DNA of 64,000 nucleotides from positions 19,754-83,753 of the forward strand of contig CAZXRB010000001.1 in assembly GCA_964642845.1 (NCBI GenBank), written 5' to 3'. The translations under genes and the position numbers were made by a program. Source of the stretch: an uncultured Nitrospira sp. GTDB taxonomy: Bacteria; Nitrospirota; Nitrospiria; Nitrospirales; Nitrospiraceae. Below, piece after piece: positions 1-64,000 of the stretch. Each line of letters starts with the position of its first letter. Positions within the stretch are counted from its first letter, which is position 1. Below the pieces are notes generated by a model. That model saw nothing but the letters and a program-made list of their open reading frames with translations. It searched no databases and was not told where the DNA came from.

Positions 1-533
1 GGCATCAGCGCATGGCACGGCCAAGCGGAGGGGATGTTTTGCGCCAGCAGAGTCCCCACTCGCGGGTTCACGGTTCTCAGGACATCGATGATCGCGGCGA
101 TATCGTTGACGGTGCTCGGCACGTCCTGCCCTTGGCACAGATCGTTGTGACCGAGGTGGATCAGGACAATGTCGGGTGACGCCGTGCTTGCCGTCCCAGT
201 CGACAACCGCGCCAGGACTTCATCTGCACGCCACCCCCAGTGCCCCTCATGATCCATATCGAAGTCGGGGTTCGCAGGCGGGCCGCCGTGCGCGCCGATT
301 TTCGATCCGACAAAATCGATCCGGTATCCGTCACGCTGCGCCAAATGCCAGAGGAAATAGCGGTAGGTCCACTGTCCGGCCGCGGATTCGGTGATGGAAT
401 CACCCACCGGCATGATTCTCGCTGTAGCCGCCGGTGGCGCAGGCGGATTGCCGGCGTCCTCCGAGCCGCATCCAGCCAAAGCCAGGCACATGGCGCCCCA
501 TAGAATCGTCTTGCTCGGACATCGGCATAGCAT
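1..533 (-). CDS. SGNH/GDSL-family hydrolase, probable lipoprotein; 3' part lies outside the window
   Basis: Own translation of a minus-strand frame that stays open from 533 down to base 1. It is absent from the ORF track because it has no stop in the window. It reads MLCRCPSKTILWGAMCLALAGCGSEDAG (lipobox LAGC), then IMPVGDSITES (SGNH block I GDS) and DIVLIHLGHND (block III GxND). Alternative ATG at 491. Confidence 0.6.
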   Translation of the reverse strand, partial: MLCRCPSKTILWGAMCLALAGCGSEDAGNPPAPPAATARIMPVGDSITESAAGQWTYRYFLWHLAQRDGYRIDFVGSKIGAHGGPPANPDFDMDHEGHWGWRADEVLARLSTGTASTASPDIVLIHLGHNDLCQGQDVPSTVNDIAAIIDVLRTVNPRVGTLLAQNIPSAWPCHALM

Positions 534-661
534 GCCACATTGCCGCACAGCAGGGGCGGAGATTCGGGCGACGAGCCCGGCCTTCACGGTTCACCGTGCA
601 AGAGTTCCGGAATGGACGACACTGGGCAGGCCCCTAGCGCAGAACGGCACGTTGGAACATG

Positions 662-1273
662 TCAGGTGGGACGAGGTGATTGGCCGATCTTGCTCTCCGT
701 CCCTTGCAAGAGCCGTTCAATGTTGCCTTTGTGCTTCAGCACAATGAGACCACTCATGATGACCGAGAACAGGACGAAGGCGACGGTGGGCTTCAACGCC
801 ACAGCGACCAACGGGAACAGCGCAAAGGCGGCAAGTGCGCCGCCGGAGGAATAGCGCCAGATCGCCACCGCCCCCAACCACGTCAGGAGCAGCATGAGGC
901 CGATCAGCGGCGCCACGCCGAGCACGGATCCCAGCGCCGTCGCCACGCCCTTGCCGCCGGCGAACCCGAGAAACGGTGAAAACAGATGCCCCAGAAACGG
1001 CGCCAGCGCCACGAGCAGAATAGCCCATTCATCGTGCAGCAAGTGCGTCGCCGCGAAGCCCATCACCCATCCTTTGCCCATGTCGCCGGCCAACGTCAGA
1101 ATCCCGGCCTGCTTGCCGGAGACTCGCAGCACGTTCGTGAAGCCGACGTTCTTGCTGCCGACCGTCCGCGGATCGGGCAGCCCCATGGCTCTGGAAACCA
1201 CGACTCCGAACGGAATGCCGCCGAGCAGATAGCCGGCGAGAGCGAGACCTGCCAGAACCAGACCGTTATCCAT
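662..1273 (-). CDS. plsY: Glycerol-3-phosphate acyltransferase PlsY
   Basis: 203 aa polytopic membrane protein. N-terminus GYLLGGIPFGVVVSR, GSKNVGFTNVLR and FLGFAGGKGVATALG are typical PlsY motifs. Confidence 0.9.
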   Translation of the reverse strand: MDNGLVLAGLALAGYLLGGIPFGVVVSRAMGLPDPRTVGSKNVGFTNVLRVSGKQAGILTLAGDMGKGWVMGFAATHLLHDEWAILLVALAPFLGHLFSPFLGFAGGKGVATALGSVLGVAPLIGLMLLLTWLGAVAIWRYSSGGALAAFALFPLVAVALKPTVAFVLFSVIMSGLIVLKHKGNIERLLQGTESKIGQSPRPT

Positions 1274-1329
1274 GGAGCTGTCTGATGAACCGCCGCGTCA
1301 CGCGTCACCCGTCACGCGTCATCGTTTTC

Positions 1330-1926
1330 CTACAGGCCCTTCGCCACCATCTGGTTCCAAAAGTTCCAGACGTATTTCGCGCCGGACACGTAGCTGAGCA
1401 CCAGAGAAAAATACAAGGTGACGATGCCGGGCAAATGGAGATTTCCCAGCGCCTCGGCGGCGGTGCCTTCGAGGATGAGCAAAACGATCGCCACGATTTG
1501 GAGGACCATCTTATACTTGCCCGTGGTTTCGGCCGAGATGATGATCCCTTCCCCGGCGGCAATGGCTCGTACGCCGGTGACCGCCACTTCGCGGGCGATG
1601 ATCAGGATCGCCACCAGCGCGCTGATTCGGTCGATATTGACCAACAAAATGAGCGCGGAGACCACCAGCAATTTATCGGCGATAGGGTCGAGCAGCTTCC
1701 CGAGGGCTGTGACTTGCCCGGATCTCCGCGCGAGATAGCCGTCGAGCCCGTCGGTCACCGCCGCGATGATGAACACCAAGGCGGCGATGAGAGCGCGATC
1801 CGGCGTCGGCGTGGCGAACAAGAGGACGAAGACCGGAATGAGCAAAATCCGGGTGAGCGTGAGGAGATTCGGCAGGTTCAGCGATTCCTGCCCGATTGTT
1901 TTCCAGACTTCAAGGACGCGGTGCAT
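1330..1926 (-). CDS. pgsA: CDP-diacylglycerol--glycerol-3-phosphate 3-phosphatidyltransferase
   Basis: CDP-alcohol phosphatidyltransferase signature DGLDGYLARRSGQVTALGKLLDPIADK. N-terminal LNLPNLLTLTRILLIP. Size 198 aa. Confidence 0.9.
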   Translation of the reverse strand: MHRVLEVWKTIGQESLNLPNLLTLTRILLIPVFVLLFATPTPDRALIAALVFIIAAVTDGLDGYLARRSGQVTALGKLLDPIADKLLVVSALILLVNIDRISALVAILIIAREVAVTGVRAIAAGEGIIISAETTGKYKMVLQIVAIVLLILEGTAAEALGNLHLPGIVTLYFSLVLSYVSGAKYVWNFWNQMVAKGL

Positions 1927-2071
1927 AGGATCGGTTGTACCTGATTATGCGGGCGACAAGCAAACGGAAGGGGCCACTTCGAGGACTGATCAACGAGGCG
2001 GTATGAGAGGAGAGGGAAGTGCCCAGATGTATCGCTCCACGGCCAGGAAGCAGCCCGGGGAAGCATTCCCC

Positions 2072-3097
2072 CTAAACGATGCCGTTCTTCAGCAAGTCAT
2101 GCAAGTGGAGCACCCCGCGGACATGGCCCTCGCCTTCCGTCACGACGAGCGTCGTAATGGAAAACCGCTCCATGATCTCCACGGCCTTGGCGGCCAGCGT
2201 CTCGGGCGCGATCGTCTTGGGGTTCCGGGACGCCAGTTCCCCTGCCGTGGCTCTGGCGAAATCGCCGCCCCGTTGGATGAAGCGGCGCAAGTCGCCGTCG
2301 GTGATGACGCCGGCCAGCCGGCCCCGCCGATCCACCACGGTCGTCATGCCCAGCTTCTTGGCGGTCATCTCGAGGATCGCCGCCGTGCCGGCCACGGTGT
2401 CGCCGACTTGCGGCACATCGGGACCGGTGTGCATGAGGTCTTTCACCCGCACAAGCAGGCGGCGCCCCAATGTGCCGCCGGGATGAAACTGCGCGAAATC
2501 CTCTTCCTTGAACCCACGCTTTTGCAGCAGGGCCACGGCCAACGCGTCGCCCAGGGCCAAGGTCGCCGTCGTGCTCGCCGTCGGCGCCAATCCCATCGGA
2601 CAGGCCTCCTCGGCCACGGACACATCCAAGACGACATCGCTGTTTTTTGCGAGCGTGGAATTCAGGCGGCCGGTGAGCGAGACGATCGGGATGCCCATCC
2701 GCTCGACGTACGGCAGCAACTGCAAAAGTTCCTGCGTTTCACCGCTGTTGGAGATCGCGATGAGCGTGTCGCGGCGGGCCAACATGCCGAGATCGCCGTG
2801 CACCCCTTCCGCCGGATGGAGGAAAAAGGACGACGTGCCGGTGCTGGCCAATGTCGCGGCGATCTTTTGCCCGATCAGCCCCGACTTCCCCATCCCGGAC
2901 ACGACGACCTTGCCTTGGCATTGCGCCAGCAGATCCACCGCTTGGTCGAACCGCTGATCGAGCCGGTCGATCAATGCCCGCACGGCGCGCGCTTCGATCT
3001 CCAGCACCCGCCTGCCCTCGGCCAGACTGGCCATGCCCTTCACGGGCTTGGCCGCCGGCGTGGCGCCTCTTAGCTGCGTGGTTTTGCCGCGTCGCAT
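2072..3097 (-). CDS. kdsD: Arabinose-5-phosphate isomerase (KpsF/GutQ/KdsD family; SIS domain plus tandem CBS domains)
   Basis: SIS motif [24 protein letters not shown], with CBS-pair-like C-terminus (VKDLMHTG...[19 protein letters not shown]...[20 protein letters not shown]). The 439-aa track ORF is a 5' over-extension into kdsA. ATG at 3097 or 3034 are the realistic starts. Confidence 0.85.
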
Positions 3098-3921
3098 ATG
3101 CGCAGAACCCGTTCGAGCAAGGCTTTTAGTTGATGCACCGGCACCATGTTCGGACCATCGGACAGGGCCTCGTCGGGATTGGGATGCACTTCCATGAAGA
3201 ATCCATCCACTCCGGCGCCCGCCGCCGCGCAGGCGAGCGGCTCGACGAATTCGCGCTGGCCGCTGGACGTCGTGCCCCCGCCGCCCGGCAATTGCACGCT
3301 GTGGGTTGCGTCGAACACGACGGGATACCCGAAGCGTCGCATGATGGGGAACGACCGCATGTCGACGACCAGATTGTTGTAACCGAAGCACGCACCCCGT
3401 TCAGTCAGCACGATCTTTCGGCTGCCGCATTCCTCAATCTTTTTGACCGCGTTGCCCATGTCCTGTGGCGACAGGAACTGGCCCTTCTTCACGTTCACGA
3501 CTTTGCCGGTCTTGGCCGCGGCGATTAGCAGATCGGTCTGGCGGCAGAGAAAGGCGGGGATCTGCAAGATATCCACGACCGCGCCGGCCTGTGCGGCTTG
3601 CTCCTCGGTGTGCACATCGGTGAGCACCGGAAGCCCCAAGTGATCCTTCACCTGTTTGAGAATCGCCAAGCCCTTGTCGATGCCCGGTCCTCGGAATGAT
3701 GTGATCGACGTGCGGTTGGCCTTGTCGAAGGATGACTTGAACACATACGGCATGCCGAGGACCCCGGTGATCTCCGCGATCCGCCCCGCCGTCTCCATCA
3801 CCACCTGCTCGCTCTCGATCACGCAAGGCCCGGCAATCAAAAACGGCCGGTGCCCGGCGCCGACCTTGAACGAGCCTATCTGGACTTCATGGGCCATATC
3901 CGCGTAATGCTGAATGTTCAA
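3070..3921 (-). CDS. kdsA: 2-dehydro-3-deoxyphosphooctonate aldolase (KDO-8-phosphate synthase)
   Basis: [25 protein letters not shown] and [12 protein letters not shown] motifs. The track start at 3921 is a TTG. The ATG at 3897 ([10 protein letters not shown]...) is an equally good start. Confidence 0.9.
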
Positions 3922-3951
3922 TGCTCAATGATCAATTGAACATTGGCTCCC

Positions 3952-5553
3952 CTACTGCCCCAACTTTCGCCGCAACGCCGCCCCGATAAACCCGCTGAAC
4001 AACGGATGGGGGTGGTGCGGCCGCGAATGGTACTCCGGATGGAACTGGGTCGCCAGGAACCAGGGGTGGTTTTTCAGCTCGATGATCTCCACCAGCCGGC
4101 CGTCGGGTGACAGCCCGCTCAGCACCAGTCCCTTGGCGGTCAACTGGTCTCGATAGGCGTTGTTGAATTCGTAGCGGTGGCGATGGCGCTCGCGGACTTC
4201 GCTCACGCCGTACATCTTCTGCGCCAACGTGCCTTCGCCGAGCTTGCAGAGGTACGCGCCGAGCCGCATGGTCCCGCCCTTGTCACTGATCCCCTGCTGG
4301 TCGGACATCAGATGGATGACGGGATGCGGCGAGTGCTCGTCGAATTCCGCACTGTTGGCCCCCGCGAGCCCGGCGACGTTCCGCGCGAACTCGATCGTGG
4401 CACACTGCATGCCGAGACACAGGCCAAGGAACGGCACGTGCCGCTCCCGCGCATAGCGGATGGTGGTGATCTTGCCTTCGATGCCCCGCGCGCCGAAGCC
4501 GCCGGGAATCAGAATGCCGTCGGCCTCCCGGAGAATGCGTTCGGTACCCTGCCGTTCGATGTCTTCGGATTCGATCCAATTGATATTGACCCGCGTCTCA
4601 TGGTCGATGCCGCCGTGCACCAACGCCTCGGCCAAGCTCTTATAACATTCCTTCAGGCCCGCATACTTTCCGACCAGCGCGATGCTCACCTCGTGCTTGG
4701 GATGCTTGATCTTCTGCACCATCGCATCCCACTCGCGCAGATTGGGCGGCCCGGTTTCCAGATGCAGTTGGCGGACGATCAATTCATCCAAGCCTTCCTT
4801 GCGGAAGACGATCGGGACTTCGTAGATCGTATCGACGTCCTTCGCCGTGATGACCGCGTCCTTCTCCACGTTGCAGAACATCGCGATCTTGCCCTTGAGC
4901 TCCGGCGGCAGATACCGGTCGGTCCGGCACAGGAGAATGTTGGGCTGGATACCGATCTCGCGCAGCTTGTTGACCGAGTGCTGCGTCGGCTTGGTCTTGA
5001 GCTCCCCCGCCGCGCCGATGTAGGGCACCAGCGTGAGATGCACGTACAGCACGTTCTCGCGCCCGACGTCGTAGGGCATCTGCCGGATCGCCTCGAGAAA
5101 CGGCAAACTTTCGATGTCGCCCACCGTGCCGCCGATCTCCACGATCGTGACGTCCATCCCCTTCGAGATCCGCATGATGCATTGCTTGATCTCGTCGGTC
5201 ACGTGCGGCACGACTTGGACCGTCCCGCCCAGATAATCGCCGCGCCGTTCTTTCGTGATGACGGAATGATAGATCCGGCCGGTCGTGTAGTTGCTCTCTT
5301 TCGTGAGATTGAGCGACGTGAATCGCTCGTAATGGCCGAGGTCCAGGTCCGTCTCGGCGCCGTCGTCCGTCACGTACACTTCGCCGTGCTGGTAGGGATT
5401 CATCGTGCCCGGGTCGACGTTGATGTAGGGATCCAGCTTGAGGAAGGTGATCTTCAGCCCGCGGCTTTCCAGTAAATTGCCGATCGAGGCCGAGGCGAGC
5501 CCCTTGCCCAGCGACGACACCACGCCGCCCGTGACAAAAATGAACTTGCTCAT
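3952..5553 (-). CDS. pyrG: CTP synthase
   Basis: [19 protein letters not shown]-terminus and glutamine amidotransferase LGLCLGMQ...HRHRYE. Start set at the ATG of MSKFIF (5553), not the 14-codon extension in the track. Confidence 0.95.
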
Positions 5554-5602
5554 AGCTGTCCCCCTGTGTGGCGACCGCATGACTCGGATGCGCATGGCGT
5601 CA

Positions 5603-6403
5603 TCACCGGCTCGGCACCGCCCGTCCGAGGCTCAACTCGCGCTTGAGCGCTTCGAATTGCTGCAACTTCTCCGCGACCGATTCCACATCGTCCGGCGTAT
5701 CGACCCGCAGCGACGCATGTGTGGTTTCCCACACGCGAATCCGCATGCCCTGCTCCAAGCCGCGCAATTGCTCCAGCTTCTCGGCATCCTCCAACGGGCT
5801 CGTCGGCAAGGCGGCGAACCGCAGCAGGCTGTCTTTCGTGAACATATAGATCCCGAGATGGATATAGTGCAGGCCGACGACCGCCCGCCGGTCGCGGTCG
5901 TCCCGCACGAGCGGGATCGGCGCGCGTGAAAAATATAGGGCGTGTCCTTTGGCATCGGTCGTCACTTTGACGATGGCCGGATTGCTCAAGTCGTCCCCCG
6001 CGTCCATCGCGCGCTTCAGCGTCCCGATGTCCGCGCCGCTCTGCATAAACGGCTCAATCAAATCGGTCAACAGATCCGGATTCAGCGGAATCTCGTCGCC
6101 CTGCAGATTGACGAAGAAATCGCCGGCGAACATGCGGGCCACCGCCGCCACGCGGTCCGTCCCCGTCCGATAGTCGCCGGTGACCATGAGGGCTCGCCCG
6201 CCGAACTGCTCCACGGCCTGCTTGATTCGATCATCGTCTGTGGCCACGAGCACGTCGGACACGGCGCGGCAGGCTACCGCCCGTTCGTACACGTGCTGGA
6301 TCATCGGCTTGCCGACGAGCTTGACCAGCGGCTTCCCGGGAAAGCGGGATGAGCCATAGCGGGCCGGAATCACCACGGTGACGGAGCGCCGATGCTTGTT
6401 CAT
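5603..6403 (-). CDS. kdsB: 3-deoxy-manno-octulosonate cytidylyltransferase (CMP-KDO synthetase)
   Basis: [18 protein letters not shown]-terminal motif and overall KdsB length. Adjacent to pyrG/kdsA/kdsD. Confidence 0.9.
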
Positions 6404-7470
6404 GTGCCCAACGCGTCGCTAAGCTGCTTCGGCGTGACCGTCGCCGTGCCGACCATTCCGACCACAATCCCGGCGGCATGATTGGCCAGGATCGCCCCGT
6501 CCTTCATACTGGCCCCGGTGGACAGGGCCAACGCCAGCGTCCCGACGACCGTGTCGCCGGCGCCGGTCACATCATAGACCTGGCGCGCCTGGGTCGGCAG
6601 ATGCCAGGACGCGCCGTCGCCCTCGTAGAGGCTCATGCCCTTTTCGCCTCGCGTGATCAGCACCGACTGGCAGCCCAACCGCTGGCGGATCATCATGCCG
6701 GCTTCGTTGATGGTCGCGTCGTCGTCCCCGTGCACGCCGGCGGCTTGCGTGGCCTCCAGATGGTTCGGCGTGATGACGGTCACGCCTTTATAGAATCCGA
6801 AATGCTCGACCTTGGGGTCCACCACCACCGGAATGCGGCGCAGCGAGGCCAGCCGCGTGATCTCGGACATCAACGCGGCGGTGATGACGCCCTTGGCATA
6901 GTCGGAGACGACGATACAGGAGAGCTCGCGCAGGCGCGATTCGACGTAGCGGAGAATGCGGCGCTGCAGCGGCGGTTTCAGTTCCTGGCGGCCCTCGATA
7001 TCGTACCGGACGATCTGCTGGTTGTGCGCGATGACCCGGCTCTTTCTGGTGGTCGGGCGGTCATGATCGATCACGACGCCGCCGCGGCCGGACCGTTTGC
7101 TGCCCAGCTCCTTCAGCAGCAGCCGCCCGCTTTCGTCGGCTCCGATGACCCCGCACAGGTCCGCCTTGCCGCCCAAGGCCAGAATGTTGTTGAACACGTT
7201 GGCCGCGCCGCCCAAGCGGAGGGACTCGGACTCGACGTGCACGACCGGGACCGGCGCTTCGGGAGAAATGCGGCTGACCCGGCCCATCACATAATGATCG
7301 AGAATCAGGTCGCCCACGACGAGCACGGAGGCCTGGGGGAACCGCTGGACGTACTGCCGCAACGCCTTGGGCGCCGGCTTCTGCGCCGAATCCTTCCCCG
7401 CCTCGCTCGCTCCCACCGCCGCCCCCTTCGTTACCGGATGGCCTTGCCGAACCGCTCCCACCGCACCCAT
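6400..7470 (-). CDS. hldA: D-glycero-beta-D-manno-heptose-7-phosphate kinase (RfaE domain I type, PfkB family)
   Basis: VLVVGDLILDHYVMGRVSRISPEAPVPVV, LGGAANV and C-terminal TGAGDTV ribokinase-like motifs. The start is uncertain: the track ORF reaches 7554 but overlaps lepB, and ATG at 7470 is used here. Confidence 0.8.
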   Translation of the reverse strand: MGAVGAVRQGHPVTKGAAVGASEAGKDSAQKPAPKALRQYVQRFPQASVLVVGDLILDHYVMGRVSRISPEAPVPVVHVESESLRLGGAANVFNNILALGGKADLCGVIGADESGRLLLKELGSKRSGRGGVVIDHDRPTTRKSRVIAHNQQIVRYDIEGRQELKPPLQRRILRYVESRLRELSCIVVSDYAKGVITAALMSEITRLASLRRIPVVVDPKVEHFGFYKGVTVITPNHLEATQAAGVHGDDDATINEAGMMIRQRLGCQSVLITRGEKGMSLYEGDGASWHLPTQARQVYDVTGAGDTVVGTLALALSTGASMKDGAILANHAAGIVVGMVGTATVTPKQLSDALGT

Positions 7471-8188
7471 TCCGTCCAGTTGCCCTGTCCGCTCCAGGAC
7501 CAATAGATGCGGAACGCCTTGCCGCGGATTTTCTCTTCGCGCACGAAGCCCCAAAAGCGGCTGTCCAGGCTTTGATCGCGGTTGTCGCCCATCACGAAAT
7601 AGGCCCCCTCCGGGACCGTGACGGGGCCGAAATTATCGCGCGGATTGATCGTGCTGTCGATGATGCCCGGATCGATGCGCTGCGTAAAGGCCTTGTCGTC
7701 GAGCGGCTCGCCGTTCACGAACACGACCTTGTTCCGCACCTGCACCGTGTCGCCCGGGAGCCCGACGATGCGCTTGATGAAGTCCTTTTCCTCGTCTTCC
7801 GGAAACCGGAACACGATGATGTCGCCGCGCTGCGGCTTGCCGAACGCCACGAGCGTCTTCGACGCGTAGCAGTTGACCGGGGGAACATTCCACTGGAGCT
7901 TGCAGTCGGTGGGCCACTGAATGCCGTAGGAAAGCTTGCTCACGAGGATGTGATCGCCGATGAGCAGAGTCGGAATCATGGAGCCGGAGGGAATCTTGAA
8001 GGCTTGCACCACGAAGACCCGGATGGCGAACGCAAGCAGCATGGCGACGACGATCGCTTCCGCGTACTCCCGGATAACCGACTTGCGCCCCACGCGGCCG
8101 GCGCTGTCGGCCGCCAGGGAGACGGATCCCGGTTCGCCGGCATGCGAGCCGCTCACCTTGTCCAGGTTGGGCTGATTGGGATCGAGGC

Positions 8189-8192
<4 letters not shown>
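7431..8192 (-). CDS. lepB: Signal peptidase I
   Basis: Catalytic Ser box [16 protein letters not shown], Lys box KRIVGLPGD, and [16 protein letters not shown]. 4-nt overlap with the lepA stop. Confidence 0.9.
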
Positions 8193-9988
<1,796 letters not shown>

Positions 9989-10018
9989 ATCCTGCTCATT
10001 CCTGTGAAAAATCGGTTC

Positions 10019-10047
10019 ATTATAGTAACTGGCCCCGAGGTTGTCAA
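10019..10047 (-). promoter_or_regulatory. Sigma-70-type promoter for lepA-lepB (TTGACA-N17-TATAAT)
   Basis: The minus strand reads TTGACA (10047..10042), a 17-nt spacer, then TATAAT (10024..10019). This is a perfect consensus about 30 nt upstream of the lepA start. Confidence 0.6.
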
Positions 10048-10069
10048 AGAAATGGTCCCCCCGTATAAT
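10041..10069 (+). promoter_or_regulatory. Sigma-70-type promoter for bioA (TTGTCA-N17-TATAAT)
   Basis: The plus strand reads TTGTCA (10041..10046), a 17-nt spacer, then TATAAT (10064..10069). Its -35 overlaps the lepA -35 on the other strand. Confidence 0.55.
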
Positions 10070-10206
10070 CCGCGCCGCACTGCGCCCACACCATCGATCG
10101 GAGCATATGGCTTATAGCTTATGGCATGACGGTGAAGCAGTCGTTTTTCGTTCTGCTTCCGCCATACGCGATACGCCATAAGCTCATCTGCAGCAGCGCG
10201 TTTGCC

Positions 10207-11583
10207 ATGGCACAGAAAGCCTCCACACGACAGTTAGCGGAATGGGATCGCAAGCACCTCTGGCATCCTTTCACCCAGATGCGGGAGTGGGAGCGGGAGG
10301 AGCCGCTCATTATCGAGCGCGGGAAGGGCTCCTACCTCATCGACACGGAAGGCCGCCGCTACCTCGACGGCACGTCGTCGATCTGGGTCAACATCCATGG
10401 CCACCGGCATCCGGTCTTGGACCGGGCGCTCAAACAACAGCTCGACAAGATCGCCCATTCCACGCTGCTGGGCCTTTCCCATCCGCCGGCCATCGAGCTG
10501 GCCCGCGAGTTGATCCGCATCGCGCCGCCCGGATTGACGCGCGTCTTCTATTCGGACGACGGTTCGACCGCGGTGGAGGTCGCCCTCAAGATGGCCGTCC
10601 AATACTGGCAGCAGCGGCATCCCGATGCCGGCCCCAAGCGGACCTTTCTCCATCTCAAGCTCGCCTACCACGGGGACACGATCGGCGCGGTCAGCGTCGG
10701 CAACATCGAACTGTTCCACGCACGGTTCAAACCCCTGCTCTTTCCGACGCTGGAGGCCGATCCGCCCTACTGCTATCGCTGTCCGCTGAAGATGACCTAT
10801 CCCTCCTGCAAGATGGCCTGTATCGAGCCGATCGAGCAGATGTTGAAGGAGCACCATCGGGACTTGGCCGGCTTCATCATCGAGCCGCTGATGCAGGCGG
10901 CGGCCGGCATGATCGCGCAGCCGCCCGGCTATCTCAAGCGAATCCGCGAGCTCTGCACAGAGCACAAGGTTCTCCTCATCGCCGACGAGGTGGCCACCGG
11001 TTTCGGCCGGACGGGAACCATGTTCGCGTGCGAACAGGAAGGCGTGACACCGGATCTCCTGGCCATCAGCAAAGGGCTGACCGGCGGGTACCTGCCGCTG
11101 GCGGCGACGCTCACGACCGAAGACATCTATCGGGCCTTCCTCGGGACGTACGAGGAGTTCAAGACGTTCTTTCACGGGCACAGCTACACGGGCAATCCGC
11201 TTGGCTGCGCGGTGGCGCTCGCGAATCTCGAGGTCTTTCGCCGCGAGCGGAGGCTGAAATCCGTGAAGGACAAGACCCGCTTCGTCACACAGCTCCTTGC
11301 TCCCCTCGCCGAACACCCGCATGTCGGCGACATCCGCCAACGGGGCATGATGGTGGGTTTCGAATTGGTTCGAGACAAGCAGCGCCGAGCGCCCTATCCC
11401 CTCACCGTACGAATCGGCCATCGGGTGGCGGCCGCGGCGCGCGCCAAAGGACTTCTGATCAGGCCGCTGGGCCACGTCCTCGTGCTGCTTCCGCCGTTGT
11501 CGGCCACGAAGGAGGAGCTGGCCGCGATGATCGACATCCTGAGCCAGGCGATCGACGCCGAGACACGCTCTGTGCCGGCATGA
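10207..11583 (+). CDS. bioA: Adenosylmethionine-8-amino-7-oxononanoate aminotransferase
   Basis: MAQKASTRQLAEWDRKHLWHPFTQM N-terminus as in BioA. Class-III aminotransferase motifs ADEVATGFGRTG and SKGLTGGYLPL (PLP lysine). Start set at ATG 10207, not the upstream ATG at 10126. Confidence 0.9.
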   Translation: MAQKASTRQLAEWDRKHLWHPFTQMREWEREEPLIIERGKGSYLIDTEGRRYLDGTSSIWVNIHGHRHPVLDRALKQQLDKIAHSTLLGLSHPPAIELARELIRIAPPGLTRVFYSDDGSTAVEVALKMAVQYWQQRHPDAGPKRTFLHLKLAYHGDTIGAVSVGNIELFHARFKPLLFPTLEADPPYCYRCPLKMTYPSCKMACIEPIEQMLKEHHRDLAGFIIEPLMQAAAGMIAQPPGYLKRIRELCTEHKVLLIADEVATGFGRTGTMFACEQEGVTPDLLAISKGLTGGYLPLAATLTTEDIYRAFLGTYEEFKTFFHGHSYTGNPLGCAVALANLEVFRRERRLKSVKDKTRFVTQLLAPLAEHPHVGDIRQRGMMVGFELVRDKQRRAPYPLTVRIGHRVAAAARAKGLLIRPLGHVLVLLPPLSATKEELAAMIDILSQAIDAETRSVPA

Positions 11584-12779
11584 CGACCTGTGACGTGCTG
11601 GTGATCGGCGGCGGCATCATCGGCCTGAGCATCGCACGAGAGCTGCGCCGCCGACGGCCCGATGCCCGCATTCTGCTGATCGAGAAGGAATCGGCCTGCG
11701 GCGCGCATGCCAGCGGGCGCAACAGCGGGGTGCTGCACGCCGGCTTTTACTATACTCCCGACAGCCTCAAGGCCAAACTCACCCGCCTGGGCAACGAGCA
11801 CCTCACCGCGTACTGTGAAGAGAAAAAGATCCCGTTGAACAGATGCGGCAAACTGGTCGTGGCCAAGGACGCGAACGACCTGCCGTCGCTCGATGAATTG
11901 GTCCGCCGTGGCAAGGCCAACGGCATCGAGCTGCACGATTTGACGGAGACGGAGGCGAAGACCATAGAGCCGCGTGTGAAGACCTATCAGCGCGCGCTCT
12001 TCTCACCCCGCACGTCAACCGTGAACCCCGCCCACGTCGTGGACGCGATGCGGAAAGATGCCGAACGGGAAGGCGTCCAGATTCACTGCGGCACCGCGTA
12101 CGTCGGGCGCCGGCAGGGAGAGGTCCGGACCAATCGCGGGCAAGTCGAGGCCGGCTATGTGGTGAACGCCGCCGGGCTCTACGCCGACAAGATCGCCCTG
12201 GACTTCGGCTTTTCGGAGAAGTATCGCATTCTCCCGTTCAAAGGACTGTACCTGTACTCCAACGAGCCGCCGGGCTCGATCCGCACCAACATTTATCCCG
12301 TGCCCGATCTTCGGAACCCGTTTCTCGGCGTTCACTTCACGATCACCGCCGACGGACGAGCCAAGATCGGCCCCACGGCCATTCCGGCCCTCTGGCGTGA
12401 GCACTACGGCGGCTTCCGCCGTTTCCGTCTGGGCGAAGCGCTCGAAGTGGCGAGCCGCGGGCTCGGCCTCCTCAGTAACGCCCAGTTCGACTATCGACGG
12501 CTGGCCGTGGAAGAGTTCGCCAAATATTCAAGGAAGAAGATGGTATCCCTCGCCTCCGTGCTGGCCGAGGGGGTGAGAGAAGAACATTATGTCACCTGGG
12601 GAACGCCCGGCATCAGGGCCCAATTGCTGGACATCACGACACGCAAGCTGGAGATGGATTTCGTGCTGGAGGGCGACGATCGCTCCATGCACGTGCTGAA
12701 CGCCGTCTCGCCGGCGTTCACCTGCTCGCTGCCCTTCGCCGCCTATGTGTGCGATCGGATCGAACAGGTTGGGAGCTGA
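11580..12779 (+). CDS. lhgO: FAD-dependent oxidoreductase, L-2-hydroxyglutarate oxidase (LhgO)-like
   Basis: MTTCDVLVIGGGIIGLSIAREL (Rossmann GxGxxG) followed by GRNSGVLHAGFYY. ATGA overlap with the bioA stop. This is the 3' 400 codons of the 845-aa track ORF. Confidence 0.75.
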   Translation: MTTCDVLVIGGGIIGLSIARELRRRRPDARILLIEKESACGAHASGRNSGVLHAGFYYTPDSLKAKLTRLGNEHLTAYCEEKKIPLNRCGKLVVAKDANDLPSLDELVRRGKANGIELHDLTETEAKTIEPRVKTYQRALFSPRTSTVNPAHVVDAMRKDAEREGVQIHCGTAYVGRRQGEVRTNRGQVEAGYVVNAAGLYADKIALDFGFSEKYRILPFKGLYLYSNEPPGSIRTNIYPVPDLRNPFLGVHFTITADGRAKIGPTAIPALWREHYGGFRRFRLGEALEVASRGLGLLSNAQFDYRRLAVEEFAKYSRKKMVSLASVLAEGVREEHYVTWGTPGIRAQLLDITTRKLEMDFVLEGDDRSMHVLNAVSPAFTCSLPFAAYVCDRIEQVGS

Positions 12780-12807
12780 CCGTCGTCGCCGTCTCCCTGC
12801 GTAACGG

Positions 12808-13602
12808 CTACTCGACCCGCAGCTCCGCACCGACCTCGACCCTGAGCAGTTGGGCCGCGCTGGCCTCCTTGACGAACAGCTCAAGCACGCCGTTGCTGTT
12901 GATCAAGGCGCCAAGCCGGTCCGGTTGTCCTTCGCTGTAGCTCGCCAGCAATCCACCGATCACTCTATCGCCGATCCGAATCGTCGGCCGTCCACACCGG
13001 CTGTCCAACGCTTTGAGGTGCGTCAGGGTGATATTGGAGATCAGATTGCCGAACCGATCGATGTAGTCGATCCGGCCGACGAGAGCCGGCCCGTCGCGGA
13101 ACGGCTCCTGGCGCGATCGCGTGACTGGATCACCCACCACCGCTCCGAATGACGCGGCAGGCTCGCCCTTGGCCAGCCAGGCGGCGGCCGGGGCGAACAG
13201 ATCACGCCCGTCGAAGGTGGCGCCCTGCGCCTCCAACCGGTACCGCGGATTCTCGAGGCCACGAACCTCCGGCCGTTGTTCTTCCCGCAGCGCGAAGCTC
13301 AGCAGCCCATTGTCCGGGGCGAGGAAGTGATAGCGGGCGGTGGAGACCAACAACGCTCGCCGGCCGCTGCCCACACCCGGGTCGACGACGGCCACATGGA
13401 TGGTCCCGTCCGGAAAATAGCGATAGCTGGCACGGAGGACATACTCGGCTTCGTCGATCCGATGCGGCGCGATCTGGTGGGACAGATCGATGATGCGGGC
13501 GTCGGGGTGAATGGAGAGGATCACCCCCTTCATGCTGGCTACGAAGTAATCGCGGTCGCCGAAATCGGTCAGGAGGGTGATGAGGGGGCGGGCCGGAGGC
13601 AC
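12808..13602 (-). CDS. SAM hydroxide adenosyltransferase-like protein (DUF62 / SAM hydrolase family)
   Basis: ITLLTDFGDRDYFVASMKGVILS N-terminus and HVAVVDPGVGS are characteristic of the DUF62 family. GTG start overlaps the greA stop by 1 nt. Confidence 0.75.
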   Translation of the reverse strand: MPPARPLITLLTDFGDRDYFVASMKGVILSIHPDARIIDLSHQIAPHRIDEAEYVLRASYRYFPDGTIHVAVVDPGVGSGRRALLVSTARYHFLAPDNGLLSFALREEQRPEVRGLENPRYRLEAQGATFDGRDLFAPAAAWLAKGEPAASFGAVVGDPVTRSRQEPFRDGPALVGRIDYIDRFGNLISNITLTHLKALDSRCGRPTIRIGDRVIGGLLASYSEGQPDRLGALINSNGVLELFVKEASAAQLLRVEVGAELRVE

Positions 13603-14078
13603 TAGAAATCCTCGAACTTGATCTCCACCACTTCGTATTCCACCACCTTCGCGGGCGTCTTCACTTCGACGAAATCGCCGACCCGCTTGCCGATGAGGGC
13701 GCGGCCGACGGGCGATTGCACGGAAATGCGATTGAATTTCATGTCGGCCTCGTCCTGGCCGACGAGCGTGTACTGTTTCTTCTCCTGGGACTCCTGCTCA
13801 ATGACGCTGACCGTCGCTCCGAAGACCACCGTCTCGGTCGTGCGCCCGGTGATTTCGACGACGCGGGCATCCGCCAGTTTTGACTCGATTTCCGCAATGC
13901 GTGATTCGATGAACCCCTGCCGTTCCTTCGCCGCGTCGTACTCGGCATTCTCGCTCAAGTCGCCGTGCGCGCGCGCTTCCGCAATCGCCTCGATGACCCG
14001 CGGGCGCTCCACTTTCCTGAGACGGTCCAATTCTGCTTTCAACGCATCATAACCCTTCTTCGTGATGGGGGTCGGCAT
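13602..14078 (-). CDS. greA: Transcription elongation factor GreA
   Basis: 158 aa. ITKKGYDALKAELDRL coiled-coil N-domain, AEARAHGDLSENAEYDAAKERQ, and a C-terminal FKBP-like domain. Confidence 0.95.
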   Translation of the reverse strand: MPTPITKKGYDALKAELDRLRKVERPRVIEAIAEARAHGDLSENAEYDAAKERQGFIESRIAEIESKLADARVVEITGRTTETVVFGATVSVIEQESQEKKQYTLVGQDEADMKFNRISVQSPVGRALIGKRVGDFVEVKTPAKVVEYEVVEIKFEDF

Positions 14079-14099
14079 AGCTCTCTGACTCCTGGCCTT

Positions 14100-17000
14100 C
14101 TACATGCGATGATACTCTTGCAAGGAGCGGATGGACAGGTCCTTCTTGGCGACGGCTTCCATCCCGAGGACCGCAGCCACCGCGCCGCGCATCGTCGTAT
14201 AGTACGGCACGCCGCGATGGAGCGCTTCCCGGCGAATGGAGACCGAATCGGTGTGCGAGGACGCCGTCCGGACTGTGTTCACCACCAGCGCCACGTCGCC
14301 GTTCTTGATGTGATCCACGATGTGCGGCCGGCCTTCCTTCACCTTGTTCACCACCGTGACCTCGACACCGTGGTCCTTCAGGTAGCCGGCCGTGCCGCGG
14401 GTCGCCTGCAGCTGGAAGCCGAGTTTTACCAAGCGCTTCACCACGTCCAACGCCGCGGGCCGATCTTCTTCTTTCACACTGATGAGCGCGTTGCCGGATC
14501 TCGGCAACAGGGCGCCCGCGCCGGCCTGGGACTTGGCGAAGGCCCAGCCGAAGTCGCTGTCGATCCCCATCACTTCCCCGGTGGACTTCATTTCCGGCCC
14601 CAGGAGAACGTCCACGCCCGGAAACTTGTTGAAGGGGAAGACGGCTTCCTTCACGGAGAGGTGCGCAGGCTGCACCGGCTCGGTGAATCCCAACTCTTTG
14701 AGCGTCTTACCGATCATCACTTTCATGGCCAGCTTGGCCAGCGGCACGCCGATCGCCTTGCTCACGAACGGCACGGTGCGCGATCCGCGCGGATTCACCT
14801 CCAGCACATAGACCGTGCGGTCCTTCACGGCGAACTGCGCGTTCATGAGTCCCACCACGCCCAGTTCCAACGCCAAGGCCTTCATCTGCCGCTCGATGTC
14901 GGCGATGATCGCCCGGTCGAGCGTGTAGGGCGGCAACGAGCAGGCGGAATCGCCCGAATGCACGCCGGCCTCTTCGATGTGCTCCATGATTCCGGCGACG
15001 ACCACGGTGCGTCCGTCGGAAATGGCATCGGCGTCGACCTCGATCGCATCCGCAAGGTATTTGTCGATCAGCACGGGATGTTTCGGAGAGGCTTTCACGG
15101 CCGACCGCATATACTCGAGCAGGCCGGCCTCATCGTAGACGATCTGCATCGAGCGCCCGCCGAGCACGTAGGACGGCCGCACCATCACGGGATAGCTGAT
15201 CTGCGCGGCGACCGACACGGCTTCCTCCACCGAGCGGGCCAGTCCGCTATCCGCCTGGCACAAACCGAGCTTGTCGAGCAGGGCGCGGAACCGCTCTCGG
15301 TCTTCCGCCCGGTCGATGGCATCCGGACTGGTGCCCAGAATCTTGACGCCGGCGCGCGAGAGGGGCAGCGCGAGCTTGAGCGGCGTCTGCCCGCCGAACT
15401 GGAGCACCACGCCGATCGGCCGTTCGCGCTCCACGATGTTCAACACGTCTTCTTCCGTAAGCGGCTCGAAATAGAGGCGATCGGACGTGTCATAGTCGGT
15501 GCTCACCGTTTCCGGATTGCAGTTCACCATGATCGTTTCGACGCCTTCGTCCCGCAACGCCATCGCCGCATGGACGCAGCAGTAGTCGAACTCGATGCCC
15601 TGCCCGATCCGGTTGGGCCCCCCGCCCAGGATCACCACTTTCTTGCGGTCCGTCGGTCGCGCCTCGCACTCGCGGCCGTAGGTGGAATACAAATACGGGG
15701 TGTGCGCTTCGAATTCGGCCGCGCAGGTGTCGACGCGTTTGTAGGTGACGGAGCGTGCTGAGCCGCTCGCCTTGGCCGGCTCCGTTCTGGCCTTTCTCAC
15801 CGCGGCCGCTTCCACGCCCAGCAACTGGGCGATGCGGTCGTCGGAGAAACCCAGCTCTTTGGCTGTCCAGAGAAGACCGTCGCTGAGGACGGCTGGCGCT
15901 TGCTCCGCCTGGGAGACAAGCGTCTGCTCGAACGTCATGAGCTCCCGGATCTGCTCCAGGAACCAGGGATCGATCTTGGTCAGCCCGAACAAGTCTTCGT
16001 TCGTCAGCCCCAGCCGGATGGCGTCCGCCAGATACCAGAGCCGCTCGGGCAGCGGCGTCCGCAACGTCCGTTGCAGCTTCTCCAGGGCCTCTTGCCGGTT
16101 GAAATCCGCCGGCACGCCGCGATCGATCCCCAGCCGCGAAGCCAAACCGTTGAGATCGAGCTCCAAGGATCGGATGGCCTTCTGCAGCGCTTCCTTGAAC
16201 GTCCGCCCGATCGCCATCACCTCGCCGACGGATTTCATCTGGGTGGTCAACGTGGGATCGGCGCCTTTGAATTTTTGGAAGGCAAAGCGGGGGATTTTGA
16301 CCACCACATAATCGATCGTCGGCTCGAAGGATGCCTTCGTGACGCCGGTGATGTCGTTCGTGATTTCGTCGAGCGTATAGCCGACCGCCAGTTTCGCCGC
16401 GATCTTCGCGATCGGAAACCCGGTCGCTTTCGACGCCAGGGCCGAGCTGCGCGACACGCGGGGGTTCATCTCGATGACGACCATGTCGCCGTCGGCGGGA
16501 TTGATGCCGAATTGGATGTTCGAGCCCCCCGTGTCGACGCCGATCTCTCGAATGATCCGCAGCGCGGCGTCGCGCATGCGCTGATATTCCTTGTCAGTCA
16601 GCGTCATGGCGGGGGCGACCGTGATGCTGTCGCCGGTGTGAACCCCCATCGGATCGAGGTTTTCGATGGGACACACGATGACGACGTTATCTTTCAGGTC
16701 GCGCATCACCTCCAACTCGTATTCCTTCCAGCCGATCACCGATTCTTCGATCAGCACCTGGCTGACGGGGCTCATGGCGAGCCCCCATTCGATGAGCCGC
16801 TCGAATTCTTCGCGGTTGTAGGCGATATTCCCGCCGGTGCCGCCGAGCGTGAACGACGGCCGGATGATCGCCGGGAATCCCACGTAGTCCACCAGCTTCA
16901 CCGCTTCGTCCCGCGTACGCGCCGTGCCGCTCTTCGGCACGCGGAGGCCGATGCGCTGCATGGCTTCCTTGAACGCTTCCCGATCCTCCGCCTTGTGGAT

Positions 17001-17366
17001 GGCCTCGGCGGACGCGCCGATGAGCCGCACGCCGTACTTCTCCAACACGCCGCGCTTCACCAACCCCATCGTGGTATTCAAGGCCGTCTGCCCGCCCATC
17101 GTGGGCAGCAGCGCGTCGGGGCGTTCGCGCTCGATGACTTTTTCGACAACCGCCAGCGTGATCGGTTCGACATAGGTGCGATCCGCCAATTCCGGATCGG
17201 TCATGATTGTGGCGGGATTGCTGTTGATCAGAACGACCTTGTAGCCTTCCTCTTTCAGCGCCTTGCAGGCCTGTGTCCCGGAATAATCGAACTCACAGGC
17301 CTGGCCGATGATGATCGGGCCTGAACCGATCAGAAGGATGGAGCGAATGTCGGTGCGCTTCGGCAT
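14100..17366 (-). CDS. carB: Carbamoyl-phosphate synthase large subunit
   Basis: [30 protein letters not shown] and the duplicated ATP-grasp half ([23 protein letters not shown]). Start placed at ATG 17366, not the 41-codon extension. Confidence 0.95.
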
Positions 17367-17383
17367 GGAGTCTCTGTTCTCCG

Positions 17384-18346
17384 TTAGCTGGTCTGCGGCA
17401 TGGGGCCGATGGGCGGCCGGTAGGGCGCCGGCTGCGCCGGCGCACCGCCCCCCGGTCCGCGATAGTATTGCAGCACTTCCGGGAGCCACGCCTCGATCTG
17501 ATTGATGCGGGTGACGTCCGAAGGATGCGTGGAGAGAAATTCCGGAATGGCGTGCTGGGAGCGGAAGCAGAGCTTGCCGATCATCTGCTTTGGACAGCCG
17601 CTCATGCGCTCCCAGAACGGCACGGCTTCGCGCGGATCGTACCCGGCTTCGGCCATCAGCCGCAGGCCGATGTAGTCCGCCTCCGATTCCTGCTTCCGGT
17701 TGAACGGCAGCGACACGTTGACCCCGTACGCGCCCAGGAGGCCTTGGATGGCGCCGCCGCTCGAATGGCCGGCCGCCGCCGCGCCGATCGCGCCCAACTG
17801 CGCGATCTGATCCAGAATGCTGCGGCTCATGCGCTCCACGCCGTGCCGCTGCAGCGCATGGGCGATTTCATGCCCCATGACGGTGGCGAGGCCCGGCTCG
17901 CCTTGGGTGATCTTCAGAATCCCGGTGAAGACCGCCACTTTGCCGCCGGGCAGACAAAAGGCGTTCACCATCCTGTCGTCTTCGATGACGGCGAACTCCC
18001 ATTGGTATTCCGGCTTGTTGGCCACCTTGGCGATGCGCCATCCCACCCGTTGCACCATGTCCGTAATCTCGGGATTTTCGCTGAGCCGGGCTTCGCGCAA
18101 GACTTCACGGTACGCTTGCAGGCCGAACTGCAGTTCCTTCTCTTCCGAAAAAAAGATCAGCTGATCCCGCGCGGTGCCCGGCGCCCGATAACACCCTGCC
18201 AGCATGGAAAGCCCGCCGAGCGCTGCGCCCGTCGCGCAAGCGGCGTAGAGACCGGCCAATCCGCGCGCGCCGCGCACCAGCAGCGCCCGGCGGGAGAGAG
18301 CGGTTTCAAAGAATCTGTTGATCTGTTGATCTGTTGAATGCGTCAT
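17384..18346 (-). CDS. M48-family zinc metalloprotease, probable exported lipoprotein
   Basis: [10 protein letters not shown] (HExxH) and downstream SEADYIGL. The N-terminus has a twin-arginine-like SRRALLV and lipobox LAGC. Confidence 0.8.
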
Positions 18347-18409
18347 AGGACTGTCGGAGCTTCGAGCCGATCGTCAGATCAACAGATCATCAGATCGACC
18401 ACTTCTTCA

Positions 18410-19363
18410 TTACGGCATCCACAAATACATGAACTGGGGGGCGCCGCCCCGGACGAAGGCCATGAGATCGAAGTTCCCGAGCGCGGTCAAGGGATTCGGC
18501 GCCGCGAGCCTCGAATAGATGTTATTCGAATACTCGCCGGGACGGCGATACATGACGACCCGCGCTTCCGTCACCCCCGCCTTCTTCTTGGCCAGCTCGA
18601 CGGCATCGTCCAAATAGCCGATGTCGTCCACCAGGCCGGCCGCCTTCGCTTGCTCGCCCGTATAGATGCGCCCATCGGCCAGCTTCTTGATCTGATCGGG
18701 CTGCAGATTCGGCCGGCCCTCCTGCACGACGCTCAAAAACCGCTGGTAGAAGGAATCGATCAGGCCCTGAAAGATCGCCCGCTCTTCCGGCGTCATGGGC
18801 CGGAAGGGCGAGCCCATGTCTTTGCGAGGGCCCGACGTCACCGCGGTCGCCTCCACCCCCACTTTTTCGAGAAGCCCGCGGGCGTTCATCATCAGCATGA
18901 TGACGCCGATGCTGCCGGTCACGGACGAAGGATGCGCCAAGACGGCGTCGGCCGCCGAGGCGATGTAATAGCCGCCGGACGCCCCCACATCCATAATCGA
19001 CGCCACGAGAGGGATCTTTCGGTTGGCTTTGAAGGTCTTCAGCTCGTGGTGAAGGATGTCCGACGCCGTGACGGTGCCGCCCGGGGTATTGATGCGGAGC
19101 ACGACGGCCTTCACCGCGTCGTCCTGCGCCGCGCGGGTCAACTGCTCCTTCACGCCGGCCAGGAGGCTGGGCGTCGGGACGAATCCGTCGCCTTCCTGTG
19201 ACGTGATGACGCCCGAGACCTCCATCAGCAGCACCTTGGCCTTGCCCGTGCCGCTGACTTGCGTCTCTTGGAGCGGGCCGGGACCGGGAAACAAGGGGAA
19301 ATTGAACGTGCAGCCGGCGAAGGACAGAGCGAGCACGCACAGCATGACCGGACGCCTACGCAT
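18410..19363 (-). CDS. sppA: Signal peptide peptidase SppA (36K type), lipoprotein
   Basis: ClpP/crotonase-like S49 motifs [18 protein letters not shown] and GSIGV. N-terminal LSFAGC lipobox. Confidence 0.85.
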
Positions 19364-20534
19364 GATGTCTCTCCATCAGCCGGACGAATTCTTCAAACAG
19401 ATAGGCCGAATCGTGGGGCCCGGGGGAAGCCTCCGGATGGTATTGCACCGAGAACACGGGCTGATCGAGCGCGGCCATGCCCTCCACCGAGTGATCGTTG
19501 AGACTCACATGGGTGATCGCCACCGCCCCATAATCGGTGTTGAATCGAACCGGCTGCGCCGGCACATCAGCAAAGCCCTGAGGCGGCTGCACCGCGAAGT
19601 TGTGGTTTTGCGACGTGATCTCCACTTTTCTGGTCCGCAGATCGATCACCGGATGATTGGCCCCGTGATGGCCGAATTTCAGCTTGTAGGTCTTGAGACC
19701 CAAGGCCAGGCCGAGAAGCTGGTGCCCGAGGCAAATGCCGAAAATCGGACGCCGCCCGATCAAGGCCCGTACCGCCTCCATCGCATAAGGGACGCCCTCC
19801 GGATCGCCCGGACCGTTGGAGAGAAAGACGCCGTCCGGATTAAGCCGTTCCACTTCGGCCGCCGAGGTCGACGCGGGTACCACCATGACCTCGCAACCCA
19901 CATCCACCAGACGCCGGAGGATATTCTCCTTCACACCGAAATCATACGCAACCACGCGCCACCGTTTGCGCGCCGTCGGAGGCGTACCGGCTCCCCATGA
20001 GTTCGGCACCCACCCGCCCGAGCCGGTCTTCCACGGATACGGCTGAGCGCAGGTCACCTCCGCCGCCAGATCGCGCCCGACGATCCCGGGCGCCTCTTTG
20101 GCCTTGCGGACGGCGCGGGCCGGATCGAGATCCACGTGCGTAATGAGTCCCTGCTGGGAGCCATGCTCGCGGAGGTGCCTGGTCAGCGCCCTGGTGTCCA
20201 ACCCTTCGATGGCCACGACCTTGGAAACCGACAAATATTCCTGGATGGTTTGCTCGCGGCGCCAATTGCTGGCGAGGCGGCTGGCCTCCATCACCACGAA
20301 GCCTTCCGCCCAAATACGGCGTGATTCGATATCCTCCGAGGTGACGCCGTAATTCCCGATGTGCGGGCAGGTCATCGTGATGATCTGGCCCTTATACGAA
20401 GGATCGGTGAGCACCTCCTGATAGCCCGTCATGGCCGTATTGAACACGACCTCCCCGACCGTTTCCCCTTCATGGCCGAGCGCGCGGCCCTCGAAGACCG
20501 CTCCATCGGCGAGCGCGAGCAACGCGCGTTTCAT
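19356..20534 (-). CDS. carA: Carbamoyl-phosphate synthase small subunit
   Basis: [10 protein letters not shown]-domain and the class-I amidotransferase GICLGHQLL...HHG...QYHPE triad region. Confidence 0.95.
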
Positions 20535-21052
20535 AGCAGCCCCTCCGAACGACGCACCCAGTGATGAACCCGCATGCCGGCCAGCACGAGTCCCAAGACG
20601 AGATTGATGATATAGAGCGTCCGAACCGGCATGTGCAGCTTAAAGAAGGCCTCGAACGCTTCCTTTCTGCCTTCTCCCGCCTTCAGCGCGAAGGCCTCCG
20701 CCTGGCGCGCCGCCGCCAACGGATGCAGATAGAAGATGATCACCGCGGCGATCACGATCATGCACGCAAACAGCCACGCCTCGATCGGGCTGACGGCATA
20801 GTAGGACGGGGCCTTCCACGAGCGCCACGCCATGCCCGACGCCAACACGATGATGGCGGCGAGCACGAGGCGGTTGTACCCTTCGAAGGCCCGGGTCAAA
20901 AACAAGCCGCCGGCGTCTTGACCGCCGAACGTGTTGAACACCGCCGGCAAGACCGCGGCCACCAGCACCACTAAGCCTCCGATCCACAGCCCCAAGGCCA
21001 CCCATTCACTCGCGAGACTGATCACCAGCGTCCATCTCGCCTTGCGGCCCAC
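20531..21052 (-). CDS. Small polytopic membrane protein (DUF4149-like), function unknown
   Basis: 173 aa with four hydrophobic segments. Tightly packed between pyrC (4-nt gap) and carA (4-nt overlap). The family assignment is from memory only. Confidence 0.5.
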
Positions 21053-21056
21053 GGCA

Positions 21057-22343
21057 CTACCGTTCGGATCCGTTCATGGCAAAGACGACGCGGCCACCGA
21101 CTACCGTGGTTTTTACACGACCCTTCACTTTCCAGCCACCAAAAGGTGTGTTGCGGCTCTTCGATCGGAACTTGCCGGGATCGACCTCCCACTGCTCGTT
21201 CGGATCCACGAGCGTGAGGTCGGCATCGGCACCCACGGCCAGCGTGCCTTTCGGAAGCCCGAAGGCGGCGGCCGGCGCCGAGGTCAGCTTCGTTACGGCC
21301 TGCTCCAACGTCAGCATGCTTTCCTCGACCAGGCCGAGCGTCAGCGGCAGCGCCGTCTCCAGCCCCACGATCCCGAAGGGCGCCTCGGTGAAATCTTGTT
21401 GTTTCTCCTGCGTCGCGTGGGGCGCATGGTCCGTGGCGATCACGTCGATCGTGCCGTCACGCAGCCCGTCCTTGATGGCCTGGACGTCCGCCCAGGTCCG
21501 CAGCGGCGGATTCATCTTCGCATGCGTGTTGTACCCCCGCACCACTTCCTCCGTCAGCGTGAAATGGTGCGGGCAGGCCTCGGCGGTAACGCGGATGCCG
21601 CGGGCCTTGGCCTCGCGCACCATGCGCACCGACCCCGCCGTACTGATGTGGGCCAGATGGAGCCGCGCGCCGGTGAGCTCGGACAGCGACAGATTGCGCG
21701 CCACCATCACGTCTTCCGCGGCGGCGGGGATGCCGGGCAGCCCCAGTTCCGTCGAAACCAGTCCTTCGTTCATGCAGCCGCCCTCGGCCAGGTGTGTGTC
21801 TTCACAGTGATCGACCACGGTCAAATCGAAGGCCAGCGCATATTCCATCGCCCGCCGCATGACCAGGCTGTTCATCACCGGTTTGCCGTCGTCCGAAATC
21901 GCCACGCAGCCCGACCGCCGCAGGTCGCCGATCTCCGCCAGCTCCTTGCCTTCCGAGCCTTTCGTAATCGCGCCGATGGGCAGCACATTCGCCAACCCGG
22001 CCAAACGAGCCCGTTCCAGGATGAATTCCGTCACGGCCTGGTTGTCGTTCACGGGGCTGGTGTTCGGCATGCAACAGACGGTCGTAAACCCGCCCGCCAC
22101 GGCCGCCGCGCTCCCCGTCTGAATCGTTTCCTTGTATTCGAATCCCGGCTCTCGGAAGTGCACGTGCAGGTCCACCAACCCGGGCAACACCAACAGTCCA
22201 TCGGCCGGGATGACCTGCGCTCCGGCAGGCGCGGACACCTTCGCCCCCACAGCCGCGATTTTTCCTCCGTCGATCAGCACGTCACCCATGCCCACATACC
22301 GGCCCGGATCCACGATTCGTCCGCCCTTGATAAGAATCGACAC
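21057..22343 (-). CDS. pyrC: Dihydroorotase
   Basis: PGLVDLHVHFREPG metal-binding motif and VIATDHAPH. GTG start preceded by AAAGGAG. Confidence 0.9.
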   Translation of the reverse strand: MSILIKGGRIVDPGRYVGMGDVLIDGGKIAAVGAKVSAPAGAQVIPADGLLVLPGLVDLHVHFREPGFEYKETIQTGSAAAVAGGFTTVCCMPNTSPVNDNQAVTEFILERARLAGLANVLPIGAITKGSEGKELAEIGDLRRSGCVAISDDGKPVMNSLVMRRAMEYALAFDLTVVDHCEDTHLAEGGCMNEGLVSTELGLPGIPAAAEDVMVARNLSLSELTGARLHLAHISTAGSVRMVREAKARGIRVTAEACPHHFTLTEEVVRGYNTHAKMNPPLRTWADVQAIKDGLRDGTIDVIATDHAPHATQEKQQDFTEAPFGIVGLETALPLTLGLVEESMLTLEQAVTKLTSAPAAAFGLPKGTLAVGADADLTLVDPNEQWEVDPGKFRSKSRNTPFGGWKVKGRVKTTVVGGRVVFAMNGSER

Positions 22344-22440
22344 GAAACTCCTTTCTTATCGGAATGTGGCGATCAGTCGATCTGATGATTGATTCGGAGA
22401 GTTCGAGTCAAAGGACAATCGACAGATCGACAAATTTCTT

Positions 22441-23361
22441 CTAGTTCGCTCCCGACATCAGATACAGAATGCCCATGCGCACCGCCACGCCGTTCGCGAC
22501 TTGATCCAGGATGACCGACGACAAGCTGTCGGCCACGTCCGGCGCGATTTCCACCCCTCGGTTGATCGGCCCCGGATGCATGACGATCGCGCCGGGCTCC
22601 GCCAATTTCATCCGCTCCCCGGTCAAGCCATAGAGCCGCGAGTATTCCCGGATGGTCGGAAACAGGGCTCGTCCCTGGCGCTCGAGCTGCAAGCGCAGCA
22701 TCATGATGACCTGCACACCGCGCAGCGCGTCATCAAGACTGTAGAACACCTTGGCGCCGAGTTTTTCGACGTGCGCCGGCAACATCGTAGGCGGCCCGAC
22801 CACTCGCACTTCGGCGCCTAACTTGGTCAAGGCGTGGATATTGGACCGGGCCACGCGGCTGTGCGCCACATCGCCCACAATCGCGACCCGCAGCCCTTGG
22901 AACTGCATGCCCCGCTCGCGAATCGTATACAGATCCAGCAGGGCCTGGGTCGGATGCTCGTGCCACCCGTCGCCCGCGTTGATGACCGAGGACTTCACGC
23001 CGCGCGCCAGCGTCTCGGCCGCCCCGGCCGAAGAGTGGCGCAGCACGATGATGTCGGCCTGCATGGCTTCGATGTTCCGCGCGGTGTCCAGCAGCGTTTC
23101 CCCTTTGACCACGCTGCTCGCAGACGGCGAAAAGTTGATCACGTCCGCGCTCAAACGCTTGGCGGCCAGCTCGAACGAGGTGCGGGTTCTCGTGCTCGGC
23201 TCGAAAAACAGGTTCACGACCGTCTTCCCGCGCAGCGCGGGCACCTTCTTGATCTCCCGGCCCGTGACCTCCTTGAAGGAATCCGCCGTCTCGAGAATCA
23301 GCTTGATGTCATCCACGGACAAGGGAGCCAGGCTCAAGAGATCTTTCCGTTTGAGGCTCAT
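22441..23361 (-). CDS. pyrB: Aspartate carbamoyltransferase catalytic subunit
   Basis: [21 protein letters not shown] and HPGPINRG motifs. Confidence 0.95.
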
Positions 23362-23419
23362 GACGTCCTCCGCTTCACGACGCGGTTGGTTGTGTCTTGA
23401 TCATGGCTCACTGACTTCC

Positions 23420-24133
<714 letters not shown>

Positions 24134-24148
24134 GTTAAAGGCAGCCTG

Positions 24149-24178
24149 ATCTTACTGGGCCGGGGAAGAACCTGTCAA
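24149..24178 (-). promoter_or_regulatory. Candidate sigma-70 promoter of the pyr operon
   Basis: The minus strand reads TTGACA (24178..24173), an 18-nt spacer, then TAAGAT (24154..24149), upstream of the PyrR-box hairpin and terminator. Confidence 0.4.
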
Positions 24179-24234
24179 GGACGGAGCACGGGACGGCCAA
24201 GAGAAGTTCCGGCAGGCCCTCACGCCACCATGAT

Positions 24235-25176
24235 ATGGTGGAGGACGCCATCGGCGCGCACGGAATGCCTGCGATGAATGGGCAAGGAAAGGCTCATCGG
24301 GCGATGTGCCGGTTCTTCTGGATCGTGCCGGCTCTCCTGTTCACTGTGCTTTCGGCCGAGGCCGAGCGCCTCCCGCGCGACATGGTCCTCATTCCGGCGG
24401 GGGAATTTTTCATGGGCAGCCCCGAAAGCGCCGGCGGGCTGCCGGACGAGCGGCCTCAGCGGAAGGTGTACCTGGACGCTTACTGGATCGACCGTTACGA
24501 GACCACGCACGCAGACTACGCGGCCTTCGTTCGAGCCACCGGGCATCCGATCCCGGAAAATGCCAACCACGCCGCGACACTCTGGACTGCGGACGGCCCG
24601 CTGGCCGGCATCGAGCCCCATCCTGTCGTCAATGTCAGCTGGCTAGACGCGACCGCGTTTTGCCGCTGGGCCGGCAAACGCCTCCCCACGGAAGCGGAGT
24701 GGGAAAAGGCCGCCCGAGGGACCGACGGCCGCCGGTATCCCTGGGGAGACGAATGGGATCTGACCAAGGCGAACAGCGCGAGCTACTGGGCAGGCCGCAC
24801 GGTGGAATTCGCCAACAGCACCGAATGGGAGGCGTTTTGGCTGAAGGGTGACGGCGCGCGCCTGGCGCGGGAAAAAGGCCTCCGCGGCGAAGTCCTGACC
24901 TTGCCGGTCGGGACGTTTCCTCAAAGCGTCAGCCCGTATGGCCTGCACGACATGGCGGGCAACGTAGCGGAATGGGTGCAAGACTGGTACAACCCCAATT
25001 ACTATGCCGGCGCGCCGTTGAGCAATCCGGCGGGGCCTGAGCGAGGCGCCATCAAGTCGATGCGCGGCGGGTCATGGCTCAAGCCGGCGATCAGTCTCCG
25101 CACCAGCGATCGTGATTGGGGCACGATGGACAGCCGCCCAAGCGGCACCGGGTTTCGCTGCGCCAAAGATTTCTAG
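24235..25176 (+). CDS. Formylglycine-generating-enzyme (SUMF1/FGE) family protein, secreted
   Basis: MVLIPAGEFFMGS, YWIDRYETT, NVSWLDATAFCRWAGKRLPTEAEWEKAARG, GNVAEWVQDW, MRGGSW and GFRCAKD are FGE-sulfatase domain motifs. A signal peptide MCRFFWIVPALLFTVLSAEA suggests the true start is ATG 24304. Confidence 0.8.
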   Translation: MVEDAIGAHGMPAMNGQGKAHRAMCRFFWIVPALLFTVLSAEAERLPRDMVLIPAGEFFMGSPESAGGLPDERPQRKVYLDAYWIDRYETTHADYAAFVRATGHPIPENANHAATLWTADGPLAGIEPHPVVNVSWLDATAFCRWAGKRLPTEAEWEKAARGTDGRRYPWGDEWDLTKANSASYWAGRTVEFANSTEWEAFWLKGDGARLAREKGLRGEVLTLPVGTFPQSVSPYGLHDMAGNVAEWVQDWYNPNYYAGAPLSNPAGPERGAIKSMRGGSWLKPAISLRTSDRDWGTMDSRPSGTGFRCAKDF

Positions 25177-25248
25177 CGACGCGCGGTTTGTCGTGGTCAT
25201 GCCGCCTGTGCCAGTGCTCTCCACGCGGCATCCGGTCTTTCAGCCCGG

Positions 25249-25941
25249 TCAGGGACGCCTCAGTTCTTCCAGGCCGAACTGTTTGGGGAGGAGCACGGGA
25301 AGGACCAAGCCGATCGGGTCGCCGCGCTTGATCGTGGTGGGTTTTTCGAGCTGCAGGAGAAAGTTGGCGGTAAAGGCATCGTACCCGGGCAGCCAGTCAT
25401 AGACGTTGGGCGTCCGCTTGTACTCCTGCGTCTTGATCCCTTCCCACACATGAAAGGTCCGCTGGGGATCGTGATAGAACCGATTGGGAATATCCTTCAT
25501 CATCAGACCGACCTGTTTGGGATAGTAAAAGCGGAGGCCGCAGCAGAGCTTGGGAAATCCGCTGTTCAAAATCGAATCGACATAGGTGCCGGAGTACGAC
25601 TTGTAGCCGAGCAGGCGCTCCTCCGGCAGAATCGGCGGCGCTTGCCATCTGATCCCCTCCGCCGTGCGCCGGATTTTACAATCGACCGGCGAGCGGATGA
25701 GCCAGCCATATTGGCCCACCAGCCGCACCGGACCGCAGTCATCGGGCATCACTTTGTAGCCGCCGGCCGCGAGCTGTCGCTGCTCCTCCAGCGTCATCCC
25801 GGACATCAAAGGGCGATGCGGGTGGAAATCGAGCTTGAGCCGCTCCGGCGGCAAGGCCGTCGAGTATTCCCGTTCCCAATAGATGACGATCTTCTCGCCG
25901 GAGTCGTCGTGCTGAACCGCCTCTTTTTCCAAATCACTCAT
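25249..25941 (-). CDS. Hypothetical protein, 230 aa, no recognisable family
   Basis: Long ORF co-directional with and 51 nt downstream of the 591-aa ORF. No signal peptide, TM segment or catalytic motif that I can name. Confidence 0.55.
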   Translation of the reverse strand: MSDLEKEAVQHDDSGEKIVIYWEREYSTALPPERLKLDFHPHRPLMSGMTLEEQRQLAAGGYKVMPDDCGPVRLVGQYGWLIRSPVDCKIRRTAEGIRWQAPPILPEERLLGYKSYSGTYVDSILNSGFPKLCCGLRFYYPKQVGLMMKDIPNRFYHDPQRTFHVWEGIKTQEYKRTPNVYDWLPGYDAFTANFLLQLEKPTTIKRGDPIGLVLPVLLPKQFGLEELRRP

Positions 25942-25992
25942 GGGCTGACAGTAGCGAAACCGTGACCGTCGCGCAACCCCGACCGGCGCTTT

Positions 25993-27768
25993 CTAGAGTT
26001 TCTTTACCTGATAGAGCGTGAGCCCCTGGATGAGCCGCGCCTTCGGTAAGATCGTCCGGTGCATGCGGAACGTGGGCAGGCGCTCCACCGCCTCTTCCCA
26101 GCAGAGTTGGAATCCCTCCTTCTGCACCCGCGGTTGAAGCGCTCCCGGGCCGACCAGAAACACCATGCCGCCGCGTTTCACCTTCCGCCCAAGCTGCGCG
26201 AGGGCCGCCGTGAGGGCCGGTGGGGCACCAAACGTCTCGTAGGGCAGCCAAGCATAGGCCACGTCGCAGCGCAGCTCCCGCGATGCCGGGGTCTCCTCGT
26301 GCACGACGAAGCGAATGCGCTCCAGCCACTCCCACCGTTGCACTTCGGCGCATTGGGTCCACAGCTGCTGAGCCTGCCGCTGCGCGAAAGCCGGATGCCG
26401 GACATGGACCGTACAAGACCGCGGCCGGTCAAAGGGAATACAGGTCGCGATCACGGCGTCTGCGTTGTGGATCAGGATGGATTCGGCCTGCGACACCACG
26501 GTGCCGATCTCGCGGTCCTGCTCGGCCACATCTTGAAGATAGTCGGCGACGAACGGCTGCGCTGCCAACTCGCCAATTTCCTGCTCGTCGTCCGGGTACA
26601 ACAGGACGGCGCCATAGGCCGCGGCCGGCGGGATCGACGGCAGGCCCTGGACAAACACCGAGCGCCAATCAACCGGGCTGACCGGCGGTGCGGGACAATC
26701 GCCCCCGACAGCGCCACAAGATTGCGGCAGCGCCAACGCTTTTTCTTCTTCACGATCTCTCAGCACCAACCGATGGCCGTCCACGCGGAGACTTCGGTCC
26801 AACGGCACGACTCGCCGCCCGGCCGGATTGACGTACGCGGCGCCGCCGCGATCGTCCGCAAGCGTGGCCTTCTGGACGACTCCCTGCTGCACGGTGACAC
26901 AGAGCCCCTGGTCCGGATCCACATAGCGCACGGGCGGATGAGGACGGGGCAGCCAGACCACGTGATGCGAGCGTGCGGGATCCATAAACAGCGACAAGGC
27001 ATCGCCGCCGGCCGGCGCCTGGGGTGCAAAGAACGCGCAAAACAGCCGGTAGGCGGCCTCGGAGGGATAGGTGGGAATCCCGCGATAGCGTAATGGGTGC
27101 GGCGCGGCGGCCTGCGGGTTCTGATCGTCATACAGGCCGCGGATCAACTCGAATGCGGCTGCCCCGGTGCCGGGTAACAGCGATTTGAACAACTCGACCA
27201 CGGGGAGAAAGTCGATGCGATCCCAATGCATGGCGCCCATGCAGGACATGAAGCGCGCCCGCTCGAACCCGCCGTCTTCCAGCGCGTGGAAGGCGTCCTT
27301 CCGGTGCCGGATCGTCGCCATCCCGCGCGCATCGATCGCGAGATCCTCATCGCGATAGAACCACCGCACTTCGTCGATCGGCACACGAAGGGCTTGCGCC
27401 GCCATGGCCCGGAGATCGTCCGGCGTCACCCGCTGCCAGCCCGGCTTGGTCGCCAAATTGAGCGTCGTTTCGTTGACCAGGCCTTCCGGCCTGATCCCCA
27501 CCCATTGTCCCCAATCGAGCCGCAGCCTCGCCCGCGCAAGCCGCACGCGTCCGCGACCGTCCGTCTCCCATTCGCACTCATGTAACGGATGCCCGGCGGG
27601 ATCAGTGGCGAGAAAGCGTCGCCCATCCGGCCGATAGAAAACCAGATGGCCCGTCGGCAGGCGGGTGACACGTCCGCCGGCGGGCTCGAACCGTTTCGCC
27701 AGCTCACGATTGGAGGAAAACCGAAGATGGCCGGGACTGTGCAGGGCGGCGACGGGGTCGGGAGCCAT
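25993..27768 (-). CDS. Hypothetical protein, 591 aa, no recognisable family
   Basis: Its ATG directly abuts the proA stop (minus strand TAG ATG, 27771..27766). No motif confidently recognised. The last ~170 aa (ILIHNADAVIATC...DVAYAWLP...GGMVFLVGP) only vaguely recall a Rossmann-like methyltransferase fold. Confidence 0.6.
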   Translation of the reverse strand: MAPDPVAALHSPGHLRFSSNRELAKRFEPAGGRVTRLPTGHLVFYRPDGRRFLATDPAGHPLHECEWETDGRGRVRLARARLRLDWGQWVGIRPEGLVNETTLNLATKPGWQRVTPDDLRAMAAQALRVPIDEVRWFYRDEDLAIDARGMATIRHRKDAFHALEDGGFERARFMSCMGAMHWDRIDFLPVVELFKSLLPGTGAAAFELIRGLYDDQNPQAAAPHPLRYRGIPTYPSEAAYRLFCAFFAPQAPAGGDALSLFMDPARSHHVVWLPRPHPPVRYVDPDQGLCVTVQQGVVQKATLADDRGGAAYVNPAGRRVVPLDRSLRVDGHRLVLRDREEEKALALPQSCGAVGGDCPAPPVSPVDWRSVFVQGLPSIPPAAAYGAVLLYPDDEQEIGELAAQPFVADYLQDVAEQDREIGTVVSQAESILIHNADAVIATCIPFDRPRSCTVHVRHPAFAQRQAQQLWTQCAEVQRWEWLERIRFVVHEETPASRELRCDVAYAWLPYETFGAPPALTAALAQLGRKVKRGGMVFLVGPGALQPRVQKEGFQLCWEEAVERLPTFRMHRTILPKARLIQGLTLYQVKKL

Positions 27769-29079
27769 CTACTCGCGGATCTGGCCGCTCCCCATCACGA
27801 TGAACTTGAAACAGGTCAGTTCCTCGAGGCCCATGGGACCCCGCGCATGGATGCGGGACGTACTGATGCCGATTTCCGCGCCGAGCCCGAACTGATAGCC
27901 GTCGTTCAGCCGCGTCGAGGCATTCACCAGCACGGCGCTGGCGTCCACTTCCTTCAAGAACCGCATGGCCCGCCCGTAATCGGACGTGATGATGGCCTCG
28001 GTGTGGCGGGACCCGTACTGCGCGATGTGCTCCATGGCCTCGTCGATATTCTTCACGACTTTGACGGCGAGGATCAGATCCAAAAACTCTTTGCCGTAAT
28101 CCTGGTCGCTGGCCGGCTTGGCCTCCGGCACGAGCTGGCATGTCTTAGGACAGCCGCGGATCTCGACCATCGCGGCCACAAGGCCCGCGGCCAGCTTGGG
28201 CAGCAACGTTCTGGCGATCGACTGGTGGATCAGGAGCGTTTCCATCGCATTGCAGGTGGACGGCCGCTGCACCTTCGCATTGACACAGATCTTTTCCGCC
28301 ATCGCCGGATCAGCGGCGGCATCCACATAGATATGGCACACGCCGGCGTCGTGCTTGACGACGGGAATCGTCGCATGTTCGGCGACGAGCTTCATGAGGG
28401 ATTCCCCTCCGCGGGGGATGATGAGGTCGATGTATCGATCCTGTTTCAGGAGCACGGGAACCAGTTCCCGCTCCGGACGGGTCACCAAGGAGATCGCGCC
28501 GGCAGGTACGCCGGCCTTCTCGGCGGCTTCTGACAGGACCGCCGCAATGGCGCTGTTGGAATGAATCGCTTCGCTGCCGCCCCGCAACACGCAGGCGTTG
28601 CCGGATTTGAGGCAGAGCGCGGCGGAATCCGCTGTGACATTGGGACGGGATTCATAGATGATGCCGATGACACCGATCGGCACACGTACACGCCCGACTT
28701 GCATGCCGTTGGGCCGCATCCACATCGCTGGCATCGCGCCGAGCGGATCGGGCAACTTCGCCACTTCTCGGATGCCGTCGGCCATTTCCGCGATGCGCTT
28801 GTCCGTCAGCCGCAAGCGGTCGGCCATGGCCTTCTTCTCCGAGGCTGTTCCGAAGGCCTCCAGATCTTTCTCATTCGCCTCAAGCAGTTCCTCCGTCTTC
28901 GTTTCCAGCGCCTCGGCCATGGCCAGCAGCGCCTGGTTCTTCACCGCCGTGGAGAGACTCGCCAGCTTGCCGGACGCCTGCTTGGCCTTCGCCACCAACT
29001 CCCGGACATAGTCGGGAATGGGTTGGGGTTCTGGTTCAGGCTCGGCTACGCTTTCCTTCTTCTGAAGTTCCGTATTCAC
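27769..29079 (-). CDS. proA: Gamma-glutamyl phosphate reductase
   Basis: Aldehyde dehydrogenase-like with the catalytic Cys context RPSTCNAMETLLIH, plus RGGSEAIHSN and IHARGPMGLEELT. Confidence 0.9.
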   Translation of the reverse strand: MNTELQKKESVAEPEPEPQPIPDYVRELVAKAKQASGKLASLSTAVKNQALLAMAEALETKTEELLEANEKDLEAFGTASEKKAMADRLRLTDKRIAEMADGIREVAKLPDPLGAMPAMWMRPNGMQVGRVRVPIGVIGIIYESRPNVTADSAALCLKSGNACVLRGGSEAIHSNSAIAAVLSEAAEKAGVPAGAISLVTRPERELVPVLLKQDRYIDLIIPRGGESLMKLVAEHATIPVVKHDAGVCHIYVDAAADPAMAEKICVNAKVQRPSTCNAMETLLIHQSIARTLLPKLAAGLVAAMVEIRGCPKTCQLVPEAKPASDQDYGKEFLDLILAVKVVKNIDEAMEHIAQYGSRHTEAIITSDYGRAMRFLKEVDASAVLVNASTRLNDGYQFGLGAEIGISTSRIHARGPMGLEELTCFKFIVMGSGQIRE

Positions 29080-29178
29080 GGGGTTCCTTCCGGCACTGCC
29101 TTTAAGGCAAGGCTAACAGCCGCAGAGCATACCCCGCCGTTCCGAAAAGGGTCAAGGCGAGCGAACAGAAGGCCTGGA

Positions 29179-30186
29179 TCATACAGTCAGCGCCTGACGA
29201 AAATATTGGATCGTCTTCTGCAGGGCTTCCTCGATCGGCACCTTCGGCTCCCAGCCCAGCAGCGCCTTGGCGCGGGTAATGTCGGGCCGGCGCACCTTGG
29301 GATCGTCCACAGGGAGCGGATGGTGGCTGATCTGGCTTGCTGAGCCGGTCAGCCGGATCACGAGTTTCGCGATGTCCAACACGGTCCATTCGCTCGGGTT
29401 CCCGAGATTCACGGGATCGTGAATGCTGGGGGCTTGCTCACCCTGTTGAGTGAGGAACGTTTTCCGATCGGTTCGCTGTTCCACCGTCTTGTCCGAGGAC
29501 GTCATCAGCAGGGCGACGATGCCGCGGACGAGATCATCGACGTAACAAAAGCTCCGCGTCTGCAACCCGTTTCCAAAGACACTCAACGGTTTGCCCTGGA
29601 GGGCCTGCACGATGAAATTCGAGACCACGCGCCCGTCGTTCGGCCGCATGCGGGGACCAAACGTGTTGAAGATGCGGGCGATGCGCGTATCCAGGCCGTG
29701 ATACCGGTAATAGGCCATCGTCATGGCCTCGGCAAAACGCTTGGCTTCATCGTAGACGCCGCGGGGGCTGACCGGACTGACATTGCCCCAATAGGACTCC
29801 GGTTGCGGATTCACCAGCGGATCGCCGTAGACTTCCGACGTGCTGGCCAACAAAAATCGCGCGCCTTTCGCTTTGGCGAGCCCAAGGACCTTGTGAGTCC
29901 CGAGCCCGCCGACCTTCAACGTCGCGATGGGCATGTCGAGATAGTCTTGAGGGCTGGCCGGCGACGCAAAGTGCAAGACCGCGTCGAGGGGACCGTCGAT
30001 ATGAACGTAGTCGCAGACGTTGTACTTGATGAACGAAAAGCCGTCCCGGCCGAGAAGGTGTGCAATATTCTCGACTTTTCCGGTGCAGAGGTTATCCATG
30101 CAGACCACGTGGTATCCCTGCGCGAGCAGGGATTCAGCCAAATGGCTTCCTAAAAACCCGGCCCCTCCTGTGATCAGCATCCGCAT
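29179..30186 (-). CDS. UDP-glucuronate decarboxylase (UDP-xylose synthase-like SDR)
   Basis: [47 protein letters not shown] and PVNLGNP match the UXS/ArnA-decarboxylase subfamily of extended SDRs. Confidence 0.85.
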
Positions 30187-30253
30187 GCATCGACCTCGCT
30201 CTGAAGAACGAGTCTAACACGAGGCGCAAGGCAAAACCGGCGGGATGTGGCGA

Positions 30254-30844
30254 TTATGGGGCGGGAGGCTGGGACAGGCTGCCGCTCGGCGACGGTGGCG
30301 GGCCTCCGCTATTCGAGAGCATTTGCCCGGATCCGCTGCCGGCTGGAGGCGAGGCGCCGGGCGTCGCCGGGCCGGTGAGGACCAGTCCGCTGGCGCTGGA
30401 AGGATTCGGATGTTGGAACACCCAATCGGCGTAGCTTGCGCGGCCCTCGAAATGGCGAACTTCAAGCGGGAAATTACGCTCTTTGATCGGCCGGTCTTTG
30501 CTTTTGCTCCGCACCCCCATGATCCCGCCGGTGGGGGCGCGGACGAGGTCCCAATCTCCGTGCCCCATTGGATCAGGATAGACTTTTCTGAGAAACGGCT
30601 TGGGAGGACGGGTCAGATCCGCGAGGGTGGCCGGATAGACCTCGCCTGGCATGACGCGGCCGGCCTTCATCGTGGCTGAATAGAGGGCCAGCGCGTTTTG
30701 AATCTCGATGCCTTTGGCCAATAAATCGGCCTCCAACTCTCGCTGCACCATCGTCTTCCACTGGCGTGCGGCCCCGGACATGGCGAGTCCCATGAGGACG
30801 ATCGCCACCATGAGCATGACGTAGGTAAAACCGCGTTCGTTCAT
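30254..30844 (-). CDS. Prepilin-type N-terminal domain protein (pseudopilin) with Ser/Pro/Gly-rich C-terminal tail
   Basis: MNERG/FTYVMLMVAIVLMGLA is a class III signal-peptide-like leader plus hydrophobic helix, with Met rather than Glu at +5. The C-terminus is PNPSSASGLVLTGPATPGASPPAGSGSGQMLSNSGGPPPSPSGSLSQPPAP. Start set at ATG 30844. Confidence 0.7.
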   Translation of the reverse strand: MNERGFTYVMLMVAIVLMGLAMSGAARQWKTMVQRELEADLLAKGIEIQNALALYSATMKAGRVMPGEVYPATLADLTRPPKPFLRKVYPDPMGHGDWDLVRAPTGGIMGVRSKSKDRPIKERNFPLEVRHFEGRASYADWVFQHPNPSSASGLVLTGPATPGASPPAGSGSGQMLSNSGGPPPSPSGSLSQPPAP

Positions 30845-30911
30845 GGGTCGGCGGACGGCTGCTGCGCCCATGGGCAGTCTCCACTGCGCGTACGTGCTTA
30901 TAGGAGTCCTC

Positions 30912-31457
30912 TCACCCATAGAGGTCCGCGTTCACGAATTGCACTCCTTCTGCATCTTTCGATGAAAGGATTGGCGGAGCGCTGATCGGCCAGGTGATGC
31001 GGATCGTCGGGTCATTCCAAATGATGCAGCGCTCATGTTGGGGCGCCCAGTAGTCCGTTGTCTTGTAAAGGACTTCCGCTTGGTCCGACAACACCACGAA
31101 TCCATGGGCAAAACCCTCGGGGAGCCACAGTTGTTTCCTGTTCTCAGCGCTCAGCACGTCGCCCACCCATTGTCCAAACGTAGGGGACGCCCGGCGGAGA
31201 TCCACGGCGACATCGAAAATGGACCCGGAGACGACACGGATCAATTTCCCTTGCGGCTGGCTGATCTGGTAGTGCAGGCCACGCAAGACGTGCTTGAGTG
31301 ACAACGAGTGATTATCCTGAACGAACGCCACGGTTCTCCCAATGGCTCGACTGAATGCCCGCTCGTTAAAGCTTTCAAAGAAGAAGCCCCGATCGTCCCG
31401 AAAGACCTTCGGCTCGACGACGAGCACATCAGGGATGGCGGTCGGACGCACATTCAT
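30912..31457 (-). CDS. rfbC: dTDP-4-dehydrorhamnose 3,5-epimerase
   Basis: IPDVLVVEPKVFRDDRGFFFESF, with HYQ and the rest of the RmlC cupin. ATG 31457 chosen. A TTG at 31517 overlapping the rfbA stop is the alternative. Confidence 0.85.
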   Translation of the reverse strand: MNVRPTAIPDVLVVEPKVFRDDRGFFFESFNERAFSRAIGRTVAFVQDNHSLSLKHVLRGLHYQISQPQGKLIRVVSGSIFDVAVDLRRASPTFGQWVGDVLSAENRKQLWLPEGFAHGFVVLSDQAEVLYKTTDYWAPQHERCIIWNDPTIRITWPISAPPILSSKDAEGVQFVNADLYG

Positions 31458-31513
31458 CGTGAGCGATTTCGGCTGCGCGGCTGGCGGTCCTACCCGACCG
31501 GCCGCGCCTGCGT

Positions 31514-32395
31514 TCAAAACACCGGCTCTTTCAGCACTTGCAGCAGGTACCGTCCATACCCGTTCTTCAAGAGCGGTTGGGCCAGTTGTTCGAGTTGGCC
31601 CGCGTCAATCCATTTATTGCGATAGGCGATTTCTTCGACACAGGCCACCTTCAGCCCTTGCCGGTGTTCGAGCGTCGCAATGAATTGGCTCGCGTCCAAC
31701 ACCGACTCGTGCGTTCCGGTATCCAACCAGGCATATCCCCGGCCCATGATTTCGACGTGCAGCCGGCCCTGCTCGAGATACAATCGATTGAGATCGGTGA
31801 TTTCCAGCTCTCCGCGCGCCGACGGCTTCAATTGCTTCGCCAGCGCCACCACCTGGCCATCGTAAAAATAGAGCCCGGTGACGGCATAGTTCGATTTTGG
31901 AACGGCGGGCTTCTCTTCCAGATTGAGGACCTGCCCTCCCGCGGTGAACTCGACGACGCCGTAGCGCTCGGGATCCTGTACATGGTAGGCAAAAACCGTT
32001 GCGCCGTCACGGCGGGCCATCGCACGACCAAGCAGTTGAGGAAGATCGTGACCGTAAAAAATATTGTCGCCCAAGATCAGCACCGAGGGGTCGTGGCCGA
32101 TGAACGATTCTCCGATGATGAACGCGTGCGCCAGCCCGTCCGGAGAGGGTTGCTCCGCGTAGGACAATCGCAATCCCCACTGTTCCCCGCTGCCCAGCAA
32201 CTGTCTGAACCGCGGCGTATCCTGGGGCGTGGAGATGATCAGGATGTCTCGAAGCCCGGCCAGCATGAGGGTGCTGAGGGGATAATAGATCATCGGCTTG
32301 TCGAACACGGGGAGCAACTGTTTGGATACCGCCAACGTAGCCGGATGGAGCCGCGACCCGGTGCCGCCCGCCAAAATGATGCCTTTGCGCGTCAT
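31514..32395 (-). CDS. rfbA: Glucose-1-phosphate thymidylyltransferase
   Basis: [38 protein letters not shown] is the RmlA signature. Confidence 0.95.
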
Positions 32396-33294
32396 AGAAC
32401 CCCCTGTGCGGCAAGTTCATCCAGACAGCGGCGAAGGTGAAACCGCCAATCGGGCAAATGGACGCCGAACGTGTGGGTCACCTTCGCCGTATTCATCCGC
32501 GAATTCTTGGGCCGTTGTGCGGGCAGCGGATAGGCCTCCGTCGGGATGGGCGCCACGGCGTCCGGTGCGGCCTTCAACGCGACGCCTCGCTCCTTCGCCA
32601 AGGTCAACACATAGCGCGCGTACTCGTGCCAGTTTGTTTCGCCGGCTGCCACCAGATGATACGTCCCGCTGAAGCGCTCCCCCTGACCGCTTTCTGCCAC
32701 GCGGTGCAGCGCCACCGCCGTGACGTCCGCCAGCAACTCCGCACTGGTCGGCGCGCCCCATTGATCCGCCACGACGTTCAGTGTGTCCGTTTCCTTGGCG
32801 AGCCGGATGATCGTTCTCGCAAAGTTCTTCCCTCGCGCGGCGAACACCCAACTGGTTCTGAAGATCAGATGTTTCGGCTGGCGGCTGCGGAGCGCCTCTT
32901 CCCCTTCCCATTTGGTGCGGCCGTAGACCGAGAGCGGATGCGCCGCATCCTCTTCGGTGTAGGGCGCGGGGTTCGTTCCATCAAAGATGTAATCGGTCGA
33001 GTAGTGGATCACCCAGGCACCGAGCCGCCTGGCTTCTTCCGCCAACACGCCGACGGCTTCGGCATTGATCCGCCGGGCTTTCTCAGGCTCCGCTTCCGCT
33101 TGATCCACCGCGGTATAGGCGGCCGCGTTCACAATGGCGTCGGGGCGGTGGCTCCGAATCCAATCCCGCAGGCGGTCGAGACGTTCCAAATCCAATTCAT
33201 ACTGCTCGCTCGCCACCACATCCCCGACGGTCGCGAGCGACCGCTGCAGTTCCCATCCAACCTGCCCTTCTTTTCCAAGCAACACGATTTTCAT
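32392..33294 (-). CDS. rfbD: dTDP-4-dehydrorhamnose reductase
   Basis: [25 protein letters not shown] and YGRTKWEGE are RmlD motifs. ATGA overlap with the rfbB stop at 33291..33294. Confidence 0.9.
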
Positions 33295-34352
33295 AGCCTG
33301 TATTGTTGTTCCACCCAACGACGATAGGCTCCGCTGGTCACATTGCGGACCCATGCCTGATGGTCCAGGTACCATCGGACCGTCTTCCGTATCCCGCTCT
33401 CGAACGTTTCAGAAGGCTTCCATCCCAATTCGCGCTCGATTTTGTCCGCGTTGATCGCGTACCGGCGGTCGTGGCCGGGTCGGTCCTCCACAAAGATGAT
33501 CTGACTCTCGTACCGTCCCCCGTCCGTTTTCGGATGCAGCTCGTCCAGAATGCCGCAGACCGTCCGCACGACGTCGAGATTCACCCGCTCGTTTTTCCCG
33601 CCGATGTTGTAGGTTTCGCCAACCCGGCCGGCTTCGAGCACACGGCGGATCGCGGCACAGTGGTCTCCGACATAGAGCCAATCGCGCACTTGCTGGCCAT
33701 CCCCGTACACCGGCAACGGCTTGCCAGCCAACGCGTGATGAATCATCAAGGGAATGAGCTTCTCTGGAAATTGGAACGGCCCATAGTTGTTGGAGCAGTT
33801 GGTGGTCAGGACCGGCAATCCGTACGTGTGATGGTAGGCCCGGACAAGATGGTCAGCCGCCGCCTTGCTGGCGGAATACGGACTATTGGGCTCATACCGA
33901 TGCCGCTCGGTAAAGGCCGGGGCGTCCTTTTCGAGCGAACCGTACACCTCGTCGGTGGAGACATGAAGAAAGCGAAAGGACGTCTTCGCCGCACCGGACA
34001 GGCCGGTCCAATACGCGCGCACGGTGTCGAGCAGGCGAAAAGTGCCCACGATATTCGTGTGGATGAAATCCTGGGGTCCGTGGATCGACCGATCCACATG
34101 GCTTTCCGCCGCAAAGTTCACGACGGCCCGCGGCGCATGCTCCGTCAGCAGCCGGGCCACGAGCGCGGTATCGCCGATGTCTCCCAAGACGAACTGATGG
34201 CGGCGATCGCCTTGTACCGATGCCAGGTTTTCAAGGTTGCCCGCATAGGTCAGCTTGTCGATGTTGATCACCACCTCGTCGTGGTGTCCCAACCAGTCCA
34301 AGACAAAATTCGACCCAATGAATCCGGCACCGCCGGTAACGAGGATGGCCAT
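33291..34352 (-). CDS. rfbB: dTDP-glucose 4,6-dehydratase
   Basis: [32 protein letters not shown] and PGHDRRYAI are RmlB motifs. Confidence 0.95.
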
Positions 34353-34449
34353 TCTTCTCTCAGCCGCCTTTGCAGTTCGTCATCCCGGTTGTTGTTGAGG
34401 CAGGAAGCGGGCTCATACGCCAACAAAGCAGGTGGCCGAACATGATGGA

Positions 34450-35034
34450 TTACTGTTGTGCCGGTTCCTCCGACAGCGGCAGCGTATGATCGATTCGCGC
34501 GCCCGTATCCCGGATCGTCACACTGTCCGGCGTGATGGTCTTGAGCACGAGATGATCTTCGACCCGCTCTCCCACCTTGACGACCACGACTTCTTCATTC
34601 TTGCTCAAGACGGCCATATCTTTTTTCTTCTGCCGCTGGTCGCCGAGCCGGAGAAAGCCGAGATACCGATATTGCCCCAGCTCCAGCGTGCTGGCTTGCT
34701 GCGCCAGCGTGTGCTCGGACACCGGTTCAGCCGCCTCCGCAGCTGCTTCGTTGGCCATCGGCAGCGTTCCGTCCGGGCGGGGCACCGCAAAGATGTTGCG
34801 CGGCGTCGTAAAGGTGGCCTCGCGCTGGGTGCGTGCGGCGTCGAGCAAGGCGAGATTGACCCGCAGGCCACCCGGCGTTTCCCGCCCGGACACCCCGGAC
34901 GACGGCGGACCGGACACATTGGTGAGCGGGACGCGTATCGGCTCTTGGAAAGATCCCCACTGCCACCAGGCCAATCCCGCCCAGAGCAGCCCCAGCGCGG
35001 CCAGCAAAAATTCCTTTTTCCTGAACAGCGTCAT
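34450..35034 (-). CDS. PilP/GspC-like periplasmic component (single N-terminal TM plus C-terminal beta domain)
   Basis: N-terminal anchor FLLAALGLLWAGLAWW. The C-terminal YRYLGFLRLGD...AVLSKNEEVVVVKVGERVEDHLVLKTITPDSVTIRD resembles the PilP/GspC HR beta-sandwich. ATGA overlap with the preceding gene. Confidence 0.5.
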   Translation of the reverse strand: MTLFRKKEFLLAALGLLWAGLAWWQWGSFQEPIRVPLTNVSGPPSSGVSGRETPGGLRVNLALLDAARTQREATFTTPRNIFAVPRPDGTLPMANEAAAEAAEPVSEHTLAQQASTLELGQYRYLGFLRLGDQRQKKKDMAVLSKNEEVVVVKVGERVEDHLVLKTITPDSVTIRDTGARIDHTLPLSEEPAQQ

Positions 35035-35597
35035 GGCACCGCTCCCCGAGGCGGCGTGCCGGCCGCTTCCGCGCGCAAGTAGGTGGCGATCTTGATGTTG
35101 AAGGTCAGGCTCTGATCCGGCTGCGCCATGGAAGAGCTCAACTCCAAATCTTCAATGAACAACAGTTCTTCCGCGGTCTCCAAATCGTAAATGAACCGCC
35201 GCAAGTCTTCATAGCGCCCCGTCATCGATCCCTGCAGCAGCCCTTTGCTGGTATGCGGCACCGCGGTCGATTCCGTCCGGTACGACAGGGCTGGCAACGT
35301 CACACGGTCGCGCTTCGCTTCTTCGGAAATCCCCAAGGCCAAGGGTGCAAAGTCCCGCTCCGCCGGCAGCACGGCCCAGACCTGGCCCAGATCCTTCTTG
35401 GCTTTTCTCGCCTCGCGATGATGAGTGAGTGTTTGGCGCGCTGACGCCCACTCCTGTTCCAACCGCGCGCGGTCGCTTTCCATGACCACCGCCTGGTGCA
35501 GCCAAAGCCACAGAAGGAGCAGGCCGCTGGCGATGCCGACCCAGGGCAGCAGCGGGGCAACGGGTTGCTGGAGCAGGCGGAGAAGGCGATCGGCCAT
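35031..35597 (-). CDS. PilO/GspM-like inner-membrane component
   Basis: MADRLLRLLQQPVAPLLPWVGIASGLLLLWLWL (one TM), then a coiled-coil segment and a C-terminal ferredoxin-like part (GRYEDLRRFIYDLE...LFIEDLEL). Position is right after the PilN-like gene. The track ORF (to 36047) is an over-extension. Confidence 0.55.
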   Translation of the reverse strand: MADRLLRLLQQPVAPLLPWVGIASGLLLLWLWLHQAVVMESDRARLEQEWASARQTLTHHREARKAKKDLGQVWAVLPAERDFAPLALGISEEAKRDRVTLPALSYRTESTAVPHTSKGLLQGSMTGRYEDLRRFIYDLETAEELLFIEDLELSSSMAQPDQSLTFNIKIATYLRAEAAGTPPRGAVP

Positions 35598-35599
35598 CG

Positions 35600-36217
35600 C
35601 TATATCCCTTCCCGGCGATAACGCAGGCGCACCTCGAATTCCACCAGTCCGTTTGATCCGACGCGGTGCTGCGCCAAGACGGGCTCCTTGAAGGTGGGAT
35701 GGTCTTGGAGTCCCACGGTGAACGCCGTGATGTCTTCCAATGTCACCGCGGTTCCGAGCAGATGCACGCTGGTGCCTCCCGCATCCAAACGCACGCTGCT
35801 CAAGGCCAGGCGAGGCGGAATCGCTTGCTCCAAGCCGGTCAGGAATTTCGTCCACGAGAACATCCGCTTTTCCAACAGCTGATTGGCCATGGCCACTTCC
35901 GTAGGCAACCGGCGCAGCGATGCCTCGGACAGATCGATGCCCTCCTGCGCGGCCTCCGCAATCAGTTGCGCGTCTTGCTGGCGCACGCGCGCCAGTTCCG
36001 CGCGCAGGGTCCGGATTTCTTGATAGCCCATGAACGCGCGCCCGCAATCCCAGAGAACGCCCATCACGATCAGCACGCAGAGCGCGATGAAGGCCAGCCG
36101 GGCGGGCGCAATCGCGGGGCGGTAGCGGCTGCTGAGGTTAATGGTGAAGACCCGCCGGCTCCCTCCTGGGACAAGCCTCTCCAACAGCGCTCCACTTCCG
36201 AACCCTCGCCGAAACAT
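35600..36217 (-). CDS. PilN-like inner-membrane component
   Basis: The N-terminal FTINLSSR resembles the PilM-binding INLLP motif. It is followed by one TM (LAFIALCVLIVMGVLW), a coiled coil and a Fimbrial-assembly-like C-terminus. Start at ATG 36217, 2 nt after the PilM-like stop. Confidence 0.6.
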   Translation of the reverse strand: MFRRGFGSGALLERLVPGGSRRVFTINLSSRYRPAIAPARLAFIALCVLIVMGVLWDCGRAFMGYQEIRTLRAELARVRQQDAQLIAEAAQEGIDLSEASLRRLPTEVAMANQLLEKRMFSWTKFLTGLEQAIPPRLALSSVRLDAGGTSVHLLGTAVTLEDITAFTVGLQDHPTFKEPVLAQHRVGSNGLVEFEVRLRYRREGI

Positions 36218-36219
36218 GG

Positions 36220-37209
36220 TTACGCCACCCCCGCCATCGCCGCCAACGCCGCCATGCTGCGATGACTCTTGGCGGCGCCCCAGCCCAGCGCCTGAAGCGC
36301 TCCCCACCCCACTTGCTCGACCGAGAGATCCAACCCCGCTTCCACTTTCGCCTGTAAGACCGAGAGATCGCCGTCGGCGCAGATCACGGCTTCCTTCACG
36401 AGGGCCCTGGGGTACCGTTGCTGGCAGACATCGAGCGAGGCGCCGCATTCTTCAATGATTTTATTGAGCATCTCCGTCTCCGTCACGACGGACGTCGCCT
36501 CGCCGGGCAACAGCTTGCAGCGGTAGAACAGCAGTCGACCTCGCTGGAACACCATGGTGGTCAGCGCGCGATCCGCCACGTTGACCCAGAGAAAATCGCG
36601 CCGGTGCCATGCCGACCGGCCGGCGGCTCTGCGCCACAACTCGAACAGCTGCACACTGGTGACGCTGACATCGAGGGGAATCAATCCCGCGGATTCACAG
36701 AGCGATTCGTATTGGCCCAGCACTGACTCCTGAATCGCCACCGCGAAGACCGTGCGGGCGGCGTCCGCCTCCGCACCGTCGAAAACTTGATAGGCGACCT
36801 TGGCGCCCGCCAGCGGGAACAGTTGCTCCTGGCCGAGGCGCCAGCGGATCAGCGCCTCACGTTCGTCCGGCCGCGGCGGCAGCTGATCCAATTGAAGGAC
36901 GACCGCCCGCACGGCGGCGTCGGGCAGGAGGAGCACGATCGGACGCGGCAGTTCCTCGACCCATACCCGCTCACCGAAGCGCAGGCCCGGCGCCGGGCCG
37001 GCCAGAGAGCGAATCCTGGTTTCGACCATGGCAGGATCGGACATGTTCGGCTCGGCGGGGGACGGCTTCACGGCTCCCTCGGGAAGCGGCGACAGGGCGC
37101 ATCGCGACCGCGAGCTTCCGCGCCAGGTACGCCCGGCTTCGGCCCATGCCACGGCGTCGGCGCCGATTTTCAGGCAACGGCGCGGACGGCGCCTGGCCCA
37201 ATCCCACAT
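36220..37209 (-). CDS. PilM/GspL-like cytoplasmic actin-fold component
   Basis: 329 aa soluble protein immediately downstream of the ATPase and upstream of PilN/O-like genes. The pattern LKIGADAV...LPDAAVR...FAVAIQESVLGQYESLCESAGL...DVSVTSVQLFEL is PilM-like. Confidence 0.6.
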   Translation of the reverse strand: MWDWARRRPRRCLKIGADAVAWAEAGRTWRGSSRSRCALSPLPEGAVKPSPAEPNMSDPAMVETRIRSLAGPAPGLRFGERVWVEELPRPIVLLLPDAAVRAVVLQLDQLPPRPDEREALIRWRLGQEQLFPLAGAKVAYQVFDGAEADAARTVFAVAIQESVLGQYESLCESAGLIPLDVSVTSVQLFELWRRAAGRSAWHRRDFLWVNVADRALTTMVFQRGRLLFYRCKLLPGEATSVVTETEMLNKIIEECGASLDVCQQRYPRALVKEAVICADGDLSVLQAKVEAGLDLSVEQVGWGALQALGWGAAKSHRSMAALAAMAGVA

Positions 37210-37214
37210 CTCGG

Positions 37215-38942
<1,728 letters not shown>

Positions 38943-38985
38943 GGATGCTCCTGTGCGCTTGCGCTCAGCTGCATACCGCTCGCTC

Positions 38986-40200
38986 TCAACCCACCGTGCC
39001 GGCCATTTGGAAGACCGGCAGGTACATAACAATGACAATCCCGCCCACCAACACCCCCATGACGAGAAGCAGCGCCGGCTCGATCCAGGTGGTAACTTGC
39101 GTCAGCCTCGTGTCGAGGTCGGCCTCATAGAATTCGGCGACGTCCTTCAGCATGGTTTCCAACGAGCCGGTTTCTTCGCCGACGGACAACATTTCAATGG
39201 CGAGCTTGGGCAACACGGCCGGCCGGTCCAGGGCGGCCGCGAGTGTGGTGCCTTCCCGAATTTCGTTCACCGCCCCCCCCATTCCCTGAGCCACCCACCG
39301 GTTGGAGACCGCGCCCCGCGCGATCTGCAACGCATCGACCAAGGGTGTGCCGCCGGCTAAGACCGTGCCGAGCGTGCGGGTAAGCTGGACGGTGTTGTGC
39401 TTCACTGCAAGCGGCCCCAGCAGCGGCAGGTGGAGGAGCAGTCGATCGATGGCAAGATGCCCGGCCGCGGTGGCGTAGTAGGCCCGCAGCGCCACCAGTC
39501 CCGCAACCAGGAGAGCGCCGGCCGGCAGAAGGTACGTCTCGGCATGCTGCACGACATCTAGCAAGACTTGCGTGGCCCATGGCAAGGTCTTGGCCGACTC
39601 CCCATAGACCGAAACGAACGTCGGCATCACATAGATCAACAGAAACGCGATCACCGCCACACCGATGAGAACCAAGAACAGGGGATACGACAAGGCTTTC
39701 AAGACCTTTTGTCGCAGTCCGATCATCAACTTGAGATAGGAGACGTAGCGTTGGAGCACTTCAGGAAGATTCCCGGACTGCTCGCCCGCTCGCACCGTGG
39801 CGATGTACAGCTCCGGAAAGTAGGTCGGATGTTTGGCCAGCGCGTCCGAGGCGGCCGCGCCTCCCCGAATATCTTCACGCACCATACGCAAGGCCTGCTG
39901 AAACCCGGCATGGCCCGCCCGCTCGATCAACAGATCCCACACGCGCAGGACCGGCAAGCCTGACTTGACCAGCGCGAGCAGCTCCTGATTGAAGACAAGA
40001 AATTCGCCGAGGGGCAGCCGGCCCCAAGACCAGGACTTTGTCGGCGCAGCCGCCGCGCCGAGGCCACGGCGCTGAAGTTTAAAGACCAACAGCCCCTGGG
40101 ACTCAAGCTTGGCCCGGACACGGGATTCGTCGTCGCCTTCGATTTGGCCATCGAGCGTGGTACCATCCGGGCGAGCCACTCTGTAGGCAAAGACGGCCAT
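38986..40200 (-). CDS. GspF/PilC-family platform protein
   Basis: 404 aa with two T2SSF repeats (FNQELLALVKSGLPV..., LTRTLGTVLAGGTPLVDAL...) and three TM segments. Confidence 0.9.
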   Translation of the reverse strand: MAVFAYRVARPDGTTLDGQIEGDDESRVRAKLESQGLLVFKLQRRGLGAAAAPTKSWSWGRLPLGEFLVFNQELLALVKSGLPVLRVWDLLIERAGHAGFQQALRMVREDIRGGAAASDALAKHPTYFPELYIATVRAGEQSGNLPEVLQRYVSYLKLMIGLRQKVLKALSYPLFLVLIGVAVIAFLLIYVMPTFVSVYGESAKTLPWATQVLLDVVQHAETYLLPAGALLVAGLVALRAYYATAAGHLAIDRLLLHLPLLGPLAVKHNTVQLTRTLGTVLAGGTPLVDALQIARGAVSNRWVAQGMGGAVNEIREGTTLAAALDRPAVLPKLAIEMLSVGEETGSLETMLKDVAEFYEADLDTRLTQVTTWIEPALLLVMGVLVGGIVIVMYLPVFQMAGTVG

Positions 40201-40226
40201 TCAACACCTCGGCTGGAATAACGCCG

Positions 40227-40922
40227 CTATTCACTCGGCGTGCGCGTGGGATCGACGAGCCACAACGCCTGCCCGACTTCAATGCGCGGATCCGCGAGTT
40301 GATTGAAGGCCATCAGGCGTTTGAGCGGGACATGGTACCGCTGAGCGATGCTCCACAGCGTGTCTCCCGGCTTGATGACGATACGTGCCGGGGCAGCGGT
40401 CGGCTGGGGTTCTCTGACCGGGACTCCGTTCATCACCGCCGCGTCGGTCCTGGCTGGGCCGGGCCGCCGCGCAGCAGGCGGGAAGGCGGCGGGAGCGATC
40501 CCTGCGCGACTTTCGGAAGACGCCTTCCCGAGTTTGGAGAGTTGCTGCTGGAGCTGCTTCATCTGCTGGTGCAGCACAGCGCCCGTTTTGGCCACCCGTT
40601 CCCGCTCCGCCCGCGAGCTGGCCAATTCCTCGCGTTGCAAATCAATCACCTGGCGGGCCTCCAGCAGCCGCCGCTCCGCCTCGCGCACGCGGCCTTCCAA
40701 TTGGGCGCGCGCGATCTGCGCGTCGGCCAGTTCCTGCCGGCGAGCCTCCAATTCCGCGCGCAGCTCCGCGATGGTCCGCTGGGCATCCCGCACGCTGGTT
40801 TTCAGCGTATCCACCGTCAACTGGAGATCGGACACCTCGGGTTCGACCATCGGCTCCAGCGGACTGCAGGCGAGCGCCGCCAGAACGCCTGTCCCCATCA
40901 GACCGACGTGGAGCGACCGCAT
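40227..40922 (-). CDS. Coiled-coil protein with C-terminal LysM peptidoglycan-binding domain, possible lipoprotein
   Basis: LysM motif IKPGDTLWSIAQRYHVPLKRLMAFNQL...GQALWL. There is a long heptad-like stretch (LRAELEARRQELADAQIARAQLEGRVREAERRLLEARQ). The N-terminus reads GVLAALACS. ATG 40922 is preferred over 40946, which overlaps the upstream gene. Confidence 0.75.
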   Translation of the reverse strand: MRSLHVGLMGTGVLAALACSPLEPMVEPEVSDLQLTVDTLKTSVRDAQRTIAELRAELEARRQELADAQIARAQLEGRVREAERRLLEARQVIDLQREELASSRAERERVAKTGAVLHQQMKQLQQQLSKLGKASSESRAGIAPAAFPPAARRPGPARTDAAVMNGVPVREPQPTAAPARIVIKPGDTLWSIAQRYHVPLKRLMAFNQLADPRIEVGQALWLVDPTRTPSE

Positions 40923-40939
40923 CAGGGAGGACTGACGGC

Positions 40940-41338
40940 TTACCATTTGTTATACGGCGTCCCGTTGGTTCCCACGAGATCGGACCCGGAGTAGACGTCG
41001 AAGACGCCGCCTTCCGTCGGCTCGGTGATTTCCTGCCACGTGGTCGCTGAGTTCGTGAACGGATCTTTCGGTATTGCCCTCAAGTATCCGGCGGCCACGA
41101 GCCCTTCCAACGACGGTGGATATTTCCCCTTGTCGGCGCGATGCTGATCCAGCAAGTCACGCAGCGTGAAGAGATCGTGCCGCAACACCGTTTCCCGCGC
41201 CTTGATGAGCGATGTCTGATAGGACGGCACCGCGATGGTAGCCAAAATCCCGATAATCGAGACGACGATCATAAGCTCAACCAACGTAAAGCCCCTCTCG
41301 CCTCCGCCTGTTCTACCAATCCCGGTACTTGGTGCCAT
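40940..41338 (-). CDS. GspG-like major pseudopilin
   Basis: ERG/FTLVELMIVVSIIGILATIAVPSY (Glu at +5), followed by a GspG-like body (LRDLLDQHRADKGKYPPSLEGLVAAGYLRAIPKDPF). Confidence 0.8.
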   Translation of the reverse strand: MAPSTGIGRTGGGERGFTLVELMIVVSIIGILATIAVPSYQTSLIKARETVLRHDLFTLRDLLDQHRADKGKYPPSLEGLVAAGYLRAIPKDPFTNSATTWQEITEPTEGGVFDVYSGSDLVGTNGTPYNKW

Positions 41339-41819
41339 CGAGCGCGATCGCCTCGCTTTGCGTCATGACGTCATAGACGTCTTCGCCACACCAACTGGAC
41401 GGCTTGGGCGAATCCTTATAACAACGCAGGACCCAGTCCGCCTTCCCCGTGAGCGGATCCAGCGGCAGGACGCGCAGATACCGCCGGATCGTCGTCCCCC
41501 TGACTGTCGCCTCTTCTCCCGTCAATTTCACGCCGAGCAGCACGTCCAGGGATTTCGGGTAGCCGTAGATGCTGGCGACCTCTTTGCACGTGAGCTTGTT
41601 CTTGATGCACACCGGGCCGAGCAGCACCTCGCCGTCGCGGTTCCATTCGAGCTTGAAGGTATCGATGGCGTTGCGTACGGTCCGCAGATGCTGGCGCAGT
41701 TCGAGTTCCTGCGCGCGCTTGGTCGACACTTTGCTCAACGGCATGGCGACGGAAGCCAGAATCACGATAATGGTCATCGTGACGAGCAACTCCAGCAGCG
41801 TCACGCCGTCGTCTCTCAC
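41313..41819 (-). CDS. Pseudopilin (prepilin-type N-terminal domain)
   Basis: MRDDG/VTLLELLVTMTIIVILASVAMPL with Glu at +5. 168 aa. 4-nt overlap with the secretin stop. Confidence 0.65.
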   Translation of the reverse strand: MRDDGVTLLELLVTMTIIVILASVAMPLSKVSTKRAQELELRQHLRTVRNAIDTFKLEWNRDGEVLLGPVCIKNKLTCKEVASIYGYPKSLDVLLGVKLTGEEATVRGTTIRRYLRVLPLDPLTGKADWVLRCYKDSPKPSSWCGEDVYDVMTQSEAIALDGTKYRDW

Positions 41820-44146
41820 CGGACCCTCACGACTCCCTTGCCGATCTCGGCAGAGGAGGAGACGGCTTCACCGGCCGTCTCCGTCAGCTCGACGCGAACC
41901 GGAGAGACGCCCGGCGCCTTCGCCGTGAACGTGACGTTCGCGGATCGGGGCGCCCGGTGCAAGCCGCCGGTCATCCGAAACGCAATCATCCCCTCACGCT
42001 CGCCGTCCTGTTCCTGCGTGATGGCTTCCGCTTGCTGCAGGCGTTTGAACTGCAAGATTTTTGGATCGTATTCGAGCAAGAAGACGTCGCCCTCGGTTTC
42101 GCGGAGCCGGCCGTCCACAACCGCCAGCTTCACTTCTGTCCCGGATTGAACCGCCGTTTCATCCGGCTGGATCGCCAGCGCGGGGCCCGGCGTCGCCAAC
42201 TGGCTATACGTCTGGCCGCGAGCCCGCCCTTCGGTCGGTTGGACGGTGGCCTTCGCCGGCACCACCGATTTACCAGCCTGTCCATGAACGGGATATGACG
42301 AGACCGGCTTGGCCGCCGGGGAAAACACCGGGCTCGTGGCATAGCTGAATTCCGTCCCAGACCAGAACGCCTGATTAGCCGGTCCCGGCGGCGACATGGT
42401 TTCGGTGATGTGCGGGGTGATGGTCAAAATAACTTCCGTCGTGACACGTTCCGTTTTGAACGAACTGAGCAAATTGCCGATCAACGGCAGATCGCCGATC
42501 CATGGGATGGTGACGCGGGTGCGGCGATCCTCTTCCTGGATCAGCCCGCCCAATACGATGGTTTCTCCGTCACGCATGTTGAGCGTCGTCTCCGCCGAGC
42601 GGTTCCCGAAACGGAATTGTTGAATCGGCGGCGAGGCCTGGAGGGTCACCTGGTCCCCGATCCGTATCACTTCGATTTTCATCTTCAGCGACAGCTCGTT
42701 CCCCAGCCGGATCGACGGCTCGACGGTCAGCTTCACGCCGGTATCGCGGAATTCGATCGAGGTCACGGTGGAGGTGGTCGGTACCGCGCCGGTGGCCGCC
42801 TGGCCGGGCAGCACGTTCGTCGTCGAAAGGAGGATGGGCTGCTTGTCCCCGATATTGATCTCGGCTTTCTTGTTGTTCATGACGCGCACTTTAGGGGCCG
42901 CCAAGGTTTTCGCGTCGGACTCCTGTTTGAAGAAATCCAGCAACACGGTGGTGGGCAAGCGGAACATATAACTGTCCGGCCCCAAGCTGGTCAGCTGCCG
43001 GTAGGTCATCTGCACCGGATCGGCGCCCAGCGCGCCAGTGAACCCGGGCGGAATCAATCCGGCTCCCGCCTGTTTGGGATAGTTCAACCCATAGGTCTGG
43101 TTCTTGGTTCGATTGACTTCCAAGACCTCCAGGTCGAACAGCACTTCAGGCTCCTGCCGGTCGTTCGCCAAAATGATTTTTTCGGCCAACTCCAATTTTT
43201 CCGGCTGATCGCGAATCACAATGGCGTTCAACTGCTCGTTTGCATGGAGCCGCTTGGAATCCAGCATGCCCTTCAGCAACACCAGCATGTCCTTGGCTTT
43301 GGCGCTGGACAGGTAAAACGTGCGGATCATGAGATCCTGATACTGCTCTTGCTTCTGCTTAGTGTTGGGACTGACGATCAAGACGCCGGGGGACACGACG
43401 CGCGAGAAGAGGCTGTTGCTGTTCAGAATCAGATTGAGCGCATCTTCAAAGGGCGTATCTTGGACCGAAATCGAAATGGGATCGTTCCGGACATCCTTAT
43501 CAAAAATCACCGTAAAGCCGCCCGCCTTGGCCACGCCTTCCAGCACTTCCTTGATCCCGGCGTTGCGGAACTTCAGTGTGACCGGCTGCTTGAGCCGATC
43601 GTTTCTCATGACCGCTTGTTGCTCCTCGGTCAGGCGGCTGATGCTCTCCAGCGGCTCTCGAAACGTCGGATCCAATTCGGCGGCTCGGGCAAAGCCGTTC
43701 ATCGCCTCTTCCGTGCGGCCGAGCTGCGCGAGCCGTTCCGCTTCCCGGTAGTGCGACCGCGCTTCTTTCAAGCGGAGCGCTTCGGACAGGCTCGCCTGAT
43801 GCTCCGTGCTCGCGGGCTCGATGGTCAGGGCCCGCTTGAATTGATCGATGGCTTGATCGAGCTGATGCTCTTTGAGAAACGCCCGCCCCCGTTCTTCGTA
43901 CAGAGCTGCAGCCCGCTCTCTGGCCAGCGCGTATTTGCTCTGAAGCGAGGGATCGAAGGGATCGTCCTTGAGGGCCTGCTTATAGGCAAGACTCGCTTCT
44001 TCCCAATTGCCGGCGGCCAGATGCTGGTCACCTCGCGTGGCATCGGACGAAGTCAGCAAGGCGCATGCGGCTGAAGACGCCACCAGTAGCGCCAGTCCGA
44101 CACGCTTCCCGCAAACAGCGACGGCTTGCAACATCATCGACCCCAT
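41816..44146 (-). CDS. Secretin (GspD/PilQ family) with N-terminal TPR region and C-terminal cohesin-like extension
   Basis: Secretin C-domain: VLFDLEVLEVNRT..., TIVLGGLIQEEDRRTRVTIPWIGDLPLIGNLLSSFK...EVILTITPHI. N-terminal TPR-like repeats span aa ~38-165 (GNWEEASLAYKQALKDDP..., LDQAIDQFKRALTIEP..., EEAMNGFARAAELDP). A ~195-aa tail follows the secretin core. The leader reads LLVASSAAC. Confidence 0.85.
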   Translation of the reverse strand: MGSMMLQAVAVCGKRVGLALLVASSAACALLTSSDATRGDQHLAAGNWEEASLAYKQALKDDPFDPSLQSKYALARERAAALYEERGRAFLKEHQLDQAIDQFKRALTIEPASTEHQASLSEALRLKEARSHYREAERLAQLGRTEEAMNGFARAAELDPTFREPLESISRLTEEQQAVMRNDRLKQPVTLKFRNAGIKEVLEGVAKAGGFTVIFDKDVRNDPISISVQDTPFEDALNLILNSNSLFSRVVSPGVLIVSPNTKQKQEQYQDLMIRTFYLSSAKAKDMLVLLKGMLDSKRLHANEQLNAIVIRDQPEKLELAEKIILANDRQEPEVLFDLEVLEVNRTKNQTYGLNYPKQAGAGLIPPGFTGALGADPVQMTYRQLTSLGPDSYMFRLPTTVLLDFFKQESDAKTLAAPKVRVMNNKKAEINIGDKQPILLSTTNVLPGQAATGAVPTTSTVTSIEFRDTGVKLTVEPSIRLGNELSLKMKIEVIRIGDQVTLQASPPIQQFRFGNRSAETTLNMRDGETIVLGGLIQEEDRRTRVTIPWIGDLPLIGNLLSSFKTERVTTEVILTITPHITETMSPPGPANQAFWSGTEFSYATSPVFSPAAKPVSSYPVHGQAGKSVVPAKATVQPTEGRARGQTYSQLATPGPALAIQPDETAVQSGTEVKLAVVDGRLRETEGDVFLLEYDPKILQFKRLQQAEAITQEQDGEREGMIAFRMTGGLHRAPRSANVTFTAKAPGVSPVRVELTETAGEAVSSSAEIGKGVVRVR

Positions 44147-44298
44147 GACCTCTCTGGATTTCGAAAAGGAATAGACTTATGGAAGAACAATGCCAGGCGC
44201 GGGCCCTTCCATGTTCCTTCGAAGAGGCTGCCTGCTCGATATGGGGCCACAGTCTGCTGCAGGGAAAACCCTCCAGAATCAGCCGCAGTGTTCTCCTG

Positions 44299-45594
44299 TT
44301 AGAGTCGCCAGTACTTGATCGTGTCCGGCACGGCGGCAGCGTCAAAGACACTCTTCACGTCGACGAGGACGCCGTTCTTCTGATGGCGTAAGGGTTTCAA
44401 CAATTCTTTCGGTCCCATCTCGACGTATCGCCGATGCGCAACGGCTAGGATGACGCCATCGACAGCGGTGACGCGGTCCCACTCGCTCAGGTGAATGCCG
44501 TATTCCGCAACGGCCTCTTCCGGCTCCGCGATGGGATCATGCACAACGACCTCGACGCCATATTCACGGAGTTCATTGATGATGTCCGGCACTTTGCTGT
44601 TCCGGAGGTCGGGGACATTCTCCTTAAACGTCAGCCCCAAGACCGCCACCTTCAGTTCGTTTACAGGGCGAGATAGTTGGCTCAAGAGCTTCATCGTCTG
44701 CTCAGCGACAAATTTCCCCATGCCGTTGTTGATCCGACGCCCGGCCAAGATCACTTGCGGATGGTATCCCACGGATTCCGCCTTGGCCGTCAGATAATAG
44801 GGGTCAACACCGATGCAGTGCCCACCGACAAGACCAGGAGAGAACTTGAGGAAATTCCATTTGGTCCCGGCCGCTTCCAAGACCGATTTGGTATCGATTC
44901 CCAAACGATGGAAGATCAGCGCCAGCTCATTCATCAGCGCGATGTTCAGATCCCGCTGGGTGTTCTCGATCACTTTCGCCGCTTCCGCCACCTTAATGGA
45001 CGGAGCCCGGTGAATGCCGGCCTTGACCACCAACGCATAGGTCTGCGCCACGATCTCCAATGATTCGCCGTCCTGAGCGGACACCACTTTCACGATCTTT
45101 TCCAGCGTGTGTTCCTTATCGCCCGGATTGATCCGCTCGGGCGAGTATCCGATTTTGAAATCCACACCGGCTTTCAGGCCTGAGGTTTTTTCCAAAATGG
45201 GCAGGCACACTTCTTCCGTCGCTCCCGGATAGACCGTCGATTCGTAGACTACGATCGTCCCGGGAGAGAGATTCCGGCCGATGAGCTCGGATGATTTCCG
45301 GAGCGCGGTGAGATCGGGCTGCAAGGCCTCGTTGATCGGCGTGGGGACGGCCACAATGATGAAGTCGGCCGTTTTCAAATCCGTTGGCTCGCACGTAAAC
45401 CGAATGTGGGCCGACGTGAGATCTTGCGAGGACACTTCGCCGGTCCGGTCGACACCGGACCGCAACTCGTCAATTTTCGTCTTGTTGATGTCAAACCCGA
45501 CTACAGGGGCGTGTTTGCCGAACGCCACGGCAATCGGGAGACCTACGTAGCCGAGGCCCACGACGGCGATAGAATGCGGTTTCTCTGTTCTCAT
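44299..45594 (-). CDS. Nucleotide-sugar 6-dehydrogenase (UDP-N-acetyl-hexosamine dehydrogenase, WbpO/TviB/CapL-like)
   Basis: IAVVGLGYVGLPIAVAFGK Rossmann N-terminus, GYSPERINPGD, catalytic GGHCIGVDPYYL, and a C-terminal UDP-binding domain (LGLTFKENVPDLRNS). Confidence 0.9.
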   Translation of the reverse strand: MRTEKPHSIAVVGLGYVGLPIAVAFGKHAPVVGFDINKTKIDELRSGVDRTGEVSSQDLTSAHIRFTCEPTDLKTADFIIVAVPTPINEALQPDLTALRKSSELIGRNLSPGTIVVYESTVYPGATEEVCLPILEKTSGLKAGVDFKIGYSPERINPGDKEHTLEKIVKVVSAQDGESLEIVAQTYALVVKAGIHRAPSIKVAEAAKVIENTQRDLNIALMNELALIFHRLGIDTKSVLEAAGTKWNFLKFSPGLVGGHCIGVDPYYLTAKAESVGYHPQVILAGRRINNGMGKFVAEQTMKLLSQLSRPVNELKVAVLGLTFKENVPDLRNSKVPDIINELREYGVEVVVHDPIAEPEEAVAEYGIHLSEWDRVTAVDGVILAVAHRRYVEMGPKELLKPLRHQKNGVLVDVKSVFDAAAVPDTIKYWRL

Positions 45595-46136
45595 GACTCT
45601 CCCTATCTTCCGATGAAGCCAACAATGGCAGAAGCTTCCGCTTCAGTCAAGAAAGTGAAGGAATTTCATGGCGAATCGCTGGCACGCACACCACCGCCTT
45701 TGTGCTGTCCGGTCCTTTGGAGCGCATCTCGCCTCCTTGTCATGCTACTGACCACACTTCGATCGCGCTGCCCCCCAGCTCGTTCAGCGGTGCCACCAAC
45801 ACTGCTTATGGTGTCAGCGTCCCAAGGCTAGACCGTTCTTCGTGCGGTCGAAGAATCGCTCTCTTCGAGCCATTCGCCAGGGCAGCCAAGAGCTTGGCAC
45901 GGAGGGAACGGCCTACACTGGCATAGAGCAAAGAAAAATCAATGCGATACACAACTCATCCCCTTTGAGAAATATCAATTAACACCGTAGTTTCATGAAC
46001 TTCAGAGAAATAGGCGAACCAGTCGGTGAGCTGTACGAAGAGATTCCTCCCGTGCAAGGACGATGGCTTTTCATCCAGCGCTCGCTGTCTTTGAATCGAT
46101 TGAAGTTCTTGCGCATTCGCGCTGCATGAGTTTCAG

Positions 46137-46152
46137 AGGCACTCAAATTGCT
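46137..46152 (+). promoter_or_regulatory. Candidate sigma-54 (-24/-12) promoter upstream of the BACON/FN3 gene
   Basis: aGGCAC-tcaaa-TTGCT versus consensus TGGCAC-N5-TTGCW, with GG and GC correctly spaced. It ends ~79 nt before ATG 46231. Confidence 0.4.
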
Positions 46153-46230
46153 GAACGCTCTATTCGGGAATCGACGAAATGCTCGTGCATCGCAAACGCC
46201 AGTGAGTCTCGCCACAGGAGGAGCTGAACG

Positions 46231-48264
46231 ATGTTGGTCATAGTGTCAGCTCGCGTATCAACGATGTTTCTTCTCTTGCTCTCAGCCTCCATCCTCGTGA
46301 CAGCGCTCGACTGTGCCATGTCTTGGGCACAGCAGCCGATACAGACGGGGAAGCCGGCTGGCACAGCAACTCATCAGCCCGGCGGCGGTATTCCGAAGGC
46401 CTCAGAACGAAAGGCCCATAAACTCATCCGTAAACCTTCGATGCCGAAAACAGGGGCGCTGGCCGGCACGGTCACTCAGCCTCTTCTACAAGGCAGCGAC
46501 AGCCCAGCGGGATCGGCGAGCACTCCAGTGCAGGATTCCATAAGTAAGGAGCCGTCCGCGACCGGGAAAAGCGCACCGGCTTCGGCACCGGCTTCTCTTC
46601 AGACGAGCACTGGGATCATGCAAGCCGCACCCGCCAGCATGACGGGCGCCATCAGTTCACCGACAACGGCTACCGCACCTTCAGCGTCACCAAATTCGCG
46701 AACTGGGCTCACGGCGGCGGCATCAGGCGGACCGGCCCCTTCGGGCGTCGGTTTGCCGCCGCAACTGGGCCGTTTGTTGTCCGAACTCCCGGACATGAAC
46801 CAAATGGTCGCGCCAGCTGCTTCATCCCCTACTCCGCCTCCGCCATCGAATCCCGGAATCGGAGTGACCCCGCCCAGTTTGACGTTTACTGCGCAACAAA
46901 GCGGCGGTAATCCGGCTGCACAAACTCTCACGATCAGCAATACCGGAGGCGGGACACTGACCTGGACAGCCAGCGACAATGCCGGTTGGCTCACAGTCAG
47001 TCCGGCATCTGGTACGGCCCCCGGTGCCATCACGGCGTCGGTGAATCTCGGCACTCTCGCTCCAGGCACCTATAACGCCAGCGTGACCGTCAGCGCGTCA
47101 GGCGCTACGAGCGTCACTGTGCCGGTGAGCTTTACTGTCACGGCTGCGCCAGCACCACCGGCCATCGGGACAAGCCCGACGAGCCTGTCCTTCTCCGCAC
47201 AACAAGGTGGAGGTAACCCCGCTTCGCAAACCGTCAGCATCAGCAATACAGGCGGAGGAACGCTGGCGTGGTCAGTCACCGACAATGCCGCTTGGCTGAC
47301 GCTGTCTCCTGCGTCAGGCACGGGCAACGGAGGGTTCACCGCCACGGTATCGACCAGCTCGCTGGCAGCGGGCACGTACAACGCCGCCGTCACAATCAGC
47401 GCGACCGGTGCGACGAGTGTATCAGTGCCCGTAACACTGACCGTGGCGCCGGCACCGACGACGATCACGCTCACCCCTTCCACGCTCAGCTACTCAGCGG
47501 TCCAAGGCGCAGCGAATCCGGCGGCCCAATCGGTGACCGTCACATCCAACGGCAGTTGGACGGCAAGCACGAACACCTCGTGGCTCACGGTCAGCCCTGC
47601 CTCTGGATCTGGAAATGGCTCGGTAGCGGCAACCGCCAACATCGCGAGCCTCGCGGCCGGAACGCATAACGCGACCGTCACCGTGACGGGCGGAGGCGTC
47701 ACAAGGACCGTGAGCGTCACGCTGACCGTCTCGGCGGCCTCGCTAACGCTGAGCCCCTCTAGTCTCACCTTTACCGCGACACAAGGTGCGGCCAATCCGG
47801 CCAACCAGTCGATCACCCTCACTTCCAACGGAAGTTGGACGGTGACGGACAACGCGAGTTGGCTGAGTGTCAGCCCAGCATCCGGGTCGAATAATGGAAC
47901 CCTGACAGTCAGTGTCAATACAACGAATGCCACCGTAGGGAACAATGCCGGTACCATCACGGTCACCGGCGGCGGCATCACGCGGACCGTCAGCGTGATG
48001 CTTACGCTCAATGCGCCGGCCACCTCCTCGGCCACATTGACATGGAATGGGAATACCGAGTCTGATCTCGAAAGCTATCGGATCTACCGTTCTACGACAC
48101 CAGGGGTCTATGGAGCGGCTTTGGCCACGGTGCCGGCCGGCACCGTGACCTATCAAGCGACCGGCTTGCAGACGGGAACGACATACTACTTTACCGTTAC
48201 CGCTGTAGACGCAGCGGGCAACGAAAGTTCCCGCTCCAATGAGGTCAGCAAAAGTATTTTTTAG
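46231..48264 (+). CDS. Secreted protein: low-complexity Ala/Ser/Pro/Thr linker, four BACON-like Ig repeats, C-terminal fibronectin type III domain
   Basis: Signal peptide MFLLLLSASILVTALDCAMSWAQQ. There are four ~95-aa repeats with the pattern NPA.Q..T..S.G.W....N..WL.VSPASG.G.G...V.V (BACON-type). The FN3 reads LTWNGNTESDLESYRIYRS...TYYFTVTAVDAAGNES. AGGAGG lies 9 nt before the ATG. Confidence 0.8.
   Translation: MLVIVSARVSTMFLLLLSASILVTALDCAMSWAQQPIQTGKPAGTATHQPGGGIPKASERKAHKLIRKPSMPKTGALAGTVTQPLLQGSDSPAGSASTPVQDSISKEPSATGKSAPASAPASLQTSTGIMQAAPASMTGAISSPTTATAPSASPNSRTGLTAAASGGPAPSGVGLPPQLGRLLSELPDMNQMVAPAASSPTPPPPSNPGIGVTPPSLTFTAQQSGGNPAAQTLTISNTGGGTLTWTASDNAGWLTVSPASGTAPGAITASVNLGTLAPGTYNASVTVSASGATSVTVPVSFTVTAAPAPPAIGTSPTSLSFSAQQGGGNPASQTVSISNTGGGTLAWSVTDNAAWLTLSPASGTGNGGFTATVSTSSLAAGTYNAAVTISATGATSVSVPVTLTVAPAPTTITLTPSTLSYSAVQGAANPAAQSVTVTSNGSWTASTNTSWLTVSPASGSGNGSVAATANIASLAAGTHNATVTVTGGGVTRTVSVTLTVSAASLTLSPSSLTFTATQGAANPANQSITLTSNGSWTVTDNASWLSVSPASGSNNGTLTVSVNTTNATVGNNAGTITVTGGGITRTVSVMLTLNAPATSSATLTWNGNTESDLESYRIYRSTTPGVYGAALATVPAGTVTYQATGLQTGTTYYFTVTAVDAAGNESSRSNEVSKSIF
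46861..48024 (+). repeat. Four tandem coding repeats (~285-300 nt each) encoding BACON-like domains
   Basis: Repeat units at aa ~211-310, 311-410, 411-503 and 504-598 of the 677-aa protein. Units 1/2 and units 3/4 are the closest pairs. Confidence 0.8.
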
Positions 48265-48407
48265 CCGTTGGACTGCTTGAAAGGCGGTGGCTACTGCCTA
48301 CAGCGCGGAGAAGTCTCGGAGCCACGCCGGAACGAGCCTGAAATGGCAAGTGTTTGATACTATGAAGACTGCCATGCAATGCAGAGAGAATATTGACGTG
48401 AATCCCA

Positions 48408-48423
48408 TGGCACCCAACTTGCT
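48408..48423 (+). promoter_or_regulatory. Sigma-54 (-24/-12) promoter upstream of the lyase-like gene
   Basis: TGGCAC-ccaac-TTGCT is a full match to TGGCAC-N5-TTGCW. It lies in an AT-rich spacer ~150 nt upstream of ATG 48573. Confidence 0.55.
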
Positions 48424-48572
48424 TTACAAACGCGGCGATCTCGTTTATTCATTAGTAGAATCAGAAACTGTCTAAGCAGAACTGATGAGGAGAAAGAACG
48501 GGTTGGAGACGGGCACGCGGGGCCACCTCCAAGGAAAGACAAAGACAGTTGCACAACGGAAGGAGTGAACTG

Positions 48573-49748
48573 ATGTATAGGTTATTTGCCGTATTGCTCC
48601 TAGGCATCCTTTTTTGGTCGGACTTCGGATGGGTTCCTGCATCCCATTCAGTCGCTCCTCCTCGCTCAGGTCAGCCGTACGCTGAAAGTATCTGCAACAC
48701 AGATCCCAACGTCATTTTCTGCGAGGATTTCAACTACCCGCAGAACTTCTTCTGCTCTGACCCAGCGATCCAAAACAATCACCGATGGATTAATCCCGGC
48801 TGGCGTGAAGAGATGACCAGCTTCGTGTATGGTTGCATGGGAAGACGAATCAACCCATCCAGCCAGTACCCGACGAAGCCGCAGGGACACGCGCCGAGCG
48901 GTAGCCAGACCGACCATGTTTGGGTCGCCAACTGGGATCCGACAAAGGGCATCCAGGCCCATGGTGGATCTCCCGGGAAACTGTTGCTGGATAGCGGCGG
49001 CACCTACGCCAATGGCACTCCGGCTGCCACAGAACTGTATTTTCGGCTTCAAATCTACTGGACGCCCAATTACACCTGGCCCGGCGATCCCAAGATCGAC
49101 AAATACGCCTATGGTGCATACGGCAACAATGGCTGTTTTGACAACAAGATCATTTATTGGTTCCCTCCAGGCGGCATGGACAATCCAACCAGCGCCGCAT
49201 TCGACGCCGGTCTATTTACGGCCTGCGGGATCTGGGATCCCATCAACAACGCTCGTTTTTCCGATGCACTCGCCGTCCGCTATGGCGATGCCGGCGATAA
49301 TTACAAATATTTCCCGATGAATGCGTTCGCATCATACAATCCACAACACATGGAGTACGCTCCGTACCAGAGCATGACGCTGCGAAACCCCAACGATCAA
49401 AAAATATTCGGCAGGATTTTCCGCTTCAATACAGGACGATGGTATACGCTGGAGGCGCGATACAAACTGAGCTCACCCGGCGCAAATAACGGGATCGTCG
49501 AGGTGTGGGTGGATGGAACAAAAATATACTCGGCCAACGACCTTGCCACCTGCGGAAGCGGTCTCGGTAATTGTAGCGGGATTGGCAGCTTGATGCTGAC
49601 CGCCTACCATAACGGACTTGACCCCACTGTGTGGAACGGCCAGCAAGTGGTCGACAATCTTATTGTCTCCCGGTCCTATATCGGTCCTCCGAGCGGAACT
49701 TCTGATTCGACCCCTCCTGCAGCGCCCTCCAATCTGCGCGTACAGTAA
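48573..49748 (+). CDS. Secreted concanavalin-like / polysaccharide-lyase-like jelly-roll protein
   Basis: Signal peptide MYRLFAVLLLGILFW. The C-terminal part RWYTLEARYKLSSPGANNGIVEVWVDGTKIYS...QVVDNLIVS resembles the polysaccharide-lyase (heparin/alginate-lyase-like) beta-jelly roll. ATG 48573 is preceded by GGAAGGAG, and the TTG at 48549 in the track is less likely. Family call is tentative. Confidence 0.55.
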   Translation: MYRLFAVLLLGILFWSDFGWVPASHSVAPPRSGQPYAESICNTDPNVIFCEDFNYPQNFFCSDPAIQNNHRWINPGWREEMTSFVYGCMGRRINPSSQYPTKPQGHAPSGSQTDHVWVANWDPTKGIQAHGGSPGKLLLDSGGTYANGTPAATELYFRLQIYWTPNYTWPGDPKIDKYAYGAYGNNGCFDNKIIYWFPPGGMDNPTSAAFDAGLFTACGIWDPINNARFSDALAVRYGDAGDNYKYFPMNAFASYNPQHMEYAPYQSMTLRNPNDQKIFGRIFRFNTGRWYTLEARYKLSSPGANNGIVEVWVDGTKIYSANDLATCGSGLGNCSGIGSLMLTAYHNGLDPTVWNGQQVVDNLIVSRSYIGPPSGTSDSTPPAAPSNLRVQ

Positions 49749-49767
49749 CGCCATCGTGAGCGATGAC

Positions 49768-49805
49768 GCGCCAGGCTTTCCGAAAAGAGAGGAGCCTGGC
49801 GCTTT
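49768..49805 (+). terminator. Candidate terminator hairpin between convergent genes
   Basis: GCGCCAGGCT-15 nt-AGCCTGGCGC followed by TTT, 20 nt after the lyase-like stop. The loop is long and the T-tract short. Confidence 0.35.
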
Positions 49806-49960
49806 CCACCCCCGATGGCATGGTTCGCCATCGACTTCTCGAACCATACACGGGCTGAGGCGTCACTGACTTGTCATCGTAGCGCAGTAGCGCGGTTGGC
49901 ATGCCGCCTTATAACCTTCTGAGCCTGCAAGCGGAGTGGCGCGCGTGATGGTGTCAGTCT

Positions 49961-51097
49961 TTACCTGCTCGTCTTGGGCACCAATTGCTCTTTGATCAAG
50001 TAGTCTTCAACCACATGGGCCATCAACGCATGCCCTCGGGGAGTCAGGTGTCCCAGATGGTTCCAGTAGAGGGGCTCTTCTGACCAGGCTGCACCAAACT
50101 CTCGGTACGGGGCCAGGAGTCGCAGTCCCTCCCTTCTCGCCAACTGTTCCAGCCGCCGCTCCGGCTCCAACAGATCCCAGGACTGCCCCTTCATTGCAGG
50201 ATGGGCAGCCAGAATACGGTCCCAGGCATGTGTGCTTGCTACCCACGCGGCAGGAACACTGAGCACGAGCAACTGCGCGCCTTGGCGGTTCGTTTCAACG
50301 GCAAACCGATCCAGCGCGCGCTCATAGAGCCTCCAGGCCTCCTCCCATTCGTCTGTATGAGGGTGGCGGTACAACAGGTACCGCTGAGGGACCTCCGTGG
50401 AAGCTCCTGATTTCGTCGACTTCAGCCGCCACCGCCACGCGCTGAGCCATCGATAGAGCCGGGAATAGTATCGAATGGTAAAGAGCGGCTCTTGGTGGTA
50501 CTCATCGTATGATGCAACAGCTTGCGAATAATCAAATTCTTGCTCCTGTCCGTTTTTCGAGAAGAATGGCACCCCTCCTTGGCTCACGTTCAACGCGGGA
50601 TGCGAGCCTGATACGTCATTATCGAGATAGGTCGCCAAAATGACGAGGTCTGCCTGGTACTTCCTTCCCTCTCGCATCAGCAACAGCAGCTCTTGAATGG
50701 GCGAATAGCCATTGACCCCCAAATTGAGCACCTCCACGCGATAGCCGCGTCGGTTCAGTGCTTCTTCGAGCAGGTAGGTAAAGGTCTGTTCAAGATCGAC
50801 TTGCACCGCTTCGGTCATTGAGTCGCCGTACACGGCGATGCGGAACGTGTTGGGCGGCTTTGCGAGGGTGCGCTCTTTATCCCGCTGCCCCAGGCTGTTG
50901 ATCTGAATAAAGCCTCGGCCTTCCTCCGTCCACGTCCTTCGCGCGCCGGGGACATGGTGCCAGCCCAGCTGGGGGTCCGGCTCCCATACCCGAGCAAAAT
51001 CAAGTCCTACGACATAGAGCGCTCCTTCGATGAGGAGAAGACCGGTCAAGGACGACAGCGCGATCACCATGAGACCGATGAGAGCCTTCTTGGCCAT
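49961..51097 (-). CDS. Membrane-anchored SGNH/GDSL-like hydrolase (paralog 1)
   Basis: N-terminal TM ALIGLMVIALSSLTGLLLIEGALYVVGL, then FRIAVYGDSMTEAV (GDS block). Architecture parallels 58996..60105. Confidence 0.7.
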   Translation of the reverse strand: MAKKALIGLMVIALSSLTGLLLIEGALYVVGLDFARVWEPDPQLGWHHVPGARRTWTEEGRGFIQINSLGQRDKERTLAKPPNTFRIAVYGDSMTEAVQVDLEQTFTYLLEEALNRRGYRVEVLNLGVNGYSPIQELLLLMREGRKYQADLVILATYLDNDVSGSHPALNVSQGGVPFFSKNGQEQEFDYSQAVASYDEYHQEPLFTIRYYSRLYRWLSAWRWRLKSTKSGASTEVPQRYLLYRHPHTDEWEEAWRLYERALDRFAVETNRQGAQLLVLSVPAAWVASTHAWDRILAAHPAMKGQSWDLLEPERRLEQLARREGLRLLAPYREFGAAWSEEPLYWNHLGHLTPRGHALMAHVVEDYLIKEQLVPKTSR

Positions 51098-51123
51098 AGA
51101 AGCCTGCGCCTCGATTTACCGTT

Positions 51124-52482
51124 TCAGTTTCGGACGAGGGCGGAGACCGTGTCGTGAGCAGGGACAGCACTCATTGGAATGGCGTCGCTGCCAGACCCAG
51201 CCGATGGACGCCACAGCAAGTCGTGCGCCGCTCCGATCCAAAACATCTGGAGATACAAGGGCTCGATGTAGTAGAAATCGCCGAATAACGCTGCGACGCC
51301 AAATCCCAGTAGGCCGGCTTGGGCCCCCTTGGCCTGAAAATATAACGCGGGAATCGGTGCCCCGATCGACTGGGCAGGAAGTCGCCCGAATGCATTCCGC
51401 GCGAACAGAAGCAGATACAACGCGAGACCGACGGTCCCGACTTCCGACAGCAGACAGAAGTACAGGCTGTGCGGCACTCGCGGCTTGTTAAAGACAACCT
51501 CTGCAATCTCGTCGTTCGTTCCCAACTCCGCCACCTTTCCTGCATACTTCTCTTTTTCGTCGGAATAATTCCCCAACCCGACGCCGGCGACGGGGTGGTC
51601 CTGCCAGATGTGAAAAGCGATCTTCCACAGGACGGGCCTCGCCGCGGCGGAGGCATCCAGTTGCTCCTGCGGCGCAAAGATTGTCGCTACTCTGCTGTAA
51701 TAGGTCTCCGGGAGCCACGGTGAAGCCAACAGGGCGAGAAGCGCCAACGCCACGAGGACCTGCACCCGCTGTTTCAGCTGCACGGCGAGCATGAACAAAC
51801 CCACCGCCAGTCCGAGAAACGCGCCGCGCGAATCGGTGTAAATACAACATAGGACGACCGAAATCGCGCACGCCAGAAACACCAGACGATGTCTGGTGGA
51901 CAGCCTGGCATCCAGCACATTGGCAAAAATGAACGGCGCCATCAGCACGAGCAACGCGCCGAGGATATTGGAGCCTCCGACGCCCCACAACTCCTCAAGG
52001 CGGGGATTGCCTGCCAGCCCCTGCAGGACGCCCCAGAGGCTCAGCGCGCCCAACGAGACCGACGCGACCCAGACATACTGCATGAGCTGGGTCGGTGCGC
52101 GGAACATGCGCGAAAACAGAAAGCAAAAGACGAAAATCTTTGCGATGTCGAACGTGATGTCAAAACTGACTTGCGCCGAGTGTTCGGCCCAAAGACTGAC
52201 CACCACCAGCCAAGAGACGAACAACCCGAACAACGCCACGTTTTTGTTTTGTGAATTGGCCGGCGCATCTTGAACGACATACCGATGGCGATGCACCACA
52301 TAGCCGATACAGACGGCCGCAGCGGTGAAGAGGTGCAGGCGGCCGAATAAGGGCGTCCCCCACGTCAAATTCTCCGGACGGAGTAGCATGATATGAACAA
52401 AAAACAACAGGCCGTACACCGGGTTCACGATACTGTACAGCACGCTTCCGTAATAGAAGACTGACAGGAAGAGTATTCTCAT
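51124..52482 (-). CDS. O-antigen ligase / Wzy-type polymerase family membrane protein
   Basis: ~11 predicted TM segments and the Wzy_C-like region YTDSRGAFLGLAVGLFMLAV, followed by a periplasmic loop (HPVAGVGLGNY). Confidence 0.8.
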   Translation of the reverse strand: MRILFLSVFYYGSVLYSIVNPVYGLLFFVHIMLLRPENLTWGTPLFGRLHLFTAAAVCIGYVVHRHRYVVQDAPANSQNKNVALFGLFVSWLVVVSLWAEHSAQVSFDITFDIAKIFVFCFLFSRMFRAPTQLMQYVWVASVSLGALSLWGVLQGLAGNPRLEELWGVGGSNILGALLVLMAPFIFANVLDARLSTRHRLVFLACAISVVLCCIYTDSRGAFLGLAVGLFMLAVQLKQRVQVLVALALLALLASPWLPETYYSRVATIFAPQEQLDASAAARPVLWKIAFHIWQDHPVAGVGLGNYSDEKEKYAGKVAELGTNDEIAEVVFNKPRVPHSLYFCLLSEVGTVGLALYLLLFARNAFGRLPAQSIGAPIPALYFQAKGAQAGLLGFGVAALFGDFYYIEPLYLQMFWIGAAHDLLWRPSAGSGSDAIPMSAVPAHDTVSALVRN

Positions 52483-53636
52483 CGGCGAGAGGACGAAGCG
52501 ACCAGCTCACAATACATGGATTCGTAGGCCTCCACCATGGGATGGAGAGTAAAGTCCTTGCACACGCGGGCTCTGGCCTGCTGCCCCATCTGCCCATGGA
52601 GGGGCCTATCGCTCCAGAGCTTTCGGATCAGCCGGGACAATCGAGGCGCGTCCGTGGGCGAGAAGAAAAACCCTTCTCGACCTTCGTCGATCAAATCCCG
52701 TGTGCCACCGACATCGGTCGCCAAGACCGGCAACCCGGTTGACATCGCCTCCAACACCGTATTGCTGAATCCTTCGTACAATGAAGACTGCACGTACAAG
52801 TCCATGCATCCGAGGAGTGCGGGCGTGTCGTCGCTGTAGCCGCAGAGGCGTACGTCGCCCTCCAGCCCCAATTGCGTGATGGTTTTCTCCAACATTGGCC
52901 GTGTTTCTCCCTCCCCGACAATCACCAGGAATGGCCGCTCTTGCCCGCGCGGGAACAACGCCAACGCCTCGAGAATCACTCCATGATTCTTTACGGGGTC
53001 CAGACGTCCGACGGTGCCAATGATATATCGCTCCGCCGGAATGCCGAAGCGCCCTCGAAGTGTCCGCCGATCCTGCCGGGGACGAAACAGTTCATGATCC
53101 ACTCCGTTCGCGATGACCCTGATCCGTTCACTCGCGACAAGCGCCTCCGCGGCGAAGTCGTCCCGCATCCGACTGTTTAAGGTCACCAGGCGGTCGTAGC
53201 TGCGCACCCCGATGGCCTGGGCCGCTCGACGCAGCAGACGAACTCCCCTCAATTCACCCGCCGTTTTTCCGTGGAAGCCGTAGATAGTCGCCTGGATCCC
53301 CGCCAGGCGCGCCGCGAACGCCGTTTCAAGGAGGGTCGGCCATCCCCTGGCATGGAGGATGTCGATCCCGCATCGTCGAACCTCCGCCGCGATCCTCCCA
53401 ATAAGGCGGACGTCGTTGCCAGATCCCTTGCGAAATTCGATCACTCGGCATGAGCGCGAGCGAATGTGCCGCGCAAATTCCCCCGCCTCGGTGAGACAAA
53501 GAACGACGTGCCGGAAGCGGTCTTGATCGCCATGGTTGATGATATTGACCAGCCCGCGTTCCATCCCTCCTTCTTTAAAGGCATAGATCGTGTGCCCGAC
53601 CGTAATCGGCACGAATCTGGCATGATCGGCTACCAT
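52479..53636 (-). CDS. Glycosyltransferase family 4 (GT-B, retaining)
   Basis: GGMERGLVNI N-domain and the EX7E region SSLYEGFSNTVLEAMSTGLPVLATDVGGTRDLI. Confidence 0.85.
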   Translation of the reverse strand: MVADHARFVPITVGHTIYAFKEGGMERGLVNIINHGDQDRFRHVVLCLTEAGEFARHIRSRSCRVIEFRKGSGNDVRLIGRIAAEVRRCGIDILHARGWPTLLETAFAARLAGIQATIYGFHGKTAGELRGVRLLRRAAQAIGVRSYDRLVTLNSRMRDDFAAEALVASERIRVIANGVDHELFRPRQDRRTLRGRFGIPAERYIIGTVGRLDPVKNHGVILEALALFPRGQERPFLVIVGEGETRPMLEKTITQLGLEGDVRLCGYSDDTPALLGCMDLYVQSSLYEGFSNTVLEAMSTGLPVLATDVGGTRDLIDEGREGFFFSPTDAPRLSRLIRKLWSDRPLHGQMGQQARARVCKDFTLHPMVEAYESMYCELVASSSRR

Positions 53637-53640
53637 CGCC

Positions 53641-55497
53641 TCACGAATTCCTCACGCGCTGCTGACGGGATGGATGCTCCACGAGAAGATTGCCGATGGC
53701 CAGGTAATCGAGGTTCCCCTGCAAGAACGCTCGAATGGCGTCATGGGGAGAATTCACGATCGGTTCCTCGTGCATATTGAAGCTGGTGTTGATCACCGAC
53801 GGGACCCCGCTGAGCCGATGATATTCCTTGAGCACACAATGGAAGCTGGGATTGGTGGCCTCCGTCACCAGTTGGGGGCGCGCCGTGCCGTCCACATGCA
53901 CCGCCGCCGGACATGTCCGCTTCATGAAATCCGTACAGTCAAAGGTCAGAGTCATGAATTGGGCGGAAAACTCCGCGCCGTCGATGTTCTTGTAGCAGCG
54001 TCCCCGTTCCTCATACAGCGTTGCCGGAGCGAACGGCATGAACTCGGTGCGCCCCAATCGCTGGTTGAGCCACTGATTGACCTCCGGTTCGCTCGCTCTG
54101 TACAGGATGGAGCGGTTGCCCAGGGAGCGGGGGCCATATTCCATCCGGCCGTTGAAGCGCGCCACAACACTTCCTTCGTGAATCAGCCTGGCCACCACCG
54201 GTTCGATCAACGGGACATGCTCGAACGCAAGTCCCGCGGCCTGAAGCTCGCGCGCGATCGCATCATCGCTGTAGTCGGGGCCAAAGTACACCGACTCATA
54301 TTTGGCGGCCTGCCCCATGCCGTTGAGGCTCGACAGGAAGGCGGCTCCCGTCCCGCATCCTCCGTCGCCCATATTGGGGTAGACGAAAATCCGCCTGAGA
54401 CCGGGGATCTCGAAGATCCGCTGGTTGAGCTTCACGTTGGCGATCACGCCGCCCGCCAATACTATCGTATCCAGCTTCGTGTGCTCGACATAGTGTCGGA
54501 TGTAATTGACCGCAACCACCTCGAGGGCCCGCTGCCATGCCGCCGCCACATCGATCTTCGGAAAAAGCGAGGCAAGATAGCGAGCGAAGTACACGTTGTT
54601 GCTCTCGACGATCTTAAAATTCCCGGGCTCCTGCTGAAATCGGCTCAGGACAAGATCCAGAAGAATCGAAGGGTCCCCGTACGCCGCGAGGCCGACGATC
54701 TTGCCTTCGTGCCGGCTTGGCTTGAATCCGAGCGACGACGTGACGCTCTCATAGAAGGTGCCCAGGGAGTGCGGATACTCGAGCTTATGAATCCGGCGTA
54801 TTCGTTTCCCCTCGCCGATGCTCGTGGAGCCAGCCAATCCGGACCCATAACCGTCCAAGGTGACAATCAAGGCCCGCTCGAACCCGCTCGCATAGAAGGC
54901 CGCGGCGGCATGGGCGGAATGGTGATCATAGCGTTTCAATTTGTTCAAGAGCCCTAATTCCTTCAAGTTACTCTCTAACTCATCTTGCCACTGCTGATGA
55001 TACGTCAGCGACTCGCACTGCCACCGTCGTGAGCTGCGCTTGGCCAGATTCCTCGACACCACTCCTTCCGCGCCGGCCATCCGATAGAACAACTTGTGCA
55101 GCGACGATTTCTCCATCACTTCGTTGGGTTGCTGCAGCCCTGGTATCGGCTTGGTCCGCGACGGCACCTTCGCCAAAGCCGCCTGGATCTCCTTGCGCAT
55201 GGCCTTGAACGGCGCGTCATTCAGGAATTCCGACTCGTCGCAGATGTTCTTTGTGAACAGCTGCGCTTCCTTCTGCGCCTCGAAGAAGGGATAGGCGACG
55301 ACGTCAATGTCCTTGACGGACACCTTGCAATAGTCCAAGGCGGCCTGAAGTGCTTGAGCGGGAAATCCGTCTTGGAGCTTGTTGCGCGTGAACCGCTCCT
55401 CACCCGCTGCGAAGAGGACCCGCCCGTTCTCCATCAGTGTGACGTTGGAGTCTTTGTCGAGCGGGGACAGGCCTAAAGCGATCATGATGCCTCCCAT
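53641..55497 (-). CDS. Carbamoyltransferase (NodU/CmcH family), divergent paralog
   Basis: AAGEERFTRNKLQDGFP, HHSAHAAAAFYASGF, GDGGCGTGAA and C-terminal NTSFNMHEEPIVNSP. Confidence 0.85.
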   Translation of the reverse strand: MGGIMIALGLSPLDKDSNVTLMENGRVLFAAGEERFTRNKLQDGFPAQALQAALDYCKVSVKDIDVVAYPFFEAQKEAQLFTKNICDESEFLNDAPFKAMRKEIQAALAKVPSRTKPIPGLQQPNEVMEKSSLHKLFYRMAGAEGVVSRNLAKRSSRRWQCESLTYHQQWQDELESNLKELGLLNKLKRYDHHSAHAAAAFYASGFERALIVTLDGYGSGLAGSTSIGEGKRIRRIHKLEYPHSLGTFYESVTSSLGFKPSRHEGKIVGLAAYGDPSILLDLVLSRFQQEPGNFKIVESNNVYFARYLASLFPKIDVAAAWQRALEVVAVNYIRHYVEHTKLDTIVLAGGVIANVKLNQRIFEIPGLRRIFVYPNMGDGGCGTGAAFLSSLNGMGQAAKYESVYFGPDYSDDAIARELQAAGLAFEHVPLIEPVVARLIHEGSVVARFNGRMEYGPRSLGNRSILYRASEPEVNQWLNQRLGRTEFMPFAPATLYEERGRCYKNIDGAEFSAQFMTLTFDCTDFMKRTCPAAVHVDGTARPQLVTEATNPSFHCVLKEYHRLSGVPSVINTSFNMHEEPIVNSPHDAIRAFLQGNLDYLAIGNLLVEHPSRQQRVRNS

Positions 55498-55503
55498 GCC
55501 TGG

Positions 55504-56508
55504 TTAGATCGTGAGTCCACTGAGTTCCCGTTTGAGCGCCGGCGGCGTCGTTGGAATCCCGCCGAGTGCGCCCATAAAGAATTCGAAAAACCGGTCGCAA
55601 CGCGACAAGAACGTGTCGAGATCGGCTTGCGAGCGGACATACGGCGTATGCCCCGGTTCGACCGAAGGGCTATGAAAGGCGAAGGAGAACACTCGCAAGC
55701 CGTCTTTCAACAAGGCGCGCGTCAGCGCCTCATGTTCCGACGTCTCATACCCTTCGGGAGAAAGCCACACCTTGTTGACCAGACCGAGACGAGCGAGCAC
55801 CCCGACGGCGCGGCAGGAGCGCCAAAACCCCGCCGAGGCCCGGCGGTGAATCGGCGCTCCCCAGCGCCGCAGCATTCCCGAAAACCCCACTGTCAATGGG
55901 AGCTCCAACAATCGCGGTTTTCTGATCCAATAGGGCTTGTACGAGCTCGTGGAAAAATCAGGTCCCCCCTCAGGCGAATAATCCATATAGGGGCAGACAC
56001 TCAGATCGATGTCGTATCCCTGTTCCAGCAGAATCTCGGCCGTGTGGCGCCCGACTCCGTACCGCCCTGCCTTGTACATCGTCGGCCGGCTGCCAAACCG
56101 CTCCCCGATACAATCGCCCAGAACCTTCAACTTGGACGCTTCAAGCGCCGGAGGAAGATTGCCCGGAAAACTATTCCACCGAGACACAGGTTCGTCATAA
56201 GGAGGATTGACCCATGGATGGACATGGGCCCCGATCAGGCAGCGACCGCTGGCATACATATCCCGCAACGGCCCATATCCCTCGGGTCTTGAGACAATCG
56301 GGTAATCGACCATATACACCGGAACGATTCTGTAGCGGTCAAAAATGGCTTGCACCCGATTGATGTGCGCCATCGTGCTGACAGAGACGTTGGACCGCGA
56401 AAACCCCGCAGACCAGTCAAATTCCTCCTCCGTGTCCACCACGACGATAAGTCTCGGCTTCGCCGTATCGGGCAAATCACAGTAGTCGGACGGTACCGGG
56501 CTTAACAT
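55504..56508 (-). CDS. Polysaccharide deacetylase-like protein (WalW-type)
   Basis: The LIVVVDTEEEFDW N-terminus and overall size match proteins I recall annotated as WalW/polysaccharide deacetylase in LPS/EPS loci. From memory only. Confidence 0.55.
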   Translation of the reverse strand: MLSPVPSDYCDLPDTAKPRLIVVVDTEEEFDWSAGFSRSNVSVSTMAHINRVQAIFDRYRIVPVYMVDYPIVSRPEGYGPLRDMYASGRCLIGAHVHPWVNPPYDEPVSRWNSFPGNLPPALEASKLKVLGDCIGERFGSRPTMYKAGRYGVGRHTAEILLEQGYDIDLSVCPYMDYSPEGGPDFSTSSYKPYWIRKPRLLELPLTVGFSGMLRRWGAPIHRRASAGFWRSCRAVGVLARLGLVNKVWLSPEGYETSEHEALTRALLKDGLRVFSFAFHSPSVEPGHTPYVRSQADLDTFLSRCDRFFEFFMGALGGIPTTPPALKRELSGLTI

Positions 56509-56574
56509 GGTGACCGCGACTCTCCGCCAGACTTTCTCATCCTCGAAATCCCCTTTCCGCCGGCCGGTGCACGG

Positions 56575-56727
56575 TCAGAACAGGGTATAAATGAACGGCG
56601 CCACGGCCGAGCCTTGTGTCAACACGATCAAGGTGCCGAACAACAACAGCACCACGAGAATCGGAAGGAGCCAAAACTTTTTCCGCTCTCTCATGAATTC
56701 CCACAGCTCCACCACGAATCCGCCCAT
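56575..56727 (-). CDS. Small membrane protein, DUF5989 / SxtK-like
   Basis: 50 aa: MGGFVVELWEFMRERKKFWLLPILVVLLLFGTLIVLTQGSAVAPFIYTLF. The RKKFWLLPI...PFIYTLF pattern is typical of the family found next to carbamoyltransferases. It is embedded in a longer spurious track ORF. Confidence 0.6.
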   Translation of the reverse strand: MGGFVVELWEFMRERKKFWLLPILVVLLLFGTLIVLTQGSAVAPFIYTLF

Positions 56728-56747
56728 GATATCCCCTCCTCTACCGC

Positions 56748-57143
56748 TCAAAACTGATTCCGCATGTGATGCCGGGGCCGTGGCGCACGGACCACACGAT
56801 ACGTCGCGGCATCTTGGCTGAAGACGCGATGCATGGAGTCCTTGCCGAACAGCCGCATTGCCACCCCCATGGGGGTCACGAGACCGTAATAAATGAAGCC
56901 CAAGATGATCTTGGTGTTGATCGTTCCCAAGATATGGCCGATCTTCATCCATCCGTAATGGATCCGCTTCAGGCTCTGTGGAAGGAGCGCGCCGAGCGTC
57001 ATCAACAAGCCGCCCACAACGACCGCCCACCAACGTGGATGCTCCTGGCGAAAAACCAGCGGCCAGGCGCCGATCACTCCAAACACGGCTCCAACAAGAA
57101 GTCCAAACTGCCGCAGTTCTTTGTGCGTGGTCTGCTGTGACAT
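56748..57143 (-). CDS. SxtJ-like membrane protein
   Basis: MSQQTTHKELRQFGLLVGAVFGVIGAW..., three TM segments, ~131 aa. It lies directly downstream of a carbamoyltransferase, as in sxtI-sxtJ-sxtK. Start at ATG 57143. Confidence 0.6.
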   Translation of the reverse strand: MSQQTTHKELRQFGLLVGAVFGVIGAWPLVFRQEHPRWWAVVVGGLLMTLGALLPQSLKRIHYGWMKIGHILGTINTKIILGFIYYGLVTPMGVAMRLFGKDSMHRVFSQDAATYRVVRAPRPRHHMRNQF

Positions 57144-57154
57144 CGTGTTGTCTC

Positions 57155-58999
57155 CTAATCGAGCTCGAATTCCTGCTGCCAATTCGTGTCGCGCTCGAGC
57201 GGCTTCTGCTGCGCCTTATAGAGGACGCAGTTTTCCAGCACGAGCACGTCCATCTCCGTCCTCATGAAACAGCGGTACGCATCCTCCGGAGTGCAGACAA
57301 TCGGCTCGCCCCGCACGTTGAACGAGGTGTTCACCAGCACGGGATAACCGGTCTGTGCCTCAAACGCTTTCAACAGGCGGTAATACCGCGGGTTCGTCTC
57401 TTCGTGGACCGTCTGGATGCGCGCCGAGTAGTCCAAATGCGTGACGGCCGGGATGTCGGAACGCGGCACGTTGAGCAAGTCGATGCCCCAGAGCGATGAA
57501 CGTTCCGCGGTCAGCGGAAGACGGCGCTTTTCGAGGACGGGTGCGACGAGCAGCATATAGGGACTGTCGGTGTCCATCTCGAAAAAGTCGGCCACTCGTT
57601 CCCTTAATACCGATGGCGCAAACGGTCTGAACGATTCCCGATACTTGATCTTCAAGTTCATGACCGATTGCATTTTGGTGTTACGCGCATCGCCCAGGAT
57701 GCTCCGCCCCCCTAACGCGCGGGGACCGAACTCCATACGTCCCTGGAGCCAGCCCACGACTTTCCCTTCGGCGAGATCCCTCGCCACCCGGTCAAACAGG
57801 ATGTGGTCGTCCAGCCGCTCGTACGGCGCAGCAATCCGCTTCAAGAACTGTTCGATGTCATCATTGGTGTGTTTTGGCCCCAGATAACTGCCTTTCATGC
57901 GGTCGACGCCGGTACATGTTCTCGGTTGATCGTCATATTGATGCCATGCGGCCAGCGCGGCGCCCAGCGCGCCGCCGGCATCACCTGCGGCCGGCTGGAT
58001 CCAGATCCCCTTGAACGGCCCTTCCCGCAAGATACGGCCGTTTCCCACGCAATTGAGCGCGACACCGCCGGCCATGCACAGATACTCCACCCCCGTCTCC
58101 CGATGGAGCGTTCGGCTCACCCGGAGCATGACCTCTTCCGTGACCTCCTGGATCGACCGGGCCAAATCCATTTCCCGCTGAGTCAGTTTGCTCTCGGGTT
58201 TTCGCGGAGGGCCGCCAAACACCTCGTCAAACTTCCGGCTCGTCATGGTGAGGCCGGTGCAATAGTTGAAATACTCCATGTTCAAGCGGAAGGTCCCGTC
58301 CGGCTTCAAGTCCAGCAAATGGTCGTAAATGTTCTTCACATATTTAGGCTCGCCATACGGCGCGAGCCCCATCACCTTGTACTCGCCTGAATTGACCTTA
58401 AATCCCGTATAGTACGTGAAGGCCGAATAGAGCAGGCCGAGGGAATGCGGGAAGGGAATTTCCCATAACGGCGTGAGGGAGTGTCCTTCACCAAGCCACG
58501 CGGAGGTGGTCGCCCATTCGCCCACGCCGTCCATGCAGAGCACGACGGCCTTTTCATAGGGTGAGGGATAAAAGGCGGACGCGGCGTGCGACTCGTGATG
58601 CTCGGAAAACAACAGCTGCGGCAACGCGGACTTCTTGACACCCGGCGCGAGCGCGATGAACTCATTGGCCAGCAGATTTCTCAGTAACAATTTCTCTTTG
58701 AGCCACACGGGCATAGCGGCAACGAATGACTGCACGCCTCTTGGCGCAAAGGCCAAGTACGTTTCGATGAGACGCTCGAACTTCACCAGGGGCTTATCAT
58801 AGAAGACGATGTATCGAAGATCGGTCAGCGTGATGCCCGCCTCACGGAGGCAATACCGCACGGCGTGGCGCGGAAATCCTGGATCGTGCTTTTTTCGGGT
58901 AAACCGCTCCTCCTGCGCGGCGGCGATGATCTCCCCGTCGCGAACGATGCACGCGGCGCTGTCATGGTAGTAGGCGGAGATTCCCAGGATATGACTCAC
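57155..58999 (-). CDS. Carbamoyltransferase (NodU/CmcH family), canonical paralog
   Basis: ILGISAYYHDSAACIV, QEERFTRKKHDPGFP, EHHESHAASAFYPSP, PAAGDAGGALGAA and NTSFNVRGEPIVCTPEDA. Confidence 0.9.
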   Translation of the reverse strand: MSHILGISAYYHDSAACIVRDGEIIAAAQEERFTRKKHDPGFPRHAVRYCLREAGITLTDLRYIVFYDKPLVKFERLIETYLAFAPRGVQSFVAAMPVWLKEKLLLRNLLANEFIALAPGVKKSALPQLLFSEHHESHAASAFYPSPYEKAVVLCMDGVGEWATTSAWLGEGHSLTPLWEIPFPHSLGLLYSAFTYYTGFKVNSGEYKVMGLAPYGEPKYVKNIYDHLLDLKPDGTFRLNMEYFNYCTGLTMTSRKFDEVFGGPPRKPESKLTQREMDLARSIQEVTEEVMLRVSRTLHRETGVEYLCMAGGVALNCVGNGRILREGPFKGIWIQPAAGDAGGALGAALAAWHQYDDQPRTCTGVDRMKGSYLGPKHTNDDIEQFLKRIAAPYERLDDHILFDRVARDLAEGKVVGWLQGRMEFGPRALGGRSILGDARNTKMQSVMNLKIKYRESFRPFAPSVLRERVADFFEMDTDSPYMLLVAPVLEKRRLPLTAERSSLWGIDLLNVPRSDIPAVTHLDYSARIQTVHEETNPRYYRLLKAFEAQTGYPVLVNTSFNVRGEPIVCTPEDAYRCFMRTEMDVLVLENCVLYKAQQKPLERDTNWQQEFELD

Positions 59000-60105
59000 G
59001 ACTTCCTCCTTCGGACCGAATGCTGTTCATCCATCCGGACAGTCTCGTGAACGAGAGTGCTCTCGTACGGTCGTTCAAACAGGGTGGGGTGCGTGGCGAG
59101 GTAGGCACTGACTGTGGCGGCCGCTATCTTGTATCCCAGCCTCCCGGGATGGACGAAATCCCCGCGCTCCACTCGAATCTCCTTGATCGGGTGGGCACTG
59201 AACGGCTCCAACAAATCGACCACGTGAAAACGCCGGGCCGCCGCCTCTCGGGCGATTTTTTGATGGATCCATTGCCATTCATAGCGGTCAAAGTCATACA
59301 TCACGGGGAAGACGACCACGACGACCGGAATACGCTGCGCGGCGGCAAATTCTGACATTTGCCAGAACCCTTGCACTACGTTATCCTGCCACTTCGTCCC
59401 ATGCTTGTATAGCTTTCCAAAAAAGTCCGCCGCTATCGAGCCGAGTGGGTCGTCATGATCCCCGACATTCCACCGCCAAAGCAGACGGTCGATCCGCTCC
59501 TTCAAGAGGTACAAGACGGCCGAAGACTTGAGCGCGGTCTTGGCTTCGCAGGGAATCGGAAGATGCAACAACTGAATTCGGCAGGATGTTTCCCCCTCGA
59601 CATACGCCACCCCCGTGTCGGCATCATTCAATGAATAGGCGACGATCAGGAGATCCGGCTGGTATTTGCTGCCCTCCTCAACGAGCAGATGGGCTTCCTG
59701 ATACGTGTTCAGGCCGGGAATCGCTAGATTGATCACTTCCACAGTTCGCTCCCCTGGCACATTCATCTGCGCGGCAAGCTGCCGGGCGAACGTCTCTTCA
59801 AGCGGCACTTTATACCCGAACGCAACGGAATCACCGAGCACCACAACTCGGTAGGTCTGCGCGTCCTTCTGATACCGGTGCTCCACGTCGCGGAAACCTC
59901 TGCTGTTGAGTCGATAGACCACGTCTCCGCTGAAACTCGTGGAATTCGGCTTCAGTCGATAGTTGAGAATCTTGTCATCGACCTTCACGATGTCGTGCAA
60001 GTTCCAGCTGACCTCGCCGCGAAATCCCAGGACCCGAAGCCCGGCCTCAGCCAGCAAGAGCGTCATCAGCAGAGAGCCGACGAACAACAGCAGATTCTTC
60101 CACAT
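58996..60105 (-). CDS. Membrane-anchored SGNH/GDSL-like hydrolase (paralog 2)
   Basis: N-terminal TM LLLFVGSLLMTLLLAEAGLRVLGF and YRVVVLGDSVAFGY (GDS block). 4-nt overlap with the downstream carbamoyltransferase. Confidence 0.7.
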   Translation of the reverse strand: MWKNLLLFVGSLLMTLLLAEAGLRVLGFRGEVSWNLHDIVKVDDKILNYRLKPNSTSFSGDVVYRLNSRGFRDVEHRYQKDAQTYRVVVLGDSVAFGYKVPLEETFARQLAAQMNVPGERTVEVINLAIPGLNTYQEAHLLVEEGSKYQPDLLIVAYSLNDADTGVAYVEGETSCRIQLLHLPIPCEAKTALKSSAVLYLLKERIDRLLWRWNVGDHDDPLGSIAADFFGKLYKHGTKWQDNVVQGFWQMSEFAAAQRIPVVVVVFPVMYDFDRYEWQWIHQKIAREAAARRFHVVDLLEPFSAHPIKEIRVERGDFVHPGRLGYKIAAATVSAYLATHPTLFERPYESTLVHETVRMDEQHSVRRRKS

Positions 60106-60123
60106 GGATCCCGTAACCCGAGA

Positions 60124-62025
60124 TCAGACCGACGGCGGCCGACCATCGATAAACGTCCGATGCCACAGTTCCAATACGAGCAGGTCCCACAGATACGTCG
60201 ATTGATCTTCACGCCCCGCGCAGTGGTCCGCCAACAAATCCGCCACGACCTTCGGCTGAAAGTATCCGCGCTGGGATGAGCGCGGCGACAACAGCACGTC
60301 ATGCGCCATGTCACGCAGATCGGTGCGGAACCAGCTCGGGAGGGGCGCCCCAAATCCCATCTTCGGGCGATCCAGGATGACATCGGGCAAGACCCCCCGT
60401 AGAGCGGCCTTCAACAGCGTTTTCTTTTCGGCGCCCCGCAGTTTCATCTCCGCCGGAAGGCAGGCCACGAATTCCATCAAGTGATGATCGAGCAGCGGCG
60501 AGCGGGCCTCCAGCGAATGCGCCATAGTGGCGCGATCCATCTTGACCAGGAGATCATCGACGAGATACAGGTTGACGTCGGCGTCCAGCGTCGCATCGAT
60601 CCGATTGTCCGCATCGCTGGCCGCCAAGACCTGCTCGAACAGGCCTTCCGGATCATGGCCCAGCGCCTGTCGGCGCCACCCGGGATCGTAGAGCGCGCAC
60701 CGTTGAGCCGGCGAAAAGTGTCCCACCCACTTCGCATAGCGCCGCGGCGGCGATTGCGCGAGGGCGGACGCTACCCGGTTGATCTTTCCGAACGGCGCAA
60801 CGTTCCGCACCGCCTGGGGCAGCGCATCCGTGAAGCTGGCAAGGCCTCTCCACACCCAGCGCGGCACTGCGTCGCCGATCCGCGCGCGATGATTGACGAC
60901 ATAGCGGTCATAGCCCGCAAAACTCTCGTCTCCTCCGTCCCCGTTCAACACCACCGTGACATGCTGCCGGGTCAACTGCGCGATCGCATAACTCGGGACC
61001 GCCGAGGAATCGCCAAACGGCTCATCGTAATGCCAGATGAGTTTCGGCAGGATCTCCGCGACCGGCGCCTTCACCACCAATTCCGTATGCTCCGTGCCGA
61101 ACTGATTCGCCACCATGCGCGCAAACGGACGTTCGTCGAAGTTGGCGTCATCGAATCCGACACAGAACGTGCGTACAGGGCGGTTCATGGCCTGCGCCAT
61201 GTAAGCGACCACCGCACTCGAGTCGATGCCGCCGCTTAAGAAAGCCCCCAGGGGTACGTCGCTGACCAACCGCAGGCGCACGGCCTCCGCGAATCGCCAG
61301 TGGAGTTCGGCGACGGCATCTTGGACCGAGAGCTTCCGCTTCGGCGTGTAGTGCAGCTTCCAATAGCGCCCGATCTCGGTCCTCCCCGCACGGATTTCCA
61401 GCCAGTGCGCCGCGGGGAGTTTGTGTATGCCCCTAAAAGCGGTGAGCGGCGCGGGAATGTACCCGAAGGCCAGGTATTGGTCGAGGGCGACCGGGTCCAT
61501 CTCGACCGGCACGGCGGTATCGGCCAGTAACGCCTTGATTTCGGACGCGAACAGGAATCGCCGTCCATCGCTGTAGTAGAAGAGGGGTTTTTTTCCGACG
61601 CGATCGCGCGCTACAAACAACGTGCGCGTCCGGGTGTTCCAGGCGGCGAACGCGAACATGCCGCGAAAGTACTGCAGGCAATCCCGCCCGTATTGTTCAT
61701 AGGCATGGACGATCACTTCGGTGTCGCTGTTCGTCCGAAAGACGTGGCCTTGTGCTTCGAGTTCCTTGCGCAGTTCATGGAAATTATAGATTTCTCCGTT
61801 GAACGTGACCCAGACTGTTCCGTCCTCGTTCGACATCGGTTGAGCGGCAACCGTCCGAAGATCGATAATCGACAACCGTCGGTGGGCCAGGCCTATTTCC
61901 CCCTCCACCCAGATCCCCTCCCCGTCGGGACCGCGATGGGCCAAGGTGCGCACCATGGCGGCCATTTCATTACGAGACACCGACCGGTTTGGATCCAGAT
62001 AGAGCTTACCGGCAATTCCGCACAT
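60124..62025 (-). CDS. asnB: Asparagine synthase (glutamine-hydrolysing) family amidotransferase
   Basis: MCGIAG N-terminal nucleophile, Ntn-GATase domain, and PP-loop FLSGGIDSS. 633 aa. Confidence 0.9.
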   Translation of the reverse strand: MCGIAGKLYLDPNRSVSRNEMAAMVRTLAHRGPDGEGIWVEGEIGLAHRRLSIIDLRTVAAQPMSNEDGTVWVTFNGEIYNFHELRKELEAQGHVFRTNSDTEVIVHAYEQYGRDCLQYFRGMFAFAAWNTRTRTLFVARDRVGKKPLFYYSDGRRFLFASEIKALLADTAVPVEMDPVALDQYLAFGYIPAPLTAFRGIHKLPAAHWLEIRAGRTEIGRYWKLHYTPKRKLSVQDAVAELHWRFAEAVRLRLVSDVPLGAFLSGGIDSSAVVAYMAQAMNRPVRTFCVGFDDANFDERPFARMVANQFGTEHTELVVKAPVAEILPKLIWHYDEPFGDSSAVPSYAIAQLTRQHVTVVLNGDGGDESFAGYDRYVVNHRARIGDAVPRWVWRGLASFTDALPQAVRNVAPFGKINRVASALAQSPPRRYAKWVGHFSPAQRCALYDPGWRRQALGHDPEGLFEQVLAASDADNRIDATLDADVNLYLVDDLLVKMDRATMAHSLEARSPLLDHHLMEFVACLPAEMKLRGAEKKTLLKAALRGVLPDVILDRPKMGFGAPLPSWFRTDLRDMAHDVLLSPRSSQRGYFQPKVVADLLADHCAGREDQSTYLWDLLVLELWHRTFIDGRPPSV

Positions 62026-62051
62026 CGCGTCCTATCCTCGTTCGCCCGGGG

Positions 62052-63260
62052 TCATGCCTTGCCGTCGACGGCCTTCACCGTCCGCCCGTATCCATTGAAC
62101 GGGCCCGGCTGATGAAGAGTCGCCACGAGAGCGTCGTACAAGTCCTCGATGCGACGCAGCCGATTGGAAAAGGAAAATTCGGCTTCGATTCGCCGACGGC
62201 CGGCTTGCCGGAGCCGGGTTCGCAACGCCGGGTCCTCGACGATTCTCAGCAGCGCCGCGGCCAGCCCGTCGGCGTCGCCCAAGGGCAGGACATAGCCGGT
62301 CTCCCCGTCCTTGACCAATTCCTTGGCTCCGGCCACGTCGGTCGTTACGACGGGTAGTCCCATGGCCATCGCTTCAAGAATACAGTTGGGCAGCCCCTCC
62401 CGTCGCGAGCTCAACATGAAGACATCAAACGCCGCGTACACCGCCTGGAGATTCGACCGGTATCCGGGAAACATCACCTGGCGCTCGATGCCGAGCTCTC
62501 GCGCCACCCGTTCTAGTTCGGTGCGTGTGTCGTCTCCCCGCCCATCGCCGACCAGGACGCACCTCGCCGCCGGGTGTTTGCGCGCCACCACGGCGAAGGC
62601 CTTCAGCCAGGTGGACAAATCCTTCTCGCGATTGATCCGGCCGACATACCCGACGACGGGAAAGGCGCCGCCGAGTCCCAACTCCCGGCGGAAACTGTCC
62701 GTTCCCTGCTCCGGCGACCAGGCCGACGTGTCGATGGCGTTGTGAATGACGGTGACGCGCTCGGCCGGCACACCGCCGGCCACCATCTCGGTCTTCGTAG
62801 CATGAGAGACCGCAATGAGATGATCCAAGCGCCGCATAATCGCCAAATCGAGACGCCGATACAGTTCCCCCTTGAGGCCCAGCAACACCCACGCGTGCGC
62901 CGTCGAAAGGAGACGGACCGGATGCGGGCACATCCACCGCCCGAAGAGATAGGCAAACACATCGCTCTTGTAATCGTGCGAGTGGATGATGTTGATCTTG
63001 TGCCGCAACACGATGTCGCGAAGTGCCCGCAGGACCTGCAAGTCAAATTTTCCCCGCTCCGGGATCTCGTAGTAGGTCAATCCCTTGGCGCGGGCCTTGT
63101 CCGTGATTTGAAACTCGTGGTCCCGCACGTCCCGGATGTAGGCCACGACGGGCGTTACGCGCGACTGGTCGTGCTGCTCGGCGGACAGCAAGATGGTCTT
63201 GTCCGGTCCTCCGCCCCACTTGTATGTGTTGCGGAGTTCTAGCAGGCGCACGTCAGGCAT
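62052..63260 (-). CDS. Glycosyltransferase family 4
   Basis: EX7E region SSRREGLPNCILEAMAMGLPVVTTDVAGAKELV, with N-domain WGGGPDKTIL. Start at ATG 63260 or 63272. The longer track ORF overlaps the upstream gene. Confidence 0.85.
   Translation of the reverse strand: MPDVRLLELRNTYKWGGGPDKTILLSAEQHDQSRVTPVVAYIRDVRDHEFQITDKARAKGLTYYEIPERGKFDLQVLRALRDIVLRHKINIIHSHDYKSDVFAYLFGRWMCPHPVRLLSTAHAWVLLGLKGELYRRLDLAIMRRLDHLIAVSHATKTEMVAGGVPAERVTVIHNAIDTSAWSPEQGTDSFRRELGLGGAFPVVGYVGRINREKDLSTWLKAFAVVARKHPAARCVLVGDGRGDDTRTELERVARELGIERQVMFPGYRSNLQAVYAAFDVFMLSSRREGLPNCILEAMAMGLPVVTTDVAGAKELVKDGETGYVLPLGDADGLAAALLRIVEDPALRTRLRQAGRRRIEAEFSFSNRLRRIEDLYDALVATLHQPGPFNGYGRTVKAVDGKA

Positions 63261-64000: not shown

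Follow-up and report, generated by a model that had tools for sequence, protein, structure and literature searches.

Ten co-oriented genes and their surroundings

Positions 34450-44146 of the window, the whole 64,000-nucleotide stretch of Nitrospira DNA that was analysed, hold ten genes, all intact and all on the minus strand, as is every other feature given with coordinates below. A preliminary description of the stretch had placed all ten correctly, and its list of parts (a secretin, pseudopilins, a LysM protein, a GspF protein, a GspE-type ATPase and PilM-, PilN-, PilO- and PilP-like proteins) is borne out by family matches for eight of the ten.

The secretin gene comes first (41816..44146; 776 aa), with matches to PF00263 (5.5e-36), Secretin_N (2.9e-9) and TPR repeats in Pfam and NCBIfam. 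Its product, a lipoprotein, carries a TPR domain towards the N-terminus and a cohesin-like one at the C-terminus, an architecture that the preliminary description overlooked: a lipoprotein-type signal (Cys28) is followed by the TPR domain (about aa 38-160), an N0/STN-like domain, one Secretin_N domain, the pore domain (407-581), a Pro-rich linker and a cohesin-like beta-sandwich (about 655-776). A lipobox-like motif is present in 123 of the 135 full-length family representatives, and the C-terminal domain, modelled by AF2 with a pLDDT of 84-95, has cohesins as its top Foldseek matches (E about 1e-5). The NCBIfam models for GspD (156 bits, cutoff 351), PilQ (130, cutoff 284), MshL (94, cutoff 250) and HofQ (81, cutoff 554) all score below their cutoffs.

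Both pseudopilins of the preliminary description are real. The gene for p168 (41313..41819) has a GTG start that overlaps the secretin stop codon, and in 69 of 76 loci the gene lies directly downstream of that for the secretin. The protein has the leader MRDDG/VTLLE and an N_methyl match (8e-6); Glu5 is present here and in all 70 members of its family, whose mature length is near-constant at about 153 aa (150-154 among the members displayed). The second, pG (40940..41338), is cysteine-free, with the leader ...GERG/FTLVE and an N_methyl match. It scores 22.8 bits against PF08334 T2SSG (cutoff 21) and 64 bits against TIGR01710 GspG, under the cutoff of 88.9; Glu5 is found in 83 of 84 family members, and the best E. 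coli match of the family profile is GspG. In the Aliiroseovarius cluster one pilin is named GspG by PGAP at equivalog level. We regard pG as the candidate major subunit. The window's p168 has four cysteines; cysteines are absent from the pG members displayed and almost absent from the proteobacterial p168 members displayed, and these proteins therefore have no PilA-type disulfide D-region.

A third prepilin-like gene, p221 (30254..30919), falls outside the ten-gene block and had been missed. Its sequence contains ...NERG/FTYVM, with Met in place of Glu at +5, and a Pro/Ser-rich tail; Glu5 occurs in none of the 43 family members with a recognisable motif. [quoted passage not shown] It is 37% identical to Ralstonia ‘TklG’. 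In Candidatus N. kreftii and other Nitrospira loci its gene directly follows that for PilP, whereas here an rmlB-rmlD-rmlA-rmlC operon for dTDP-rhamnose synthesis (30912..34352; Pfam) is inserted between the two. These four genes encode no machine part, yet they are probably co-transcribed with the machine genes in this genome. The machine had been called minimal, which for its pilins is wrong, as Nitrospira has three and Proteobacteria usually four, including the conserved Glu5-less subunit.

The platform protein of the GspF/PilC family (38986..40200; 404 aa, inner membrane; T2SSF 3e-57) reaches 310 bits with the NCBIfam GspF model (cutoff 424) and 287 bits with that for PilC (cutoff 700), and 239 bits with M. 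xanthus PilC in a PDB search. The assembly ATPase (37215..38942; T2SSE 6e-130, MshEN 5e-15) is 575 aa long when counted from the ATG after an AGGAG motif, the full open reading frame reaching 39038; its Ca. N. kreftii orthologue is likewise 575 aa. It carries a tetracysteine (CQSC...CHDC), and nearly all family ATPases keep both CxxC motifs. Scores fall short of the NCBIfam cutoffs for PilB (563 of 676 bits) and GspE (517 of 630 bits), and against the PDB the full-length protein gives about 440 bits with PilB and the core 364-373 bits with PilB and 341-356 bits with GspE. The MshEN-type N-terminal domain matches PilB, PilF and MshE; some gammaproteobacterial members have canonical tandem RLGxxLL c-di-GMP motifs, the arginines of which are replaced in Nitrospira.

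The preliminary description proposed an ATPase phylogeny. Against two canonical references, both from E. coli (GspE and HofB), 45 family ATPases were monophyletic in 100 of 100 NJ bootstraps and equidistant from the two, as is the Nitrospira ATPase itself (39.7% to GspE, 39.5% to HofB; GspE to HofB 40.8%). The family may nonetheless be nested inside the very diverse grade of type IVa pilus (T4aP) ATPases.

The remaining scaffold genes had been named PilM-, PilN-, PilO- and PilP-like, which for PilM is confirmed by fold and for PilP by profile search. The cytoplasmic actin-like PilM homologue (36220..37209; 329 aa) has no significant Pfam or NCBIfam match. In Foldseek, its AF2 model (pLDDT 79, pTM 0.81) finds PilM structures at ranks 1-10 (E 1.5e-18 to 8e-15) and GspL cytoplasmic domains first at rank 31 (E 6e-8 or weaker), and the family profile matches M. 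xanthus PilM at 5.7e-5. The bitopic PilN homologue (35600..36217; 205 aa, 202 aa in Ca. N. kreftii; PF05137 1e-5) has an ‘INL’ motif immediately ahead of its transmembrane segment, and INL or INF stands there in Nitrospirota and several other members. The PilO homologue (35031..35597; 188 aa; PF04350 2.5e-6) is related to GspM, with weaker matches to T2SSM_b and the NCBIfam GspM model. As a single sequence the PilP homologue (34450..35034; 194 aa) matches T2SSC alone, at 17.5 bits and under the cutoff, whereas a profile of 29 family members finds Neisseria PilP at 4.3e-7 and 1e-6 and the GspC HR domain at 0.19. The tenth gene (40227..40946) encodes a coiled-coil protein that has a lipoprotein-like signal and ends in a LysM domain (PF01476 2.5e-15), a putative peptidoglycan anchor found in 18 loci of the system, exclusively in Nitrospirota.

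As the preliminary description had it, the 64-kb window contains no A24 prepilin peptidase, no second T2SSE-family ATPase that could serve in retraction, no GspH/I/J/K-type minor pseudopilins and no PilA-type long pilin. A PilT-type gene, absent from the window, may still be encoded in the rest of the genome. The Nitrospira operon lies within an exopolysaccharide (EPS) and surface-glycan locus, with EPS genes on both sides: ugd lies upstream, rmlBDAC is inserted, and Wzy-like, GT4, carbamoyltransferase and AsnB-like genes are nearby. Two neighbours, a BACON/fn3 protein whose position is kept in Ca. N. kreftii and a PL14-like lyase, carry signal peptides and are candidate cargo.

A lineage shared by Nitrospirota and Proteobacteria

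No fewer than 593 genome loci, distributed over Nitrospirota and the Alpha-, Beta-, Gamma- and Deltaproteobacteria, have a secretin of this type. Of the 25 loci with full flanks, 18 contain the whole set E, F, M, N, O and P; synteny with Ca. N. kreftii is complete, and clusters on an Aliiroseovarius plasmid and a Ralstonia megaplasmid are homologous component by component. The block encodes a complete and conserved envelope machine of pilus-like type, from a widespread lineage, and is not unique to this genome. Among the best 120 Nitrospira secretin clusters identity is 70% or higher throughout, and from phylum to phylum the set of genes is maintained, which argues for purifying selection. The secretin-first order that had been remarked on is present here, but it is merely a Nitrospirota permutation: the usual order in the majority of loci with enough flanking sequence, and in most of the proteobacterial relatives sampled, is F-E-M-N-O-P-Q-pilins. 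Alphaproteobacterial relatives encode a prepilin peptidase within the cluster. Nucleotide-sugar enzymes recur beside Nitrospirota loci, and an EPS setting is confined to that phylum; in Proteobacteria the flanking genes differ from locus to locus and are frequently housekeeping ones, such as ligA, uvrB, uvrC and topA. No cargo gene conserved across the whole family was found. The literature on family members yielded descriptive mentions alone, with no experiment on function in any member.

What the machine may do

We consider it somewhat more likely than not that these genes form a self-contained machine of the type IV filament kind, which builds a short GspG-like pseudopilus and by it exports matrix proteins, or displays them, in Nitrospira aggregates. 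According to this model, a prepilin peptidase whose gene lies elsewhere in the genome would process the three prepilin-like proteins, and the zinc-type PilB/GspE-like hexameric ATPase, acting via the PilC/GspF platform, would polymerise the GspG-like subunit into a short filament, with the Glu5-less p221 as its starter or cap. PilM would bind PilN at its INL-containing cytoplasmic tail, PilN and PilO would cross the inner membrane, and PilP would connect both to the secretin N0 domain. With its lipid anchor and the fused TPR domain, the secretin would act as its own pilot to the outer membrane, and in Nitrospira the LysM lipoprotein would fasten the assembly to peptidoglycan. Since the window encodes no retraction ATPase and the pilins are T2SS-like, the filament is most likely a non-retractile pseudopilus; it could push out, or display, folded periplasmic proteins such as the BACON/fn3 protein and the PL14-like lyase, which may serve matrix and aggregate formation.

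A true surface pilus, MSH- or T4aP-like, by which Nitrospira cells would adhere and aggregate with one another in flocs and biofilms, is a possible but rather unlikely alternative, in which the PilB-like ATPase would extend the filament and any retraction would fall to a PilT encoded elsewhere. The PilM/N/O/P scaffold, the EPS and biofilm genes around the Nitrospira operon, and the canonical c-di-GMP motifs of some gammaproteobacterial members are consistent with such a pilus, as is the PilB/MshE-type N-terminal domain of the ATPase, which suits a true pilus equally well as a pseudopilus. A single operon with secretin, TPR module, four pilins and no peptidase is moreover MSH-like, and the MSH locus itself encodes neither a prepilin peptidase nor a retraction ATPase (PMC6668835). 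However, the pilins are short and GspG-like, without the D-region of PilA in pG and the proteobacterial p168 members displayed, the MshL model scores below those for GspD and PilQ, the cluster has no MshM-like ATPase and the window no PilT, and the c-di-GMP motif has lost its arginines in Nitrospira.

The genomic setting raises a different idea, that the secretin is the outer-membrane conduit for the exopolysaccharide of the locus and the pseudopilus a piston or gate-opener, so that polysaccharide rather than protein is exported. The embedding in an EPS locus, with rmlBDAC inside the operon, points this way, as do the PCP kinase and priming transferase that adjoin the Ca. N. kreftii operon, no OPX/Wza gene being seen in the stretches available around it, and a preprint reporting that PilQ/GspD secretins are required for slime secretion in cyanobacteria and M. 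xanthus (10.1101/2022.03.08.483542). Outside Nitrospirota, however, the system is unlinked to EPS genes, and as the EPS locus is visible in part, an OPX gene may lie beyond. We also know of no mechanism by which Wzx/Wzy polymerisation could be coupled to a type IV filament machine, and we judge the conduit improbable. Least credible of all is a DNA-uptake (competence) pseudopilus or a cryptic, unexpressed system: the weak similarity of the secretin to HofQ models and the annotation of the homologous E. coli Gsp and Hof systems as cryptic are set against the lack of comEA, comEC and dprA near the operon, the intactness of every gene and the signs of purifying selection.

Relation to known filament systems

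The mixture of T2SS and T4aP features that had been claimed for the block is real, with separate PilM/N/O/P proteins and the ATPase N-terminal domain on the T4aP side and short GspG-like pilins on the other. With canonical T2SS (Gsp/Pul/Eps/Xcp) the machine shares a secretin, a tetracysteine E-type ATPase, an F platform, a GspG-like major pseudopilin, a Glu5-less pilin (cf. GspK) and, as far as the window goes, the absence of a retraction ATPase. It differs in having PilM/N/O/P in place of GspC/L/M, no GspH/I/J/K orthologues, a PilB/MshE-type ATPase N-terminus rather than the GspL-binding N1E, and a secretin built of TPR, N0 and one N domain rather than N0-N3; all Gsp equivalog cutoffs are missed. 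With T4aP machines (PilBCMNOPQ; M. xanthus, P. aeruginosa, Thermus) it has in common the PilM/N/O/P alignment complex, a PilC-type platform and a PilB-type ATPase with an MshEN domain. The T4aP TPR lipoprotein pilotin (PilF/PilW/Tgl) is a separate protein, whereas here the TPR module is fused to a secretin that lacks AMIN domains; the genes form a single operon, without a PilA-type pilin, PilY1 or the FimU-PilVWXE set, and PilT/PilU are absent in the window.

The MSH pilus of Vibrio is alike in combining at one locus PilM/N/O/P-like proteins (MshI/J/K), a secretin, a TPR module (MshN), a platform, an ATPase with an MshEN domain and about four pilins. Unlike it, the Nitrospira machine has no MshM, MshH, MshF, MshO, MshP or MshQ, gene order and GspG-like pilins differ, the MshL model gives 94 of the 250 bits required, and the ATPase has lost the c-di-GMP motif arginines. 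No component reaches a curated NCBI equivalog cutoff for T2SS, T4aP or MSH, and the machine is distinct from these textbook classes; it would belong to the ‘generic’ class of Denise et al. (2019; PMC6668835).

The layout had been described as matching none of the canonical systems, but it was already known, from the ‘unorthodox T2SS’ clusters on the megaplasmid and chromosome of the Ralstonia solanacearum species complex (Li et al., 2016, PMC5080846, citing Genin and Boucher, 2004). The Nitrospira machine belongs to the same lineage as both. Every component is homologous, GspF and GspE included: the ATPases fall in the same clade, four ‘hypothetical’ genes are PilM/N/O/P by family profiles, and a TPR-lipoprotein secretin (‘pulQ’) is followed by p168-like (‘pulG’), pG-like and p221-like (‘tklG’) pilins. 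The Ralstonia order is G-F-E-M-N-O-P-Q-pilins, in contrast to the secretin-first order of Nitrospira, with an additional GspG-like gene upstream, no LysM gene, no cohesin-like secretin C-terminus detected by profile, and a pectinesterase and a large hypothetical protein as neighbours where Nitrospira has EPS genes. This widespread lineage had been noted earlier only for Ralstonia, where it goes uncharacterised under the name ‘unorthodox type II secretion system’.

Composition of the operon

Ten tightly packed genes lie on the minus strand between 34450 and 44146, in agreement with the parts list of the preliminary description. Neighbouring genes overlap by up to 26 nt or are separated by up to 43 nt, as would be expected of a single operon. 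The secretin gene comes first (41816-44146) and is followed by p168, which encodes a prepilin-type protein and has a GTG start overlapping the secretin stop (41313-41819), and by genes for the GspG-like pseudopilin pG (40940-41338), a coiled-coil LysM protein (40227-40946), a GspF/PilC platform protein (38986-40200), the ATPase (37215-38942) and proteins resembling PilM (36220-37209), PilN (35600-36217), PilO (35031-35597) and PilP (34450-35034). Read from an ATG behind an AGGAG motif, the ATPase has 575 amino acids, as does its orthologue in Ca. N. kreftii. The window has a G+C content of about 62% and its nearest relatives are Nitrospira; its secretin shares 83% identity with the N. moscoviensis protein and 70-99% with the best 120 database clusters.

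A prepilin peptidase and a retraction ATPase had been described as absent, and this is borne out within the window: queries with the Aliiroseovarius peptidase and E. coli GspO gave no credible match to an A24 prepilin peptidase, and neither a second T2SSE-family ATPase, a PilT retraction ATPase nor a PilA-type major pilin was found there. An Rfam scan of the whole window found no riboswitch, including those for c-di-GMP, or other RNA family, and matches in promoter and terminator scans were no more numerous than in shuffled sequence.

The earlier count of two pilins was too low, as a third prepilin-like gene, p221 (30254-30919), had been missed. The leader of p221 ends in NERG and is followed by FTYVM, with Met replacing Glu at position +5, and the tail of the protein is rich in Pro and Ser. 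Across the related loci Glu5 is present in none of 43 p221 family members, in all 70 members of the p168 family and in 83 of 84 members of the pG family. The T2SS subunit that lacks Glu5 is GspK, and by analogy we infer from the missing residue that p221 would be a cap or initiator subunit.

The rmlB-D-A-C genes for dTDP-rhamnose synthesis (30912-34352, minus strand) sit inside the operon, separating the PilP gene from p221, and rmlC overlaps p221 by 8 nt. In Ca. N. kreftii the p221 orthologue directly follows the PilP gene, and the two are likewise adjacent in other Nitrospira loci, so that rmlBDAC looks to have been inserted into the filament operon in the lineage of the window. Further upstream, a Wzy_C/O-antigen-ligase-like gene (51124-52482) scores 136 bits against the PEP_O_lig_1 model, for which the cutoff is 188. 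Pilin O-oligosaccharyltransferases are members of the Wzy_C family and, considered alongside the rml insertion and the p221 tail rich in Pro and Ser, this gene raises the idea of a putative pilin glycosylation.

Secretin, alignment proteins and ATPase

The secretin, a composite protein, carries a lipoprotein-type signal ending at Cys28, and a lipobox-like motif occurs in 123 of the 135 family representatives of full length. The signal is followed by TPR repeats, an STN/N0-like domain, one Secretin_N domain and the pore domain; beyond a Pro-rich linker the C-terminus forms a beta-sandwich (AlphaFold pLDDT 84-95) with cohesin modules as its best PDB matches (E about 1e-5). This cohesin-like domain was detected in 32 of 82 loci and 25 of 150 representatives, using a profile built from Nitrospira only and hence of limited sensitivity. 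In the more divergent Nitrospira homologues listed, the domain (41819-42181, secretin residues 655-776) is 42-46% identical, against at least 70% for the whole protein. The usual pilotin of T4aP secretins is a TPR lipoprotein (PilF, PilW or Tgl), and the fusion of what is a separate pilotin in T4aP suggests that the secretin may pilot itself to the outer membrane. Compared with solved structures, it is about equally similar to GspD (69.6 bits) and to M. xanthus PilQ (66.6 bits). One NCBI Nitrospira record (P0112) names an orthologue 'putative secretion system W protein GspD-like'.

Sequence-only comparison was too weak for the four alignment proteins, and evidence from folds and PDB profiles was therefore required: the family profiles for PilM, PilN, PilO and PilP left E. 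coli HofM/N/O/P and GspC/L/M unmatched even at E 10. Neither Pfam nor NCBIfam gives a match to the PilM-like protein; there are 471 homologues at E ≤ 0.001, and among the 120 listed every organism-named one (a minority) belongs to Nitrospira or Nitrospiraceae. Its AlphaFold model, built with 27 orthologues (pLDDT 79, pTM 0.81), has as its ten best PDB matches only PilM proteins, from P. aeruginosa, Thermus and M. xanthus (E 1.5e-18 to 8e-15, TM 0.55-0.68), with GspL cytoplasmic domains appearing at rank 31 at the earliest and at E 6e-8 or weaker. In a sequence search the PilM family profile also matched M. xanthus PilM (5.7e-5). A PilP profile of 29 orthologues from several phyla matched Neisseria PilP at 4.3e-7 and 1e-6, against only 0.19 for the GspC HR domain. 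Thus the PilM-like and PilP-like genes reported earlier are real, the former by fold and the latter by family profile. In T4aP, a conserved motif near the N-terminus of PilN, INLLP, is the binding site of PilM; the PilN-like protein has an INL motif immediately ahead of its transmembrane segment.

The N-terminal domain of the ATPase is an MshEN domain of the PilB/PilF/MshE type. Within its first 50 residues (38800-38942) both arginines of the RLGxxLL motifs are replaced in the Nitrospira ATPases, giving SLGHVLV and NLGQTLM in the window, and the window protein scores 34.1 with the c-di-GMP motif model, below the cutoff of 38. As some gammaproteobacterial members (L010, L020 and L021) keep the canonical tandem RLGEILL/RLGEVLL, regulation by c-di-GMP may be ancestral and have been lost or altered in Nitrospira.

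Distribution, genomic context and candidate function

When 1.84 billion cluster representatives were searched exhaustively with the secretin, 897 matched at E ≤ 1e-30 and, among the best 150 of these, the alignment of nearly all full-length matches spans the TPR region to the pore domain. Scanning one genome per GTDB species with an alignment of eight secretin sequences identified at least 593 loci. Those listed include Nitrospirota (with Manganitrophaceae), Gallionellaceae, Acidiferrobacterales, Burkholderiales, Rhodomicrobiaceae, Deltaproteobacteria, Thiohalophilus, Thiohalomonas, Ca. Thiodiazotropha, Microbulbifer and candidate division FCPU426. We fetched 80 loci, called their ORFs and searched these with iterated profiles of the window proteins. 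The p168 gene lies directly downstream of the secretin gene in 69 of 76 loci, and the full set of ATPase, platform and PilM/N/O/P genes occurs in 18 of the 25 loci with complete flanks. Four of these 25, two from Manganitrophaceae and two from other Nitrospirota MAGs (L042, L044, L056 and L078), have the secretin and p168 as an isolated pair, with none of the other six genes within 10 kb.

With Q for the secretin, F for the platform, E for the ATPase, M to P for the alignment genes and pG' for a further pilin, the order in most proteobacterial loci is F-E-M-N-O-P-Q-p168-pG-pG'-p221; exceptions are a few loci that begin with the secretin or in which the genes F to O are inverted. The order in Nitrospira is Q-p168-pG-LysM-F-E-M-N-O-P-p221, and among the loci examined the LysM gene is restricted to Nitrospirota. 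A cluster-encoded A24 peptidase is confined to Alphaproteobacteria, and none was found in the loci of Nitrospirota, Beta- or Gammaproteobacteria. The short peptidase gene lies in or beside clusters of Aliiroseovarius plasmids and Rhodomicrobiaceae (L083 at 10285-10761, L039, L049 and L080); in Aliiroseovarius it is directly upstream of F.

A plasmid collection supplied cultured carriers, namely plasmids of Aliiroseovarius crassostreae and the megaplasmid of Ralstonia solanacearum, in both of which every component is matched by profiles derived from the family loci. PGAP labels M, N, O, P and the secretin of the A. crassostreae plasmids 'hypothetical' and one pilin GspG; the R. solanacearum order is gspG-F-E, four hypothetical genes identified by the profiles as PilM/N/O/P, pulQ, pulG, a hypothetical gene and tklG. 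The lineage has been noticed previously in Ralstonia, descriptively only; our literature search found nothing specific on the system in Nitrospira and no functional study of it, and 'tklG' matched only peptide strings. A gene for a 1672-aa hypothetical protein adjoins the Ralstonia megaplasmid copy (L084, 2518-7536), an rhsB gene has been described beside one Ralstonia 'unorthodox T2SS' (PMC6428702), and a gene for an Rhs-repeat/endonuclease toxin adjoins the system in one proteobacterial MAG (L027, 24-2465).

In the window the operon lies inside an exopolysaccharide (EPS) and surface-glycan locus. Upstream is ugd (44299-45594) and downstream an epimerase gene; further upstream (49961-63449) are EPS genes for the Wzy_C/O-antigen-ligase-like protein, GT4 glycosyltransferases, two carbamoyltransferases with an SxtJ-like protein, GDSL esterases and an AsnB-like amidotransferase. 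Two divergent plus-strand genes encode proteins with signal peptides, one with four BACON_2 domains and fn3 ('choice-of-anchor D', 46231-48264) and the other a PL14-like polysaccharide lyase (48549-49748); both are possible cargo or matrix proteins. Ca. N. kreftii keeps the positions of the BACON gene and ugd, with a PCP kinase and a priming transferase nearby. The two carbamoyltransferase genes (53641-58999) flank a family-less gene and the SxtJ-family gene (56748-57182), an arrangement that we take to resemble sxtI-sxtJ of saxitoxin clusters; given their place in an EPS locus, the enzymes probably carbamoylate a sugar. Downstream of proA, two ORFs (25993-27768, 591 aa; 25249-25941, 230 aa) have no Pfam or NCBIfam match; Ca. 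N. kreftii has a 594-aa ORF at the same place after proA. A link to PEP-CTERM/exosortase systems was considered and set aside: the AsnB-like, Wzy-like and GT4 genes show similarity to XrtA-system families without reaching their cutoffs, and the PEP-CTERM paper does not mention a secretin or pilin partner.

Among 141 ORFs that flank 26 Nitrospirota loci, the most frequent families were nucleotide-sugar epimerases/dehydratases (nine), UDP-glucose dehydrogenase (four) and nucleotidyl transferases (three). Proteobacterial flanks vary, some having large Ig-like, TIG, PKD or Calx-beta proteins or an Rhs toxin and others ligA, uvrB, uvrC, lysS or topA, so that the EPS link looks like a feature of Nitrospirota and not a property of the family. 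Over all loci, some adjoin large Ig-like, TIG, BACON or Calx-beta proteins and others housekeeping genes, and all-against-all clustering found no conserved neighbouring cargo gene beyond the core set.

The system is best read as a self-contained type IV filament machine that lacks, within the window, a gene for a retraction ATPase. Prepilins would be cut by a peptidase encoded elsewhere, after which the zinc-type ATPase and the platform protein would polymerise the GspG-like subunit into a filament started on or capped by the Glu5-less p221. The motor would be coupled through PilM-PilN-PilO-PilP to the self-piloting TPR-liposecretin, at its N0 domain, and the LysM lipoprotein would anchor the assembly to peptidoglycan. 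As the pilins are short and T2SS-like and the window contains no gene for a retraction ATPase, we favour a pseudopilus serving to secrete or display periplasmic proteins in folded form; in Nitrospira the BACON/fn3 neighbour and other matrix proteins would be plausible cargo. The strongest competing reading is a true adhesive pilus of the MSH type, while the export of polysaccharide through the secretin is a minority reading, for which the EPS context and a slime-nozzle preprint (10.1101/2022.03.08.483542) are the sole support.

Nitrospira are the main nitrite oxidisers of wastewater treatment and soils and grow as dense, matrix-embedded aggregates, and a conserved envelope machine in their EPS locus is a concrete candidate for building or decorating the matrix. 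Other carriers of the machine are iron and sulfur oxidisers (Gallionellaceae, Acidiferrobacterales, Thiohalophilus), symbionts, Rhodomicrobium, plasmids of an oyster pathogen and R. solanacearum, which has two copies. The records of these carriers label the PilM/N/O/P genes 'hypothetical'. Recognition as one family gives annotation models (TXSScan, NCBIfam) a defined target and makes the function testable in tractable hosts.

Comparison with known systems

Every component compared with curated models falls below the cutoffs for T2SS (GspD 156 against 351 bits, GspE 517 against 630, GspF 310 against 424, GspG 64 against 88.9), T4aP (PilB 563 against 676, PilC 287 against 700, PilQ 130 against 284) and MSH (MshL 94 against 250), which upholds the earlier view that the operon fits none of these canonical classes. 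The preliminary description was thus right in what it observed; its interpretation, a minimal hybrid type IV filament / T2SS-like machine, is right in part.

The core of the window ATPase is most similar to deltaproteobacterial PilB structures (364-373 bits), followed by Vibrio GspE (341-356) and Thermus PilF (335-338). In a neighbour-joining tree rooted on PilT-like YggR, with thin sampling in which E. coli GspE and HofB, a divergent T4aP ATPase, are the two references, 45 family ATPases were monophyletic in 100 of 100 bootstraps. The window ATPase is 39.7% identical to GspE and 39.5% to HofB, which are 40.8% identical to each other; identities within the family across phyla are 43-55%. On these sequences the tree shows the family ATPases as a distinct clade that, measured with the two E. 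coli references, appears about as deep as the T2SS/T4aP split. With references sampled this thinly, the family may alternatively be nested somewhere within T4aP, which has been described as a paraphyletic grade (Denise et al., PMC6668835). It would presumably fall in the 'generic' class of that study, which comprises 884 systems; the Nitrospirae entries found in its supplements are a Tad system and not that of the window (PMC6668835). We consider it unlikely that the lineage is a separate, ancient type IV filament class on a par with T2SS, T4aP and MSH, whose unit of TPR lipoprotein, secretin and cohesin, with the always-adjacent 153-aa pilin, would be a dedicated export and anchoring device that handles the matrix polymers (glycoproteins or exopolysaccharide itself) of chemolithoautotroph biofilms, with cargo or polysaccharide machinery docking on the cohesin-like domain in the periplasm.

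Whereas the canonical T2SS has a GspC/L/M platform and the minor pseudopilins GspH/I/J/K, the window has separate PilM, PilN, PilO and PilP and three pilin-like genes only. None of these pilins reaches the cutoff of the GspH model, GspI and GspJ models are absent among the NCBIfam matches listed, and the missing Glu5 is all that p221 has in common with GspK. The PilM/N/O/P alignment complex is shared with T4aP; the AMIN domains that are a feature of T4aP PilQ were not found on the window secretin, which has a TPR domain instead. The MSH pilus has an MshL secretin, an MshM ATPase and an MshE ATPase that binds c-di-GMP by way of tandem RLGxxLLxxG motifs; no MshM-like gene was found in the cluster. 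The Ralstonia 'unorthodox T2SS', and with it the TPR-liposecretin family, has its full set of parts in the window: platform, ATPase, PilM, PilN, PilO and PilP, a TPR-lipoprotein secretin with adjacent p168, and both GspG-like and Glu5-less pilins.
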